A stretch of 48,406 bases of DNA. Source: a virus. Taxonomy: Duplodnaviria > Heunggongvirae > Uroviricota > Caudoviricetes. The notes below the pieces were generated by a model. It ran no database searches, was not told the origin of the DNA, and was given only the letters and a program-made list of their open reading frames with translations. The stretch lies in the IMG/VR virus record IMGVR_UViG_2531839448_000004; one strand, written 5' to 3'. Made by a program: the position numbers and the translations under genes. Below, piece after piece: positions 1 through 48,406 of the stretch; position 1 is the stretch's first letter; every line of letters starts with the position of its first letter.

Positions 1-921
1 ATGGGCGTGCAAAAAGTGGATAGCGCACGCGCCCTTATTGCCCGGGGATGGGGAGTAAGCTTAGTCAGCCGTTGTCTCCGGGTGTCGCGTGCGCAGTTGC
101 ACGTCATTCTCAGACGAACCGATGACTGGAAAGATGGTCGCCGCAGCCGTCACTCAGATGATACGGATGTGCTTCTCCGTATACACCATGTTATCGGAGA
201 GCTGCCCACATATGGTTATCGTCGGGTATGGGCGCTGCTTCGCAGACAGGCCGAACTTGATGGTATGCCTGCGATCAATGCCAAACGTATTTACCGGATC
301 ATGCGCCAGAATGCGCTGTTGCTTGAGCGAAAACCCGCTGTACCGCCATCGAAACGGGCACATACCGGCAGAGTGGCTGTGAAAGAAAGTAATCAGCGAT
401 GGTGCTCTGACGGGTTCGAGTTCCGCTGTGATAACGGAGAAAAACTGCGAGTCACGTTCGCGCTGGACTGCTGTGACCGTGAGGCACTGCACTGGGCGGT
501 CACTACGGGCGGCTTCAACAGTGAAACAGTACAGGACGTCATGCTGGGAGCGGTGGAACGCCGTTTCGGCAACGAGCTTCCGGCGTCTCCAGTAGAGTGG
601 CTGACGGATAATGGTTCATGCTACCGGGCTAATGAAACACGGCAGTTTGCCCGGATGTTGGGGCTTGAACCGAAGAACACGGCGGTGCGGAGTCCGGAGA
701 GTAACGGCATAGCAGAGAGCTTCGTGAAAACGATAAAGCGTGACTACATCAGTGTCATGCCCAAACCAGACGGGTTAACGGCAGCAAAGAACCTTGCAGA
801 GGCATTCGAGCATTATAACGAATGGCATCCGCATAGTGCACTGGGTTATCGCTCGCCACGGGAATATCTACGGCAGCAAGCCAGTAATGGGTTAAGTGAT
901 AACAGGTGTCTGGAAATATAG
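1..921 (+). CDS. insD: IS2 transposase OrfB (InsD); the orfB frame is open from the window edge
   Basis: Translation (...[33 protein letters not shown]...[31 protein letters not shown]) matches recalled IS2 InsD almost end to end; DDE/rve core. Confidence 0.92.
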
Positions 922-932
922 GGGCAAATCCA
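1..932 (+). mobile_element. IS2, right-hand portion (element continues left of the window); right terminus ...GGGGCAAATCCA ends at 932
   Basis: The InsD ORF runs from the window edge to 921 and is followed by the IS2 right inverted-repeat sequence ggttaagtgataacaggtgtctggaaatataggggcaaatcca (889-932). Confidence 0.9.
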
Positions 933-1099
933 TTATCCTGGTGAATAACTTTATCGACCGGGTAACAGTTACCGGGAATTTTCTGTTCGGTTGCTGCAGT
1001 CATACACTCCTGCATTGTCCTGTGAACACTGACTGCAATATCAACTGGCACTCCGGAAACAAGAAAAACTGTCAGAACAAGCGCAAATGCTGAATTCAT
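933..1099 (-). pseudogene. ydfD-like small ORF whose 3' end is replaced by the IS2 terminus
   Basis: Minus-strand ORF starting MNSAFALVLTVFLVSGVPVDIAVSVHRTMQECMTAATEQKIPGNCYPVDKVIHQD (ATG at 1099, overlapping the dicB stop) reads straight into IS2 sequence at 932. Confidence 0.45.
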
Positions 1100-1284
1100 T
1101 GTGCACATCCTTTTGGCATCAGACGTAAACGAGCCAGCATTGAAACAATGCATATTTTATTTAATAGCTCCCGTTCTTGTTTTCTCTTGTTAATGGCATC
1201 TTCAGTAAATACAGGGTTACTGATAGTGACACCAATTTCAAAACAACCTTCAGACGTATTAACGTTTGGTAATAACGTTTTCAT
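1096..1284 (-). CDS. dicB: Cell-division inhibitor DicB (62 aa)
   Basis: Internal Met of the 97-aa track ORF gives MKTLLPNVNTSEGCFEIGVTISNPVFTEDAINKRKQERELLNKICIVSMLARLRLMPKGCAQ, matching DicB; sits downstream of dicF as in Qin. Confidence 0.85.
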   Translation of the reverse strand: MKTLLPNVNTSEGCFEIGVTISNPVFTEDAINKRKQERELLNKICIVSMLARLRLMPKGCAQ

Positions 1285-1455
1285 TATCGCGTCCTCAACA
1301 ATGAATTTTGTGATGCAGTGCCTGGTGCCTCCAGGTGACGTTAACCAGTTAACAATTAACGTCGGATACAGAGAATCCACCCATAACACTGTTTTTGGTT
1401 TTAACTGTTCCGCGTGCGCTTAGCCGTATTCACCGCATCACAAAATTCACTTTAA

Positions 1456-1513
1456 AAAGGGCGGCAGAGCAGTCACGGAGTAAAACTGATACCGCCAAAC
1501 GTCACCAGAAAAT
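1456..1513 (-). ncRNA. dicF: DicF small RNA (ftsZ-targeting sRNA) with its intrinsic terminator
   Basis: Reverse complement of 1461-1513 reads TTTCTGGTGACGTTTGGCGGTATCAGTTTTACTCCGTGACTGCTCTGCCGCC followed by CTTTTTAAAG, matching the DicF sequence and terminator as I recall them. Confidence 0.85.
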
Positions 1514-1770
1514 TGATAACAGAGGGCGTTGCAGCGGGGTTGTCACTTAAGCGTATGGTCAACCTGACAACCCGGTGTCCTCAACGGGGAAGGAATAACC
1601 CCGCCATACTTACCGCCGCGCCATTTTGCGGGTTGCCACAACCGGAAGCGCACGGTCGAATTAAATTTAACGACACCGTACAGTGAGACGAACTTCGCCG
1701 TGCGCTTTCGTGTTGTGTGCCTGCTTTTAACCACGTCAGGCGAGGTGGTATCCTTAAAATCACCACAGTT

Positions 1771-2346
1771 TTAAGGATTCATTAAGCAATGTCGCAACCA
1801 CCAATAAATCCGCTTAAGAACATGAAAATTGATTACTGGTATAAAGCTCTTACAGTTGTTGGCGCTGCGTTGTTTGTCTTTAATGGAACGTCTTTTTTTG
1901 ACAGATATCCCGTTGTTCCATTGGGTTTTTTGTCCTCCGGCATCTTTTTTATTGGTTTGGGGGAGTGGATTAATCACCCTCTCATAGTGAGATTTATTGG
2001 TCCTGGAGTTTGGACTCGTGGATATAATCGTTCTTCGTGCGCACTCGGTATCATCTTCGACATACTTGGTTGTTTCCTGATTGTTACAGGAGTCGTCAAG
2101 TTCTTCTGATGTAAAACCGCAAATGGGGCACGTAACGGGAATTTTGAAAAGCGTTTCTCCGGGTTCCAGAACAAAATTTTCTGCGGTCTGATTTTGCTTC
2201 TCATATTTGTGCTCCGCGTCATTGTGAGAGCACATTCTTATTCTGAGTGCCTGTTTAAACTCACTGAAGCTGAGAGCTTCTTCGCCTTCGGCAAGGCCTT
2301 CGAAGTATTCTTCGTAAGCCTTTTCCATGATTGTGTCGAAATCCAT
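1771..2346 (-). CDS. Hypothetical protein of the ydfABC-dicF operon; N-terminus YdfB-like (MDFDTIMEKAYEEYFEGLAEGEE...), contains a CPICG motif
   Basis: ATG at 2346 lies just after the ydfA stop; continuous 191-codon frame between ydfA and dicF. Start chosen at the YdfB-like Met rather than the track start. Confidence 0.5.
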   Translation of the reverse strand: MDFDTIMEKAYEEYFEGLAEGEEALSFSEFKQALRIRMCSHNDAEHKYEKQNQTAENFVLEPGETLFKIPVTCPICGFTSEELDDSCNNQETTKYVEDDTECARRTIISTSPNSRTNKSHYERVINPLPQTNKKDAGGQKTQWNNGISVKKRRSIKDKQRSANNCKSFIPVINFHVLKRIYWWLRHCLMNP

Positions 2347-2347
2347 A

Positions 2348-2503
2348 TCACTCACCTGAGTTTCTTTCCAGCCAGCGACGGGCACCATTTTCGGTTTTAA
2401 ACGTTTTGCTTTTGGTATACGTCATCGCGGTGAACGTGCCGTCCTGGTTGGGGAACACGCCACATACCAGAGATTCGCTGTTGCCAAGATCGATAGTATC
2501 CAT
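2348..2503 (-). CDS. ydfA: YdfA (51 aa)
   Basis: Internal Met gives MDTIDLGNSESLVCGVFPNQDGTFTAMTYTKSKTFKTENGARRWLERNSGE, matching recalled YdfA; first gene downstream of dicA. Confidence 0.75.
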   Translation of the reverse strand: MDTIDLGNSESLVCGVFPNQDGTFTAMTYTKSKTFKTENGARRWLERNSGE

Positions 2504-2694
2504 GCTGACCTCATTTCCCCTTAACGCCGGGGTAGCGGAACTGTTTGCTGAGAACACCGTGCGGTGTCTTGATGGAGGTAATTTAGTTTTCTCATTATTT
2601 TCGTCAAGTTTTTTTGATGAGAAAACTCAAGTGTTGGCGCAAGATAAAGCCAATACATTGAAATGTAAGGCTTTAAAATTTTGTGAAGGGATGA

Positions 2695-3102
2695 TTATTG
2701 ATGCTTGTTGCGTTTGCGAGCCTCTAATAGCTCGGTGAACAGGCGATTAAAATTCTCAACGCGGGCGCGGAGTTCGCTGAGTTGTGCTTGTTGCTCTGAT
2801 TTAGGAAGTGCGCGATACAAACGCAGCATCTCTAACTCATCTTCCGATAAGTCTAAGGCACTATCGAGTGAAACAGGGGGAGCTGGTGTTTTGTCCTCGT
2901 CGCCAAACAGTATCCAAGTTGGTGAACATTGCAATACCTCGGCGAGGCGATGCAAATTTTGCCCGCGCGGGGCTGTATGGTCACTTTCCCATAATGAAAT
3001 TGATGAGCCAGATACGCCAGCAGCTTTGCTTAAACCGTTTTGACTTAAGCCTACCTGCTTACGTCTTTCTCTAATGCGTTGACCTAAAGTTTTCTCGTTC
3101 AT
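2695..3102 (-). CDS. dicA: DicA-like HTH (XRE family) repressor, 135 aa
   Basis: MNEKTLGQRIRERRKQVGLSQNGLSKAAGVSGSSISLWESDHTAPRGQNLHRLAEVLQCSPTWILFGDEDK... shares the HTH and the LQCSPTWILFGDEDK block with DicA; divergent from the cro-like gene. Start set at the Met giving DicA length (ATG at 3100-3102). Confidence 0.8.
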   Translation of the reverse strand: MNEKTLGQRIRERRKQVGLSQNGLSKAAGVSGSSISLWESDHTAPRGQNLHRLAEVLQCSPTWILFGDEDKTPAPPVSLDSALDLSEDELEMLRLYRALPKSEQQAQLSELRARVENFNRLFTELLEARKRNKHQ

Positions 3103-3179
3103 ATTTAGATATCTTAATAACCCTTGACTTGAGATTCCTTGAGTGATTAGCATTGAGAAAACTCAATATTGGAGGTGCG
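3103..3179. promoter_or_regulatory. Divergent dicA/dicC-type promoter-operator region
   Basis: A 77-bp intergenic region between divergent repressor genes; contains the inverted repeat cATTGAGaaaaCTCAATat and a TTGACT -35-like hexamer. Confidence 0.5.
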
Positions 3180-3407
3180 ATGTTTAAATCAGACGTAATT
3201 AATTTTTACGGTACGAAAGCCAAAGTAGCGAAAGCTGCTGGCGTTGACCCATCTGCTGTTTCTCAATGGCAAGAGCTGGTTCCTGAAGGTCGCGCGATGC
3301 GTCTACAGGAGGCATCTGGCGGCGAGCTTCTGTATGATCCCAAGGTTTATGACGAATATCGTAAGACGAAGCGGGCGGGGCGGTTGAACAATGAAAATCA
3401 CTCCTGA
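3180..3407 (+). CDS. dicC: DicC-like (Cro-like) small DNA-binding protein
   Basis: MFKSDVINFYGTKAKVAKAAGVDPSAVSQWQELVPEGRAMRLQEASGGELLYDPKVYDEYRKTKRAGRLNNENHS; GGAGGTG ribosome-binding site 6 nt upstream; divergent from dicA. Confidence 0.75.
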   Translation: MFKSDVINFYGTKAKVAKAAGVDPSAVSQWQELVPEGRAMRLQEASGGELLYDPKVYDEYRKTKRAGRLNNENHS

Positions 3408-3912
3408 ACAGGCTCGTGAGGCTCTGGATGCCTGGATATGTCGACCAGGAATGACACAGGAGCAGGCGACGATATTAATCACTGAAGCATTCTGGGCTTT
3501 GAAAGAGCGCCCGAACATCGATGTTCAGCGTGTCACAGATGAAGGTGGCGCGGTTGATCAGCGAGCACTTGGCGTTAATCGAGTGAAGATATTCGAACGC
3601 TGGAAGGCTATCGACACCAGGGATAAGCGTGAAAAGTTCACGGCGCTAGTGCCTGCAATTATGGAGGCTATTCGGATTAATGATTTCAGGTTGTATCGTG
3701 AAATTAGTGACGGAAAAAGCATCACGTACATGATCGCCGGGTTAAACAAAGAATATGGCGATGTGGTGGAGTCCGGACTGCTTTTTGCTGATCCTGCCGT
3801 AGTGGATCGTGAAACTGACGAACTTATAGAAAAAGCAATTGCTTTCAAACTTGCGTATCGACAGCAATACCAACAAAAAGCTGGATGGAATTATGAGCCT
3901 TCTTTTTGCTGA
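3391..3912 (+). CDS. Hypothetical prophage early protein, YdaT-like by position
   Basis: 173-aa ORF overlapping the dicC stop, in the slot occupied by ydaT (Rac) or cII (lambda); sequence similarity to YdaT is weak and from memory only. Confidence 0.45.
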   Translation: MKITPEQAREALDAWICRPGMTQEQATILITEAFWALKERPNIDVQRVTDEGGAVDQRALGVNRVKIFERWKAIDTRDKREKFTALVPAIMEAIRINDFRLYREISDGKSITYMIAGLNKEYGDVVESGLLFADPAVVDRETDELIEKAIAFKLAYRQQYQQKAGWNYEPSFC

Positions 3913-4858
3913 ACGCCCACTGGTTATAAACACACAGCTTGCGATGAAGATTGGCTTAAATGAAGCCATTGTGTTGCAGCAGTTGCATTACTGGTTGAGA
4001 GATACCAATTCCGGCATGGAATGTGATGGTGTTCGCTGGATTTACAACACAACGGAACAATGGCTGGAACAGTTCCCATTCTGGTCAGAGTCAACGTTAA
4101 AGCGCGCGTTTGCAAGTCTGAAAACGCTGGGGCTTTTGCGTTGTGAAAAGCTCAATAAATCAAAGCGCGATATGACCAATTTCTACACGATCAACTACGG
4201 GAGCGAGCTTTTAGATGGTGGCAAATTGAGCGAATCCATCGGTTTAAAATGCGCCGCTCCATCAGGTCAAAATGACACGATGGAAGAGGTCAAAATGAAA
4301 CGCTCCATTGGTTCAAAACGACCCAATGTCATCGGGTCAAAATGGCCTGATGATCTTACAGAGAATACAACAGAGATTACTACAGAGAATAAAAACACTT
4401 TTCGTCCGGAAGCTTCGCAACCGGACCCGCAGACCGCTGAACAGGATTTTTTAACCCGGAACCCCGACGCGGTTGTGTTTAGTGCGAAAAAACGCCAGTG
4501 GGGTAGCAGGGAGGATTTGGCGTGTGCGCAGTGGATTTGGGGGCGGATCGTGAACCTTTACGAACAGGCTGCCAGCGACGATGGAGAGATCATGCGACCA
4601 AAAGAGCCTAACTGGACAGCCTGGGCCAATGACGTGCGCACAATGCGGATGCTGGATGGCAGAAGCCACAGACAAATTTGCGAAATGTTTGGTCGGGTAC
4701 AGCGAGATCAATTCTGGGTAAAAAACATCATGAGCCCGTCAAAACTCCGCGAAAAATGGGACGAACTGGTCATCCGCCTGGGACGTTCACCTGTACAGCG
4801 TTGTGTGAATCATATTTCTGAACCGGATACAGAAATTCCGCCTGGTTTCAGGGGATAA
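3893..4858 (+). CDS. Putative phage replication initiation protein (N-terminal HTH, DnaT-like C-terminal part)
   Basis: MSLLFAERPLVINTQLAMKIGLNEAIVLQQLHYWL... is the winged-helix N-terminus typical of phage replication initiators; located after the cro/cII-like genes. Confidence 0.65.
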   Translation: MSLLFAERPLVINTQLAMKIGLNEAIVLQQLHYWLRDTNSGMECDGVRWIYNTTEQWLEQFPFWSESTLKRAFASLKTLGLLRCEKLNKSKRDMTNFYTINYGSELLDGGKLSESIGLKCAAPSGQNDTMEEVKMKRSIGSKRPNVIGSKWPDDLTENTTEITTENKNTFRPEASQPDPQTAEQDFLTRNPDAVVFSAKKRQWGSREDLACAQWIWGRIVNLYEQAASDDGEIMRPKEPNWTAWANDVRTMRMLDGRSHRQICEMFGRVQRDQFWVKNIMSPSKLREKWDELVIRLGRSPVQRCVNHISEPDTEIPPGFRG

Positions 4859-4898
4859 GTGTTGATTTTAGGGTATAAAGTAATGTTCAGGAGGACTT

Positions 4899-5318
4899 GT
4901 GGCAAAAGTTTTTACACAAGAAGAGCGGGAAAAAATTAAAGGGCAGGTGGTGGAACTCGTACGCCAGAGTGGGCGCGAGACGTTACGACAACTGGAAGCT
5001 AAAACTGGGGCAACAAGATATCTGATGAGCGTTCTGGCCAGAGAGCTGGTTGCCAGTGGCGATGTATACAGCTCTGGTTACGGGTTATTCCCGTCTGAAC
5101 AGGCGCGTAAGGACTGGCAAAACGCCCGCAAAAAACTCTCGAGGGCAAAGGTGAAGAAACCTGCTGTGGTTGATCCGGACCTTATCTGGTCATTACCTGA
5201 CGGAGAAATACGTCGCTACGACAGTCGTCTAAACATAATCTGTCGCGAGTGCCGGAAGGCAAGGAGAAGCAGGCTATTGTTAACACCAAGCTGTAATGTC
5301 CCCTTTGAACCATTCTAA
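4899..5318 (+). CDS. Hypothetical protein (GTG start); C-terminus may be altered by the adjacent insertion
   Basis: 139-codon ORF with AGGAGG ribosome-binding site before GTG at 4899; ends just before a hairpin and the transposase gene. Confidence 0.45.
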   Translation: MAKVFTQEEREKIKGQVVELVRQSGRETLRQLEAKTGATRYLMSVLARELVASGDVYSSGYGLFPSEQARKDWQNARKKLSRAKVKKPAVVDPDLIWSLPDGEIRRYDSRLNIICRECRKARRSRLLLTPSCNVPFEPF

Positions 5319-5319
5319 A

Positions 5320-6940
5320 ATGTCCCCAGACAATTCTCTGGGGGATTTTTCATGATCAAAGAGACTGTTACGATGAGTCATAAGGAACTCCACCGACTTC
5401 AGATTATTCAGGAGTCAATTAATCGACATATTACTCAGGAACAAGCTGCGGCACGCATTGGCATTTCTATTCGGCAGGTTAAACGTCTGGTGCAACGGTA
5501 TAGAAATGAAGGGCCTTCTGGTCTGGTTTCCCACCGACGTGGAAAGCGTCCTAATAATTCCTTTTCTACTGAATTCAGAGCAACAGTAATTTCACTCCTC
5601 AAAGGCCGTTACGCTGATTTTGGACCTACGTTTGCGTGCGAAAAATTGCGCGAGATACACGGTTTATCTTTATCCGTTGAAACTCTCAGAAAGTGGATGA
5701 TAGAAGAGGGGTTATGGCGTGAACGCCGTCGTAAAATTGCCCGTATATATCAACGCCGCATGCGACGACCATCTTACGGTGAACTGATCCAGATTGATGG
5801 CTCACCTCATGACTGGTTTGAAAATCGAGGCCCCAGATGTACACTGATCGTTTTCATTGATGATGCCACCAGTGCGTTGATGGCGTTGCGTTTTGTGCCT
5901 GCTGAAACAACCCGGGCTTACATGGAAACCCTCCGGGGTTACCTTAATGATCATGGCGTACCGCTCGCTCTCTACTCTGATAGACACAGTATATTCAGGG
6001 TAAATAACCCAGAGCGGGAAGGTGAGCTGACCCAGTTCACTCGTGCGATAAAGACACTGGGCATCGAGCCAATCCATGCCAACAGCCCGCAGGCAAAAGG
6101 GCGGGTAGAGCGCGCCAATCAGACACTACAGGACAGGCTGGTCAAAGAAATGCGGCTTCAGAATATCAGTGATATTGAAACAGCAAATGCATGGTTGCCG
6201 ACCTTTATTGAAGCCTATAACAACCGGTTCGCTACGTCGCCTCGTACTACTGATAATGCTCATCTTGATGTGCACCATTCTGAAGAGGAACTGGGTTATA
6301 TCTTCAGCCTACAGGCGAAGCGCGTTCTGTCTAAAAATCTCACTTTCCAGTACAAAAGCAGTGCGTTTCAGGTACGCAGTGAGGGCCGGGGATATCGACT
6401 TAGGCATTCAGTTGTTACTGTATGTGAGAACTTTGACGGTGAAATTAACGTTCTGTATGACGGGAAAGCGCTGGGCTGGGAAAAGTATGTTGATGGCCCG
6501 GAGCCTATACCACTGGATGATGAAAAGAGTGTCCATGAACGAGTGGATAATGCCCGTATTGATTTACGCTCAAAATACTATGTTAAATCTAAAGCTGACC
6601 ATCCCTGGCTTACGCGCCGAACGCAAAGTCATCAGCAAGTTAAGCCCCCGAAGTTACCTAAAAAGAAGCCTGATCCCGATAAAATAGATTGAAACCAAGA
6701 TCGATTCGGTTGAGTGCATATCCATTCATAGGGTAGATTCTTAAGTCGCGTTTCTGGTGTTCATTTTCGGGTGGTTTGTTACTTGTTTTACCGGGGATAT
6801 GCCAGAAACGCGCTGAGTCAGTCTGGGCGGTGCGCGTAATGAGGCGTTATGGTAAATAGCCTATGCTAATGTCCGCTAAGAGCAAGAAGCGGAAGTTGGC
6901 AGTTTTGTGGACTGTCCCCACAAAAGTGACTACAGAAATA
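5320..6940 (+). mobile_element. Insertion element carrying one rve-type DDE transposase; family and exact ends unresolved
   Basis: A transposase gene lies in phage early DNA flanked by non-coding stretches; TGTCCCCA-containing sequences and hairpins occur on both flanks (5318-5345 and 6915-6940), but no clean terminal inverted repeats were found by eye. Confidence 0.35.
5352..6692 (+). CDS. DDE transposase, integrase-core (rve) superfamily, IS481/ISNCY-like
   Basis: 446 aa; N-terminal HTH (HRLQIIQESINRHITQEQAAARIGISIRQVKRL); catalytic-core signature ...SPQAKGRVERANQTLQDRL typical of rve transposases. Confidence 0.8.
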   Translation: MIKETVTMSHKELHRLQIIQESINRHITQEQAAARIGISIRQVKRLVQRYRNEGPSGLVSHRRGKRPNNSFSTEFRATVISLLKGRYADFGPTFACEKLREIHGLSLSVETLRKWMIEEGLWRERRRKIARIYQRRMRRPSYGELIQIDGSPHDWFENRGPRCTLIVFIDDATSALMALRFVPAETTRAYMETLRGYLNDHGVPLALYSDRHSIFRVNNPEREGELTQFTRAIKTLGIEPIHANSPQAKGRVERANQTLQDRLVKEMRLQNISDIETANAWLPTFIEAYNNRFATSPRTTDNAHLDVHHSEEELGYIFSLQAKRVLSKNLTFQYKSSAFQVRSEGRGYRLRHSVVTVCENFDGEINVLYDGKALGWEKYVDGPEPIPLDDEKSVHERVDNARIDLRSKYYVKSKADHPWLTRRTQSHQQVKPPKLPKKKPDPDKID

Positions 6941-7124
6941 GTTGCAATTCATAATTGATCATGGGTTGTCAGTTAAACTCGTGGCGATTTAAATAGACTA
7001 ATTGGGAGTGCGTCCATTACTTATATCTTGTAATGTTAACTATCAGAAATGATACAAAGATAATATGTCTTTAAAGAAAAGGCTGATGGCGAAAAGTGGC
7101 CCGATGAGGGCCACAATACGGCTG

Positions 7125-7460
7125 TCACTTAGACGTAAATATCAATGGTGCCAGCGGTATTTGTATCGTCTTTTTTCTCTTCTTTTTATCAGGCTGAACT
7201 GTCGCGTCTTTATTCTTTTTCTCTGCCTGCTGCCTTAACAACTGCTCCAGTTGAGCCCTGAGGCTTTCAATTTGCTTCTGTACCAATGCAGCCATTTCTT
7301 TTTTCTGCTGTGTCGTCATCCCCTCTTCCGATGAGATTTTCCCAAGCTTTTCAGTCAGCACCTGAATTTGTCTTGTGATTTTGGCTATTTCTGATGTTCC
7401 TTCCGGGGCGGAGTTGTTTGAAATAACGGTTGAGGTATTTCCCTGAATTGTGACAGACAT
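7125..7460 (-). CDS. flxA: FlxA (sigma-28-dependent prophage protein)
   Basis: MSVTIQGNTSTVISNNSAPEGTSEIAKITRQIQVLTEKLGK... 111 aa, matches FlxA. Confidence 0.9.
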   Translation of the reverse strand: MSVTIQGNTSTVISNNSAPEGTSEIAKITRQIQVLTEKLGKISSEEGMTTQQKKEMAALVQKQIESLRAQLEQLLRQQAEKKNKDATVQPDKKKRKKTIQIPLAPLIFTSK

Positions 7461-7483
7461 AGATTTCTCCTTTTAAAAAAGCA

Positions 7484-7510
7484 CTATCGGCATGCACAAA
7501 AAAATCTTTA
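7484..7510 (-). promoter_or_regulatory. Sigma-28 (FliA) promoter of flxA
   Basis: Reverse complement reads TAAAGATT-N11-GCCGATAG, close to the FliA consensus TAAAGTTT-N11-GCCGATAA, about 25-50 bp upstream of the flxA start. Confidence 0.65.
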
Positions 7511-7955
7511 ATCGTATTTCTTGTGTCATTAATTGTTTGATGTTCAGATTGTTTTCCTCGCGGGCTGGCGCGCCTCAGAAAGTAAAGCTTGTTGACAGGG
7601 GTAAACGTTCGGCAATAATTTTCTGCCGCATGCGGGTGTTGCATAAAACGTGCTACGTTCCTTTATCGACAGGTCAGGTCACCGCTCACCCGCCGACGAG
7701 AAAGCAACACTGACATGCTAAAGCAAAAAATAGATGAATAAGTTGAGTTGTGCATATGTAGCCTGACCGTCACAAAGTATATGGTGTCTGTACCAGTAAG
7801 ATGATGGCCGGACTCTTTAAAAACGAGCTGACCTGCACAATACAGGATGGACTTAGCAATGGCTGCTCCTGGCACAAAGCGGACAGTGATCACCGTTCTT
7901 ACGACTACTTTCTGACTTCCTTCGTGACTTGCCCTAAGCATGTTGTAGTGCGATA

Positions 7956-7981
7956 CTTGTAATGACATTTGTAATTACAAG
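7956..7981 (+). promoter_or_regulatory. relO-like palindromic operator upstream of relB
   Basis: CTTGTAATgacatttgtaATTACAAG inverted repeat 12 bp upstream of the relB ATG. Confidence 0.6.
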
Positions 7982-7992
7982 AGGTGTAAGAC

Positions 7993-8232
7993 ATGGGTAG
8001 CATTAACCTGCGTATTGACGATGAACTTAAAGCGCGTTCTTACGCCGCGCTTGAAAAAATGGGTGTAACTCCTTCTGAAGCGCTTCGTCTCATGCTCGAG
8101 TATATCGCTGACAATGAACGCTTGCCGTTCAAACAGACACTCCTGAGTGATGAAGATGCTGAACTTGTGGAGATAGTGAAAGAACGGCTTCGTAATCCTA
8201 AGCCAGTACGTGTGACGCTGGATGAACTCTGA
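7993..8232 (+). CDS. relB: RelB antitoxin
   Basis: MGSINLRIDDELKARSYAALEKMGVTPSEALRLMLEYIADNERLPFKQTLLSDEDAELVEIVKERLRNPKPVRVTLDEL. Confidence 0.93.
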   Translation: MGSINLRIDDELKARSYAALEKMGVTPSEALRLMLEYIADNERLPFKQTLLSDEDAELVEIVKERLRNPKPVRVTLDEL

Positions 8233-8519
8233 TGGCGTATTTTCTGGATTTTGACGAGCGGGCACTAAAGGAATGGCGAAAGCTGGGCTCGACGGTACGT
8301 GAACAGTTGAAAAAGAAGCTGGTTGAAGTACTTGAGTCACCCCGGATTGAAGCAAACAAGCTCCGTGGTATGCCTGATTGTTACAAGATTAAGCTCCGGT
8401 CTTCAGGCTATCGCCTTGTATACCAGGTTATAGACGAGAAAGTTGTCGTTTTCGTGATTTCTGTTGGGAAAAGAGAACGCTCGGAAGTATATAGCGAGGC
8501 GGTCAAACGCATTCTCTGA
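8232..8519 (+). CDS. relE: RelE mRNA-interferase toxin
   Basis: MAYFLDFDERALKEWRKLGSTVREQLKKKLVEVLESPRIEANKLRGMPDCYKIKLRSSGYRLVYQVIDEKVVVFVISVGKRERSEVYSEAVKRIL; ATGA overlap with relB. Confidence 0.93.
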   Translation: MAYFLDFDERALKEWRKLGSTVREQLKKKLVEVLESPRIEANKLRGMPDCYKIKLRSSGYRLVYQVIDEKVVVFVISVGKRERSEVYSEAVKRIL

Positions 8520-8590
8520 ACCAAAGCATGACATCTCTGTTTCGCACCGAAGGTGACACTTCTGCTTTGCGTTGACAGGAGAAGCAGGCT

Positions 8591-8746
8591 ATGAAGCAGC
8601 AAAAGGCGATGTTAATCGCCCTGATCGTCATCTGTTTAACCGTCATAGTGACGGCACTGGTAACGAGGAAAGACCTCTGCGAGGTACGAATCCGAACCGG
8701 CCAGACGGAGGTCGCTGTCTTCACAGCTTACGAACCTGAGGAGTAA
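8591..8746 (+). CDS. hokD: HokD (RelF) Hok-family membrane toxin, 51 aa
   Basis: Below the ORF-track length cutoff; translation MKQQKAMLIALIVICLTVIVTALVTRKDLCEVRIRTGQTEVAVFTAYEPEE. Confidence 0.85.
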   Translation: MKQQKAMLIALIVICLTVIVTALVTRKDLCEVRIRTGQTEVAVFTAYEPEE

Positions 8747-8814
8747 GAGACCCGGCGGGGGAGAAATCCCTCGCCACCTCTGATGTGGCAGGCATCCTCA
8801 ACGCACCCGCACTT

Positions 8815-8845
8815 AACCCGCTTCGGCGGGTTTTTGTTTTTATTT
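8815..8845 (+). terminator. Intrinsic terminator after hokD
   Basis: aACCCGCttcgGCGGGTttttgttttt: GC stem-loop followed by a T-run. Confidence 0.7.
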
Positions 8846-8962
8846 TCAACGCGTTTGAAGTTCTGGACGGTGCCGGAATAGAATCAAAAATACTTAAGTA
8901 GCGCGCAGGGATAAGAGGGATGGTCCCTTAAAGGGGAGAGCTAATTATCCGGAAGGATTCTG

Positions 8963-9214
8963 ATGATGAACATCGAAGAACTGCGTAAAATTTTTTGTGA
9001 AGATGGCCTCTATGCTGTGTGCGTTGAAAATGGAAATCTTGTTAGTCATTACCGCATTATGTGTTTGCGAAAGAATGGGGCTGCGTTAATTAATTTTGTG
9101 GATGCTCGGGTCACGGACGGATTTATCTTGCGCGAAGGTGAGTTTGTCACTTCATTACAGGCATTGAAAGAGATCGGAATAAAAGCTGGCTTTTCTGCTT
9201 TTTCAGGAGAATAA
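8963..9214 (+). CDS. rem: Rem (Qin prophage protein)
   Basis: MMNIEELRKIFCEDGLYAVCVENGNLVSHYRIMCLRKNGAALINFVDARVTDGFILREGEFVTSLQALKEIGIKAGFSAFSGE, 83 aa. Confidence 0.85.
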   Translation: MMNIEELRKIFCEDGLYAVCVENGNLVSHYRIMCLRKNGAALINFVDARVTDGFILREGEFVTSLQALKEIGIKAGFSAFSGE

Positions 9215-9280
9215 ACTCATCTACAATCTTGCGCGGGGCTGAACTCCCGCTGAGTAACACCGTGCCACCGGAGAAAACCG

Positions 9281-9559
9281 ATGGCACGCAACGCAAAATA
9301 TTACAATTCTGATAATTCGCCCGTTCTTGCCTGCACGCACGGGCGGTATTCTCACGCATTCAAGTCTGAATGGTTCCAGCACCCTCCATGCACTGCAGAA
9401 CAGGCCGAATGGCTGATTCATTCTTACCGCAGGCGCGGGTTCGAGGTTAAGAAAGCTCTCAGTCTCGACTATCGGCACTGGATAATCTCTGTCAGGCTGC
9501 CTTATTCCGAACGCCCACCACGTGCGTCCCGCACTTTCCAGCAACGGATCTGGAGGTAA
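9281..9559 (+). CDS. Hypothetical small protein upstream of ydfU
   Basis: 92-codon ORF ending 2 nt before the ydfU GTG start; no family recognised. Confidence 0.35.
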   Translation: MARNAKYYNSDNSPVLACTHGRYSHAFKSEWFQHPPCTAEQAEWLIHSYRRRGFEVKKALSLDYRHWIISVRLPYSERPPRASRTFQQRIWR

Positions 9560-9560
9560 C

Positions 9561-10610
9561 GTGCGGGTATTACTTAGACCTGTTCTGGTGCCTGAGCTTG
9601 GGCTGGTGGTCCTTAAGCCGGGCCGTGAATCCATACAGATATTTCATAATCCTCGAGTGCTGGTGGAACCGGAACCAAAAAGCATGCGTAATCTGCCATC
9701 CGGAGTCGTTCCTGCCGTTCGCCAGCCGCTGGCGGAAGACAAAACATTGCTGCCGTTTTTTAGTAACGAACGGGTGATTCGTGCTGCTGGCGGCGTTGGC
9801 GCATTGTCCGACTGGCTATTACGTCATGTTACATCCTGCCAGTGGCCTAATGGCGATTACCATCACACTGAAACAGTCATTCACCGTTATGGTACCGGCG
9901 CAATGGTGTTGTGCTGGCACTGCGACAACCAACTGCGTGACCAGACATCGGAATCACTGGAGCTGCTTGCTCAACAAAATCTGACAGCATGGGTGATTGA
10001 CGTCATCCGTCACGCAATAAGCGGTACGCAGGAGCGGGAATTATCTTTGGCTGAATTATCCTGGTGGGCGGTCTGCAATCAGGTGGTGGATGCACTACCT
10101 GAGGCTGTATCGCGTCGTTCGCTGGGATTACCAGCGGAAAAAATCTGCTCGGTGTACCGCGAAAGCGACATCGTACCGGGAGAGCAGACCGCCACCAGCA
10201 TATTGAAACAACGCACAAAAAATCTTGCACCGTTGCCTTACGCCCACCAGCAACAAAAATCACCACAGGAAAAGACGGTGGTAAGCATCACCGTTGATCC
10301 AGAGTCTCCGGAATCTTTCATGAAGCTGCCTAAACGTCGCCGCTGGGTTAAGGAGAAATACACACGTTGGGTTAAGACACAGCCGTGTGCTTGCTGCGGT
10401 ATGCCAGCCGACGATCCGCATCATCTGATTGGTCACGGGCAGGGCGGAATGGGAACAAAAGCACATGATCTCTTTGTGTTGCCTTTGTGCAGAAAGCATC
10501 ACAACGAGCTGCATACGGATACAGTGGCATTTGAAGATAAGTATGGCTCCCAACTGGAGCTGATATTTCGTTTTATCGATCGCGCGCTGGCAATTGGCGT
10601 ACTGGCGTAA
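9561..10610 (+). CDS. ydfU: YdfU (DUF968 family) with C-terminal Cys/His HNH-like motif
   Basis: GTG start preceded by GGAGGTAAC; MRVLLRPVLVPELGLVV... 349 aa; C-terminus CACCGMPADDPHHLIGHGQGG...CRKHHNELH. Confidence 0.8.
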   Translation: MRVLLRPVLVPELGLVVLKPGRESIQIFHNPRVLVEPEPKSMRNLPSGVVPAVRQPLAEDKTLLPFFSNERVIRAAGGVGALSDWLLRHVTSCQWPNGDYHHTETVIHRYGTGAMVLCWHCDNQLRDQTSESLELLAQQNLTAWVIDVIRHAISGTQERELSLAELSWWAVCNQVVDALPEAVSRRSLGLPAEKICSVYRESDIVPGEQTATSILKQRTKNLAPLPYAHQQQKSPQEKTVVSITVDPESPESFMKLPKRRRWVKEKYTRWVKTQPCACCGMPADDPHHLIGHGQGGMGTKAHDLFVLPLCRKHHNELHTDTVAFEDKYGSQLELIFRFIDRALAIGVLA

Positions 10611-10623
10611 GTGGAGAACGAGC

Positions 10624-11376
10624 ATGAACCTTGAAGCCTTACCAAAATATTACTCCCCAAAATCTCCAAAATTGAGCGATGACGCTCCAGCGACAGGCAC
10701 CGGTTGTTTAACAATTACGGATGTAATGGCAGCGCAGGGGATGGTGCAGTCGAAAGCACCACTTGGGTTGGCCTTATTTCTGGCAAAAGTTGGTGTTCAG
10801 GACCCTCAGTTTGCGATTGAAGGCCTGCTAAATTACGCGATGGCACTGGATAACCCGACATTGAACAAATTGAGTGAAGAAATCCGGTTACAGATTATTC
10901 CTTACCTCGTGAGTTTTGCCTTTGCTGATTACTCCAGGTCTGCGGCAAGTAAGGCTCGCTGTGAGCATTGTTCAGGTACGGGATTTTATAATGTATTGCG
11001 CGAAGTGGTGAAACACTACAGACGCGGGGAATCTGTAATCAAGGAAGAATGGGTGAAGGAACTATGTCAGCATTGCCATGGTAAGGGCGAAGCCAGCACA
11101 GCGTGCAGAGGGTGTAAGGGTAAAGGGATTGTTCTGGATGAAAAAAGAACCCGGTTTCATGGCGTACCGGTATATAAGATTTGTGGGCGTTGTAATGGAA
11201 ACCGGTTTAGTCGTTTACCGACCACGCTGGCACGACGTCATGTCCAGAAGCTGGTACCAGACCTGACCGATTATCAGTGGTATAAGGGGTATGCGGACGT
11301 CATTGGTAAACTGGTAACAAAGTGCTGGCAGGAAGAAGCATACGCGGAAGCGCAATTGAGGAAGGTGACGAGATAA
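10624..11376 (+). CDS. quuQ: Late-gene antiterminator Q (QuuQ)
   Basis: MNLEALPKYYSPKSPKLSDDAPATGTGCLTITDVMAAQ... with Cys-rich zinc-binding region CEHCSGTG...CQHCHGKGEASTACRGCKGKG; followed by a strong promoter and terminator. Confidence 0.85.
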   Translation: MNLEALPKYYSPKSPKLSDDAPATGTGCLTITDVMAAQGMVQSKAPLGLALFLAKVGVQDPQFAIEGLLNYAMALDNPTLNKLSEEIRLQIIPYLVSFAFADYSRSAASKARCEHCSGTGFYNVLREVVKHYRRGESVIKEEWVKELCQHCHGKGEASTACRGCKGKGIVLDEKRTRFHGVPVYKICGRCNGNRFSRLPTTLARRHVQKLVPDLTDYQWYKGYADVIGKLVTKCWQEEAYAEAQLRKVTR

Positions 11377-11407
11377 ATGATTTTTGCTGAAGATGGCGAC
11401 ATGATGT

Positions 11408-11436
11408 TTGCATTTTTCAAAAAATATGGATAAAAT
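11408..11436 (+). promoter_or_regulatory. pR'-like late promoter (TTGCAT-17-TAAAAT)
   Basis: Near-consensus -35 and -10 hexamers with a 17-bp spacer, 32 bp downstream of the Q stop. Confidence 0.6.
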
Positions 11437-11482
11437 TTTTTCAATGATGGGCTTTGTATACCCGACGTTAAGAAAAAGTAGA

Positions 11483-11510
11483 AAACCCGCTGATGAGCGG
11501 GTTTTGTGCT
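11483..11510 (+). terminator. tR'-like intrinsic terminator downstream of the late promoter
   Basis: aaaaCCCGCtgatgaGCGGGttttgtgc hairpin plus T-run about 50-70 nt downstream of the promoter. Confidence 0.65.
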
Positions 11511-11797
11511 TTAAATGGGGCAATGGTAATGTTGAATCTCATCCCGGGACTCATGTCTGTTAACTTATTATTTAGCTGGTGACTTGGTTATTTGCCTGAT
11601 GTTTAAAATGTTTTCTTCCAGTACAATGTCCCTAAACACAATGAGTCTGCTTATTATATTATTAGCAGAGCTATTACGGCCAAAGTACAGCATAAGCTTT
11701 TAAAGCCAATCAACCAGTCATCAAGACAGACGGGGTTATTCATAAAAACTCTCCATGTGTGATCCGATGGGGCCTGAAATTAAAGCTTTAATATAGC

Positions 11798-12010
11798 TCA
11801 TGAAAGGTAAACATTGGCAGCTGAAGGGCCACGCAGACCATTTATCCGGCAAAATTCCACGCGTAATCCGGTGGTAATTTCTTCTGCATCGCGGAGATTG
11901 AGCGCTGAAACATGAAGCTGGACATCGATACGACCATCGGATGGGGTGATAAGACCCTTGCCGCTTTTGCCGTCAAAGGTTTTGACAATTCCTGTCATTT
12001 TACGGGACAA
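11798..12010 (-). CDS. cspF: Cold-shock protein family (CspF/CspH-like)
   Basis: [70 protein letters not shown]; divergent from cspB as in Qin. Confidence 0.75.
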
Positions 12011-12309
12011 AAAATTCCTTAATACTGATAACTTGGCGCACTATACACACGTTCCTGAAGAAAGCTATAGTTTTTTGATGGGGTTGAAGATGGCTGGATG
12101 TCTAAAATAAACATTGCTTCATATGTTCAACTATGCGTTAATGATTGCGTCGGTTTGAAGAACAGACGATATACGAAGTAGTTTACTAAAGCAGTTCTCA
12201 TTTCAGGTGTTATTCACTTATTCCTTCTTTGAGTCTCTCCAATTAAGTACGAAGTCGTTTCTGTTATGCAAACCATTTATGCCGAAAGGCTCAAGTTAAG
12301 GAATGTAGA

Positions 12310-12525
12310 ATGTCAAATAAAATGACTGGTTTAGTAAAATGGTTTAACGCTGATAAAGGTTTCGGCTTTATTTCTCCTGTTGATGGTAGTAAAGATGTGT
12401 TTGTGCATTTTTCTGCGATTCAGAATGATAATTATCGAACCTTATTTGAAGGTCAAAAGGTTACCTTCTCTATAGAGAGTGGTGCTAAAGGTCCTGCAGC
12501 AGCAAATGTCATCATTACTGATTAA
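12310..12525 (+). CDS. cspB: Cold-shock protein CspB
   Basis: [71 protein letters not shown]. Confidence 0.88.
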
Positions 12526-12807
12526 AATTCATCGCTCGTCTGTATACGATAACGAAGAAGGCTGATGCCTGAGTAGAGATACGGACAGAGTAGTGAATAT
12601 TGGATTTCTTTAATAAAAATTAAGGAGGTCCAATACATGAAACAATGGCCAGCATATTTGGCAAAATCTTAATCAGGAAAAGTATGCTAACCATTGTGGT
12701 GAAGTGCAGGTTTGCTGCATGAATAGTTTTACAGCAGAAGCTAACTGCTGGCATGGCAAAACAAAGTGCGTAAGTGGATGACTCCCACAAAAAGCACCAC
12801 AATCTCA

Positions 12808-12832
12808 AACCCGCTCAGGCGGGTTTTTTATT
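12808..12832 (+). terminator. Intrinsic terminator
   Basis: AAACCCGCtcagGCGGGTTTtttatt. Confidence 0.55.
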
Positions 12833-12888
12833 ATCTGCTTTAAATATATTATTAAAATATAAAAAATACTTGTTACTAATAAAATCAA

Positions 12889-13059
12889 TCAGGCTACAGC
12901 TTTAAGATTTGTCTGGAATACTTTGTTGCAATGAGGGCAGATCAAAAGGGCACCTTTTTGTACTCTTGAAAAACTGTGTTCTGACTCTTGGGTGCAGTTT
13001 GGGCAGGAACATTTAACGAGATAATTACGGCGTGATTTTGAGTCTTTACGTTCTGACAT
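12889..13059 (-). CDS. ynfU: Small zinc-ribbon protein (YnfU-like), 56 aa
   Basis: MSERKDSKSRRNYLVKCSCPNCTQESEHSFSRVQKGALLICPHCNKVFQTNLKAVA; paired CxxC motifs; symbol assigned from memory of Qin content. Confidence 0.5.
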   Translation of the reverse strand: MSERKDSKSRRNYLVKCSCPNCTQESEHSFSRVQKGALLICPHCNKVFQTNLKAVA

Positions 13060-13278
13060 AGGCTTTTCCTGTATAAATGGCCGTATACAGTACACTAAAT
13101 ATGAAAACATTTCTCGTATTATTATTTTATATATGACTTTCTTTCAAAATAATTACTCACATTTTTAATGTGTATGTTTCTTTAGCGCCGTTGAGAACAG
13201 CGTGTGCTGTCAAAACTACCCCGTAGACTCCGATCTTTTCAAACATATTGCACCATCCGTGTACATCGGGGTGAGGAT

Positions 13279-13494
13279 ATGAAATCAATGGATAAGTTAA
13301 CAACAGGTGTTGCCTATGGCACATCGGCGGGTAATGCTGGTTTCTGGGCATTGCAGTTACTCGATAAAGTAACTCCGTCACAGTGGGCTGCAATCGGTGT
13401 GCTGGGTAGCCTGGTTTTTGGCCTGCTGACGTATCTGACAAATCTTTATTTCAAGATTAAAGAAGACAGGCGTAAGGCTGCGAGAGGAGAGTAA
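13279..13494 (+). CDS. essQ: Holin (EssQ/EssD-like), probable dual-start MKSM
   Basis: [71 protein letters not shown]; transmembrane segments; Met-Lys-Ser-Met N-terminus resembles the lambda S dual-start arrangement. Confidence 0.85.
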
Positions 13495-13498
13495 TCCA

Positions 13499-13806
13499 AT
13501 GACTCAAGACTATGAACTGGTTGTGAAAGGAGTCCGTAATTTTGAGAATAAAGTTACGGTAACTGTAGCCTTACAGGACAAAGAACGCTTTGACGGTGAA
13601 ATTTTTGACCTGGATGTCGCCATGGACCGTGTTGAAGGAGCTGCGCTGGAGTTTTATGAGGCAGCAGCCAGAAGGAGCGTCCGGCAAGTCTTCCTGGAAG
13701 TAGCAGAAAAATTGTCAGAAAAAGTTGAGTCTTATCTGCAGCATCAGTACTCCTTTAAGATTGAAAATCCTGCCAATAAGCACGAGCGTCCTCATCATAA
13801 ATATAT

Positions 13807-13810
<4 letters not shown>
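13499..13810 (+). CDS. ydfR: YdfR (prophage lysis-region protein)
   Basis: MTQDYELVVKGVRNFENKVTVTVALQDKERFDGEIFDLDV... 103 aa between holin and endolysin. Confidence 0.8.
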
Positions 13811-14834
<1,024 letters not shown>

Positions 14835-15197
14835 GGTAATATTAAATCGGAACATTTACATCGCGGAATGTAAAATTTAAATAAAAAGGACTCTTCCATG
14901 AGCCAAAATTCCTGAAATCTTAAGGGTAAGATAAAAGGTCTTAATCAGAATGACACGTTATTATTAATAAATAAAGCTATTCTTTCATTGCTGTGTTTTT
15001 CTTTACAAAAGTAATCCTTGCTATGGGTGGTTAATCATGCGTTAATGGTGTTCTGGTTTGTTACAAATTTATCTGAAGCAGTCATTGTTATAATTTTATT
15101 ATTTGTACCTCTTGAGATTTCCTTGTTGGTTTTTCTCTCTGATATTTTTTTTCGGACCATTCTGCCCAAGGGCTAATTTCTTCAAAAGGTAATAATT

Positions 15198-15410
15198 ATG
15201 TCTAACAAAATGACTGGTTTAGTGAAATGGTTTAACCCTGAAAAAGGTTTTGGTTTCATCACGCCGAAAGATGGCAGCAAAGATGTGTTTGTCCATTTCT
15301 CAGCAATTCAGAGCAACGATTTCAAAACATTAACTGAGAATCAGGAAGTTGAATTTGGTATTGAGAACGGACCTAAAGGTCCTGCCGCTGTTCATGTAGT
15401 GGCGCTTTGA
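15198..15410 (+). CDS. cspI: Cold-shock protein CspI
   Basis: [70 protein letters not shown]. Confidence 0.9.
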
Positions 15411-15613
15411 GGTAGACAATATTACAAACCATATTCACTTTAGATGCCCGTGTTGTCATGGTTCCCAGTATAGAACATCATCTTTTGATGTTTCTGACAT
15501 GAATCCTTTCGGGGCAAAATGTATCTTTTGTAAATCAATGATGATTACATTTGATAATATTTCACAATACTTAAATGCCAGCCGTCTGTCGTTGGATTTA
15601 AAAAAGTGAAAAT

Positions 15614-15640
15614 GAAGGCTCCTTCGGGAGCTTTTTTGCT
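15614..15640 (+). terminator. Intrinsic terminator
   Basis: aAGGCTCCttcgGGAGCttttttgct. Confidence 0.65.
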
Positions 15641-15681
15641 TGGTATCTATTCGATGGATACTCACATACTACGGTAACATC

Positions 15682-15912
15682 ATGAAAAAAATCATAGTTT
15701 TTTTTAACTCTGAACCAGCAGTGGTAGTGCCAGCGATGACTGGAGTTAACACCATCATGCGTGAATATCCAAATGGCGAAAAAACACACCTTACTGTAAT
15801 GGCCGCAGGGTTTCCATCTCTGACCGGAGATCATAAAGTCATTTATGTAGCCGCGGATCGACATGTTACTTCAGAAGAAATTCTGGAAGCAGCAATAAGG
15901 CTCTTGAGTTGA
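15682..15912 (+). CDS. Hypothetical small protein
   Basis: 76-codon ORF from ATG 15682 (MKKIIVFFNSEPAVVVPAMTG...); no family recognised. Confidence 0.4.
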   Translation: MKKIIVFFNSEPAVVVPAMTGVNTIMREYPNGEKTHLTVMAAGFPSLTGDHKVIYVAADRHVTSEEILEAAIRLLS

Positions 15913-16080
15913 TTTGATGCTATTGTATTGATAATTCAGGAAAATTCTCTTTGTCTGTTTGTGTAAAATTTAGACTATCGTATGTTGATTATTGCGATGT
16001 TTCATCTTATCTTTTACACGTTTGCACCATATAATCGACTTACTGTGTAACTGGAAAGTCATAACAGACTAAAAGAGGAA

Positions 16081-16256
16081 ATGATGAATATTGAAAACTT
16101 AAAAACAAAAGCAGAAGCAGATATTTCTGAATATATAACAAAAAAATTATTGAACTTAAGAAAAAGACCGGGAAAGAAGTTACCAGTATTCAGTTTACCG
16201 CACGGGAAAAAATGACGGGTCTTGAAAGCTATGATGTCAAGATTAATTTAATCTGA
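16081..16256 (+). pseudogene. gnsB: gnsB-like gene with a -1 frame break inside an A6 tract
   Basis: N-terminal frame MMNIENLKTKAEADISEYITKK... stops after 44 codons (TGA 16213-16215); the GnsB-like C-terminus ...TGKEVTSIQFTAREKMTGLESYDVKINLI continues in the next frame after the aaaaaa run at 16141-16146. Confidence 0.55.
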
Positions 16257-16407
16257 TGTATTCAATAATAAAATTTATCCATAAACCTCGTTTTTACGGG
16301 GTTTTGTTATATTTGAATGGTTCCGAATATCTAAATCACAATTGTTGATGGTTTTTATTAAACCAATGCAGTCCGGCTCAGGAGTGAGAGAAGCCGGACG
16401 TTATGGT

Positions 16408-16818
16408 TTAGCGTGGTAAGATCTGTGTAGTTTTCTGGATGCTTTCAGTAAATAGTAATGAGTTATCAAAGGCATAGTAATATCTTTGGTGTTCCTGGAT
16501 ATTTGTAACCCATCGGAAAACTCCTGCTTTAGCAAGATTTTCCCTGTATTGTTGAAATGTGATTTCTTTTGATTTCAACTTATTATAGGAGGTCTCTATA
16601 AGATGTTTGTTTCTGGAGAATTTAACATTTACAACCTTTTTGAGTCCTTTTACTAACACTATGTTGTCGTTTTCTAACACAATGTGAATATTATCTGTGG
16701 CTAAATAGTAAATATAAAGTGAGATATTGTGACGTTTTAGCTCAGAATAAAATAATTCACAGTTTAAATCTTTACGCACTTGATCGAATATTTCTTTAAA
16801 AATGGCAGCCTGAGCCAT
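16408..16818 (-). CDS. ydfO: YdfO (DUF1398 family)
   Basis: [50 protein letters not shown]...; paralogous to the ORF at 48002-48406. Confidence 0.8.
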
Positions 16819-17118
16819 TGGTAAACCTTCCATGTGATACGATGGCGCGTAGTTTGCATTATCGTGTTTATTGTTTCAATCTGGTCTGACCTCTTTGTGT
16901 TTTGTTGATGATTTATGTCAAATATTAAGCCTGTTTTTAATGAATAGTGTTGATTGCGTAACAAAATTGAGCCTTGCTGGCATCCAGGAGGGATATGCAA
17001 CCGACAGATGTATGTAAGGTCGATGTACTCAAACTTTCATACTTTTCCTCTTTTATGCAGTAAGATTTGAAGTAATATTTTAACCGCTAGATGACGAGCA
17101 AACGCATGGAGCGACAAA

Positions 17119-17325
17119 ATGAATAAAGAACAATCTGCTGATGAACTCTCGTTGGATCTGATTCGTGTAAAAAATATGCTTAATAGCACCATTTCTATGA
17201 GTTACCCGGATGTTGTAATTGCATGTATAGAACATCAGGTGTCTCTGGAAGCATTCAGGGCAATTGAGGCAGCGTTGGTGAAGCACGATAAGAATTCGAA
17301 GGATTATTCCCTGGTGGTTGACTGA
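17119..17325 (+). CDS. Hypothetical small protein
   Basis: 68-codon ORF between ydfO and the cos region. Confidence 0.35.
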
Positions 17326-17649
17326 GCACCATAACTGCTAATCATTCAAACTATTTCACCTGTGACAGAGTCAATATCGCATTCTGTCACTGTCAGGCTA
17401 ATACAGAGCTGCAATTCAACTACTGCAATGTCCTCGTAATTAGGTGAATTTACAATATCGTCCTGTTCGGATGCCGGCTGCATTGCTGAAGATGAGGCAT
17501 TTATGGTTCGCATATTTTCCCCTCATGCTCGTCAGTCCTGTGCGTAGGAAGAAACAGGACACTCACACTAATTTGTGTGGGCATGCTGTGATGTCCTTCT
17601 GAATTATTCCTATGCCATTATGTAAAGCGCTGTATCAGATGCTCGTCAC

Positions 17650-17689
17650 GGCTGTCAGGCTGTCAGGCTGTCAGGCTGTCAGGCTGTCG
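17650..17689. repeat. Tandem octamer repeat (GGCTGTCA) x4 plus one variant GGCTGTCG, just upstream of the cosN-like sequence
   Basis: Directly visible: ggctgtca ggctgtca ggctgtca ggctgtca ggctgtcg. Confidence 0.9.
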
Positions 17690-17714
17690 GGTCCTCCCGG
17701 TGGGGGCCCCTGCC

Positions 17715-17734
17715 ACGGGGCGGGAGCGTCGCGG
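17715..17734 (+). other. Candidate cosN (cohesive-end nicking site)
   Basis: ACGGGGCGGGAGCGTCGCGG resembles lambda cosN ACGGGGCGGCGACCTCGCGG (about 15 of 20 positions as recalled) and lies about 180 bp upstream of the small terminase gene. Confidence 0.5.
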
Positions 17735-17913
17735 AGAAAGGCTAGTTTTTGCATTTCCATGGCGGCGGCAGCATGTTTGGTAATTTATTGATAATTAAAA
17801 GTTATTTCTCTTTTTACCTGTACAATATTTTTTTCTCCCTGTCATTAGATCAGTTTACAATTAATTGAAATATATAAATAAACATGATTTTCACCTGCCA
17901 GATGGAGTTGCTT

Positions 17914-18441
17914 ATGTCAAATGTGAGCGGGATCGGTGATGCTTATTACTGGAGTGTTTTTAAAATCGCTGAGGCCTTTGGGCTTCACCGGGACACAGTA
18001 AAAAAACGGCGTCTCGCGGCCAACACTCCTGTGGCTGCGACTGTCAGGGGGAACCCCGTTTACGCCCTGCAGCATGTCGGGCCAGCCCTGTTTAGTGTGA
18101 AGCATGAGGCAGCAGACTCTGTTCATGATCCATCCCGTATGGAGCCGAAAGAGAGAAAGGACTGGTACCAGTCTGAAAATGAAAGGATCAAGCTGGAAAA
18201 GGAGCAGCGAAAACTCATCCCCGTTGATGAAGTAGTCATCGTCTATTCGTCCATGAGAAAGGCTGTCGTCCAGGTTCTGGAGACAATTCCGGATGTTCTT
18301 GAACGCGATTGCGCCCTGACTCCTCAGGCCGTCGGCGTTGTACAGCAGGCAATTGATGACCTGCGATACACTCTTCAGGAAAAATCCTACGAGGCTTGTG
18401 CTGCTGAATTAATTCCTGATGAGGAAGGAGAGAGTCTCTAG
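17914..18441 (+). CDS. nohA: Terminase small subunit (Nu1/NohA-like)
   Basis: MSNVSGIGDAYYWSVFKIAEAFGLHRDTVKKRRLAANTPVAATVRG... winged-helix N-terminus; immediately precedes the large terminase gene. Confidence 0.75.
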   Translation: MSNVSGIGDAYYWSVFKIAEAFGLHRDTVKKRRLAANTPVAATVRGNPVYALQHVGPALFSVKHEAADSVHDPSRMEPKERKDWYQSENERIKLEKEQRKLIPVDEVVIVYSSMRKAVVQVLETIPDVLERDCALTPQAVGVVQQAIDDLRYTLQEKSYEACAAELIPDEEGESL

Positions 18442-18449
18442 GAGGAATA

Positions 18450-20549
18450 ATGGGTTTTTCATCAGCCCGAAATTTGGGAAGGGACATATCGGCAGGATTT
18501 TCCCCACCACGTCGCATGCCGATTTCGGAGGCTGTTAAAAAATTCATGCGTGTTCCCAAGGGGGCTGGTAACTCGGTGCCATGGGATCCTGAACTGACAC
18601 CCTACATCATTGAGCCCATGAACTGCCTGGCATCGCGTGAATACGATGCGGTGATTTTTGTTGGTCCTGCGCGAACAGGGAAGACCATTGGTCTGATCGA
18701 TGGATGGATTGTCTATACCATCGTTTGCGATCCTTCGGACATGCTCGTTGTGCAGATGACCGAAGATAAGGCCCGCGAGCATTCTAAAAAGCGCCTCGAC
18801 AGAACGTTCAGAAGCAGTGCGGCGGTAAAGAAAAGAATGAGTCCACGTCGTAACGACAATAATGTCCATGATAAGACGTTCAGGGATGGCTCGTTCCTTA
18901 AAATTGGTTGGCCCTCGGTCAACATTATGTCGTCGTCGGATTACCGGTTTGTCGCCTTAACCGATTACGACCGTTTTCCGGAGAATATCGACAGCGAGGG
19001 TGATGGTTTCTCCCTGGCCTCAAAACGTACCACCACATTTATGTCCGCCGGGATGACTCTGGTGGAGAGCTCGCCGGGACGTGACATCTGCGACAGCAAA
19101 TGGCGACGTAAGTCGCCTCATGAAGCGCCACCGACGACTGGTATTCTTTCCCTTTACAATCGTGGTGACCGCCGCCGCTGGTACTGGTCATGTCCGCACT
19201 GCGGTGAATATTTTCAGCCAGCCATGGATGCCATGACCGGCTACCGTAATGAACCGGATCCCTTTAAAGCCAGTGAGGCGGCGTATCTACTTTGCCCGCA
19301 CTGCAGCGGCATTATCACTGCGGAGAAAAAGCGTGAGCTCAATAGTGCAGGAGTCTGGTTGCGTGAAGGTCAGGTCATTGATCGTAACGGCAACGTTTCC
19401 GGTGAACCGCGCCGCTCCCGTATCGCCAGTTTCTGGATGGAAGGGCCAGCTGCTGCGTATCAGACCTGGGCGCAACTGGTTTACAAATTACTGACTGCAG
19501 AACAGGAGTATGAAGCGACAGGAAGCGAAGAAACACTCAGGGCGGTTATCAACACCGACTGGGGATTGCCTTATCTTCCTCGTGCCAGCATGGAGCAACG
19601 AAAAAGTGAACTGCTTGAGCAGCGGGCAGAGCCAGTTCCTTCCCGCAGTGTGCCGGATGGCATTAATTTCCTTGTGGCGACAGTGGATGTGCAGGCGGGA
19701 CGTCATCGCCGTTTTGTGGTTCAGGTAACGGGCTATGGCAGCCGTGGCGAACGCTGGATTATTGATCGTTACAACATCACGCAGTCATTGCGCGGTGACA
19801 GCGACGGGGAGAGCCAGCGAATTGATCCGGCCAGCTATCCGGAAGACTGGGATGTCCTGCTGACGGATGTTTTTCATAAAAGCTGGCCGCTGGCCTCCGA
19901 TCCTTCTCAACAAATGCGACTGATGGCAATGGCGGTGGACTCCGGCGGTGAAGACGGGGTCACTGATAATGCCTATAAATTCTGGCGTCGTTGCCGTCGT
20001 GATGGCCTTGGTAAACGTATTTACCTGTTTAAGGGCGACAGCATCCGGCGCGCAAAACTGATCACCCGTACATTCCCTGATAACACCGGACGAACGGGCC
20101 GACGGGCGCAGGCCGCAGGTGATGTGCCGCTCTGGCTTCTTCAGACGGATGCACTGAAAGACCGGGTGAATAACGCGTTATGGCGTGACTCGCCAGGTCC
20201 CGGCTATGTGCATTTCCCTGACTGGCTGGGGAGTTGGTTTTACGACGAACTGACGTATGAAGAGCGGAGCAGTGACGGGAAATGGAGTAAGCCAGGTCGC
20301 GGTGCCAACGAAGCTTTTGACCTGATGGTGTATGCCGAGGCTCTGGTCATTCTGCATGGATACGAAAAGATCCGCTGGCCGGATGCACCGGAGTGGGCGA
20401 GCCGGGAAACCTGGCTGGAGTGTGTCCCGGACAGTACCGAACCGTCACCCACACCGGAACCGGTATCCACGCCTGTTAAAAAACAAAAACGGAAGAAAAC
20501 AGTAACTGACGATGTTAACCCCTGGCTGACTTCCGGAGGATGGTTATGA
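18450..20549 (+). CDS. Terminase large subunit (lambda gpA-like)
   Basis: 699 aa; Walker A VGPARTGKT; overall lambda gpA-like sequence. Confidence 0.9.
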   Translation: MGFSSARNLGRDISAGFSPPRRMPISEAVKKFMRVPKGAGNSVPWDPELTPYIIEPMNCLASREYDAVIFVGPARTGKTIGLIDGWIVYTIVCDPSDMLVVQMTEDKAREHSKKRLDRTFRSSAAVKKRMSPRRNDNNVHDKTFRDGSFLKIGWPSVNIMSSSDYRFVALTDYDRFPENIDSEGDGFSLASKRTTTFMSAGMTLVESSPGRDICDSKWRRKSPHEAPPTTGILSLYNRGDRRRWYWSCPHCGEYFQPAMDAMTGYRNEPDPFKASEAAYLLCPHCSGIITAEKKRELNSAGVWLREGQVIDRNGNVSGEPRRSRIASFWMEGPAAAYQTWAQLVYKLLTAEQEYEATGSEETLRAVINTDWGLPYLPRASMEQRKSELLEQRAEPVPSRSVPDGINFLVATVDVQAGRHRRFVVQVTGYGSRGERWIIDRYNITQSLRGDSDGESQRIDPASYPEDWDVLLTDVFHKSWPLASDPSQQMRLMAMAVDSGGEDGVTDNAYKFWRRCRRDGLGKRIYLFKGDSIRRAKLITRTFPDNTGRTGRRAQAAGDVPLWLLQTDALKDRVNNALWRDSPGPGYVHFPDWLGSWFYDELTYEERSSDGKWSKPGRGANEAFDLMVYAEALVILHGYEKIRWPDAPEWASRETWLECVPDSTEPSPTPEPVSTPVKKQKRKKTVTDDVNPWLTSGGWL

Positions 20550-20758
20550 ACCAGAATGATATCGAAGCCATGATTCAGCGTTATACGGAAGCTGAAATGG
20601 CGGTGCTGGACGGAAAATCCGTCACCTTTAATGGTCAGCAGATGACCATGGAAAACTTATCTGAGATCCGGCAGGGGCGGCAGGAGTGGGAGCGCCGCCT
20701 TGCGGCTCTGATTACACGACGACGGGGGCATCCCGGGTACCGGCTGGCGAGGTTCTGA
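20540..20758 (+). CDS. Head-tail joining protein gpW-like
   Basis: 72-aa ORF between terminase and portal; C-terminal ...RRRGHPGY resembles lambda W ...RRRGPAGF. Confidence 0.65.
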   Translation: MVMNQNDIEAMIQRYTEAEMAVLDGKSVTFNGQQMTMENLSEIRQGRQEWERRLAALITRRRGHPGYRLARF

Positions 20759-22233
20759 TGGCAATTCTTGATGATGTGATTGGCGTTTTTTCACCAGGAT
20801 GGAAAGCGGCAAGGCTGCGTTCCCGTGCGGTGATCCAGGCTTATGAGGCCGTAAAAACGACGCGGACACACAAAGCCCGGCGGGAAAACCGAACTGCCGA
20901 CCAGTTAAGCCAGTACGGGGCCGTGTCGTTACGTGAGCAGGCCCGTTACCTTGATAACAACCACGATCTGGTCATTGGTGTATTTGACAAGCTGGAAGAA
21001 CGGGTGGTGGGGAAAAACGGGATTATTGTCGAGCCACATCCGGTATTACGCAATGGGGCCATTGCCCGTGACCTGGCTGCGGAGATTCGCATCCGATGGA
21101 GTGAATGGTCTGTCAGCCCGGAAGTCACCGGGCAGTTTACCCGTCCGATGCTGGAACGTCTGATGCTGCGTACCTGGCTGCGCGATGGTGAGGTGTTTGC
21201 CCAGATGGTTTCCGGGCGCATAAACAGCCTGACGCCTTCTGCCGGTGTTCATTTCTGGCTGGAGGCACTCGAGCCGGACTTTATTCCCATGACCAGTGAT
21301 GAGAGCAACAGGCTGAATCAGGGCGTGTTTGTTGATGACTGGGGGCGTCCCGAAAAATATCTGGTGTATAAAAGTCGTCCCGTATCCGGACGGCAGATGG
21401 AAACCAAAGAAGTGGATGCAGAGCGAATGCTGCATCTTAAATTTGTTCGCCGTCTGCACCAGATGCGCGGGACGTCTTTGTTGTCCGGTGTGCTGATCCG
21501 CCTCAGTGCCCTGAAAGAGTATGAAGATTCTGAGCTGACTGCAGCAAGGATCGCCGCTGCTCTGGGGATGTACATCCGGAAAGGCGACGGGCAGAGCTAT
21601 GAACCGGATGGTAATGGCAGCAAGGATAAGGAACGCGAGCTTACCATTCAGCCAGGCATTATTTACGACGATCTGAAACCCGGCGAAGAAATCGGAATGG
21701 TGAAGTCGGATCGTCCCAATCCTAACCTTGAAACTTTTCGTAATGGTCAGTTGCGTGCCGTGGCGGCGGGCAGTCGTCTGAGTTTTTCCAGTACGGCACG
21801 CAACTATAACGGCACTTACAGCGCCCAGCGTCAGGAGCTGGTTGAATCCACTGATGGCTACCTGATCCTGCAGGACTGGTTTATTGGTGCCGTCACCCGC
21901 CCGATGTATCGTGCCTGGCTGAAACAGGCTGTGGCATCCGGTGTTATCAGGCTACCCCGCGATCTTGACCGTTCTTCACTGTATACCGCGGTGTATTCCG
22001 GACCGGTGATGCCGTGGATTGACCCTGTTAAGGAGGCTGAGGCCTGGAAAATTCAGATTCGTGGTGGAGCGGCGACAGAATCAGACTGGGTACGTGCAGG
22101 TGGTCGTAATCCGGATGATGTCAAACGTCGGCGCAAGGCCGAAATTGATGAAAACCGCAAGCTGGATCTGGTATTTGATACCGATCCGGCCAGTGATAAA
22201 GGAGGCAGCAGTGCCGCAACGAAACGACAGTAG
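20758..22233 (+). CDS. Portal protein (lambda gpB-like)
   Basis: ATG at 20758 overlapping the W stop; 491 aa; position and size. Confidence 0.85.
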   Translation: MAILDDVIGVFSPGWKAARLRSRAVIQAYEAVKTTRTHKARRENRTADQLSQYGAVSLREQARYLDNNHDLVIGVFDKLEERVVGKNGIIVEPHPVLRNGAIARDLAAEIRIRWSEWSVSPEVTGQFTRPMLERLMLRTWLRDGEVFAQMVSGRINSLTPSAGVHFWLEALEPDFIPMTSDESNRLNQGVFVDDWGRPEKYLVYKSRPVSGRQMETKEVDAERMLHLKFVRRLHQMRGTSLLSGVLIRLSALKEYEDSELTAARIAAALGMYIRKGDGQSYEPDGNGSKDKERELTIQPGIIYDDLKPGEEIGMVKSDRPNPNLETFRNGQLRAVAAGSRLSFSSTARNYNGTYSAQRQELVESTDGYLILQDWFIGAVTRPMYRAWLKQAVASGVIRLPRDLDRSSLYTAVYSGPVMPWIDPVKEAEAWKIQIRGGAATESDWVRAGGRNPDDVKRRRKAEIDENRKLDLVFDTDPASDKGGSSAATKRQ

Positions 22234-24238
22234 CCGCAGCACACCGACGACCAGTCCGAAGAATAATTCCTGGTTCAGGATGCAGGCTGGTCACCAGAGT
22301 GACGCGGATATTTATATTTATGACGAGATTGGTTTCTGGGGTGTTACAGCGAAGCAGTTTATCAGTGATCTGAATGCACTGGGCGATATCACCCACATTA
22401 ATCTCCATATCAATTCACCGGGTGGCGATGTCTTTGAAGGCATCGCCATTTTTAATGCACTGAAAACACATGGTGCGTCCATTACCGTTTATGTCGACGG
22501 TGTGGCGGCGTCAATGGCGTCGGTCATTGCGATGGTGGGAAACCCGGTCATTATGCCGGAAAACTCCTTCATGATGATTCATAAACCATTTGGCTTTACG
22601 GGCGGTGATGCGGAGGACATGCGCACCTATGCCGACCTGCTCGATAAAGTTGAGGCGGTTCTGTTACCCGCTTATGCACAGAAAACCGGGAAAACCACCG
22701 ATGAAATTGCTGCCATGCTGGCGGATGAGACCTGGATGTCCGGTGCCGAATGTCTGGCACAGGGATTTGCTGATCAGGTGACACCAGCCGTTAAGGCAAT
22801 GGCATGTATTCAGTCAAAACGTACAGAGGAATTTAAAAAGATGCCGGAATCCATTCGAAACATGATTACTCCGCCACGCAACAGTGCTCCACGCGTACAG
22901 GATGATGAACCTGCAGCCTCCCGGACGCCAGTGCAGGCAGCAGCACCCGTGGTGGATGAAAACAGTATCCGTGCGCAGGTACTGGCAGAGCAAAAAGCGC
23001 GTGTAAACGGTATTAATGATCTGTTTGCCATGTTTGGCGGGCGTTATCAGATGCTGCAGGCCCAGTGTCTTGCCGATCCTGAATGTTCGCTGGAGCAGGC
23101 CCGTGAAAAGCTGTTGAACGAGATGGGGCGCGAGTCCACGCCATCCAATAAAAATACCCCGGCTCATATTTATGCCGGTAACGGTAATTTTGTGGGGGAC
23201 GGGATCCGCCAGGCGCTGATGGCGCGTGCCGGATTTGAAAAAACCGAACGTGATAATGTCTACAACGGGATGACCCTGCGTGAATATGCCCGTATGTCAC
23301 TAACTGAACGGGGTATTGGGGTTTCCGGTTATAACCCGATGCAGATGGTCGGTGCGGCGTTCACACACAGTACGTCTGACTTCGGTAATATTCTGCTGGA
23401 TGTTGCGAACAAAGCCATTCTGCAGGGCTGGGAAGATGCCCCTGAAACCTATGAACAGTGGACGCGGAAAGGTCAGTTGTCTGATTTTAAAATTGCCCAT
23501 CGTGTGGGTATGGGTGGCTTCAGTGCTCTGCGTCAGGTGCGTGAAGGGGCGGAATATAAATACGTCACCACCGGAGATAAACAGGCCACTATTGCACTGG
23601 CGACCTATGGCGAGCTGTTCAGTATCACCCGTCAGGCCATTATCAATGATGATCTGAATATGCTGACCGATGTCCCGATGAAACTGGGCCGTGCGGCGAA
23701 ATCCACCATTGCCGATCTGGTTTATGCCATTCTGACGTCTAACCCGAAAATCTCCACAGATAATGTAAGTCTGTTCGATAAAGCGAAACATGCAAACGTA
23801 CTGGAGAGCGCTGCAATGGACGTGGCATCGCTGGATAAAGCCCGCCAGTTGATGCGCGTTCAGAAAGAGGGGGAGCGTCATCTGAATATTCGTCCTGCGT
23901 TCGTACTGGTACCGACGGCGATGGAGTCTGTTGCTAACCAGGTCATTCGCTCCTCAAGTGTCAAGGGGGCTGACATTAACGCCGGTATTATTAACCCGGT
24001 GAAAGATTTTGCGACCGTTATTGCAGAGCCTCGTCTTGATGATAACAGCCAGACCACCTTCTACCTGGCTGCGTCAAAAGGCTCCGATACGATTGAAGTG
24101 GCTTATCTCAACGGTGTGGATACGCCATATATTGATCAGATGGAGGGCTTCAGTGTGGATGGCGTGACAACGAAAGTGCGTATTGACGCCGGTGTCGCGC
24201 CAGTTGATCACCGCGGTCTGGTGAAATGTACGGCGTAA
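22211..24238 (+). CDS. Prohead protease (ClpP/S14-like) fused to scaffold-like linker and HK97-fold major capsid protein
   Basis: GTG start after AAGGAGG; N-terminal ClpP-like region (INSPGGDVFEGIAIFNALK...), central Ala/Gln-rich region, C-terminal capsid-like region; strong terminator downstream. Confidence 0.75.
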   Translation: MPQRNDSSRSTPTTSPKNNSWFRMQAGHQSDADIYIYDEIGFWGVTAKQFISDLNALGDITHINLHINSPGGDVFEGIAIFNALKTHGASITVYVDGVAASMASVIAMVGNPVIMPENSFMMIHKPFGFTGGDAEDMRTYADLLDKVEAVLLPAYAQKTGKTTDEIAAMLADETWMSGAECLAQGFADQVTPAVKAMACIQSKRTEEFKKMPESIRNMITPPRNSAPRVQDDEPAASRTPVQAAAPVVDENSIRAQVLAEQKARVNGINDLFAMFGGRYQMLQAQCLADPECSLEQAREKLLNEMGRESTPSNKNTPAHIYAGNGNFVGDGIRQALMARAGFEKTERDNVYNGMTLREYARMSLTERGIGVSGYNPMQMVGAAFTHSTSDFGNILLDVANKAILQGWEDAPETYEQWTRKGQLSDFKIAHRVGMGGFSALRQVREGAEYKYVTTGDKQATIALATYGELFSITRQAIINDDLNMLTDVPMKLGRAAKSTIADLVYAILTSNPKISTDNVSLFDKAKHANVLESAAMDVASLDKARQLMRVQKEGERHLNIRPAFVLVPTAMESVANQVIRSSSVKGADINAGIINPVKDFATVIAEPRLDDNSQTTFYLAASKGSDTIEVAYLNGVDTPYIDQMEGFSVDGVTTKVRIDAGVAPVDHRGLVKCTA

Positions 24239-24260
24239 ACGTCGCAGACAACAATTCTGA

Positions 24261-24285
24261 TGGCCCGTAAGGGCTTTTTTTGTAC
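24261..24285 (+). terminator. Intrinsic terminator after the capsid gene
   Basis: tGGCCCgtaaGGGCttttttt. Confidence 0.65.
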
Positions 24286-24324
24286 CTGAAATCAGCCCCT
24301 GAACGGGGCTGTGCGGAGACAGTT

Positions 24325-24648
24325 ATGGCAAAGAATTTTGTAGAAGAAGGAAAAACGGTGGCGATTGTTGCCAGTGCAGCCATCAGCAGCGGAGACCTGG
24401 TGCAGGTGGGTGATGTTTTTGCGGTGGCGCTGACCGATATTCCACAGGGTGAAACAGGCGACGTCCTGACCGAAGGTGTGTTTATGCTGCCTAAGCTGAA
24501 AACGGATGACATGAAAACGGGTAAGAAGGTTTATCTGAAGTCCGGAAAAGTTCAGCTGACTAACAGCGGCTCTGATCCGCTGGTCGGGGTTGTCTGGGCA
24601 GATGCCGGAACCAGTGCAGAAGAAGTGCCGGTAAAACTCAATGTCTGA
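24325..24648 (+). CDS. Small head-associated protein (lambda Fi/decoration-like by position)
   Basis: 107-codon ORF from MAKNFVEEGKT...; located between capsid and FII-like genes. Confidence 0.45.
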   Translation: MAKNFVEEGKTVAIVASAAISSGDLVQVGDVFAVALTDIPQGETGDVLTEGVFMLPKLKTDDMKTGKKVYLKSGKVQLTNSGSDPLVGVVWADAGTSAEEVPVKLNV

Positions 24649-24916
24649 TCCCTTTTCCCGGCTGGCAGCGCGTATGGATGCGATCACGGTCAGAAAGATG
24701 GGAAAGACAGCCTCGATTAATGATGTCGATATGACTGTGATCCCGGGAGAAACACTGGCAGAGCTGAATGCTCTGTCCGGACCTGCGGTCTCTCTGGTGG
24801 TGTTTTCTTCGGGATACCGCCCACGGCGCGGGGATCGCGTTGTTTATGACGGACAACATTGGACGGTCACACGGCATGAACGCTTTAACGGTAAGCCAAT
24901 GATCTTTATTGAGTAA
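24641..24916 (+). CDS. Head-tail connector gpFII-like
   Basis: ...RRGDRVVYDGQHWTVTRHERFNGKPMIFIE resembles the lambda FII C-terminal part; position before Z. Confidence 0.6.
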   Translation: MSDPFSRLAARMDAITVRKMGKTASINDVDMTVIPGETLAELNALSGPAVSLVVFSSGYRPRRGDRVVYDGQHWTVTRHERFNGKPMIFIE

Positions 24917-24927
24917 AGAGGTGTGGG

Positions 24928-25506
24928 ATGAAGGGGCTTGAGAATGCCATCCGCAATCTGAACAGCCTTGATACCCGTATGGTGCCACAGGCCAGCGCAT
25001 GGGCGATAAACCGTGTGGCACAGAAAGCGGTCTCGGTTGCCACCCGGCAGGTTGCCGGGAATACCGTTGCGGGAGATAACCAGGTGAAAGGGATACCCCT
25101 GAAACTGGTACGTCAGCGTGTCCGGGTGTTTAAAGCCAGTCCGTCAGGAAAAATGACGGCCAGGATCCGCGTTAACCGGGGCAATCTGCCTGCCATTAAG
25201 CTGGGGACCGCCCGGGTCAGACTGGCCCGGCGTGGTGGAAAACTGCAGTACCGTGGCAGTGTGCTGAAGGTGGGTAAATATCTTTTCCGGGATGCGTTTA
25301 TTCAGCAACTGGCGAATGGTCGCTGGCATGTGATGCGGCGTATTGATGGCAAAAATCGTTACCCCATTGATGTGGTGAAAATCCCGCTGTCCGGACCGCT
25401 GACACAGGCATTTGAAGATGCCCGCGACCACATCATTGCTGCGGAAATGCCGAAACAGCTGGGGTATGCACTGAAACAACAACTGAGGTTATGGCTGACC
25501 CGATGA
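24928..25506 (+). CDS. Tail completion protein gpZ-like
   Basis: MKGLENAIRNLNSL...LANGRWHVMRRIDGKNRYPIDVVKIPLSGPLTQAF...; 192 aa as lambda Z, with shared motifs. Confidence 0.85.
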   Translation: MKGLENAIRNLNSLDTRMVPQASAWAINRVAQKAVSVATRQVAGNTVAGDNQVKGIPLKLVRQRVRVFKASPSGKMTARIRVNRGNLPAIKLGTARVRLARRGGKLQYRGSVLKVGKYLFRDAFIQQLANGRWHVMRRIDGKNRYPIDVVKIPLSGPLTQAFEDARDHIIAAEMPKQLGYALKQQLRLWLTR

Positions 25507-25904
25507 ACCGACATACACAAATCCGCCAGGCCGTACTGGCACGCCTTCGGGAACAGTGTGGAGACAGCGCCACGTTTTTTGACGGGCTTCCGGCATTTAT
25601 TGATGCGCAGGAACTGCCTGCCGTGGCGGTGTGGCTGAGTGATGCTCAGTACACCGGAAAAATGACGGATGAAGATGACTGGCAGGCTGTTCTGCATATT
25701 GCCGTCTTCATCCGGGCACAGGCACCGGATTCAGAGCTGGATATGTGGATGGAGAGCACCATTTTCCCTGCCCTGAATGATATACCGGCACTTTCCGGAC
25801 TCATCGACACCCTGATCCCACTCGGTTTTAACTATCAACGTGATAATGAGATGGCCACCTGGGCGATGGCGGAAATCACGTACCAGATCACGTACACGAA
25901 TTAA
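25491..25904 (+). CDS. Tail terminator gpU-like
   Basis: ...ATFFDGLPAFIDAQELPAVAVWLSDAQYTGK...QAPDSELDMWMESTIFPALNDIPALSGLI... matches lambda U blocks. Confidence 0.85.
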   Translation: MADPMNRHTQIRQAVLARLREQCGDSATFFDGLPAFIDAQELPAVAVWLSDAQYTGKMTDEDDWQAVLHIAVFIRAQAPDSELDMWMESTIFPALNDIPALSGLIDTLIPLGFNYQRDNEMATWAMAEITYQITYTN

Positions 25905-25915
25905 GGAGGTGGTAA

Positions 25916-26658
25916 TGACCACACCAAATCCACTGGCAAAGACGAAAGGTGCGGGGACGACGTTCTGGATGTATACCGGCAACGGCGATGCGTTTGCGAA
26001 CCCTTTGTCGGACACTGACTGGCTGCGTCTTGCGATGGTGAAGGATCTGCAACCTGGCGAAATGACCGCTGATGCAGAAGATGACACTTATCTCGATGAT
26101 GAAGATGCAGACTGGAAAACGACAACCCAGGGGCAGAAATCCGTTGGTGATACTTCGGCGACGCTGGCCTGGCGTCCGGGTGACAGCGGGCAGAAAAAAC
26201 TGGTTCAGTTGTTCGACTCCGGTGAAGTCTGCGCGTTTCGTATCAAATATCCCAACGGCACTGTTGATGTTTTCCGTGGCTGGCTGAGCTCACTGGGTAA
26301 AACCATTGCCTCAAAAGACGTGATGACCCGCACTGTGAAAATCAGCGGTGTGGGGCGTCCGTATCTGGCAGAGGAAGGCACTGAAACCGTGAGCGTTACC
26401 GGGCTGACAGTATCACCGGCGTCTGCCAGTGTAAAAGTGGGAGCAACCACCACGCTGACCTTTACAGTAAAACCTGACGGAGCCAGTGACAAAGCGATCA
26501 GTGTGCATTCGTCAGATCCACAGACTGCCACGGTGACCCTGAACGGGCTTGTAGCCACGGTGAAAGGCGTGAAGCAGGGCAGTGTCAGCATTGTGGGCAT
26601 GACCGCTGACGGGAATTTTGTGGCTGTGGCTGCGGTGACTGTCAGCGCAGCAGGTTAA
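25916..26658 (+). CDS. Major tail protein gpV-like with C-terminal Ig-like domain
   Basis: MTTPNPLAKTKGAGTTFWMYTGNGDAFANPLSDTDWLRLAMVKDL... matches the lambda V N-terminus; C-terminal Ig-like region TVSPASASVKVGATTTLTFTVKPDG. Confidence 0.9.
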
Positions 26659-26678
26659 CAGGACGATACTCATCATTT

Positions 26679-26702
26679 GCCCCGGTTATTCGGGGCTTTT
26701 TT
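26679..26702 (+). terminator. Intrinsic terminator-like hairpin between V and G
   Basis: GCCCCggttattcGGGGCtttttt. Confidence 0.55.
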
Positions 26703-26715
26703 GCAGGTGGAGAAC

Positions 26716-27105
26716 ATGATGTTTCTGAAACAGGACACGTTTAATTATGAAAAACAGTCCGTGGTGCTCAGTGAGCTGTCCGGGCTGCAGAGAATTGAAT
26801 ATCTGACGTTTGTTCAGCAGCGAACGGCAAAGTTTGATGCCGGGGAGGGAGAACTGCCGGAGGCTGAACGACAGATTGCTTTTCTGCGGATGGGGATGGA
26901 TATCAATGCCTGGCTGGTTTCCCGCTCACTGTGGAATGCGGAACAGTCTCAGGATGTTGAGACGCTTTACGCATCCGTTATTACAACATGGTCGTATGAT
27001 GCCCTGGGTGCGGGGGCAGAGATGGTTCTGTCGCTGAGCGGTATGGGAGCCATTGAGAATGCCGGGGATTTGGAGCATGAGGTGCTGACGCCGGAAAAGT
27101 CCTGA
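26716..27105 (+). CDS. Tail assembly chaperone gpG-like
   Basis: MMFLKQDTFNYEKQSVVLSELSGLQRIEYL... resembles lambda G (MFLKTESFEH...TVTLSELSALQRIEHL). Confidence 0.8.
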   Translation: MMFLKQDTFNYEKQSVVLSELSGLQRIEYLTFVQQRTAKFDAGEGELPEAERQIAFLRMGMDINAWLVSRSLWNAEQSQDVETLYASVITTWSYDALGAGAEMVLSLSGMGAIENAGDLEHEVLTPEKS

Positions 27106-27443
27106 CGCGGGAAATGCAGTTTGTCATGCGGCTTGCCCGGGAGTTCCGGCGGGCAGACTGGCGGCGGATGCTGTCGGAAATGTCGGCCACTGAGCTTGGT
27201 GAGTGGGGTGATTATTTCCGGATGCAGAGCTTCAGTGATGTGTGGATGGATGCGCAGTTTGCCTCGCTGAAGGCATTGATCGTGAGAATGGTGTCCGGCA
27301 GCAGTGATGCTGCGGTGGCTGATTTCAGCCTTTTACCGGAAGAGAACGGGATACCGGAGCGAACGGACGAAGAACTGATGCATCTTGGGGAAGGTATTTC
27401 CGGAGGTGTGCGTTATGGACCAGATAGCCAACCTGGTCATTGA
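27096..27443 (+). CDS. gpT-like segment, expected to be made only as a G-T fusion by -1 frameshifting near the end of G
   Basis: Open -1 frame overlapping the G terminus; A-rich slip-prone sequence CCGGAAAAG at 27091-27099 just before the G stop (27103-27105). Confidence 0.6.
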   Translation, partial: KVLTREMQFVMRLAREFRRADWRRMLSEMSATELGEWGDYFRMQSFSDVWMDAQFASLKALIVRMVSGSSDAAVADFSLLPEENGIPERTDEELMHLGEGISGGVRYGPDSQPGH

Positions 27444-30400
27444 TTTGGGGATTGATGCGGCAGAGTTTAAAAATGAAATTCCCCGTATCAAAAACCTTCT
27501 GAATGGTGCAGCCAGCGATGCAGAACGGTCTTCTGCCCGTATGCAGCGTTTTATGGAGCGTCAGACTCAGGCCGCCCGGCAGACAACGCAGGCAGCTTCT
27601 TCGGCTGCAACAGCCGCATCCGTCCATACGCAGACGGTGGAGAAGAACGCACAGGCTCATGAACGCATGGCCCGCGAGGTGGAGAAAACCCGCCAGCGCA
27701 TGGAGGCACTGAGTCAGAAAATGCGCGAGGAACAGGCGCAGGCCATGGCTCTGGCGGAGGCTCAGGATAAAGCGGCTGCTGCGTTTTATCGTCAGATTGA
27801 CAGTGTGAAACAGGCCAGTGCGGGGCTGCAGGAATTACAGCGTATTCAGCAGCAGATCCGACAGGCCAGAAACAGTGGCGGGATTGGTCAGCAGGATTAT
27901 CTGGCGCTGATTTCTGAGGTTACTGCGAAAACCCGTGTTCTTACACAGGCTGAGGAAGAGGCTACCCGACAGAAAGTGGCGTTTATCCGTCAGCTTAAAG
28001 AGCAGGCAACCCGCCTGAATCTTTCATCTTCTGAGTTGCTTCGTGCTAAGGCAGCCCAGCTGGGGGTAAGCAGTGCTGCAGAAGTGTATATCCGCAAAAT
28101 GGAGCAGGCAGGAAAAGCCACGCATTCGCTGGGTCTGAAAAGTGCAGCAGCCCGCCAGGAGATAGGCGTTCTGATAGGTGAACTGGCCCGCGGCAATTTA
28201 GGGGCGCTGAGGGGATCCGGGATAACGCTGGCTAACCGTGCCGGATGGATAGACACACTGATGTCACCGAAAGGCATGATGCTTGGCTGGGTTATTGGCG
28301 GTATTGCCGCGGCCGTCTATGGTCTGGGTAAAGCCTGGTATGACGGTCAGAAGGAGGGGGAAGAATTTAACCGCCAGTTGTCGCTGACGGGGCATTATGC
28401 CGGAGTCACTGCCGGGCAGCTGTGGACGCTCAGTCGTGCTATTTCCGGGAATGGTATCACGCAACATGCTGCAGCCGGTGCGCTGGCTCAGGTGGTGGGG
28501 AGTGGTGCATTTCGTGGAAACGATATCGGTATGGTGGCGAGAGCTGCCGCACAGATGGAGCGATCGGTTGGCCAGTCGGTCAGCGATACCATAAATCAGT
28601 TTAAGCGGCTGAAGGATGATCCTGTAAATGCCGCGAAGGCTCTGGACAATGAGCTGCATTTTCTTACTGCCACTCAGCTTGAGCAGATACGCGTCCTTGG
28701 GGAACAGGGGCGGTCCAGTGATGCGGCACGGATAGCCATGTCTGCACTGGCAGAGGAAACCGGTCGGCGTACTGCGGATATTGATAATAACCTCAATGCG
28801 CTGGGCAGTACGCTGAAGTATCTGTCTGATTTATGGAGTCGTTTCTGGGATGCGGCCATGAATATTGGTCGTGAAGACTCGCTGGATGAACAGATTTCCG
28901 CTTTACAGGAGAAAGTGTCGCGGGCGAAAAGACTCCCCTGGACGGCATCATCTTCTCAGGTTGAGTACGATCAGCAGCGTCTTAACGAGCTTCAGGAGAA
29001 AAAACGCCAGAAGGATTTGCAGGATGCAAAAGAGCAGGCAGAGCGGAATTATCAGGAGCAACAGAAACGCCGTAATGCTGAAAATGCTGCACTGAACCGG
29101 ATGAATGAAACGGAAGCAGCACGACATCAGCGTGAAATTGCGCGTATTAATGCCATGCAGTACGCCGATCAGGCTGTCAGGGATGCGGCGATACAACGTG
29201 AAAATGAACGTTACGAGAAAGCCCTGGCATCCGGTAAGAAAAAAACACGCGAACCCCGTAATGATGAGGCCACCCGGTTATTGCTGCAGTACAGTCAGCA
29301 ACAGGCACAGGTGGAAGGACAGATTGCTGCTGCCAGACAGTCAGCAGGCATTGCCACGGAAAGGATGACAGAAGCGCATAAACAGCTTCTGGCTCTGCAA
29401 CAGCGCATCAGCGACCTGGACGGGAAAAAACTGACGGCAGATGAAAAGAGTGTGCTGGCCCGTAAAGACGAACTGATTCAGGCACTGACGCTGCTGGATG
29501 TAAAACAGCAGGAGCTTCAGAAACAGACGGCACTCAACGAGCTGAAGAAAAAACAATTCAGCTGACCAGTCAACTGGCTGAAGAAGAGCGCGCTCAGCGT
29601 CAGCAACATGACCTGGATATCGCCACGGTGGGTATGGGTGATCAGCAGCGGCAGCGATATCAGGTACAACTGAGTCTTCGCCAGAAATACCAGCAACAGC
29701 TGGAGCAGTTGAGGCGGGATAGTGAGCAGAAAGGAACATATAACACGGATGACTACAGAAAGGCCGAGCAGGCGCTGACGGAGAGCCTGAACCGACAACT
29801 GAATGAGAATCGCCGTTACTGGCAACAGCTTGAAGTTGTGCAGGGTAACTGGAAAAACGGAGTCCTGCGTGCATTTCAGGATTTTACCGTGGATGCAGAT
29901 AATACGGCAGGAACAGCAGAACAGGTGTTCTCGTCAGCCTTCAGCAACATGGGAAATGGCCTGGCAACTTTTGTCACTACCGGCAAACTCAATTTCAAAT
30001 CCTTCACCTCTTCTGTGCTGTCAGATATGGCGAAAATCCTGGCGCAGGCAACCATGATGAAATCGATAAAAGGGATTGGCAGTGTACTGGGATTTGATCT
30101 CAGCAGCCTTTCCCTGAATGCCAATGGGGGATTTATCAGTCTGCTGATTTGAGTCGTTACAGTGGCACGGTGGTTAACCGTCCGACGTTTTTTGCTTTTG
30201 CAAAAGGCGCGGGTGTGATGGGGGAAGCGGGACCTGAAGCCATTCTGCCTCTGCGTCGTGGTGCTGACGGTAAGCTGGGGGTTGTGGCCGATATTGGTGG
30301 TTCAGGTATGGCGATGTTTGCCCCGCAGTACAACATCGAGATCAATAACGATGGCACGAACGGGCAGATAGGTCCGGCTGCCCTGAAGGTGGTTTATGAC

Positions 30401-30478
30401 CTTGGGAAAAAAGCGGCAGCGGACTTTATGCAACAGCAGGCCCGTGATGGTGGTCGGTTAAGTGGAGCATATCGGTAA
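27415..30478 (+). CDS. Tape measure protein gpH-like, interrupted by two frame changes (segments 27415-29565, 29628-30152, 30149-30478)
   Basis: N-terminus MDQIANLVIDLGIDAAEF (lambda H: VGDLVVDLSLDAARF); C-terminal segment ...NIEINNDGTNGQIGPAALKVVYDL matches the lambda H C-terminus; frame changes at the A6 tract 29548-29553 and the G5 tract 30126-30130. Confidence 0.75.
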
Positions 30479-30807
30479 TGGAGACGTTTCACTGGAAAGT
30501 GCGCCCGGATATGAATGTGGTATCAGAGCCGAAAGTGGTGACAGTGAAGCTGGGCGATGGTTATGAACAGCGTCGTGCGGCGGGACTGAATAACCAGTTG
30601 TCGACTTACAGCGTGACGATACGTGTTCGTAAATGTGAACACCCATCTTTAAAAGCCTTTCTGGAACGGCACGGTGGCGTCCGCGCATTTCAGTGGACGC
30701 CACCTTATGACTGGAAACCGATTAGGGTGGTTTGTCGTAAATGGTCGGCAAGCGTGGGGGCGCTGTGGGTAACCATAACGGCAGATTTTGAACAGGTCGT
30801 GGCATAG
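30478..30807 (+). CDS. Minor tail protein gpM-like
   Basis: METFHWKVRPDMNVVSEPKVVTVKLGDGYEQR...FEQVVA, 109 aa as lambda M. Confidence 0.9.
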   Translation: METFHWKVRPDMNVVSEPKVVTVKLGDGYEQRRAAGLNNQLSTYSVTIRVRKCEHPSLKAFLERHGGVRAFQWTPPYDWKPIRVVCRKWSASVGALWVTITADFEQVVA

Positions 30808-30816
30808 GAGGCTCTG

Positions 30817-31515
30817 ATGCAGGATATTCCACAGGAAACACATCATGAGACGACACGCCTCACTCAGTCAGCCCAGGTGGTGCTCTGGGAAATCGATCTG
30901 ACAGAGGTCGGTGGTGAACGTTATTTTTTCTGTAATGAGCAGAACGAAAAAGGTGAGCCGGTTACCTGGCAGGGGCGGCAGTATCAGGCATACCCCATTC
31001 AGGGGACGGGATTTGAACTGAATGGCAAGGGCAGTGCTGCCCGTCCGACACTGACGGTTTCTAACCTGCACGGCATGGTCACCGGGATGGCGGAAGACCT
31101 GCAGAGTCTGGTCGGCGGAACGGTGGTCAGGCGTAAGGTTTACGCCCGTTTTCTGGATGCGGTGAACTTCGTCAACGGAAACAGCGACGCCGATCCGGAG
31201 CAGGAGGTGATCAGCCGCTGGCGCATCGAGCAGTGCAGCGAACTGAGTGCGGTCAGTGCCTCCTTTGTGTTGTCCACACCGACGGAAACGGATGGTGCCG
31301 TTTTTCCGGGACGTATCATGCTGGCCAACACCTGCACCTGGACCTATCGCGGCGATGAGTGCGGTTATCACGGTCCGGCGGTCGCGGATGAATATGACCA
31401 GCCAACGTCCGACATCACGAAGGATAAATGCAGCAAATGCCTGAGCGGTTGTAAGTTCCGCAATAACGTCGGCAACTTTGGCGGCTTCCTTTCCATTAAC
31501 AAACTTTCGCAGTAA
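30817..31515 (+). CDS. Minor tail protein gpL-like (Cys-rich C-terminus)
   Basis: 232 aa; C-terminal cysteine cluster CTWTYRGDECGY...CSKCLSGCKF as in lambda L. Confidence 0.9.
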   Translation: MQDIPQETHHETTRLTQSAQVVLWEIDLTEVGGERYFFCNEQNEKGEPVTWQGRQYQAYPIQGTGFELNGKGSAARPTLTVSNLHGMVTGMAEDLQSLVGGTVVRRKVYARFLDAVNFVNGNSDADPEQEVISRWRIEQCSELSAVSASFVLSTPTETDGAVFPGRIMLANTCTWTYRGDECGYHGPAVADEYDQPTSDITKDKCSKCLSGCKFRNNVGNFGGFLSINKLSQ

Positions 31516-31520
31516 ATCCC

Positions 31521-32264
31521 ATGACACAGACAGAATCATCGATTCTGGCGCACGCCCGGCGATGTGCTCCAGCGGAGTCGTGCGGCTTCGTGGTAAGAAC
31601 GCCGGAGGGGGAAAGATATTTCCCCTGCGTGAATATCTCCGGTGAGCCGGAGGCATATTTCCGTATGTCGCCGGAAGACTGGCTGCAGGCAGAGATGCAG
31701 GGTGAGATTGTGGCACTGGTCCACAGCCACCCCGGTGGTCTGCCCTGGCTGAGTGAGGCCGACCGGCGGCTGCAGGTGCAGAGTGATTTGCCGTGGTGGC
31801 TGGTCTGCCGGGGGACGATTCATAAGTTCCGCTGTGTGCCGCATCTCACCGGGCGGCGCTTTGAGCACGGTGTGACGGACTGTTACACACTGTTCCGGGA
31901 TGCTTATCATCTGGCGGGGATTGAGATGCCGGACTTTCATCGTGAGGATGACTGGTGGCGTAACGGCCAGAATCTCTATCTGGATAATCTGGAGGCGACG
32001 GGGCTGTATCAGGTGCCGTTGTCAGCGGCACAGCCGGGCGATGTGCTGCTGTGCTGTTTTGGTTCATCGGTGCCGAATCACGCCGCAATTTACTGCGGCG
32101 ACGGCGAGCTGCTGCACCATATTCCTGAACAACTGAGCAAACGAGAGAGGTACACCGACAAATGGCAGCGACGCACACACTCCCTCTGGCGTCACCGGGC
32201 ATGGCGCGCATCTGCCTTTACGGGGATTTACAACGATTTGGTCGCCGCATCGACCTTCGTGTGA
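31521..32264 (+). CDS. Tail assembly protein gpK-like (JAB/MPN + NlpC/P60 domains)
   Basis: HSHPGG motif of the JAB/MPN domain and a conserved Cys/His region; position after L. Confidence 0.88.
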   Translation: MTQTESSILAHARRCAPAESCGFVVRTPEGERYFPCVNISGEPEAYFRMSPEDWLQAEMQGEIVALVHSHPGGLPWLSEADRRLQVQSDLPWWLVCRGTIHKFRCVPHLTGRRFEHGVTDCYTLFRDAYHLAGIEMPDFHREDDWWRNGQNLYLDNLEATGLYQVPLSAAQPGDVLLCCFGSSVPNHAAIYCGDGELLHHIPEQLSKRERYTDKWQRRTHSLWRHRAWRASAFTGIYNDLVAASTFV

Positions 32265-32833
32265 AAACGGGGGCTGAAGCCATCCGGGCACTGGCCACAC
32301 AGCTCCCGGCGTTTCGTCAGAAACTGAGCGACGGCTGGTATCAGGTACGGATTGCCGGGCGGGACGTCAGCACGTCCGGGTTGACGGCGCAGTTACATGA
32401 GACTCTGCCTGATGGCGCTGTGATTCATATTGTTCCCAGAGTCGCCGGGGCCAAGTCAGGTGGCGTATTCCAGATTGTCCTGGGAGCAGCCGCCATTGCC
32501 GGATCATTCTTTACTGCCGGAGCCACCCTTGCAGCATGGGGGGCAGCCATTGGGGCCGGTGGTATGACCGGCATCCTGTTTTCTCTCGGTGCCAGTATGG
32601 TGCTCGGTGGTGTGGCGCAGATGCTGGCACCGAAAGCCAGGACGCCCACGGCAGCCAGTACAGATAACGGCAAACAGAACACGTATTTCTCGTCACTGGA
32701 TAACATGGTTGCCCAGGGCAATGTTCTGCCTGTTCTGTACGGGGAAATGCGCGTGGGATCACGTGTGGTTTCTCAGGAGATCAGCACGGCAGACGAAGGG
32801 GATGGTGGTCAGGTTGTGGTGATTGGTCGCTGA
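32162..32833 (+). CDS. Tail assembly protein gpI-like
   Basis: 223 aa; RICLYGDLQRFGRRIDLRVKTGAEAIRALATQLPAFRQ...; overlaps the 3' end of K as in lambda. Confidence 0.85.
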   Translation: MAATHTLPLASPGMARICLYGDLQRFGRRIDLRVKTGAEAIRALATQLPAFRQKLSDGWYQVRIAGRDVSTSGLTAQLHETLPDGAVIHIVPRVAGAKSGGVFQIVLGAAAIAGSFFTAGATLAAWGAAIGAGGMTGILFSLGASMVLGGVAQMLAPKARTPTAASTDNGKQNTYFSSLDNMVAQGNVLPVLYGEMRVGSRVVSQEISTADEGDGGQVVVIGR

Positions 32834-32893
32834 TGCAAAACATTTTATGTGAAACCGCCTGCGGGCGGTTTTGTCGTTTATGGAGCGTGACGA

Positions 32894-35800
32894 ATGGGTA
32901 AAGGCAGCAGTAAGGGGCATACCCCGCGCGAAGCAAAGGACAACCTGAAGTCCACGCAGTTGCTGAGTGTGATCGATGCCATCAGCGAAGGGCCGATTGA
33001 AGGTCCGGTGGATGGATTAAAAAGCGTGCTGCTGAACAGTACACCGGTGCTGGACAGTGAGAGGAATACTAACATCTCCGGTGTCACGGTGGTGTTCCGG
33101 GCAGGTGAGCAGGAACAGACACCGCCGGAGGGATTTGAATCATCAGGTTCCGAGACGGTACTGGGTACGGAAGTGAAATACGACACGCCGATCACCCGGA
33201 CCATCACGTCGGCAAACATTGACCGTCTGCGCTTTACCTTCGGTGTGCAGGCACTGGTGGAAACCACCTCAAAGGGGGACAGGAATCCGTCGGAAGTCCG
33301 CCTGCTGGTTCAGATACAACGTAACGGTGGCTGGGTGACGGAAAAAGACATCACCATTAAGGGCAAAACCACCTCGCAGTATCTGGCCTCGGTAGTGGTG
33401 GATAACCTGCCGCCGCGCCCGTTTAATATCCGGATGCGCAGGATGACGCCGGACAGCACCACAGACCAGCTGCAGAACAAAACGCTCTGGTCGTCATACA
33501 CCGAAATCATCGATGTGAAACAGTGCTACCCGAACACGGCACTGGTCGGCGTGCAGGTGGATTCGGAGCAGTTCGGCAGCCAGCAGGTGAGCCGTAATTA
33601 TCATCTGCGCGGGCGTATTCTGCAGGTGCCGTCGAACTATAACCCGCAGACGCGGCAATACAGCGGTATCTGGGACGGAACGTTTAAGCCAGCATACAGC
33701 AATAACATGGCCTGGTGTCTGTGGGATATGCTGACCCATCCACGCTACGGCATGGGGAAACGTCTCGGTGCGGCGGATGTGGACAAATGGGCGCTGTATG
33801 TCATCGGCCAGTACTGCGACCAGTCAGTGCCGGACGGCTTTGGCGGCACGGAGCCGCGCATCACCTGTAATGCGTACCTGACCACACAGCGCAAGGCGTG
33901 GGATGTGCTCAGTGATTTCTGCTCGGCGATGCGCTGTATGCCGGTATGGAACGGGCAGACGCTGACGTTCGTGCAGGACCGGCCGTCGGATAAGGTGTGG
34001 ACCTATAACCGCAGTAATGTGGTGATGCCGGATGATGGCGCGCCGTTCCGCTACAGCTTCAGCGCCCTCAAGGACCGCCATAATGCCGTTGAGGTGAACT
34101 GGATTGACCCGGATAACGGCTGGGAGACGGCGACAGAGCTTGTGGAGGACACGCAGGCCATTGCCCGTTACGGTCGTAACGTCACGAAGATGGATGCCTT
34201 TGGCTGTACCAGCCGGGGGCAGGCACACCGCGCCGGGCTGTGGCTGATTAAAACGGAGCTGCTGGAAACGCAGACCGTGGACTTCAGCGTGGGTGCCGAA
34301 GGGCTTCGCCATGTACCGGGCGATGTCATTGAAATCTGTGATGATGACTATGCCGGTATCAGCACCGGCGGGCGCGTGCTGGCGGTGAACAGCCAGACCC
34401 GGACGCTGACGCTCGACCGTGAAATCACGCTGCCATCCTCCGGTACCACGCTGATAAGCCTGGTTGACGGAAGTGGCAATCCGGTCAGCGTGGAGGTCCA
34501 GTCCGTCACCGACGGCGTGAAGGTAAAAGTGAGCCGTGTTCCTGACGGCGTTGCCGGATACAGCGTGTGGGGGCTGAAGCTGCCGACGCTGCGCCAGCGC
34601 CTGTTCCGCTGCGTGAGTATCCGTGAGAACGATGACGGTACGTATGCCATCACTGCCGTGCAGCATGTACCGGAAAAAGAAGCCATCGTGGATAACGGGG
34701 CGCACTTTGACGGCGACCAGAGCGACACGGTGAATGGTGTCACGCCGCCAGCAGTGCAGCACCTGACTGCCGAAGTCACCGCAGACAGTGGGGAGTATCA
34801 GGTACTGGCCCGCTGGGATACGCCGAAGGTGGTGAAGGGCGTGAGCTTCATGCTTCGCCTGACCGTGGCAGCGGATGACGGCAGTGAGCGGCTGGTCAGC
34901 ACGGCCCGGACGGCGGAAACCACATACCGCTTCAGGCAGCTGGCGCTGGGGAACTACAGGCTGACAGTCCGGGCAGTAAATGCGTGGGGACAGCAGGGCG
35001 ATCCGGCATCGGTATCGTTCCGGATTGCCGCACCGGCAGCGCCGTCGCAGATTGAGCTGACACCGGGGTATTTTCAGATAACCGCCACGCCGCATCTTGC
35101 GGTTTATGATCCGACGGTACAGTTTGAGTTCTGGTTCTCGGAAACGCGGATTACCGATATCAGGCAGGTTGAAACCACAGCCCGCTACCTTGGCACGGGG
35201 CTGTACTGGATAGCCGCCAGTATCAATATCAAACCGGGCCATGATTATTACTTTTATATCCGCAGTGTGAACACCGTTGGCAAATCGGCATTCGTGGAGG
35301 CCGTCGGTCGGGCGAGCGATGATGCGGAAGGTTACCTGGATTTTTTCAAAGGCAAGATAACCGAATCCCATCTCGGTAAAGGGCTGCTGGAAAAAGTCGA
35401 CCTGACGGAAGATAACGCCAGCAGACTGGATCAGTTTTCGAAAGAGTGGAAAGACGCCAACGATAAATGGAATGCCATGTGGGGCGTCAAAATTGAGCAG
35501 ACCGAAGACGGTAAGCATTATGTCGCGGGACTTGGCCTCAGCATGGAGGATACAGAGGAAGGCAAACTGAGCCAGTTTCTGGTTGCCGCTAACCGTATCG
35601 CGTTTATTGACCCGGCAAACGGGAATGAAACGCCGATGTTTGTGGCGCAGGGCAACCAGATATTCATGAACGAAGTGTTCCTGAAACGCCTGACGGCCCC
35701 CACCATTACCAGTGGTGGAAATCCACCGGTATTTTCCCTGACACCGGACGGAAAGCTGACCGCTAAAAATGCGGATATCAGTGGCAGTGTGAATGCGAAC

Positions 35801-36307
35801 TCCGGGACGCTCAACAACGTCACGATAAATGAAAACTGTACGATTAAGGGTATGCTGGAGGCGAATCAGGTCAGAGGTGATTTTGTTAAAACAGTATCCA
35901 AATCATTCCCGAAAAAGGCTGGTACGTGGGGTAACACGGAAACACCAGACGGGACGGTTACAGTCACCATCAGCGATGATCATAACTTTGACCGTCAAAT
36001 CATTATTCCGCCCATTATCTTTAACGGTATAGCGTATGACGATCCGGGAAGTGGTGATAACCCGGGAGGTACAAGGTACACGGGGTATGGTTTTGAAGTT
36101 CGCAAAAACGGCGTATTAATCGCATCCAGAGAAACTAAAGGGGCCATTCCCGGTAGTTACAGTGCGGTTATTGATATGCCGAGTGGCAGGGGAAGCGTCA
36201 CTCTGGAGTTTAAGATTTTCCAGAAAGGCAATCAGGGGGCAGGCAATATCACCGACTGTACGGTGATTGTGACCAAAAAGGCTGCTTCCGGCATCAGTAT
36301 TCGTTGA
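32894..36307 (+). CDS. Host-specificity protein / central tail fibre gpJ-like
   Basis: 1137 aa; position after I; lambda-J-like N-terminus. Confidence 0.92.
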
Positions 36308-36328
36308 AATTGTTATAACCCCAATAAA

Positions 36329-36354
36329 GGGCGTCAGGAATGACGCCTTTTTTA
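36329..36354 (+). terminator. Intrinsic terminator after J
   Basis: GGCGTCAggaaTGACGCCttttttatt. Confidence 0.75.
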
Positions 36355-36377
36355 TTGCAGAAAAGCGAGAGGTAATT

Positions 36378-36977
36378 ATGCGTAAAGTTTGTGCAGCCAT
36401 TTTGTCCGCAGCCATCTGTCTGGTCGTATCCGGTGCGCCTGCATGGGCGTCTGAACATCAGTCCACGCTGAGCGCGGGGTATCTTCATGCCTCGACGAAC
36501 GTTCCCGGCAGCGATGATCTTAACGGGATTAACGTGAAATACCGTTATGAGTTTACGGACACGCTGGGGATGGTGACGTCATTCAGCTATGCAGAAGACA
36601 AGAATCGCCAGCTGACTCATTACAGCGATACCCGCTGGCATGAAGATTCCGTGCGTAACCGCTGGTTCAGCGTGATGGCGGGGCCGTCTGTGCGCGTGAA
36701 TGAATGGTTCAGCGCGTATGCGATGGCGGGTGTGGCTTACAGCCGTATTTCGACTTTCTCCGGGGATTATCTCCGCGTAACTGACAACAAGGGGAAAACG
36801 CACGAAGTGCTGACCGGAAGTGATGACGGTCGCCGCAGCAACACGTCTCTGGCGTGGGGGGCTGGCGTGCAGTTTAACCCGACCGAATCCGTGGCCATTG
36901 ATATTGTTTATGAAGGCTCCGGCAGTGGCGACTGGCGCACTGACGGTTTCATCGTGGGTGTCGGTTATAAGTTCTGA
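36378..36977 (+). CDS. lom: Lom outer-membrane protein (Ail/Lom family)
   Basis: Signal peptide MRKVCAAILSAAICLVVSGAPAWA; beta-barrel pattern; C-terminal ...GVGYKF. Confidence 0.9.
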   Translation: MRKVCAAILSAAICLVVSGAPAWASEHQSTLSAGYLHASTNVPGSDDLNGINVKYRYEFTDTLGMVTSFSYAEDKNRQLTHYSDTRWHEDSVRNRWFSVMAGPSVRVNEWFSAYAMAGVAYSRISTFSGDYLRVTDNKGKTHEVLTGSDDGRRSNTSLAWGAGVQFNPTESVAIDIVYEGSGSGDWRTDGFIVGVGYKF

Positions 36978-37003
36978 TTAGCCAGGTAACACAGTGTTAT
37001 GAC

Positions 37004-37031
37004 AGCCCGCCGGTTCAGGCGGGCTTTTTTG
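37004..37031 (+). terminator. Intrinsic terminator after lom
   Basis: AGCCCGCCggttcaGGCGGGCTtttttg. Confidence 0.75.
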
Positions 37032-37041
37032 TGGGGTGAAT

Positions 37042-40000
37042 ATGGCAGTAAAGATTTCAGGTGTACTGAAAGACGGTGCAGGTAAACCGGTACAGAACTG
37101 CACAATCCAGCTGAAAGCAAAACGTAACAGCACCACGGTGGTGGTGAACACGCTGGCATCTGAAAATCCGGATGAAGCAGGGCGTTACAGCATGGACGTT
37201 GAGTACGGTCAGTACAGCGTTATTCTGTTGGTGGAAGGATTCCCGCCGTCACATGCCGGGACCATCACAGTGTATGAAGATTCCCGACCCGGTACGCTGA
37301 ATGATTTTCTCGGTGCCATGACGGAGGATGATGCCCGTCCGGAGGCACTGCGCCGTTTTGAGCTGATGGTGGAGGAGGTGGCGCGTAACGCGTCCGTGGT
37401 GGCACAGAACACGGCAGCCGCGAAGAAGTCAGCCAGTGATGCCAGCACATCAGCCCGTGAGGCGGCAACCCATGCGACTGATGCTGCAGGCTCAGCACGC
37501 GCAGCCAGCACGTCAGCCGGACAGGCCGCGTCGTCGGCTCAGTCAGCGTCTTCCAGCGCAGGAACGGCATCAACAAAGGCCAGTGAAGCATCGAAAAGTG
37601 CTGCTGCTGCAGAGTCCTCAAAAAGCGCGGCGGCCACCAGTGCCGGTGCGGCGAAAACGTCAGAAACGAATGCGGCAGCGTCACAACAATCAGCCGCCAC
37701 TTCTGCATCCACCGCGACCACGAAAGCGTCAGAAGCTGCCACCTCAGCCCGGGATGCGGCGGCCTCAAAAGAGGCAGCGAAATCATCAGAAACGAACGCA
37801 TCATCAAGTGCCAGTAGTGCAGCTTCCTCGGCAACGGCGGCAGGAAATTCCGCGAAGGCCGCAAAAACGTCTGAGACGAATGCAGATAACAGCGCACAGG
37901 CGGCAGCGGCCTCACAAACTGCATCGGCAAACTCCGCGACAGCAGCCAAAAAATCAGAAACCAACGCGAAAAATAGCGAGGCAGCAGCAAAGAGCAGCGA
38001 AACAAACGCTAAAGCCAGCGAAACTAATGCTAAATCCAGTGAAACAAACGCGGCGAAATCTGCGGCGGACGCACTTAATTATCGCAACCAGGCGCAAGTA
38101 ATTGTAGGCGATAATATCGGTCTTGGCTCAGCACCGCGTGATTGTCCTGATATTTCCGGCAACCCATCAGGGTATATCGGATTTATGCGCATTATGAGTA
38201 ATGCAAAAGGCTTTCCATCGATTGCATCCGGTGAAAGCAGTCTTACGGGGTTTATTAGTCAGGTAGATGGAACACCAGCGTATACAGGTGTATTTCAGGG
38301 ATGGGCTACGCGCTCGCTTTATACTTATCGCTGGAATCCGACAATAGGCCCGCAGTGGACGCGTCACGCAAGAAAAGATGAAGTGGACAGGCTTACTCAA
38401 CTAACAGGTAATACACGCGTATATTGTCAAAATGCAAGCAAATTTTTTGGTATCTACGATTCAGGAACATGGGGTTATTACGATGCAGAGAATAGCGAAT
38501 GGATTCCGCTTTCGATCGCGGCCGGAGGTACTGGTGCGGCAACTATTGATGGTGCCAGAACGAATCTTGGCTTAGGTAGGAACAACAGCCCTCAACTTAA
38601 CAGTCTATTTCTTGATAGATATAGTGATTCGACCAATACATACACATCTAGTGGAATTCTCCATACAAGACTGTTAGCAACTGACAGCACTGTGCGTCTT
38701 GGTGCTGATATGTATGTTGAGACTTTATCAAATGAGCCAGGTCAATTAACAATAAGGTTTACATACGATGGTTCAACTGGTGCTTCAAAATATCTAAACC
38801 TTAACTCAGAAGGTAATTTAATTGTAGATAGTGCGATACTGAGATCAACGGTTGAAAAACCTTTACAAATAAGGAGCGCTAACCCAGCAATAAGATTTAA
38901 TGAAACAGATCGCCCGGCTAACACGCCTACTTATACTCTCATTGCTAATGCTGGCGACTGGTTTATTCAGAAACGCGATTATGATGATGCCGGAAGCGTT
39001 AGTAACGCAATTGCATATAATTTCGCAAACGACAGAATTGATGTGCAAAATCTTAAAGCGTCTGGGTTAATTACAGCTAACTCAGGAATCGCAACATTAA
39101 CAGGTCATGACTGGAACTCTCAGCATACTGATAACGTCGACAAATTTAGACCAATCGCAGGCAGTACAAACGGCCCGGCAGGCTCTATGGTTCTTGGCGG
39201 CATTCATGTTCAATTTAGTAAAAATTATGCTGTGCAGTTCGGAGGCCGCAATTCCGGTTTTTGGGGAAGAACAATTGAAAATGGAACGACGCAGGAATGG
39301 AAGAAATTACTAACAGTAGACGATCTCAATTCATCTACCGATCTTGCTGTCAGGTCATTAACCACATCTAACCCGGTAAAATCTGGCGGAGGGCGAATTG
39401 ATGTCCTTGGAAGCACGTCAGACTATAGCAAAATGGATTGCTTTGTACGTGGGTTTGATAGCACCGGTAATTCTCTCGCGTGGGCGTTGGGTTCATCAGT
39501 CGGCGTAAGTAAGATGCTGTCGCTAAAAAATTTCTTTAGCGGAGCTGAGATACTGCTAAATGGTAATGACGGCGCGGTTCAACTCAAAACAGGTGCTGTT
39601 AACGGGGCTAAAGCGCAGGCGCTCACTATCAACAAGGATGAGGTTAACTCAACTGTTGATTTAACTCTTACAAAACAAACAGGGACTGGAAATCGTTTTG
39701 TTTTACAGAACTTAGGTAATACAGAACTATCATTTGCCGCAAAAGTATGGGGATCAAGTGATCGACAAAACGTTTTTGAGGTTGGAACGTCTGCTGCGTA
39801 TCTGTTTTATGCGCAAAAAACGTCAGCAGGCCAGTTGTTTGATGTAAATGGCGCTATTAATTGCACAACGCTGAATCAGTCATCAGACCGCGACCTTAAA
39901 GACGATATTCTCGTTATCAGCGACGCGACGAAAGCAATCCGTAAAATGAACGGATACACCTACACGCTCAAGGAAAACGGGATGCCTTATGCTGGCGTTA

Positions 40001-40317
40001 TTGCACAGGAAGTAATGGAGGCGATACCAGAAGCTGTGGGATCGTTTACTCATTATGGTGAAGAGTTGCAAGGTCCGACCGTTGACGGCAACGAGCTACG
40101 CGAAGAAACTCGCTATCTTAATGTTGACTACTCCGCCGTGACGGGTTTACTTGTTCAGGTCGCCCGTGAAACAGATGATCGCGTTACCGCGCTGGAAGAG
40201 GAAAACACAACGCTACGTCAAAATCTGGCAACAGCAGGCACCCGGATCAGCACTCTGGAAAATCAGGTAAGCGAACTGGTTGCACTTGTCCGGCAGTTAA
40301 CAGGAAGCGAACATTGA
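37042..40317 (+). CDS. Side tail fibre protein with Ala/Ser-rich repeat collar and C-terminal intramolecular-chaperone (S74-like) domain
   Basis: N-terminus MAVKISGVLKDGAGKPVQNCTIQLKAKRNSTTVV...; C-terminal ...DRDLKDDILVISDATKAIRKMNGYTYTLKENGMPYAGVIAQEV... is chaperone-domain-like. Confidence 0.85.
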   Translation: MAVKISGVLKDGAGKPVQNCTIQLKAKRNSTTVVVNTLASENPDEAGRYSMDVEYGQYSVILLVEGFPPSHAGTITVYEDSRPGTLNDFLGAMTEDDARPEALRRFELMVEEVARNASVVAQNTAAAKKSASDASTSAREAATHATDAAGSARAASTSAGQAASSAQSASSSAGTASTKASEASKSAAAAESSKSAAATSAGAAKTSETNAAASQQSAATSASTATTKASEAATSARDAAASKEAAKSSETNASSSASSAASSATAAGNSAKAAKTSETNADNSAQAAAASQTASANSATAAKKSETNAKNSEAAAKSSETNAKASETNAKSSETNAAKSAADALNYRNQAQVIVGDNIGLGSAPRDCPDISGNPSGYIGFMRIMSNAKGFPSIASGESSLTGFISQVDGTPAYTGVFQGWATRSLYTYRWNPTIGPQWTRHARKDEVDRLTQLTGNTRVYCQNASKFFGIYDSGTWGYYDAENSEWIPLSIAAGGTGAATIDGARTNLGLGRNNSPQLNSLFLDRYSDSTNTYTSSGILHTRLLATDSTVRLGADMYVETLSNEPGQLTIRFTYDGSTGASKYLNLNSEGNLIVDSAILRSTVEKPLQIRSANPAIRFNETDRPANTPTYTLIANAGDWFIQKRDYDDAGSVSNAIAYNFANDRIDVQNLKASGLITANSGIATLTGHDWNSQHTDNVDKFRPIAGSTNGPAGSMVLGGIHVQFSKNYAVQFGGRNSGFWGRTIENGTTQEWKKLLTVDDLNSSTDLAVRSLTTSNPVKSGGGRIDVLGSTSDYSKMDCFVRGFDSTGNSLAWALGSSVGVSKMLSLKNFFSGAEILLNGNDGAVQLKTGAVNGAKAQALTINKDEVNSTVDLTLTKQTGTGNRFVLQNLGNTELSFAAKVWGSSDRQNVFEVGTSAAYLFYAQKTSAGQLFDVNGAINCTTLNQSSDRDLKDDILVISDATKAIRKMNGYTYTLKENGMPYAGVIAQEVMEAIPEAVGSFTHYGEELQGPTVDGNELREETRYLNVDYSAVTGLLVQVARETDDRVTALEEENTTLRQNLATAGTRISTLENQVSELVALVRQLTGSEH
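37600..38060 (+). repeat. In-frame tandem repeats encoding reiterated A-K-(S/T)-S-E-T-N-A motifs within the tail-fibre gene
   Basis: Repeated peptide units AAKTSETNAAAS, AKSSETNASSSAS, AKTSETNADNSAQ, KKSETNAKNSEAAAKSSETNAKASETNAKSSETNAAKSA. Confidence 0.8.
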
Positions 40318-40353
40318 TATCCTTCAAGCCCTGAAGGAGGCTGTTCCTGGTAC

Positions 40354-40488
40354 GTTCAGACTGTTGCTGAGCTGGAGATCGCAACGGAGGAAGAGAAAGC
40401 GTTTCTGGCCGCATGGAAAACATATCGGGTATTGCTGAACCGTGTTGATACAGTAAACCCCGTCTGGCCTCCACCTTCGAAGCGATAG
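40354..40488 (+). pseudogene. Tail-fibre assembly (Tfa) C-terminal remnant
   Basis: Reads [43 protein letters not shown], resembling conserved Tfa C-termini; no start codon and no N-terminal part; in frame directly after the stf stop. Confidence 0.6.
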
Positions 40489-40792
40489 CCCAGCAACTCC
40501 TAAATAGCTGCGCATAATACCGCTACACCTGCCGTTTTACTGACATTTGGAATATTGCGTGAGGGCAACATATCGAGGGGCAGATACAGCTCGGTCAAAT
40601 AGAAAAACAGCCCCACTATTTACCATGCAATAGCTGGTCAAAAGGAGAGCACTATTCCGCTCCGCGTAGTATTTTGTGTTTATAGTGATAACTTAGGTAA
40701 TGCTTAGTCACTAAGATACTTTGCTATTGGAGAGCGATTTATAATGTGGGCGCAACAGATTTTTACTATTGCGCCACTTGCTCTTGTGAGTA

Positions 40793-41881
40793 CTATTCGC
40801 TATAAGTTAATGTTGGTTTTGAAAGTCTTTTGGATATTGTTTTTCCGATATTAATGAATGGAGTTTCAATATATTTATAAATAAAGAATGATAAGAACAA
40901 GCTAAGAGCAATAATGAATGAAAACTTAGAGAACCCAGGTTTTTCATAAAGCGGAATGAAATCCTTAAAATTAATTAAAAATAGCATTACTATCGCATGG
41001 GATAAATACAGAGAGTAAGAGATATCACCTAGCTTACTGAGTATTTTATTTTCCCTTAATCCGAAGTTAACTTCATAAAGTAAAACTCCCGTAATTATGG
41101 AGGCTGCCCACAATCCGAAGTTTAAAGGGCCATGACCAAATCTGAATTGATAAAAATATGAGCAAACACCAAATGAAACCAAAAGGAATGATATCGCCTT
41201 TGCGTTTTTTATATATTTAAATTTTCTGTGTATTATATACAGAAACATCCCATAAACGAATTCTAACAGCATGGGTGATGACATTAAGTTTAGAAAGCCA
41301 ATATGCCAATGACCTGTATCACCAATCGTAAACTTACTTGATAGAGAAAGGCTGTTGGAAAATTTCAACTGTATGAGAAGTAGCGGGACTATCAATGCAA
41401 TAACTGATATTAATAATCTGTTTTTATGACTCAGCGATATTGCAAGCATAAAAATGAAATAAAAATAGACTTCAAAGGTTAATGTCCATGCTGGATAAAG
41501 CACGTTGTATCCGAAGAATGGCGCTTCTGAATAATAGTCCAGGTGAAGCAGAAACAATGAACGCAATAATTCACTTTCGGTGAAGACTGGGTTCAATAAA
41601 AAGAATAAGATTGTGCAAATGAAAAATACAGGGTAAATCCTGAAAAAACGCCTGGTCATAAAGTTAATAGGGGAATTTGTTTCTTTTTTTTGACTCGATA
41701 ACATTATTATAAATCCACTTATAATAAAAAACAGATCAACCCCAAAACCACCACTAATAAACAATAAATCACCTAGATCTTTTTGTGCGTAAACTTCATT
41801 TAGGTATTGTTTATTGTGATATGCAACAACGAGTAATGCTGCTACACCTCGCAAATAGTGAATTGATTTTACCTTCTTCAT
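40793..41881 (-). CDS. Acyltransferase-3 family membrane protein (OafA/Oac-like O-antigen acetyltransferase candidate)
   Basis: 362 aa, polytopic, markedly AT-rich; N-terminal YLRGVAALLVVAYH motif typical of acyltransferase-3 proteins. Confidence 0.75.
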   Translation of the reverse strand: MKKVKSIHYLRGVAALLVVAYHNKQYLNEVYAQKDLGDLLFISGGFGVDLFFIISGFIIMLSSQKKETNSPINFMTRRFFRIYPVFFICTILFFLLNPVFTESELLRSLFLLHLDYYSEAPFFGYNVLYPAWTLTFEVYFYFIFMLAISLSHKNRLLISVIALIVPLLLIQLKFSNSLSLSSKFTIGDTGHWHIGFLNLMSSPMLLEFVYGMFLYIIHRKFKYIKNAKAISFLLVSFGVCSYFYQFRFGHGPLNFGLWAASIITGVLLYEVNFGLRENKILSKLGDISYSLYLSHAIVMLFLINFKDFIPLYEKPGFSKFSFIIALSLFLSFFIYKYIETPFINIGKTISKRLSKPTLTYSE

Positions 41882-42319
41882 TTTTATATAATCACTGTTC
41901 CAATTTTTTTATTTTACAAACAATTCTATCTAGCTCATTAGTACTCAAAGTCAGATTGGTAGCAATAAAAAAACAAGATATGTGATGACATGGCGCGGGG
42001 CTCAGAACCACTCGTGTATTTTCGCCACTGGCTATGACTGGCTGCACCTGCAAGATCTGCCATTTGTGTGCCAGTATACCCAAGCTCTGACTTTATGTTT
42101 ACCAGATCCTCTGGAGTGCCGGGGAGTATAATCGTTGATTAATCGAATCTGCAACTATTTCAGAACGACCTAGGTTAAAGTGCGCTCTGCAGTCTCTTAT
42201 ATAAGGTGATACTTTAATTGTCTGGAAACTGGACAGGTTAGGAAGGAGCAGGAAACATCTTATTATACTTACCGAGTAGCTGCGGGTAAGGGGGGGATTT
42301 CCGTAGCCTGACAGGTAAC

Positions 42320-42594
42320 ATTGACACGTCAACATCGATGGTTTTTTTTATTTTTCCATGTGATGGAGCCCTGGTTGAAATGAAGCGTGAACTGATTGAT
42401 GACTGAACAAAAGTTGGACTGGAAGATGCTCGCGCACAGGGAGGAATTGGTGGACGTCGTCCTAAACTTACATCAGAACAATGGGCGCAGGCCGGGCGAT
42501 TAATTGCATCAAAAGTCCCGCGTCAGAAGGTGGCGATCATCTATGATATTGGTGTATCGACTTTGTATAAGAGGTTTCCAGCCAGGATTATATA
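42320..42594 (+). pseudogene. Decayed C-terminal fragment of a Pin/Hin-family serine DNA invertase
   Basis: Frames give ...GALVEMKRELIDD* then ...GGIGGRRPKLTSEQWAQAGRLIASKVPRQKVAIIYDIGVSTLYKRFPARII*, matching the invertase C-terminal HTH region, with in-frame stops and frame changes; catalytic N-terminus absent. Confidence 0.65.
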
Positions 42595-42918
42595 AAACTG
42601 CAGACACGCCGTATGCAAGACGTGCTGCGGTTGGTTGATGCACTTTCGAGAGTGTATGTATTGAATAATTTCCAACCGTCATTAATTTTATTTATTTTTT
42701 GCATGAGAGGATTTGAACCTCCGAGCCTCGACACCTTATGACAACGCGATATTCCCTTGATGACCGCTATGCGCCAAAATAACCAATTGATAAATAAGTT
42801 GATTTTAATTGGTTGGAAGCAAGTCAGGTCAAATTCAGCATGCCGCTCTCTGTATCGGGTAGTTAAATTTTTCTATAACTGATAGTAATATGTTAAAACT
42901 CACACAGATAAATTATCA

Positions 42919-44901
42919 TTGCTCAACAAGTATAATGGAGTTCCCGTGGATACAGCAGAACATGATGGCAAATTTGCTTGGGCTAGTTTTTATGAGGCTT
43001 TTGCCAACGCGTTACTGACTTGGCGAAATCGTAGAGATGAATTAGTCAAAGGTATTCATCTAATTGCCTCAGGTGTGGAAGGAATGTCCCATCTGCAGGA
43101 CAAATCTATTATGGGAGAGATCTTTCCCTTAAAAGACATTTGTCCGTTTACTACTATGGGCTTGTTCAATCGTAACTTGACCGACAGCAATCGCAAAATT
43201 ATTGCTGCCAAGCTAGCGAATTTGTTGGGCGTGAACGAACCGATTCCTGACTCCTTTGCCGGAATCCCGCTGTTGAATAACCAAAAATCTTGGTTCTTTG
43301 GTTATGAAAAGTCACGCGACCCTAATGACATTGAATGCTTGTGGGAAATGTTCTCGCAGGCAATGACCTTTGCGGATAACCAGAATACTAACTCTGCAGA
43401 CTTCACTGCCGCATATGACATCGCTTCTACAGTAATGAATGTCGGTTGGAATCTCACCATGGGGTTGTACTGGACCCGTCCTTGGTTCTACCCTACTTTA
43501 GATAGCCAGTCGCAGTATTACATTCAGACAGTGTTAAACATTAAGATCATTAAAAACGGGGCAAAAGGTCGCTGTAGTGGACAAAGTTACCTGAGTCTTA
43601 TGCGGGCGCTGAACGAGGTCTTTACCCAACCAAACTATCCGGTTCATTCTTTCCCAGAACTTTCTTTATCAGCGTGGAATACAGATCTTAGCCAGTCTAA
43701 AGATGAGGTGGCAAATAGAACGTGGAAAGCCTCTTTACTGAATAAAATTAAGGCGTTATGCCTGAAAAAAAATGGCCCTTATTTCACTGCTTCGGAGTTG
43801 GAAGAAAACTACTTGGACGTATTCAAGGTAGAGCATCCTGAGAGCAAAACAGTTACAAGCTCAATCTACTTTTATCTACAGAAACTATGCAATGATGATG
43901 AGTTAAAGTCCCTTGAGTCCGGAAATTATGAATACCTGAATTTTGAGAAAAACGAATCCCAGACGATAACTGAGGAAACTGTCGAAGAGAGTGCGCCGTT
44001 GCCAAAACTCACTCACGTTCCTTATGACATCAGTCATCTGGTGCAGGATGGCTGTTTCTTGGAAGAGGCTAAGATCCAACTCACACTTCAGCGCCTGATC
44101 GACAAGAAAAACCTGATATTACAAGGACCACCCGGAACTGGAAAAACCTGGTTAGCGCGACGTCTGGCGTACTGCTTGATGGGAGAAAAAGCACCTGAGC
44201 GTATTAGCGCGGTGCAATTTCACCCGAACCTCTCTTACGAAGACTTTATTCGCGGCTGGCGTCCAGGTAAAGAAGGGCAATTGACGCTAATTGATGGACC
44301 TTTTGTAAATGCAATCAAAACTGCAGTCAATAATCCTACCTCGAAATATGTGGTGATAATTGAAGAGATTAATCGTGGCAATCCGGCGCAAATCTTCGGT
44401 GAAACACTCACGTTGATGGAAGCAGATAAACGCACGCCGACTGAGGCATTATCTCTTTCCTATCCTAAAAATGATGATGAAAAAATATACATTCCTGAGA
44501 ATCTATATATCATCGGTACGATGAATATTGCAGACCGCTCACTCGCACTACTTGACCTAGCGCTGCGCCGTCGTTTCGCGTTTATCGATCTAAAGCCAGC
44601 TTTTAATGACGCGTGGAGAAACTGGGTAAATTATAATTACGCAATTGATTTTGACATGTTAGCATTCATCAAATCTCGACTGACGGTACTTAACGATATG
44701 CTGGCAAAAGATGTTACCTTAGGACCACAGTTTTGTATCGGTCACAGCTATGTCACCCCAGCTATCGGCCAAAAAATCAACGATGCCCAGGCTTGGTATG
44801 AACAAGTCGTTGATACAGAGATCTGCCCTTTGCTCGCCGAATATTGGTTCGATGCTCCAAATAAAGTCGATGAAGCCAGAAAAGTGTTATTAGCAAAATG
44901 A
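42919..44901 (+). CDS. McrB-like AAA+ GTPase with a long (~400 aa) N-terminal region of unrecognised type; start codon uncertain (TTG 42919 or GTG 42946)
   Basis: C-terminal motifs LILQGPPGTGKTW, VVIIEEINRGNPAQIFGETLTLMEADKR, YIIGTMNIADRSLALLDLALRRRFAF match the McrB GTPase family; ATGA overlap with the downstream McrC-like gene. Confidence 0.75.
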   Translation: MLNKYNGVPVDTAEHDGKFAWASFYEAFANALLTWRNRRDELVKGIHLIASGVEGMSHLQDKSIMGEIFPLKDICPFTTMGLFNRNLTDSNRKIIAAKLANLLGVNEPIPDSFAGIPLLNNQKSWFFGYEKSRDPNDIECLWEMFSQAMTFADNQNTNSADFTAAYDIASTVMNVGWNLTMGLYWTRPWFYPTLDSQSQYYIQTVLNIKIIKNGAKGRCSGQSYLSLMRALNEVFTQPNYPVHSFPELSLSAWNTDLSQSKDEVANRTWKASLLNKIKALCLKKNGPYFTASELEENYLDVFKVEHPESKTVTSSIYFYLQKLCNDDELKSLESGNYEYLNFEKNESQTITEETVEESAPLPKLTHVPYDISHLVQDGCFLEEAKIQLTLQRLIDKKNLILQGPPGTGKTWLARRLAYCLMGEKAPERISAVQFHPNLSYEDFIRGWRPGKEGQLTLIDGPFVNAIKTAVNNPTSKYVVIIEEINRGNPAQIFGETLTLMEADKRTPTEALSLSYPKNDDEKIYIPENLYIIGTMNIADRSLALLDLALRRRFAFIDLKPAFNDAWRNWVNYNYAIDFDMLAFIKSRLTVLNDMLAKDVTLGPQFCIGHSYVTPAIGQKINDAQAWYEQVVDTEICPLLAEYWFDAPNKVDEARKVLLAK

Positions 44902-46018
44902 CGACAATAACCGGGAGTGAGCAACATACAGCATCACGTATTCCCATGCGAAATATCTGGATGCTGATGCTGTACGCTTCAGATCTGTTTCGTCAGTTAG
45001 GGCGCAATCAGATCGCAGTAGAAGATAACCCAGCAGAAATCCCCGACCTGGTGGCGACAATCCTCCTTCATGAGATTACGCTGCGCCGACGTCGCAATTT
45101 AAATATGGGATACCAAACTTGTCATGCGGCCCTGAACCGGGTGAGAGGGCGCATTGACATACTGTATACTGCCAGTCATCAACTACTGGAACGGGGACAG
45201 GTTGCCTGCCATTTTCAAGACATAACCCTCAACACCCCCCGAAATCGCTATGTTCGCTGTGCGTTAGAACGTCTGGCCTCAATCATAGTGAAACCGTCTT
45301 TGGCGGCAGATTGCCATTTTATGGCAATATCACTTCGCCGTGAGGGGATAAATGGAGGATATCCTGCCCCCACGAATTACCCTCAGTGTGGCGTTTTGGA
45401 CGCCATGATGCCGCAGATAAACCGATGGTCGATGCCGCACGATTAGCTTTTGAACTGCTGATGCCGACCGAAGATCAAGGCCAATATCTTTTACCTGCGC
45501 CCTCAAATAACCTTTACTGGATGAGAAGACTATTTGAAAAAGGTATCGCTGGCTTATATCGTGTACACCTTGCCAAAACAACTTGGCAGGTCTCTGCAGG
45601 GAAAGAGCTGAAATGGGCGTTGAGCGATCAAAGTGCAGGTAGTGCAGAGATTTTCCCGACAATGAAGTCAGACATTATTCTGGAACACAAGACTGCCCAG
45701 CGGCGTATTATTATCGATACCAAATTTAATTCGATTCTGACAAAGGGTTGGCATCGGGAGCAATCACTACGTAATGGCTATATTTATCAGCTATATACCT
45801 ACCTTAGAACACAGGAGAACAAGACGGATCCGCTTTCGCTCAATGCCGCTGGTCTTCTACTTCATCCAGCTGTTGGCTATATGCTTAATGAGTATGTTGT
45901 CACTCAGGGACATAAGATCCATTTTGCTACAGTAGATATGACGGTAGATGCTAAAGCAATTAAAAAACAATTGCTGGCAATAGCCCATGATTGTGCAGGA
46001 GTCGCGGTTGATGACTAA
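44898..46018 (+). CDS. McrC-like nuclease subunit, split into two frames (44898-45446 and from about 45344 to 46018)
   Basis: N-terminus ...IPMRNIWMLMLYAS... (McrC: IPVRNIYYMLTYAW); second frame carries the D-x-K nuclease core RIIIDTKF and YIYQLYTYL (McrC: ILIVDAKYY, NLYQLMNYL). Confidence 0.6.
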
Positions 46019-46715
46019 CCATCCTATAAGGCACTGGCTGTAATATAATCAATAGTTTCAATTAAGTAGCTGTTATCCGTGCTTAGTCATCATATGACGC
46101 ACCACGGTCTAATTTTCCTGCTCATACATTGATATATCCTTGTCGAGCCCGGAAAGTCGCAGTCCACTATTAGGTATACCGATTGCCAGCACCAAAAGCT
46201 TCTTTGTAATTATTATATCGGGGAATGCCTATTTTTTAGTGACAATATCAGATAGCAATTAATAAGCGGTGCCGGTAATGGATGTTATGTTTAATGTATA
46301 GATACAGTCATCATAAACTAAACGTCTGTTGTTCGCTCATAACCGACATTTATCTCAGTTATGGAAGATAATTATGTATGCAGATAATGGGGCAGACAGT
46401 CGTGGAGTAAACAAGGTTTTGCACTGATTGGCGGCATCGTTATCTTATTTTTAATTATGTGCCTCTTAACATAAGTTGGGACAAAACAGAGACACATAAG
46501 GTCTCACAAAGGTCTGCAAGGCCTCACATGTATTGAGGTGTTAATAAAATGTAGACTTGTAATTTGGATATAAATGGTAGAGAAAACCTTTCCCCAAAAT
46601 AAAAACGAACGTCAATGAAATCAAACGGTTGAATAAAGTTGATTTTGGCTAATAAAAAACAATAAAATATTTTTATGATTAAATATCAATGACTTGAACT
46701 TAATGTTTTTATATA

Positions 46716-46880
46716 CTGTTACGCCATATGGGTTGGACTGAAGCGGCTGACCTGATTGTTAAAGGTATGGAAGGCGCAATCAATGCCAAGACCGTAACCT
46801 ATGACTTCGAACGTCTGATGGAAGGCGCTAAATTGCTGAAATGTTCAGAGTTTGGTGACGCGATCATCAAGAATATGTAA
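46716..46880 (+). pseudogene. icdC: 3' fragment of isocitrate dehydrogenase gene icd (prophage attR duplication)
   Basis: Translation [54 protein letters not shown] matches the Icd C-terminus; no upstream icd sequence. Confidence 0.8.
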
Positions 46881-46903
46881 TCTCTCCATGTGTTAAATAT
46901 TGA

Positions 46904-46935
46904 AACGGGCGTATAACACGCCCGTTGTTTTATTT
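46904..46935 (+). terminator. icd-type intrinsic terminator
   Basis: AACGGGCGTataacACGCCCGTTgttttattt. Confidence 0.7.
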
Positions 46936-46982
46936 ATGTGGATATTATTAATAGCATATCGAGCATATTTATATAAAACCCT

Positions 46983-47306
46983 TTACTTGAGCCCATATGG
47001 GCATATTTTTATAATGCAACTATTATGCAAACATTTATTTGTTATTTTGCTTTCTCCTGGAGGACACTCTTGACTGCTTTTGAGTAGACTCCATAAATCC
47101 TTGTTGAATGGTGCGATGTTATAAATAGTAATAGGATATTCTTTATCTTTAAGGATAATACCAGATTTAACCGGTTTAAATATACTGCCAGGAGGGAGAA
47201 ATATAGTAGATTGATACCAGATGATCATTTTCATATCACCCCATATGACTGAAAAAGATATACCGCATGTAGGTTGAATTACCGTGTCAATTACTATCCA
47301 CTTCAT
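46983..47306 (-). CDS. iraM: IraM anti-adaptor protein (RpoS stabiliser)
   Basis: [107 protein letters not shown], 107 aa. Confidence 0.88.
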
Positions 47307-47744
47307 TTGTTATGTCTTATCCCACGGTATTTAATATAGTTCATTTGGATATTCATTTCTTTATTTTGCATATGAGTATATTACCCCTTCAAAAAATAAA
47401 TTAATTAAAACGATTGCTTATATAAAACAAAATTTAAAGCAAGGAATCTCAATGGATGTTAAACAAAATGAGATTTAGTGAAAACAATAAATTATTCACT
47501 TCGTTTTAGATTTGTTTAGCTATAATGTTATACATTCAAATGACTGAACATCCTGTAATTAAAACATAGCCTTTATGCTACTTGGTGCCAATTTGCTAAA
47601 CATTATGGTTGCTTTTTTATATAACGATAATAATGAATATAAGCATGACATGAGAATAAGGTTCCAATTTTTGAGTTATATAGGAAAGGTTTAACCTGTT
47701 CCTGGCTAAAATACATATAACTGGATGATGACTAAACCAAAACA

Positions 47745-47795
47745 CATGTGCGTTAAGTATTGAAACGGGCGTATGGCACACCCGTTGTTTTTATA
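47745..47795 (+). repeat. Second copy of the icd 3'-end/terminator sequence
   Basis: catgtgcgttaagtattgaaacgggcgtatggcacacccgttgttttta closely parallels 46888-46933 (catgtgttaaatattgaaacgggcgtataacacgcccgttgtttta). Confidence 0.7.
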
Positions 47796-48001
47796 AATAT
47801 ATTAACCGTTATAAAATAACGTATAGAAAGTCAAGTGATCACATTTCAAATATCAATTTGATAGTATTGGCCTGGTGATTATTTATGGGTAGCAATAAAA
47901 GGACAGTATTTATCATCCATAGGGATAGTCTCTGTACTTTTATTCCCATTATGCTAATGCCTTACTGAATTATGAAGCATTTCTTTAGTATCCAACTTTA
48001 G

Positions 48002-48406
48002 CTAGATTAATGGTTTATTATTTTCTACATCTTCAATATATAAAAGCGTATTATCAATGGCGTAGTAACTGCGTTTGTTATGATTAACATCAGTAACCCA
48101 ACGGAAAACGCCCGCGCCTGCTAGTGTTGAACAGTATTCCCGAAATGTAGATTTTCCGCAAATATGAAGCAATGCGGCCTCTTTTATTTTAGCAGGGTTC
48201 TTGGTCGTACTAACTTTTAACAGGTTCCTGGTTCCTCTTAATAACAAAACCGTATCATCGTGAGTAATAATTCTGATGTTATCCGTAGCCAGATAATAAA
48301 TGTAATGTGCAATACGGTGATGTTTTAATTCTGAATAAAACCAGGAGAAGTTTTGCTCTTTTCTCACTTGCTCAAACATCTTTTGAAAAACAACGACCTG
48401 ATCCAT
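48002..48406 (-). CDS. ycgX: YcgX (DUF1398 family), complete at the window edge
   Basis: [51 protein letters not shown]...; paralogue of ydfO; neighbour of iraM as in the icd flank of K-12. Confidence 0.8.
   Translation of the reverse strand: MDQVVVFQKMFEQVRKEQNFSWFYSELKHHRIAHYIYYLATDNIRIITHDDTVLLLRGTRNLLKVSTTKNPAKIKEAALLHICGKSTFREYCSTLAGAGVFRWVTDVNHNKRSYYAIDNTLLYIEDVENNKPLI

Follow-up and report, generated by a model that had tools for sequence, protein, structure and literature searches.

The closest described counterpart of the locus reported here is the right end of the E. coli K-12 element e14, in which an invertible stf/tfa segment is followed by pinE, mcrA, icdC and iraM. PinE is intact there (184 aa), and the 1.8-kb invertible segment comprises two inverted pix repeats with a 16-bp core and two convergent stf/tfa sets. 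PinE, PinQ and PinR have been reported by Kirigo et al. to invert the P segment of e14, blocking phage T2, and PinQ, which is 38% identical to PinE, does so in trans (PMC12529663). Gin of Mu, Cin of P1 and the invertase of a P2-like prophage in strain AST81 belong to the same Din family; the P2-like and Mu-like enzymes are intact and lie beside convergent fibre/tfa cassettes of contractile-tail phages. PinQ and PinR, encoded by the Qin and Rac prophages, are serine recombinases found beside stf/tfa in lambdoid prophages.

The window, i.e. the whole 48.4-kb stretch of DNA that was analysed, covers most of a lambdoid prophage, which is integrated in icd of E. coli, and the adjoining chromosome: positions 46714–47396 are 95.5% identical to the K-12 sequence from icdC through iraM, and relatives of the prophage carry icd and the integrase at their left end. 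The gene map of the right end was compiled from the RefSeq annotation of near-identical loci, the listing of open reading frames and Pfam. In this right end, at 42148–42595 on the plus strand, lies what is, to judge by its homology, a broken Pin-type DNA invertase pseudogene of the Din family (Pin/Gin/Cin/Hin), equivalent to PinE residues 36–184 plus the stop codon. Our main reading, to which we assign a probability of roughly 85%, is that this is a dead, truncated invertase gene and that no switch is present at the locus.

The assignment to the Din family is borne out by several searches. A tblastn search with K-12 PinE finds a single significant locus in the window (E 3e-49), which is split over two frames: PinE residues 36–84 match 42148–42294 in frame +1 with 65% identity, and residues 84–181 match 42290–42583 in frame +2 with 76% identity, the frame +2 part as a whole extending over 42290–42592 up to the terminal stop codon TAA at 42593–42595. 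The stitched translation is recognized by the Pfam family Resolvase (PF00239, E 3.3e-21, 76 bits against a cutoff of 23.3) over profile positions 43–144 of 145, by HTH_7 (PF02796, E 1.1e-12, 48 bits against a cutoff of 23.8) over positions 1–44 of 45, and by PHROG 125 ‘DNA invertase’ (E 1.2e-49). A custom invertase HMM built from 96 full-length relatives, with which all frames were searched with the filters switched off, covers the remnant at HMM positions 36–84 and 86–182. The decayed Pin/Hin-type invertase which the original prediction had placed at 42320–42594 is thus found, and the fragment does align to serine recombinases through both its Resolvase and HTH_7 parts. The further claim that only the C-terminal DNA-binding part is left does not hold, as the homology begins at 42148 with residue 36, two thirds of the catalytic domain are recognizable, and so are four fifths of the gene.

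The reading frame is interrupted by three nonsense codons, TAA at 42202–42204, TAG at 42277–42279 and TGA at 42404–42406. At least three frame changes are found in addition, a count which is uncertain by one or two, the window being a single assembly with probable homopolymer errors. The first frame change, from frame +1 to +2, coincides with a G7 run at 42290–42296 (located by regular expression), where the two tblastn segments abut; the run had been described as lying at 42288–42295 just upstream of the remnant, whereas it is in fact situated inside the pseudogene. A second lesion is a T8 run at 42342–42349 with a +1 shift, offset by a -1 shift near 42365, and the FFHVM motif between the two shifts is read in the third frame, in which LFFHVME was found. 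In-frame stops and frame changes had also been foreseen, and the TGA and the +1/-1 pair account for them, with more lesions of the same kind further upstream. The uninterrupted frame of about 180–200 codons that is expected of a Din invertase is absent.

The first 105 nt of the gene are missing. Codons 1–35 were not recovered by DNA alignment, the score of which was reached by 137 of 500 shuffled sequences, nor by the unfiltered profile HMM search of all frames, which gave no match to HMM positions 1–35, nor by a frameshift-tolerant alignment with a home-made aligner, where 76–78 of 100 shuffles reached the score. Consequently, the N-terminal catalytic serine motif (YxRVST, at about residue 10) is lacking. 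In hin and gin the Fis-dependent recombinational enhancer is located in the 5′ part of the invertase gene, and at least part of it would have been lost along with these codons. The DNA-binding part of a Din invertase is still represented by the HTH_7 domain, and its frame is open from 42407 to 42592 on the plus strand; a stand-alone helix-turn-helix peptide translated after the TGA was considered and ruled out, as this frame contains no start codon giving an ORF of at least 30 aa. Since the first approximately 35 codons including the catalytic serine are gone and the rest is interrupted by stops and frame changes, the remnant cannot make a recombinase.

Homopolymer lengths differ among relatives, which carry G7 or G8 and, at the second run, T7 (strain S30), T8 or T9 (strain AR_0369). 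Three other single-base homopolymer deletions relative to close relatives are present in long genes of the window, two in the tape-measure gene (near 29547 and 30125) and one in mcrC (near 45366); the tape-measure gene, too, is split by frameshifts. Run lengths in the window are accordingly not reliable to the single base. It might be argued that slippage in the G and T runs restores the frame, as in a phase-variable invertase, or that the frameshifts are assembly errors and the gene is still usable, and both the strain-to-strain variation in run length and the resemblance of the other deletions to long-read errors would agree with this. Against it stand the three nonsense codons, which are of the substitution type and, like the truncation, independent of homopolymer errors, the absent catalytic N-terminus, the absence of target sites described below, and the fact that the lesions are common to about 239 independently sequenced genomes, all of which carry PGAP pseudogenes at this place. 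The nonsense codons and the missing catalytic end exclude a phase-variable or functional gene, and the chance that the gene is usable after all is next to nil.

Among 5426 complete E. coli genomes the same pseudogene is found at an identity of at least 99% in about 239. In strains such as S30, WCHEC020031, AR_0369 and others PGAP labels it ‘recombinase family protein; frameshifted; internal stop; incomplete; missing N-terminus’ with an extent equivalent to 42148–42594. The pseudogene as such is therefore ordinary and already known, being annotated by RefSeq in hundreds of genomes; this annotation describes the same feature and the same extent but gives no history, subfamily or mosaic structure, and what is added here is the corrected extent, the mosaic structure and the finding that the neighboring tfa remnant is part of the fibre module and not of a lost switch. 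Intact copies of this pin allele were looked for in the 5426 complete E. coli genomes, among 50,697 phage records and in 5.8 billion collected proteins, and none was found; in the protein collection the best intact relatives are PinE alleles with 75–78% protein identity. Further lesions are seen in individual carriers: a 1-nt deletion at 42406 in WCHEC020031, an ISEc60 inserted inside the remnant in RMDEC332, and in about 210 genomes an IS1 that abuts at 41914, with the whole late region deleted. The decay of the remnant is thus still under way, and it appears to drift neutrally at present.

The comparison with intact invertases points to a mosaic gene with a breakpoint near 42340. The 5′ segment (42148–42340), which contains the TAA and the TAG, has a foreign codon usage, and over 42148–42294 it is only 54% identical to pinE at the nucleotide level and 68% at the amino acid level (pS 0.99, pN 0.26), a pattern of old divergence under purifying selection. 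The 3′ segment (42350–42592), which comprises the end of the E-helix and the HTH_7 domain and contains the TGA, is 85% identical to pinE in nucleotides with pS 0.25, pN 0.12 and an omega of about 0.4, a pattern of recent common ancestry followed by relaxed constraint. Compared with different pinE alleles its nucleotide identity is about 85–88%, the closest being pinE of FORC_081 (88%), with which it has the C-terminal FPAR(V/I)I in common. The 5′ and middle segments, i.e. the 5′ two-thirds of the remnant, are in turn nearest in DNA to the invertase of the P2-like prophage of AST81, with 75–84% identity; a high-identity donor of the 5′ segment was not found, no E. coli donor exceeding this value. 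The gene would accordingly consist of a 5′ part of the type found in P2-like prophages, representing a divergent invertase lineage, and a 3′ part of the pinE type. The position of the breakpoint also explains why Pin had at first been recognized only from about 42320 onwards.

Several features are shared by the remnant and PinE. Both belong to the same family, with 85–88% identity in DNA for the 3′ part and 68–85% in protein depending on the segment; both occupy the same site at the right end of an icd-inserted element and the same strand relative to the fibre genes, and in both a cargo gene for methylation-dependent restriction lies between pin and attR. The differences are that PinE of e14 is intact whereas here codons 1–35 are lacking and the rest carries stops and frameshifts, that the pix repeats and the two convergent stf/tfa sets of e14 are absent here, and that the cargo is mcrA in e14 but mcrBC-like here. 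Mu gin aligns to the remnant at about 65%. The proposed comparison with e14 pinE and the Mu gin region therefore bears out the homology of the pin gene, but no similarity to the pix region or to the e14 fibres accompanies it; along the e14 right end only pin and the icd flank are homologous to the window. PinQ and PinR resemble the remnant in their position beside stf/tfa of lambdoid prophages; they belong to another subfamily, however, with a tblastn match of merely 32 residues, PinQ moreover being encoded on the opposite strand relative to stf, and they are not the ancestor of the remnant.

Apart from the remnant, the components of an inversion switch are lacking. A second serine recombinase was detected neither by tblastn with PinE and PinQ nor by HMM over all six frames of the window; an intact invertase with an inverting segment, the finding that would have spoken against a lost switch, is likewise present nowhere else in the window, nor is either one found in the left arms of related prophages. 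The search for gix/hix-like crossover sites gave nothing above chance: allowing up to 3 mismatches, a degenerate 26-bp gix/hix/pix pattern had 5 matches in the whole window against 3.2 expected, none of them paired or flanking a segment, and the e14 repeat TTCTCCCAAACCAA, the core of which was read directly from the e14 sequence and is also given in PMC12529663, had 3 matches against 5.7 expected by chance, which are likewise unpaired and not in plausible positions. The best crossover-like match (40924–40950) has 3 mismatches, is unpaired and lies inside the acyltransferase gene described below, and was rejected. Inverted repeats in 36900–42700 are confined to short chance matches, none of them suitable. 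The spacer at 41882–42147, the place in which to look for invertase codons 1–35, the enhancer and the upstream crossover site, has no recognizable homology and is common to all of the approximately 240 carriers from 41914 rightwards; alignment of the e14 region from pixR through the pinE start codon with 41880–42110 scored below the mean of shuffled sequences, and PHROG scans of the spacer ORFs matched no phage family.

An alternative set of fibre genes is not present either. The Stf and Tfa proteins of e14 and FORC_081 gave no tblastn match in the window, and no fibre or tfa relic was found on the minus strand, a single Stf and a single tfa 3′ remnant being present, both on the plus strand. 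Thus both the paired inverted 26-bp crossover sites and the two oppositely oriented sets of fibre C-terminus and tfa that define an invertible switch are missing. As there are no target sites and no alternative fibre genes, nothing inverts at this locus; an inversion switch cannot function, whether in cis or in trans, and the neighboring fibre gene is fixed in a single orientation. Action of PinQ in trans is excluded in particular, as it needs pix sites, and the mechanism described in PMC12529663 is impossible here for lack of the pix repeats and the stfE/stfP pair on which it depends.

Upstream of the remnant the plus strand carries J (32894–36307), lom (36378–36977) and, at 37036–40317, a lambda-type side tail fibre Stf with a C-terminal S74 chaperone (phage_tail_N E 2.5e-71, Peptidase_S74 E 4.7e-13, PHROG tail fibre). 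It is followed by a 3′ remnant of tfa at 40318–40488 on the same strand, which was identified by BLAST and as a PGAP pseudogene. The sole Rfam match in this analysis, a sub-threshold one to IS009, lies over the tfa remnant and has no bearing on the pin finding. The late genes from 16000 to 40452 match, with 96–98.6% identity, a prophage which strain 20KM2222 carries at its Qin locus; the homology stops at 40452, within the tfa remnant, of which 40318–40452 moves with the S74 Stf module while 40453–40488 is specific to the icd locus. At the Qin locus an intact pinQ, encoded on the opposite strand, comes after the unit of S74 Stf and truncated tfa, and at the attLambda locus of another strain the same unit occurs without any invertase after it. 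S74 fibres (PF13884) fold with their own C-terminal chaperone; a truncated tfa is therefore expected baggage of an S74 Stf module. The original prediction took the tfa remnant as a sign of a lost switch, but since the truncated tfa moves with the S74 Stf at the Qin and attLambda loci as well, it provides no such evidence.

These observations bear on the proposal that the prophage once switched its present stf/tfa by inversion and that this switch decayed in place, the tfa and pin remnants marking its two ends and the host range being frozen. As in e14 and Mu, the pin remnant does lie downstream of stf/tfa on the same strand; behind the locus-specific tfa end at 40453–40488 a gene lies in convergent orientation, in the place expected of an inverted tfa; and intact relatives always flank fibre cassettes. 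In every close intact relative examined the invertase is located directly downstream of tail-fibre/tfa genes, which belong to modules of contractile-tail phages and not to a lambda-type stf. Convergent fibre/tfa pairs are found beside four of them, K-12 e14, FORC_081, phage vB_EcoM-689R6 and AST81, while in strain EC31 a single tfa precedes pinE. Given that the close intact relatives all adjoin fibre/tfa genes, the ancestor of the pin gene almost certainly drove a fibre switch, probably one of the e14/P2 type. The notion of a lost ancestral tail-fibre switch is to this extent sustained for the gene. For the present fibre it is not, as the switches of the relatives serve fibres of the Mu, P2 and e14 type, to which, as to the pix region, there is no similarity here, the remnant being placed beside a lambda-type side fibre and an acyltransferase gene. 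Furthermore, the truncated tfa at 40318–40452 is a fixed companion of the S74 Stf at other loci with or without an invertase, the self-chaperoning of the S74 fibre explains the loss of tfa without a switch, the tape-measure gene is frameshifted in the window, and a sister lineage described below has an intact tfa abutting the downstream linker and no pin. Decay in place is hence regarded as an unlikely history.

Between the tfa remnant and the spacer the minus strand carries an AT-rich cargo gene at 40793–41881 encoding an acyltransferase of the O-acetyltransferase type (Acyl_transf_3 E 2.6e-34, PHROG O-acetyltransferase E 5e-71). The acyltransferase block has a GC content of 26–37%, the AT-rich stretch extending from 40700 to 41975, and it was found, in 29 complete genomes, at this locus only; a donor was not found in E. 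coli genomes outside the locus, and the species representatives of GTDB contain no close relative. The whole interval 40489–42147 corresponds in position and rough size to the inverted tfa/fibre genes, crossover site and pin 5′ end of e14.

The pin stop is immediately followed by a linker of about 125 bp (42596–42722), here termed X, which is present in 4746 of the 5426 genomes and in other prophages comes after pinE or after tfa, intact in either case. A tRNA-like string at 42700–42760 was considered as a tRNA fragment and dismissed, as it is called by neither ARAGORN nor Rfam. The segment behind X contains a defence cargo on the plus strand, an McrB-like AAA_5 ATPase and McrC at 42919–46018 (Pfam AAA_5 and McrBC, PGAP mcrC), in which the window's mcrC is split near 45366, where a C run lacks 1 nt. 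EC31 has an e14-like prophage in which the intact pinE precedes X and a homologue of 46373–46540 begins 46 nt beyond it, the cassette 42723–46372 being absent between X and the att arm. From this order of pinE, X and att arm in EC31 it follows that X and the att arm delimit a cargo slot, filled here by the mcrBC-like cassette and in K-12 e14 by mcrA. In the icd-integrating lambdoid phage 4A7 the corresponding cargo region contains sitABCD. The right end of the prophage, attR, is marked by the displaced icd 3′ fragment at 46714–46882 on the plus strand (95% identity to the K-12 icdC region, PGAP pseudogene), after which iraM is encoded on the minus strand.

A sister lineage at the icd locus, represented by about 50 genomes, has stf, an intact tfa, X and mcrBC, with a cassette 97–99% identical to that of the window, and carries neither pin nor the acyltransferase. 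Owing to this lineage a past switch in the present lambdoid lineage cannot be polarized: the pattern fits either a gain of the acyltransferase and pin-remnant segment in the lineage of the window or its clean loss in the sister, and import of the remnant becomes at least as likely as a switch within the lineage. In the former case the remnant would never have served this phage but would be a passenger from an e14-like prophage or a P2-like myovirus prophage, imported truncated or truncated soon afterwards through the shared tfa 3′ end on the left and X on the right. Such an exchange agrees with the widespread occurrence of X behind both an intact pinE (EC31) and an intact tfa (the sister lambdoid lineage), with the restriction of the acyltransferase and pin-remnant segment to this locus, and with the foreign codon usage of the 5′ segment and its want of a closer E. 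coli donor. On the other hand, pin, X, cargo and att arm are collinear with the right ends of e14-like elements, so that the gene could be native to the side of the integration module, and no donor with an acyltransferase beside pin was found. Import is accordingly put forward as a possibility that falls clearly short of probable.

It was also considered whether the pin remnant, mcrBC and the icd fragment might be the right end of an older e14-like element, next to which the lambdoid prophage integrated later in tandem. e14 and lambdoid phages do share the attB in icd, their integrases being 60% identical, and about 240 genomes have kept this right end, with the remainder of the prophage variable or deleted. 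The attR-proximal arm at 46464–46720, however, matches free icd-integrating lambdoid phages such as 4A7 and not K-12 e14, and no second att or icd fragment was found between the fibre genes and the pin remnant, there being one icd match only. A tandem arrangement is therefore considered very improbable.

The order of events which accommodates these data best starts from the backbone that is collinear with the EC31 prophage (pinE, X and the homologue of 46373–46540). The pin gene would have sat, as in e14-like elements, in a series of fibre cassette, pin, X, cargo slot and att arm. The AT-rich O-acetyltransferase cassette would then have taken the place of the segment with the inverted fibre/tfa genes, the crossover site and the beginning of pin, and, as a separate event, a late module with an S74 Stf, which needs no Tfa and had the truncated tfa in tow, would have been swapped in, probably through a recombination event near 40452, in the conserved 3′ end of tfa. 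This sequence of events is tentative, and we give it somewhat less than even odds.

For the prophage itself the consequences are mostly negative ones. The pseudogene alone matters little, its practical value being the evidence that a working fibre-inversion switch is absent: the prophage offers no sites on which PinE, PinQ or PinR from other prophages could act in trans, and the recombinase-activated anti-phage mechanism of e14 (PMC12529663) cannot work from this locus. The locus is, at the same time, a small and clean example of how the right arms of prophages turn over their cargo, here an S74 fibre with truncated tfa, an acyltransferase and an mcrBC-like system. It is conceivable, though doubtful, that the remnant is a datable scar of module exchange between contractile-tailed e14/P2-like elements and lambdoid prophages through the tfa 3′ end and the approximately 125-bp X, and that the right arm in icd constitutes a persistent cargo slot composed of X, cargo and att arm. 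If this were true, defence genes (mcrA, mcrBC-like) and conversion genes (O-acetyltransferase, sitABCD) would be swapped in the slot while the phage bodies come and go, and the pin pseudogene would be a passive marker of this traffic rather than a functional part.

Two recombination junctions are located at and shortly after the end of the tail-fibre gene stf, at 40317/40318 and 40452/40453, the first lying between stf and the directly following tfa remnant, which is the 3′ part of a tail-fibre assembly gene (40318-40488). In strain AR_0369 a deletion of 36542-40316 begins inside lom and runs precisely up to the stop codon of stf, and in prophages at the Qin locus homology with the window stops at 40452, within the conserved 3′ end of tfa. 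The tfa remnant is also overlapped by a match to the Rfam family IS009 (40300-40457), which at 62.9 bits stays below the gathering score of 117 and probably reflects tfa-derived sequence in the seed of that family.

Downstream of the pin remnant, a dead serine invertase gene, follows the intergenic element X (42596-42722, about 125 bp). Of 5426 E. coli genomes, 4746 carry it, with a median of two copies per genome, and it is placed after tfa in some prophages and after pinE in others; X looks like a linker at module boundaries. A string resembling a tRNA T-arm plus 3′ acceptor end, GGAGGTTCAAATCCTCTCATGCA, is found on the minus strand at 42700-42760, at the left edge of the adjoining mcrBC-like cassette, and is called as a tRNA by neither ARAGORN nor Rfam.

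This cassette (42723-46372) is cargo between X and the att arm, the attR-proximal right end, and is carried by about 290 complete E. coli genomes. In the e14 prophage of K-12 the same slot is filled by mcrA instead, and the e14-like prophage of EC31 leaves it empty. The McrB-like protein (AAA_5, 660 aa) possesses a long N-terminal domain. In the window mcrC (44898-46018) is frameshifted into two ORFs, 44898-45446 and 45386-46018, because a C5 run at 45362-45366 replaces the C6 of three relatives; the gene is unbroken in S30, WCHEC020031 and AR_0369.

The tape-measure gene (27385-30478) is split into three ORFs by two single-base homopolymer deletions at 29547 and 30125 (A6 versus A7 and G5 versus G6 in a 98.6%-identical prophage), which represent either a genuine defect or long-read assembly errors. 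Upstream of the terminase genes, the 8-nt unit GGCTGTCA occurs in two additional tandem copies at 17650-17665 (16 nt in total) compared with the closest relative.

On the minus strand at 40793-41881 resides an AT-rich gene (26-37% GC) of the O-acetyltransferase type with an Acyl_transf_3 domain. No close relative was found among the GTDB species representatives, and the 29 complete genomes harboring the gene contain it at the icd locus only. The gene is probably foreign and probably acts in lysogenic conversion.

Follow-up and report, generated by a model that had tools for sequence, protein, structure and literature searches.

A putative type IV restriction module of the McrBC family, with a DUF8425 and winged-helix N-terminal region, in the prophage slot that carries mcrA in e14

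McrBC systems are sorted by their N-terminal reader: DUF3578 for 5mC in EcoK, YTH for m6A in Thermococcus, and readers of specific sequences in LlaJI and LlaI. An architecture consisting of an N-terminal domain, a winged helix and an NTPase, accompanied by McrC ("NTD-wH-NTPase"), was noted by Helbrecht et al. (2024; PMC11037411) and left uncharacterized; in the accessible text of that article, the purification of one such complex failed and no function is given. The winged helix of DpnI is a proven reader of m6A-DNA (PMC3424567; accessible text of PMC11037411), in which E228, K229, R231, Q232 and Q235 build the methyl pocket and contact GATC (PMC3424567). END nucleases sense hypermodified bases through an inactivated EndoIII/Ogg domain, and inactivated EndoIII sensors were also reported as fusions to McrB-like GTPases (Yee et al., 2025; PMC12191111); divergent stand-alone HhH glycosylases give anti-phage defense as well (bioRxiv 10.1101/2025.10.29.685425).

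The locus described here is a pair of genes in the window, i.e., the whole stretch of 48,406 nucleotides that was analyzed; its features are collected in Table 1. The mcrB-like reading frame is open from a TTG at 42919 to 44901, and the GTG at 42946 is its likelier start, with a GGAG Shine-Dalgarno sequence 5 nt upstream and the same start assigned by PGAP in identical genomes. The encoded protein is a homolog of EcoKMcrB with intact Walker A, Walker B, NxxD and arginine-finger motifs; its C-terminal ~280 residues match NCBIfam NF008457 (E = 7.6e-79, model positions 176–452), its GTPase matches PDB 6hz4 (E = 4e-77), and BLASTP aligns residues 371–650 to K-12 McrB residues 178–457 at 47% identity. 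The ATG of the mcrC-like gene overlaps the mcrB stop codon in an ATGA at 44898–44901. Both fragments of this gene match Pfam PF10117 and NCBIfam NF007277 (E = 2e-40 and 1.5e-61 at model positions 4–141 and 154–350; 138.8 + 208.5 bits over both fragments against a cut-off of 338), and the product shares 24% identity with EcoKMcrC over 352 residues (BLASTP). An initial annotation made from the sequence had proposed a McrBC-like GTPase/nuclease pair coupled by an ATGA overlap, and both proposals are borne out by these matches, by the motifs and the D...DTK core, and by the position of the overlap. As in EcoKMcrBC, the two genes overlap, McrB lies upstream, and the GTPase motifs and the D...DxK core of McrC are present; the Walker B motif of the module reads EE, however, where that of EcoK reads DE, and the module lies in a prophage at icd, whereas EcoKMcrBC occupies the immigration control region beside hsd.

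Table 1. Features of the McrBC-family module and its surroundings (positions in the window).
Feature	Position	Strand	Basis or remarks
pin remnant	42204-42607		
4.1-kb cassette	42608..46713	.	GC 42.5%; from pin remnant to attR/icd' junction; counterpart of the K-12 e14 mcrA segment
mcrB-like gene	42946..44901	+	651 aa from GTG 42946; DUF8425, DpnI-like winged helix, McrB GTPase
DUF8425 domain (PF28527), residues 1-248	42946..43689	+	mostly helical
Candidate HhH hairpin NVGWNLT, residues 165-171	43438-43458	+	within DUF8425
Conserved Asp186 in PTLDSQ	43492-43509	+	within DUF8425
DpnI_C-type winged helix, residues ~250-335	43693..43950	+	homology to DpnI winged helix
Winged-helix recognition helix SSIYFYLQKL	43858-43887	+	
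Acidic linker, winged helix to GTPase	43951..44049	+	low-confidence; pLDDT <50 at model residues 348-359
McrB-type AAA+ GTPase (AAA_5 + McrB_lid)	44050..44880	+	Pfam, NCBIfam and PDB matches, BLASTP, motifs
GTPase Walker A GPPGTGKT	44125-44148	+	
GTPase Walker B IIEEINR	44356-44376	+	
GTPase NxxD signature (NIAD within MNIADRS)	44521-44541	+	
GTPase RRRF, Arg fingers	44566-44577	+	
mcrC-like gene	44898..46018	+	frameshifted; fragments 44898-45446 and 45386-46018; repaired product 373 aa
Frameshift site, C5 homopolymer	45367..45371	+	C6 in reference genomes (alignment to NZ_CP027140)
PD-(D/E)xK nuclease core (MKSDII ... RRIIIDTKF)	45662..45727	+	BLASTP onto EcoKMcrC D244, D257-x-K259
attR/icd' junction	46714 onward		

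The first ~370 residues of the mcrB-like protein gave no BLASTP alignment to EcoKMcrB, and the N-terminal region had no match in local copies of Pfam, NCBIfam and PADLOC. As an EcoKMcrB equivalog the protein falls short, scoring 265.5 bits with NF008457, for which the cut-off is 637, and it has no MrcB_N/DUF3578 match; a canonical mcrBC was rejected, the N-terminus being without similarity to EcoKMcrB residues 1–161. The N-terminal 368 residues resolved into Pfam DUF8425 (residues 1–248) and a DpnI_C-type winged helix (residues ~250–335), so that the module carries a reader region of 368 residues in place of the 161-residue DUF3578/ADAM 5mC-flipping domain of EcoK. The initial annotation had separated this region from the canonical EcoKMcrB reader, a distinction that holds, and had left it unplaced, which no longer applies now that both of its domains can be assigned. 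Since the N-terminal region is not the canonical 5mC reader of EcoKMcrB, it is likely that the target specificity of the module differs from that of EcoKMcrB.

The winged helix departs from that of DpnI at the residues that matter for m6A recognition. In the alignment to the C-terminal winged helix of R.DpnI (PDB 4esj/4kyw), the residues S, S, Y, F and Q take the positions of the five contact residues (E228S, K229S, R231Y, Q232F), with Q235 alone kept; the domain is fused to a GTPase, whereas that of DpnI is fused to a PD-(D/E)xK domain. With one of the five m6A/GATC contacts retained, specificity for Dam sites is not expected. The E. coli host is Dam+, and a Gm6ATC reader would therefore be self-toxic; a Dam-site reader by analogy to DpnI was rejected on both grounds, the replacement of four of the five contacts and the Dam+ host. 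The arrangement of a DpnI-type winged helix between an N-terminal domain and a McrB-like NTPase, with a McrC-like partner, is shared with the NTD-wH-NTPase group of Helbrecht et al. as described in the accessible text; the winged helix in the window, however, lacks the 6mA/GATC motif that was used there for picking candidates (PMC11037411).

The locus is probably a type IV restriction module: a McrBC-family pair of genes carried by a prophage, with DUF8425 and the winged helix as the reader. The basis for this reading is observed: the domains, the motifs, the gene coupling, the prophage position, and the frameshift and its rarity. We infer from them the dependence on DNA modification and the role of DUF8425 and, by homology to EcoKMcrBC, the mechanism of assembly and cleavage. 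The DpnI-type winged helix would dock in the major groove, and DUF8425, with a putative fold like that of HhH-GPD glycosylases, would probably interrogate or flip a non-canonical base; the acidic linker, whose counterpart differs in length from member to member of the family, would tether this reader module to an EcoK-like hexameric GTPase motor. The translationally coupled McrC-like partner would then bind the GTPase ring and stimulate GTP hydrolysis, and its PD-(D/E)xK site would cut the DNA. A DNA methyltransferase gene adjoining the module was found neither in the window nor at locus L004 nor at the Enterobacter and Pectobacterium loci L008 and L009, which fits a modification-dependent system better than classical restriction-modification. 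The likely targets are foreign phage or plasmid DNAs with a modification outside the repertoire of E. coli itself; this leaves out Dam Gm6ATC and Dcm sites, both marks being made by the host.

In DUF8425, a helix (residues 150–160), the candidate hairpin, a second helix (169–177), a loop, and Asp186 capping a further helix (187–196) follow each other in this order; at the position 17 residues after the consensus G-V-[GK]-W-[NK]-L-T, a helix N-terminus, D or E stands in 151 of 163 domains, and only roughly one in three members carries the GVG hairpin. At the equivalent of the catalytic lysine of EndoIII and OGG1, most domains carry Asn and 31 of the 163 carry Lys, in a mapping of glycosylase residues that follows motif and secondary-structure register only. 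The best structural neighbors are Ogg, OGG1 and D. radiodurans EndoIII, a weak match, and the sensor of the END nucleases is likewise EndoIII/Ogg-like. At the sequence level, the comparison of DUF8425 with E. coli Nth by hhalign gave a probability of 0.4%, hmmsearch with the DUF8425 profile against PDB sequences gave nothing at E ≤ 10, and a Pfam scan of 30 DUF8425 members with the same threshold yielded sporadic DUF6932 but nothing of the HhH-GPD, HHH or OGG-like kind; profile similarity to PF00730, PF00633 or PF21790 was not found. A homolog search seeded with Nth yielded only sequences of at least 86% identity, which are useless for a deeper profile. The END domain, in contrast, is recognized as PF21790 or EndoIII by HHpred and its catalytic residues are absent (PMC12191111), whereas DUF8425 gave no sequence-level match to either of these and retains Asp where the candidate catalytic residue would lie. 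END nucleases also differ in their effector, a PLD nuclease that forms one polypeptide with the sensor (PMC12191111); the 10 short DUF8425 proteins that were scanned included no PLD-DUF8425 fusion and carried HARE-HTH, DpnI_C or a truncated AAA_5 instead.

It is conceivable, if on balance doubtful, that DUF8425 is a highly derived base-flipping module of the HhH-GPD glycosylase type, which would let the McrBC motor-nuclease recognize hypermodified or non-canonical bases and which would, in combination with the DpnI-like winged helix and its many aromatic residues, represent a major specificity class of type IV restriction; glycosylase chemistry might persist, with base excision coupled to GTP-driven cleavage. 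A fully enzymatic variant, in which DUF8425 is an active monofunctional HhH-GPD-type glycosylase that excises the modified base, and McrB and McrC are recruited to the abasic site or excision is an activity in parallel, appears quite improbable. In its favor are the acidic residue at the catalytic-Asp equivalent in 151 of 163 domains, the Lys found in 31 domains at a position where most have Asn, the enzyme-like conservation of DUF8425, and the precedent of stand-alone divergent HhH glycosylases that defend against phage (bioRxiv 10.1101/2025.10.29.685425). Against it, the residue mapping depends on register and the Asp could simply cap a helix; the searches above showed no sequence-level similarity of DUF8425 to any glycosylase, and the END nucleases, the one studied analog, use an inactive EndoIII-like domain as sensor (PMC12191111). 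This conservation (53% identity across phyla, compared to 61% for the GTPase motor) also admits another reading: a specificity domain would not typically be conserved almost as well as the motor, and DUF8425 could accordingly have a structural or regulatory role. Specificity would in that case come from the accessory domain only, here the winged helix, and DUF8425 would serve structure, oligomerization or regulation (e.g., autoinhibition, or the docking of phage inhibitors or triggers). We consider this unlikely, given that many family members have no Pfam-recognizable accessory reader and that the fusion of an EndoIII-like sensor to a McrB-like GTPase has precedent (PMC12191111); yet it would account for a constant, highly conserved DUF8425 beside a neighbor domain that varies (DpnI_C winged helix, Mrr_N, HARE-HTH, or a ~150-aa N-terminal domain), and for the weakness of the structural match to glycosylases.

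Whether the copy in the window is a working module or a dead remnant, the pseudogenized passenger of a decaying prophage, is a separate matter. The split of mcrC noted in the initial annotation is real in the window sequence, where a run of five C stands at 45367–45371 and six C stand in other genomes; among complete E. coli genomes, 260 had the C6 allele (as a 36-mer) and one had the C5 allele (as a 35-mer), so that the frameshift is confined to the window sequence and one further genome. With the 1-nt deletion in the C6 run splitting mcrC, the module in the window is predicted not to function, a prediction that lapses if the missing base is a sequencing error in the homopolymer. Decay is plausible, although we lean somewhat against it: besides the frameshift in mcrC, the neighboring pin is a remnant, the window has an IS fragment at its left end, and the surrounding prophage is heavily degraded in some genomes. 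Single-base changes in homopolymers are the commonest kind of assembly error, and the lesion is a single homopolymer base; one added C yields a McrC identical to the reference protein, and apart from the gap, mcrB and the remainder of mcrC are 100.0% identical to intact alleles. Across the family the module is intact, since the in-frame C6 allele stands in 260 complete genomes; phase variation at the C run found no support, C6 being essentially fixed (260 vs. 1). Any phenotype of this frameshifted copy consequently hinges on the five-C run being genuine or an error.

The restriction module favored here is one member of a widespread class, as DUF8425 is a large family that is nearly always fused to McrB: it comprises 1954 clusters at 50% identity, and 48 of 55 sampled DUF8425 proteins were fused to McrB GTPases. 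The DUF8425 reader class is found in 305 of 5426 complete E. coli genomes (~5%); in Enterobacter and Pectobacterium, DUF8425 modules form stand-alone two-gene islands, and the orthologous modules there (L008 and L009) have a 4-nt overlap and a McrC of 377–382 aa. DUF8425 is accompanied by interchangeable readers of DNA or modified DNA (DpnI_C, Mrr_N, HARE-HTH); some members instead carry a ~150-aa N-terminal domain without assignment, and many have no accessory reader recognizable in Pfam. Neither the module nor DUF8425 had a match among 50,697 phage records, and a literature search found no mention of DUF8425 or the RefSeq accessions. Were DUF8425 an HhH-type base sensor, it would link the END nucleases and defense glycosylases to the McrBC motor and lead one to expect restriction of hypermodified phages, with relevance for phage therapy and for barriers that natural E. 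coli pose to cloning or transformation. For experiments, the E. coli allele is an easy entry point, since it is native, compact (3.1 kb) and located in a well-known prophage slot.

This slot was delimited by a blastn comparison of the window with K-12 positions 1204000–1214000: homology to K-12 ends at the pinE 3' end (42607) and restarts at the right end of e14 and icdC (46714, 96% identity), and the K-12 segment between pinE and icdC carries mcrA according to the K-12 annotation. The module thus lies where the initial annotation had placed it, exactly in the mcrA slot of e14 and between the tail-fiber/pin remnant and attR. EcoKMcrA occupies the same position, bounded by the 3' end of pin on one side and the icd' attR on the other, and both are prophage-carried type IV restriction genes; the proteins are unrelated, however, EcoKMcrA being a single-chain HNH nuclease with an NEco reader of 5mC and 5hmC. 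A scan for promoters and terminators at 42100–46800 gave counts level with shuffled controls. An attL inside the window was considered and rejected, as the left end is a fragment of an IS3-family transposase. Between the tail fiber and the pin remnant sits an acyltransferase gene.

The C-terminal ~280 residues of the mcrB-like protein form a McrB-type GTPase, as the initial annotation had claimed: Pfam AAA_5 (E 3.5e-27), EcoKMcrB in the PDB (6hz4, E 4e-77) and the NCBIfam McrB model NF008457 (E 7.6e-79) all matched, identity to K-12 McrB residues 178-457 was 47%, and the protein carries GPPGTGKT as Walker A, IIEEINR as Walker B, NIAD as the NxxD signature and RRRF as the arginine fingers. The NF008457 match covered only model positions 176-452, far under the equivalog cut-off, which bears out the claim that the N-terminal region is unlike that of EcoKMcrB; the accompanying claim that this region cannot be placed did not stand. 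Residues 1-370 had no match in local Pfam, NCBIfam and PADLOC libraries; a homologue search with the N-terminal residues returned 305 proteins, with precomputed Pfam annotation as PF28527 (DUF8425) and PF28529 (McrB_lid), and in some also PF17726 (DpnI_C) or PF14338 (Mrr_N). The AlphaFold2 model of residues 1-369 (pLDDT 85.4) has two parts: a helical domain (residues 1-248), and a long helix leading into a three-helix, three-strand winged helix that extends to ~335 and is followed by a disordered acidic linker. A GGAG lies 5 nt ahead of the GTG start, and PGAP uses this GTG in sequence-identical genomes (product of 651 aa). A perfect TATAAT (42929-42934) lies ~12 nt upstream of this GTG, just before the GGAG; the promoter scan overall was at chance level.

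Coordinates of the gene pair and the neighboring invertase remnant
Feature	Position	Strand	Basis
pin-type invertase remnant	42204-42607		76% identical to K-12 pinE 3' part; frameshifted partial recombinase annotation in identical genomes
mcrB-like gene	42919 (TTG, ORF open) / 42946 (GTG) to 44901	+	ORF call
mcrC-like gene	44898-46018	+	two-piece McrC match

The winged helix segment of the window scored 15.9 bits against DpnI_C when searched alone (cut-off 23), its orthologs at 84% and 67% identity scored 26.7 and 31.4 bits, and distant relatives reached 47-53 bits. In DpnI, GATC is read by recognition helix residues E228, K229, R231, Q232 and Q235, which also make up the pocket for both m6A methyls (PMC3424567). 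In the alignment, S, S, Y, F, Q take their places in the window protein, whose recognition helix is aromatic-rich. Since E. coli itself carries Dam methylation at GATC and four of five DpnI contact residues are changed, a Dam-site reader can be excluded. Helbrecht et al. (2024; PMC11037411) describe an "NTD-wH-NTPase" architecture with McrC-like partners, in which the NTD is a domain of unknown function, and report that the sole purification attempt failed; the window module has exactly this architecture, which is thus already noticed in the literature, though never characterized. The interpretation in the initial annotation was largely right and its observation was confirmed, with two corrections, the domain placement and this earlier notice.

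A phmmer search of 1.84 billion cluster representatives found DUF8425 in 1954 proteins at E<=1e-3 and in 1350 at E<=1e-10; McrB AAA_5 was present in 48 of 55 sampled long members. The partner domain varies across the family (DpnI_C winged helix, Mrr_N, tandem HARE-HTH, or a ~150-residue N-terminal domain), and the DpnI_C type occurs in the Enterobacterales clade and a few others. Outside the Enterobacterales, most DUF8425-McrB proteins have no winged helix and carry the ~150-residue domain instead (P0028, P0038, P0045 and P0065, residues ~1-150); it had no Pfam match in these four proteins, has the motif WFVG...GIWE...GD.IAIKS, goes with an acidic linker of just 22 residues before the GTPase, and may be another reader domain. 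DUF8425 also occurs in tandem, in two or three copies, in P0121, P0122, P0123, P0134 and others (P0122, 1368 aa, has three matched stretches). On one metagenome contig (L004, 2833-5740), DUF8425-wH (375 aa), AAA_5+McrB_lid (237 aa) and McrC (302 aa) are separate genes, so that reader and motor can be distinct polypeptides; Mu-type transposase and IstB genes follow. On another (L005, 4700-9098), a HARE-HTH-HARE-HTH-Mrr_cat gene directly upstream of a DUF8425-McrB/McrC pair makes a small type IV cluster.

Modeled alone, DUF8425 gave a confident structure (pLDDT 93.5, pTM 0.92) whose best structural neighbors are Ogg, OGG1 and D. radiodurans EndoIII and whose top 49 include seven further HhH-GPD glycosylases (CacOgg, AfAlkA, MIG, Mag1, MagIII, DrAlkA and MutY); Foldseek with the longer model returned OGG1, SsOgg and MutY at E 0.5-1.3. 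In the model, a hairpin separates helix 150-160 from helix 169-177, and a Pro-rich loop then leads to helix 187-196, with Asp186 at its N-terminal end; this order appears to fit the HhH-GPD family signature. An alignment of 163 DUF8425 domains gives the hairpin consensus G-V-[G/K]-W-[N/K]-L-T; at position 186, 141 of them have Asp and 10 have Glu. In the register suggested by motif and secondary structure, the catalytic residues of EndoIII/OGG1 would fall on Asp186 (their Asp) and position 169 (their Lys). Sequence methods lent the glycosylase link no support: DUF8425 found nothing among PDB sequences at E<=10 and had no Pfam HhH-GPD, HHH or OGG-like match, and hhalign against E. coli Nth gave a probability of 0.4%; the predicted HhH-GPD-like fold is therefore slightly favored, and kept as likely but unproven. 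A catalytically inactive EndoIII/Ogg-like domain, iEndoIII, senses hypermodified phage DNA in END nucleases and is also stated to be fused to McrB-like GTPases (Yee et al., 2025; PMC12191111), and divergent HhH-superfamily glycosylases, recognizable by structure only, are reported to act as anti-phage defenses (2025 preprint, 10.1101/2025.10.29.685425). The reading of DUF8425 as an active glycosylase, for which the latter and the prevalent Asp186 speak, is very unlikely; an HhH-type sensor in the mcrB-like protein is a testable, moderately novel hypothesis. Distant full-length relatives share 53% identity in DUF8425 vs 61% in the GTPase, a degree of conservation that is unusual for a specificity domain; that DUF8425 is a non-reading structural or regulatory core is nevertheless unlikely, given iEndoIII as the comparison.

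The remaining alternative is that the window copy, which has a lesion in mcrC, is a dead remnant. The partner was correctly called McrC-like: PF10117 and NF007277 (E 2e-40 and 1.5e-61) match in two pieces, its ATG and the mcrB stop codon share the sequence ATGA, and MKSDII...IIIDTKF aligns with the EcoK D244/D257-x-K259 nuclease core, of PD-(D/E)xK type. Its split across frames, also noted earlier, is caused by five consecutive C at 45367-45371 where NZ_CP027140 has six, the one difference in 3.5 kb of alignment; with one C added, the ORF encodes 373 aa, matches the reference exactly and has 24% identity to EcoKMcrC (352 residues aligned). Among 5426 complete E. coli genomes, a 35-mer centered on the C5 run occurs in strain 1943 alone (in a different upstream context) and the C6 36-mer in 260, so that the lesion is private, and it is located in a homopolymer; these counts gave no sign of phase variation. 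Either an assembly error or a genuine recent inactivation may lie behind the lesion; a dead remnant is a serious possibility, somewhat short of an even one.

Of the 5426 complete E. coli genomes, 305 carry the module at >=99% identity, on the chromosome in every case; neither it nor its N-terminal domain had a match in 50,697 phage genomes. Homology to K-12 stops at 42607, the pinE 3' end, and restarts at 46714 with the e14 right end (icdC, then iraM) at 96% identity; since mcrA occupies this interval in K-12 and a 4.1-kb cassette (42.5% GC) with the mcrBC-like pair occupies it here, the proposed placement in the mcrA slot is exact. Enterobacter hormaechei and Pectobacterium brasiliense have orthologous pairs, likewise with a 4-nt overlap, as two-gene islands amid housekeeping genes, with no DNA methyltransferase nearby, and Mrr-type genes adjoin some relatives. 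By homology to EcoKMcrBC, GTPase hexamers would bind McrC, which would stimulate GTP hydrolysis and cleave DNA; the N-terminal module would choose the target, the winged helix docking in the major groove and DUF8425 probing a base; the target is probably a modification not found in E. coli DNA. A modification-dependent defense benefiting the lysogen fits the lack of a linked methyltransferase, the type IV neighbors and the fact that the pair takes the place of mcrA in this prophage slot.

Elsewhere in the window, a transposase ORF of the IS3 family (rve type) is represented at positions 1-921 by its 3' part; this end is neither icd nor attL, so that the left prophage boundary lies outside the window or is IS-interrupted. 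A 200-nt direct repeat (12310-12509 and 15198-15397, 73% identity, 2.9 kb apart) lies in a low-GC stretch (33-44% GC), and a 43-nt repeat (46889-46931 and 47749-47791), a terminator-like GC-rich hairpin with a T tail, flanks iraM, with both copies also in K-12. Between the tail fiber gene and the pin remnant, an acyltransferase family gene (40793-41881, minus strand, GC ~33%) encodes a 362-aa multi-pass membrane protein and looks like lysogenic-conversion cargo of the O-antigen acetylation type; the whole upstream context with this gene is common to only 32 complete genomes. The tail fiber ORF (37036-40317, 1093 aa) has Ala/Ser/Thr-rich low-complexity repeats at residues ~120-340 and, by annotation of identical genomes, a C-terminal S74-peptidase-type chaperone region.

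Follow-up and report, generated by a model that had tools for sequence, protein, structure and literature searches.

The icd gene is a textbook phage attachment site, and the primary papers on two of its occupants, e14 and phage 21, are reportedly those of Hill et al. 1989 and of Campbell and co-workers. According to published work, icd and icdC flank e14 (PMC13626634), and the lambdoid prophage NC-SV sits at the phage-21 site in icd (PMC12803456). Prophage-bounded, terminus-biased inversions arising by homologous recombination have been documented in E. coli O157:H7 (PMC8743559). We analyzed a DNA stretch of 48,406 nucleotides (hereafter the window) from a virus record of the class Caudoviricetes and compared both of its ends with these systems and with the cryptic prophage Qin.

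The right end of the window resembles the icdC/attR end of e14 in K-12, in which a partial icd 3' end with its stop codon and terminator also follows restriction and pin genes and directly precedes iraM-ymgK-ymgL-ycgX. Unlike e14, however, the phage is a different one, with an unrelated left arm, a McrBC-like pair in the position of mcrA and an integrase that, as read beside icd in the sister genome CV839-06, is 60% identical to IntE of e14. The element also resembles the phages of the phage-21 site (NC-SV; Perceval, 4A7, ev017, 1W), with which it shares the integrase of the sister genome as well as an attP layout in which the left arm is followed by the icd surrogate and terminator and, about 60 nt later, by int. 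In contrast to intact phages of this site, only the right ~15 kb is present here, and attL, int and xis are not on the element.

The left part of the window resembles the cryptic Qin prophage (ydfJ-ynfB locus) in its dicB-to-gnsB gene order, in DicF, relBE, hokD and the csp genes, and in its ynfB-speG flank. Unlike K-12 Qin, head and tail genes are kept here, an IS2 stands in place of ydfD' to ynfA, intQ included, and the tail-fibre/pinQ/ydfJ' end is swapped for the end of an icd prophage. The arrangement proposed below is like the prophage-bounded inversions of O157:H7 in its inverted similar prophages, its terminus span and its hybrid prophages at the endpoints (PMC8743559). It differs from them in pathotype (the closest relatives are from pigs), in the very short tract of 99 nt, and in being read from draft sequence.

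The displaced icd end and its attachment site

On the plus strand, positions 46716-46880 translate as a 54-codon ORF that corresponds to the 3'-terminal piece of icd. Comparison with the unoccupied site of strain cq9, where the order is rluE-icd-iraM-ymgL-ycgX, places the beginning of native host DNA at 46717, and the window from 46717 to 48406 is identical to icd-iraM-ymgL-ycgX of that site at 1690/1690 positions. The displaced piece itself, an icdC-type pseudogene (46717-46880, +), consists of TG, 53 codons (L RHMGW...IIKNM) and a stop codon, is 100% identical to the icd of the cq9 empty site, and has neither a 5' part nor a promoter of its own. The first-pass annotation had described this piece as a 54-codon fragment of icd; its assignment to the icd 3' end stands, and its extent is corrected to 53 native codons plus stop, starting one base to the right. 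Since the identity to cq9 ends exactly at 46717, the fragment is the native icd end and not a phage copy. On these alignments the native 3' end of icd spans 46717-46933 and includes its final 53 codons with stop codon and terminator. A chance ORF and a second phage-derived copy were both ruled out as explanations by the 100% identity to the empty site.

Positions 46722-46933 matched the 3' end of the intact icd of CV839-06 at 98.6% over 212 nt (E = 2e-104) and the single icd of cq9 at 100% (E = 3e-106). In both genomes, Icd ends in the same 52 residues (RHMGW...IIKNM), so that the fragment had been correctly described as the exact C-terminus of isocitrate dehydrogenase for this lineage, whereas K-12 Icd differs at 2 of these 52 residues. 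Between the scar and the resident copy, five nucleotides differ, including the Leu codon (three of them within 46722-46933, silent or non-coding); between icdC and the resident icd of K-12, the difference amounts to about 20 nt and 2 amino acids. In CV839-06, PGAP labels the stretch that corresponds to the scar as the pseudogene of an N-terminally truncated dehydrogenase (4061436-4061603). A second icd end is common: the 212-nt query returned 7,356 places in 5,426 complete E. coli genomes, which leaves about 1,900 extra copies, and roughly one genome in three carries one. That the icd 3' end is duplicated, as had been proposed from the window, is supported from the sister genomes, with two places each.

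The intrinsic terminator of icd (46904-46936, +) is real, as previously noted, with a 9-pair GC-rich stem at 46904-46926, a 5-nt loop and a T-run. It is kept in attB, attL, attR and attP, and has moved along with the displaced icd end. Apart from its terminator, the scar would have no function.

The strand-exchange point was located by a four-way alignment in which phage Perceval represented attP, the cq9 site attB, the icd of CV839-06 attL and the window attR. At the attR junction (46717-46718), the phage left arm (...TATATAC) is followed by TG and then by host sequence (TTACGCC...). The attP sequence reads ...TATATAC TG CTG CGCC...AAACTG...TCACTA...TTTTAT GATGATG..., and attB reads ...GAGATGA TG TTA CGCC...AAATTG...TCTCTC...TTTTAT TTATGTG.... 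All five informative differences between attP and attB to the right of TG were of the B type in attR and of the P type in attL (5/5), which gives attL as B-left plus P-right, read from the sister genome, and attR as P-left plus B-right. By this alignment, the exchange is at the TG of 46717-46718, at the extreme 5' edge of the ~217-bp homology, and the exchange region overlaps the 11-bp identity ATGCTGCGCCA common to attL and attR of e14 in K-12.

Immediately to the left, positions 46331-46716 (+) form the attP left arm of an icd-integrating lambda-like phage. This arm is absent at the empty site of cq9 and about 85% identical in the free phages Perceval, ev017, ev207, Lambda_2E9 and others, in which it is followed by a phage-borne icd surrogate and then, ~60 nt later, by int and xis. 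Beside icd, CV839-06 carries an integrase that matches those of such free phages (Perceval, 4A7, 1W and others) at 99.5-99.7% identity. Identity to the empty site, the attP arm on the left and the reciprocal attL/attR pattern all agree with the attR of an icd-integrating phage (e14/21 class) that had been suggested for this end, and by every sequence-level mark of that class (e14/phage-21) the window ends on the right in a classical attR scar of the icdC type.

A lambda-like temperate phage of this kind has, adjoining int, a copy of the final 53 icd codons and the terminator, and its tyrosine integrase exchanges strands at the 5' edge of the icd homology. After insertion by this classical mechanism, the phage copy completes icd at attL, leaving the gene intact, and the native icd end is displaced to the far end of the prophage as a promoterless scar (attR, like icdC of e14).

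Two prophage parts and two host flanks on one contig

The source of the window was identified through two of its proteins. The mosaic J protein led to contig AFEB01000030.1 (GCA_000225245.2; 211,801 bp), which is 100% identical to the window over 22894-46307 (23,414 nt), and the nearly unique frameshifted flxA allele led to the same contig further left, where it is 100% identical to window positions 1-17460 (17,460 nt). The contig runs 2.9 kb past the left edge of the window, through IS2 orfA, ynfB, speG, ynfC, ynfD and ynfE, and this extension is collinear with the Qin locus of CV839-06 at 99.98%. Neither icd nor an integrase was found at the left end, in the 2.9 kb of AFEB01000030.1 beyond the window. 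A single contig carries two host flanks, that of the Qin locus on the left and that of the icd locus on the right.

Because the end opposite to the scar lacks icd-int, the window is not a complete icd-integrated prophage. The first-pass annotation had seen here an icd-integrating prophage that carries a Qin-type immunity/lysis backbone. Immunity and lysis genes of the Qin type are really present in the window; their carriage by such a prophage is not borne out, as the left flank is IS2-ynfB-speG-ynfC-ynfD-ynfE without icd or int and the element is a two-parent hybrid. The proposed check, a search for icd and integrase at the other prophage end, fails for the element as assembled, and both genes were seen only in CV839-06, where the left half of the prophage is a different one.

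The left parent is a Qin prophage at its own locus (933-31715, +), with ydfD', dicB, DicF, ydfA, the dicA/dicC region, relBE, hokD, rem, ydfU, Q, cspF/B, lysis genes, cspI, gnsB, terminase, portal, ClpP-capsid and tail genes through the 5' part of K. This part is 99.9% identical to the prophage at the Qin locus of CV839-06 and has the gene order of K-12 Qin; window positions 900-24900 correspond to 4480244-4504239 of CV839-06 on the opposite strand (99.9%), and about 10 difference events separate window 1-30300 from that prophage. In CV839-06, the locus begins with ydfJ'-ynfT-ydfK-pinQ-tfaQ, continues with tail, head and lysis genes and then cspB/F, ydfT, ydfU, rem, hokD, relBE, flxA, a dicA-like region, ydfA, dicB and ydfD', and ends with IS2 followed by ynfB-speG. 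Its identification as Qin in the window draws on the gene order, the DicF sRNA (1459-1510, -; Rfam), dicB, relBE, hokD, cspBFI, the Qin lysis genes and the ynfB-speG flank. The opposite flank of Qin, pinQ-ydfK-ydfJ', is not in the window, where the right end of the icd prophage and icd' stand instead; CV839-06 has it.

At the left edge, IS2 (orfB part; 1-932, +) truncates ydfD and takes the place of the integrase end of Qin. The same IS2/ydfD' junction is present at Qin in CV839-06 and in further genomes, a UGAN genome has the same IS2-ynfB flank at Qin, and a ydfD'-IS2 fusion ORF (114 aa) is also found in sister contigs. A protein look-up returned no record of the 132-aa variant of this fusion ORF.

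The right parent is a lambda-like prophage of the icd locus, whose right part (31815-46716, +) contains, with Pfam matches, the 3' part of K, I, J, lom, a tail fibre gene, an acyltransferase gene (-), a pin pseudogene and the McrBC-like pair. It is essentially identical to the icd-locus prophage of CV839-06, a genome in which icd (4010758-4012008) is followed by int, xis and a lambda-type prophage that extends up to the icd pseudogene. The window matches this prophage solely from ~30.3 kb on, and from 38000 on only 10 sites differ between the two.

Could the window nevertheless be the right 48 kb of one mosaic phage that has immunity and lysis genes of the Qin type and was inserted at icd by its own integrase, with icd and int lying just past the left edge? 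Such a phage would account for the genuine attR, mosaicism is a feature of lambdoid phages, and the hybrid K protein was also found in another prophage. We consider this reading highly improbable, because the source contig has the Qin locus and no int or icd on its left, because the IS2/ydfD' junction is the one found at Qin in CV839-06 and other genomes, and because the left 31.7 kb is nearly base for base the Qin-locus prophage of the sister strains. A join between two prophages residing at different loci is the reading that we prefer, and the position of that join can be defined closely.

The switch within gene K and a proposed inversion

Mismatches counted per 500 nt place the window with the Qin-locus prophage up to ~31.5 kb and with the icd-locus prophage from ~32 kb. 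Among the sites that distinguish the parents, 241 consecutive ones are of the Qin type (30343-31715) and the following 176 are of the icd-phage type (31815-33394). The recombination interval between them (31716-31814, +) is 99 nt long, identical in both parents, flanked by divergence of 4-15%, and lies inside the tail gene K (31521-32264). The K protein is accordingly a hybrid, with Qin-type residues at 3, 7, 45 and 50 and icd-phage-type residues at 99, 229 and 241. Further right, there are small Qin-type patches at 33406-34258 and 37239-37486 and a mixed zone at 34297-35075; this alternation of parental types over 33406-35100 and the Qin-type patch at 37239-37486 could represent gene conversion or the consensus mixing of paralogous prophages.

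In CV839-06, the two copies of K (4046238-4046981, +, and 4472878-4473621, -) are ~427 kb apart and inverted, and the parent prophages of ETEC1731 and ETEC1747 stand in the same strand relation. The distance from icdC to Qin in K-12 is ~421 kb, and the dif and Ter sites lie between these two loci.

We favor, with a probability of about 0.68, the explanation that icd' is a leftover host end and that its junction with Qin, made by inter-prophage recombination, is one endpoint of a chromosomal inversion. Homologous recombination within the 99 identical bases of K would join the right ~15 kb of the icd prophage (mid-K to attR) to Qin, which, ~427 kb away and inverted, would already have lost its integrase end to IS2. 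A crossover between inverted prophages would flip the intervening terminus-region DNA and produce the hybrid seen here, and a reciprocal hybrid, icd-int...K'-Qin tail fibre-pinQ-ydfJ', would be predicted at the other endpoint. In line with this, the closest relatives carry inverted homologous prophages, and one draft contig shows a clean switch together with the flanks of two loci. If a true inversion has generated these two products, neither hybrid should be able to excise, because the Qin half has no integrase (IS2) and attL and attR of the icd phage would be inverted relative to each other. Recombination between IS2 copies, which are present in both CV839-06 prophages, was rejected as the cause, as the parental switch is in K and not at an IS.

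The hybrid would be the derived state, since K-12, CV839-06 and the ETEC genomes all have standard ends at both loci. An inversion is symmetric and its polarity is unreadable from two genomes alone, which leaves some room for the opposite order of events, with the window arrangement ancestral and the CV839-06 type arising from it by inversion. This seems scarcely credible given that K-12 has pinE-mcrA-icdC at icd and ydfJ'-pinQ-tfaQ...dicB at Qin, that CV839-06, ETEC1731 and ETEC1747 carry the corresponding fuller arrangement at both loci, and that the hybrid was seen once, with the same IS2-ynfB Qin flank occurring in the UGAN genome.

The junction rests on one draft contig of the 2011 era. 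The hybrid junction was found in 0 of 5,426 complete E. coli genomes, in which the best full-length identity was 97.5%. Look-up of the 247-aa hybrid K protein returned only an unrelated lambda-like prophage contig, AFEB calling K from another start; the 199-aa call of K is widespread, and no returned locus had the hybrid junction at the nucleotide level, all being at most 95% identical. Outside the recombinant zone, the differences from CV839-06 are nearly all one-base homopolymer deletions (differing positions 16, 7188, 12015, 16147, 29550, 30126, 41904, 42290, 42342, 45367, 46654 and 46670), and these deletions split flxA (7125-7460), the tape-measure gene (27385-30478) and the mcrC-like gene (44898-46018), probably as homopolymer errors of the draft.

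These properties of the draft are relevant to an assembly chimera, in which a genome arranged like CV839-06 had its paralogous prophages misjoined in the tail region, and icd' would be the genuine attR of a separate, intact icd prophage. The uniqueness of the junction among all genomes searched would fit a misassembly, as would the abundant homopolymer errors, by which flxA, the tape-measure gene and mcrC are broken up, the patchy parental sites in J, which resemble a mixed consensus, and the passage of the contig across the multicopy IS2, where the assembler was resolving repeats. On the other hand, the switch is clean, with just 99 nt of identity amid 4-15% divergence, a situation that sequencing reads only a few hundred bases long ought to disentangle, and, lying at 31.7 kb, it does not coincide with the patchy zone (33.4-35.1 kb). 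We regard a chimera as unlikely, though it deserves appreciable weight beside the inversion.

For the inversion itself, a further consequence can be considered: if it is genuine and recent, the ~427-kb rearrangement across the terminus, made through just 99 bp of identity, could leave attL (icd::int-xis) and attR of a lambda-like integrase system that is still active in inverted orientation, so that Int (with Xis) would flip about one tenth of the chromosome instead of excising a phage, as a reversible switch under phage control. We give this idea very little credence.

Both an icdC-type scar and inter-prophage recombination were already known, and the finding is an ordinary one. Its scientific weight is small, with such scars routinely annotated as pseudogenes and inter-prophage inversions documented. 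It illustrates that a prophage called from one window can be a two-prophage hybrid bounded by different attachment loci, and since hybrids may be bounded by two loci, inferring the integration site of a phage from one end is unsafe.

Other features of the prophage parts and the host flank

Around the left edge of the window, IS2 abuts ynfB and the K-12 stretch ydfE-intQ-ynfP-rspBA-ynfA is missing. The frameshift run of this IS2 is A5 here and A6 in sister copies. A second IS2, within rrrD of the icd prophage of CV839-06 and in the opposite orientation, is another potential inversion substrate. The early region of the Qin part also contains an ISEsa1-family (IS1202-like) transposase gene (5352-6692, +), between a DUF977 gene and ydfW/flxA; this insertion is common to O26:H11 and many other Qin-like prophages. 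The flxA frameshift allele was also found in two independent Logan assemblies (SRR13380318, SRR19090773), and given this recurrence the frameshift may be real. Rfam matches revealed two cspA-type thermoregulator 5' UTRs, at 12149-12541 (+) and 15052-15437 (+), upstream of the cspB-like and cspI-like genes. Relative to CV839-06, there is an 8-nt insertion, AGGCTGTC, a tandem duplication at 17681-17688, with three substitutions nearby. This cluster, just upstream of the DUF1441/terminase genes, is the sole cluster of non-homopolymer differences in the Qin part.

In the icd-phage part, the J gene (32894-36307) is intact in the window (1137 aa), and gpJ of CV839-06 has an internal stop at codon 728. 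At 35075, the base of that stop, the window carries the Qin-type nucleotide; either gene conversion has repaired the gene here, or the stop is a mutation private to CV839-06 or an error in that sequence. An acyltransferase of the Acyl_transf_3 family (362 aa; 40793-41881, -) is encoded between the tail-fibre genes and the pin pseudogene, and is moron-like cargo with a possible role in the acetylation of surface polysaccharides. The McrBC-like type IV restriction pair (42919-46018, +) consists of an AAA_5/McrB-lid ATPase and a PF10117 McrC-like protein. It follows the pin pseudogene and adjoins attR, at the position that mcrA has in e14. It seems that icd prophages have a conserved place for defence cargo at their attR end.

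To the right of icd', the chromosomal flank of the icd site (46937-48406) contains iraM (46983-47306, -), a ymgK-like gene (47559-47603, -), ymgL (47839-47949, -) and ycgX (DUF1398; 48002-48406, -). The host genes iraM and ycgX had already been recognized after the fragment, and their order is the same as behind icdC of K-12 and at the unoccupied cq9 site. A degenerate copy of 43 nt of the icd terminator was detected at 47749-47791, 860 bp downstream of the first and 88% identical to 46889-46931; cq9 has it too. The two terminator copies bracket iraM, and the second may be the scar of an older icd insertion that carried in iraM. YcgX is 44% identical (E = 2e-40) to a YdfO-like DUF1398 protein of the Qin part (16408-16833, -), and this likeness gives the flank to the right of icd' the look of an older lambdoid prophage in decay, not of core chromosome.
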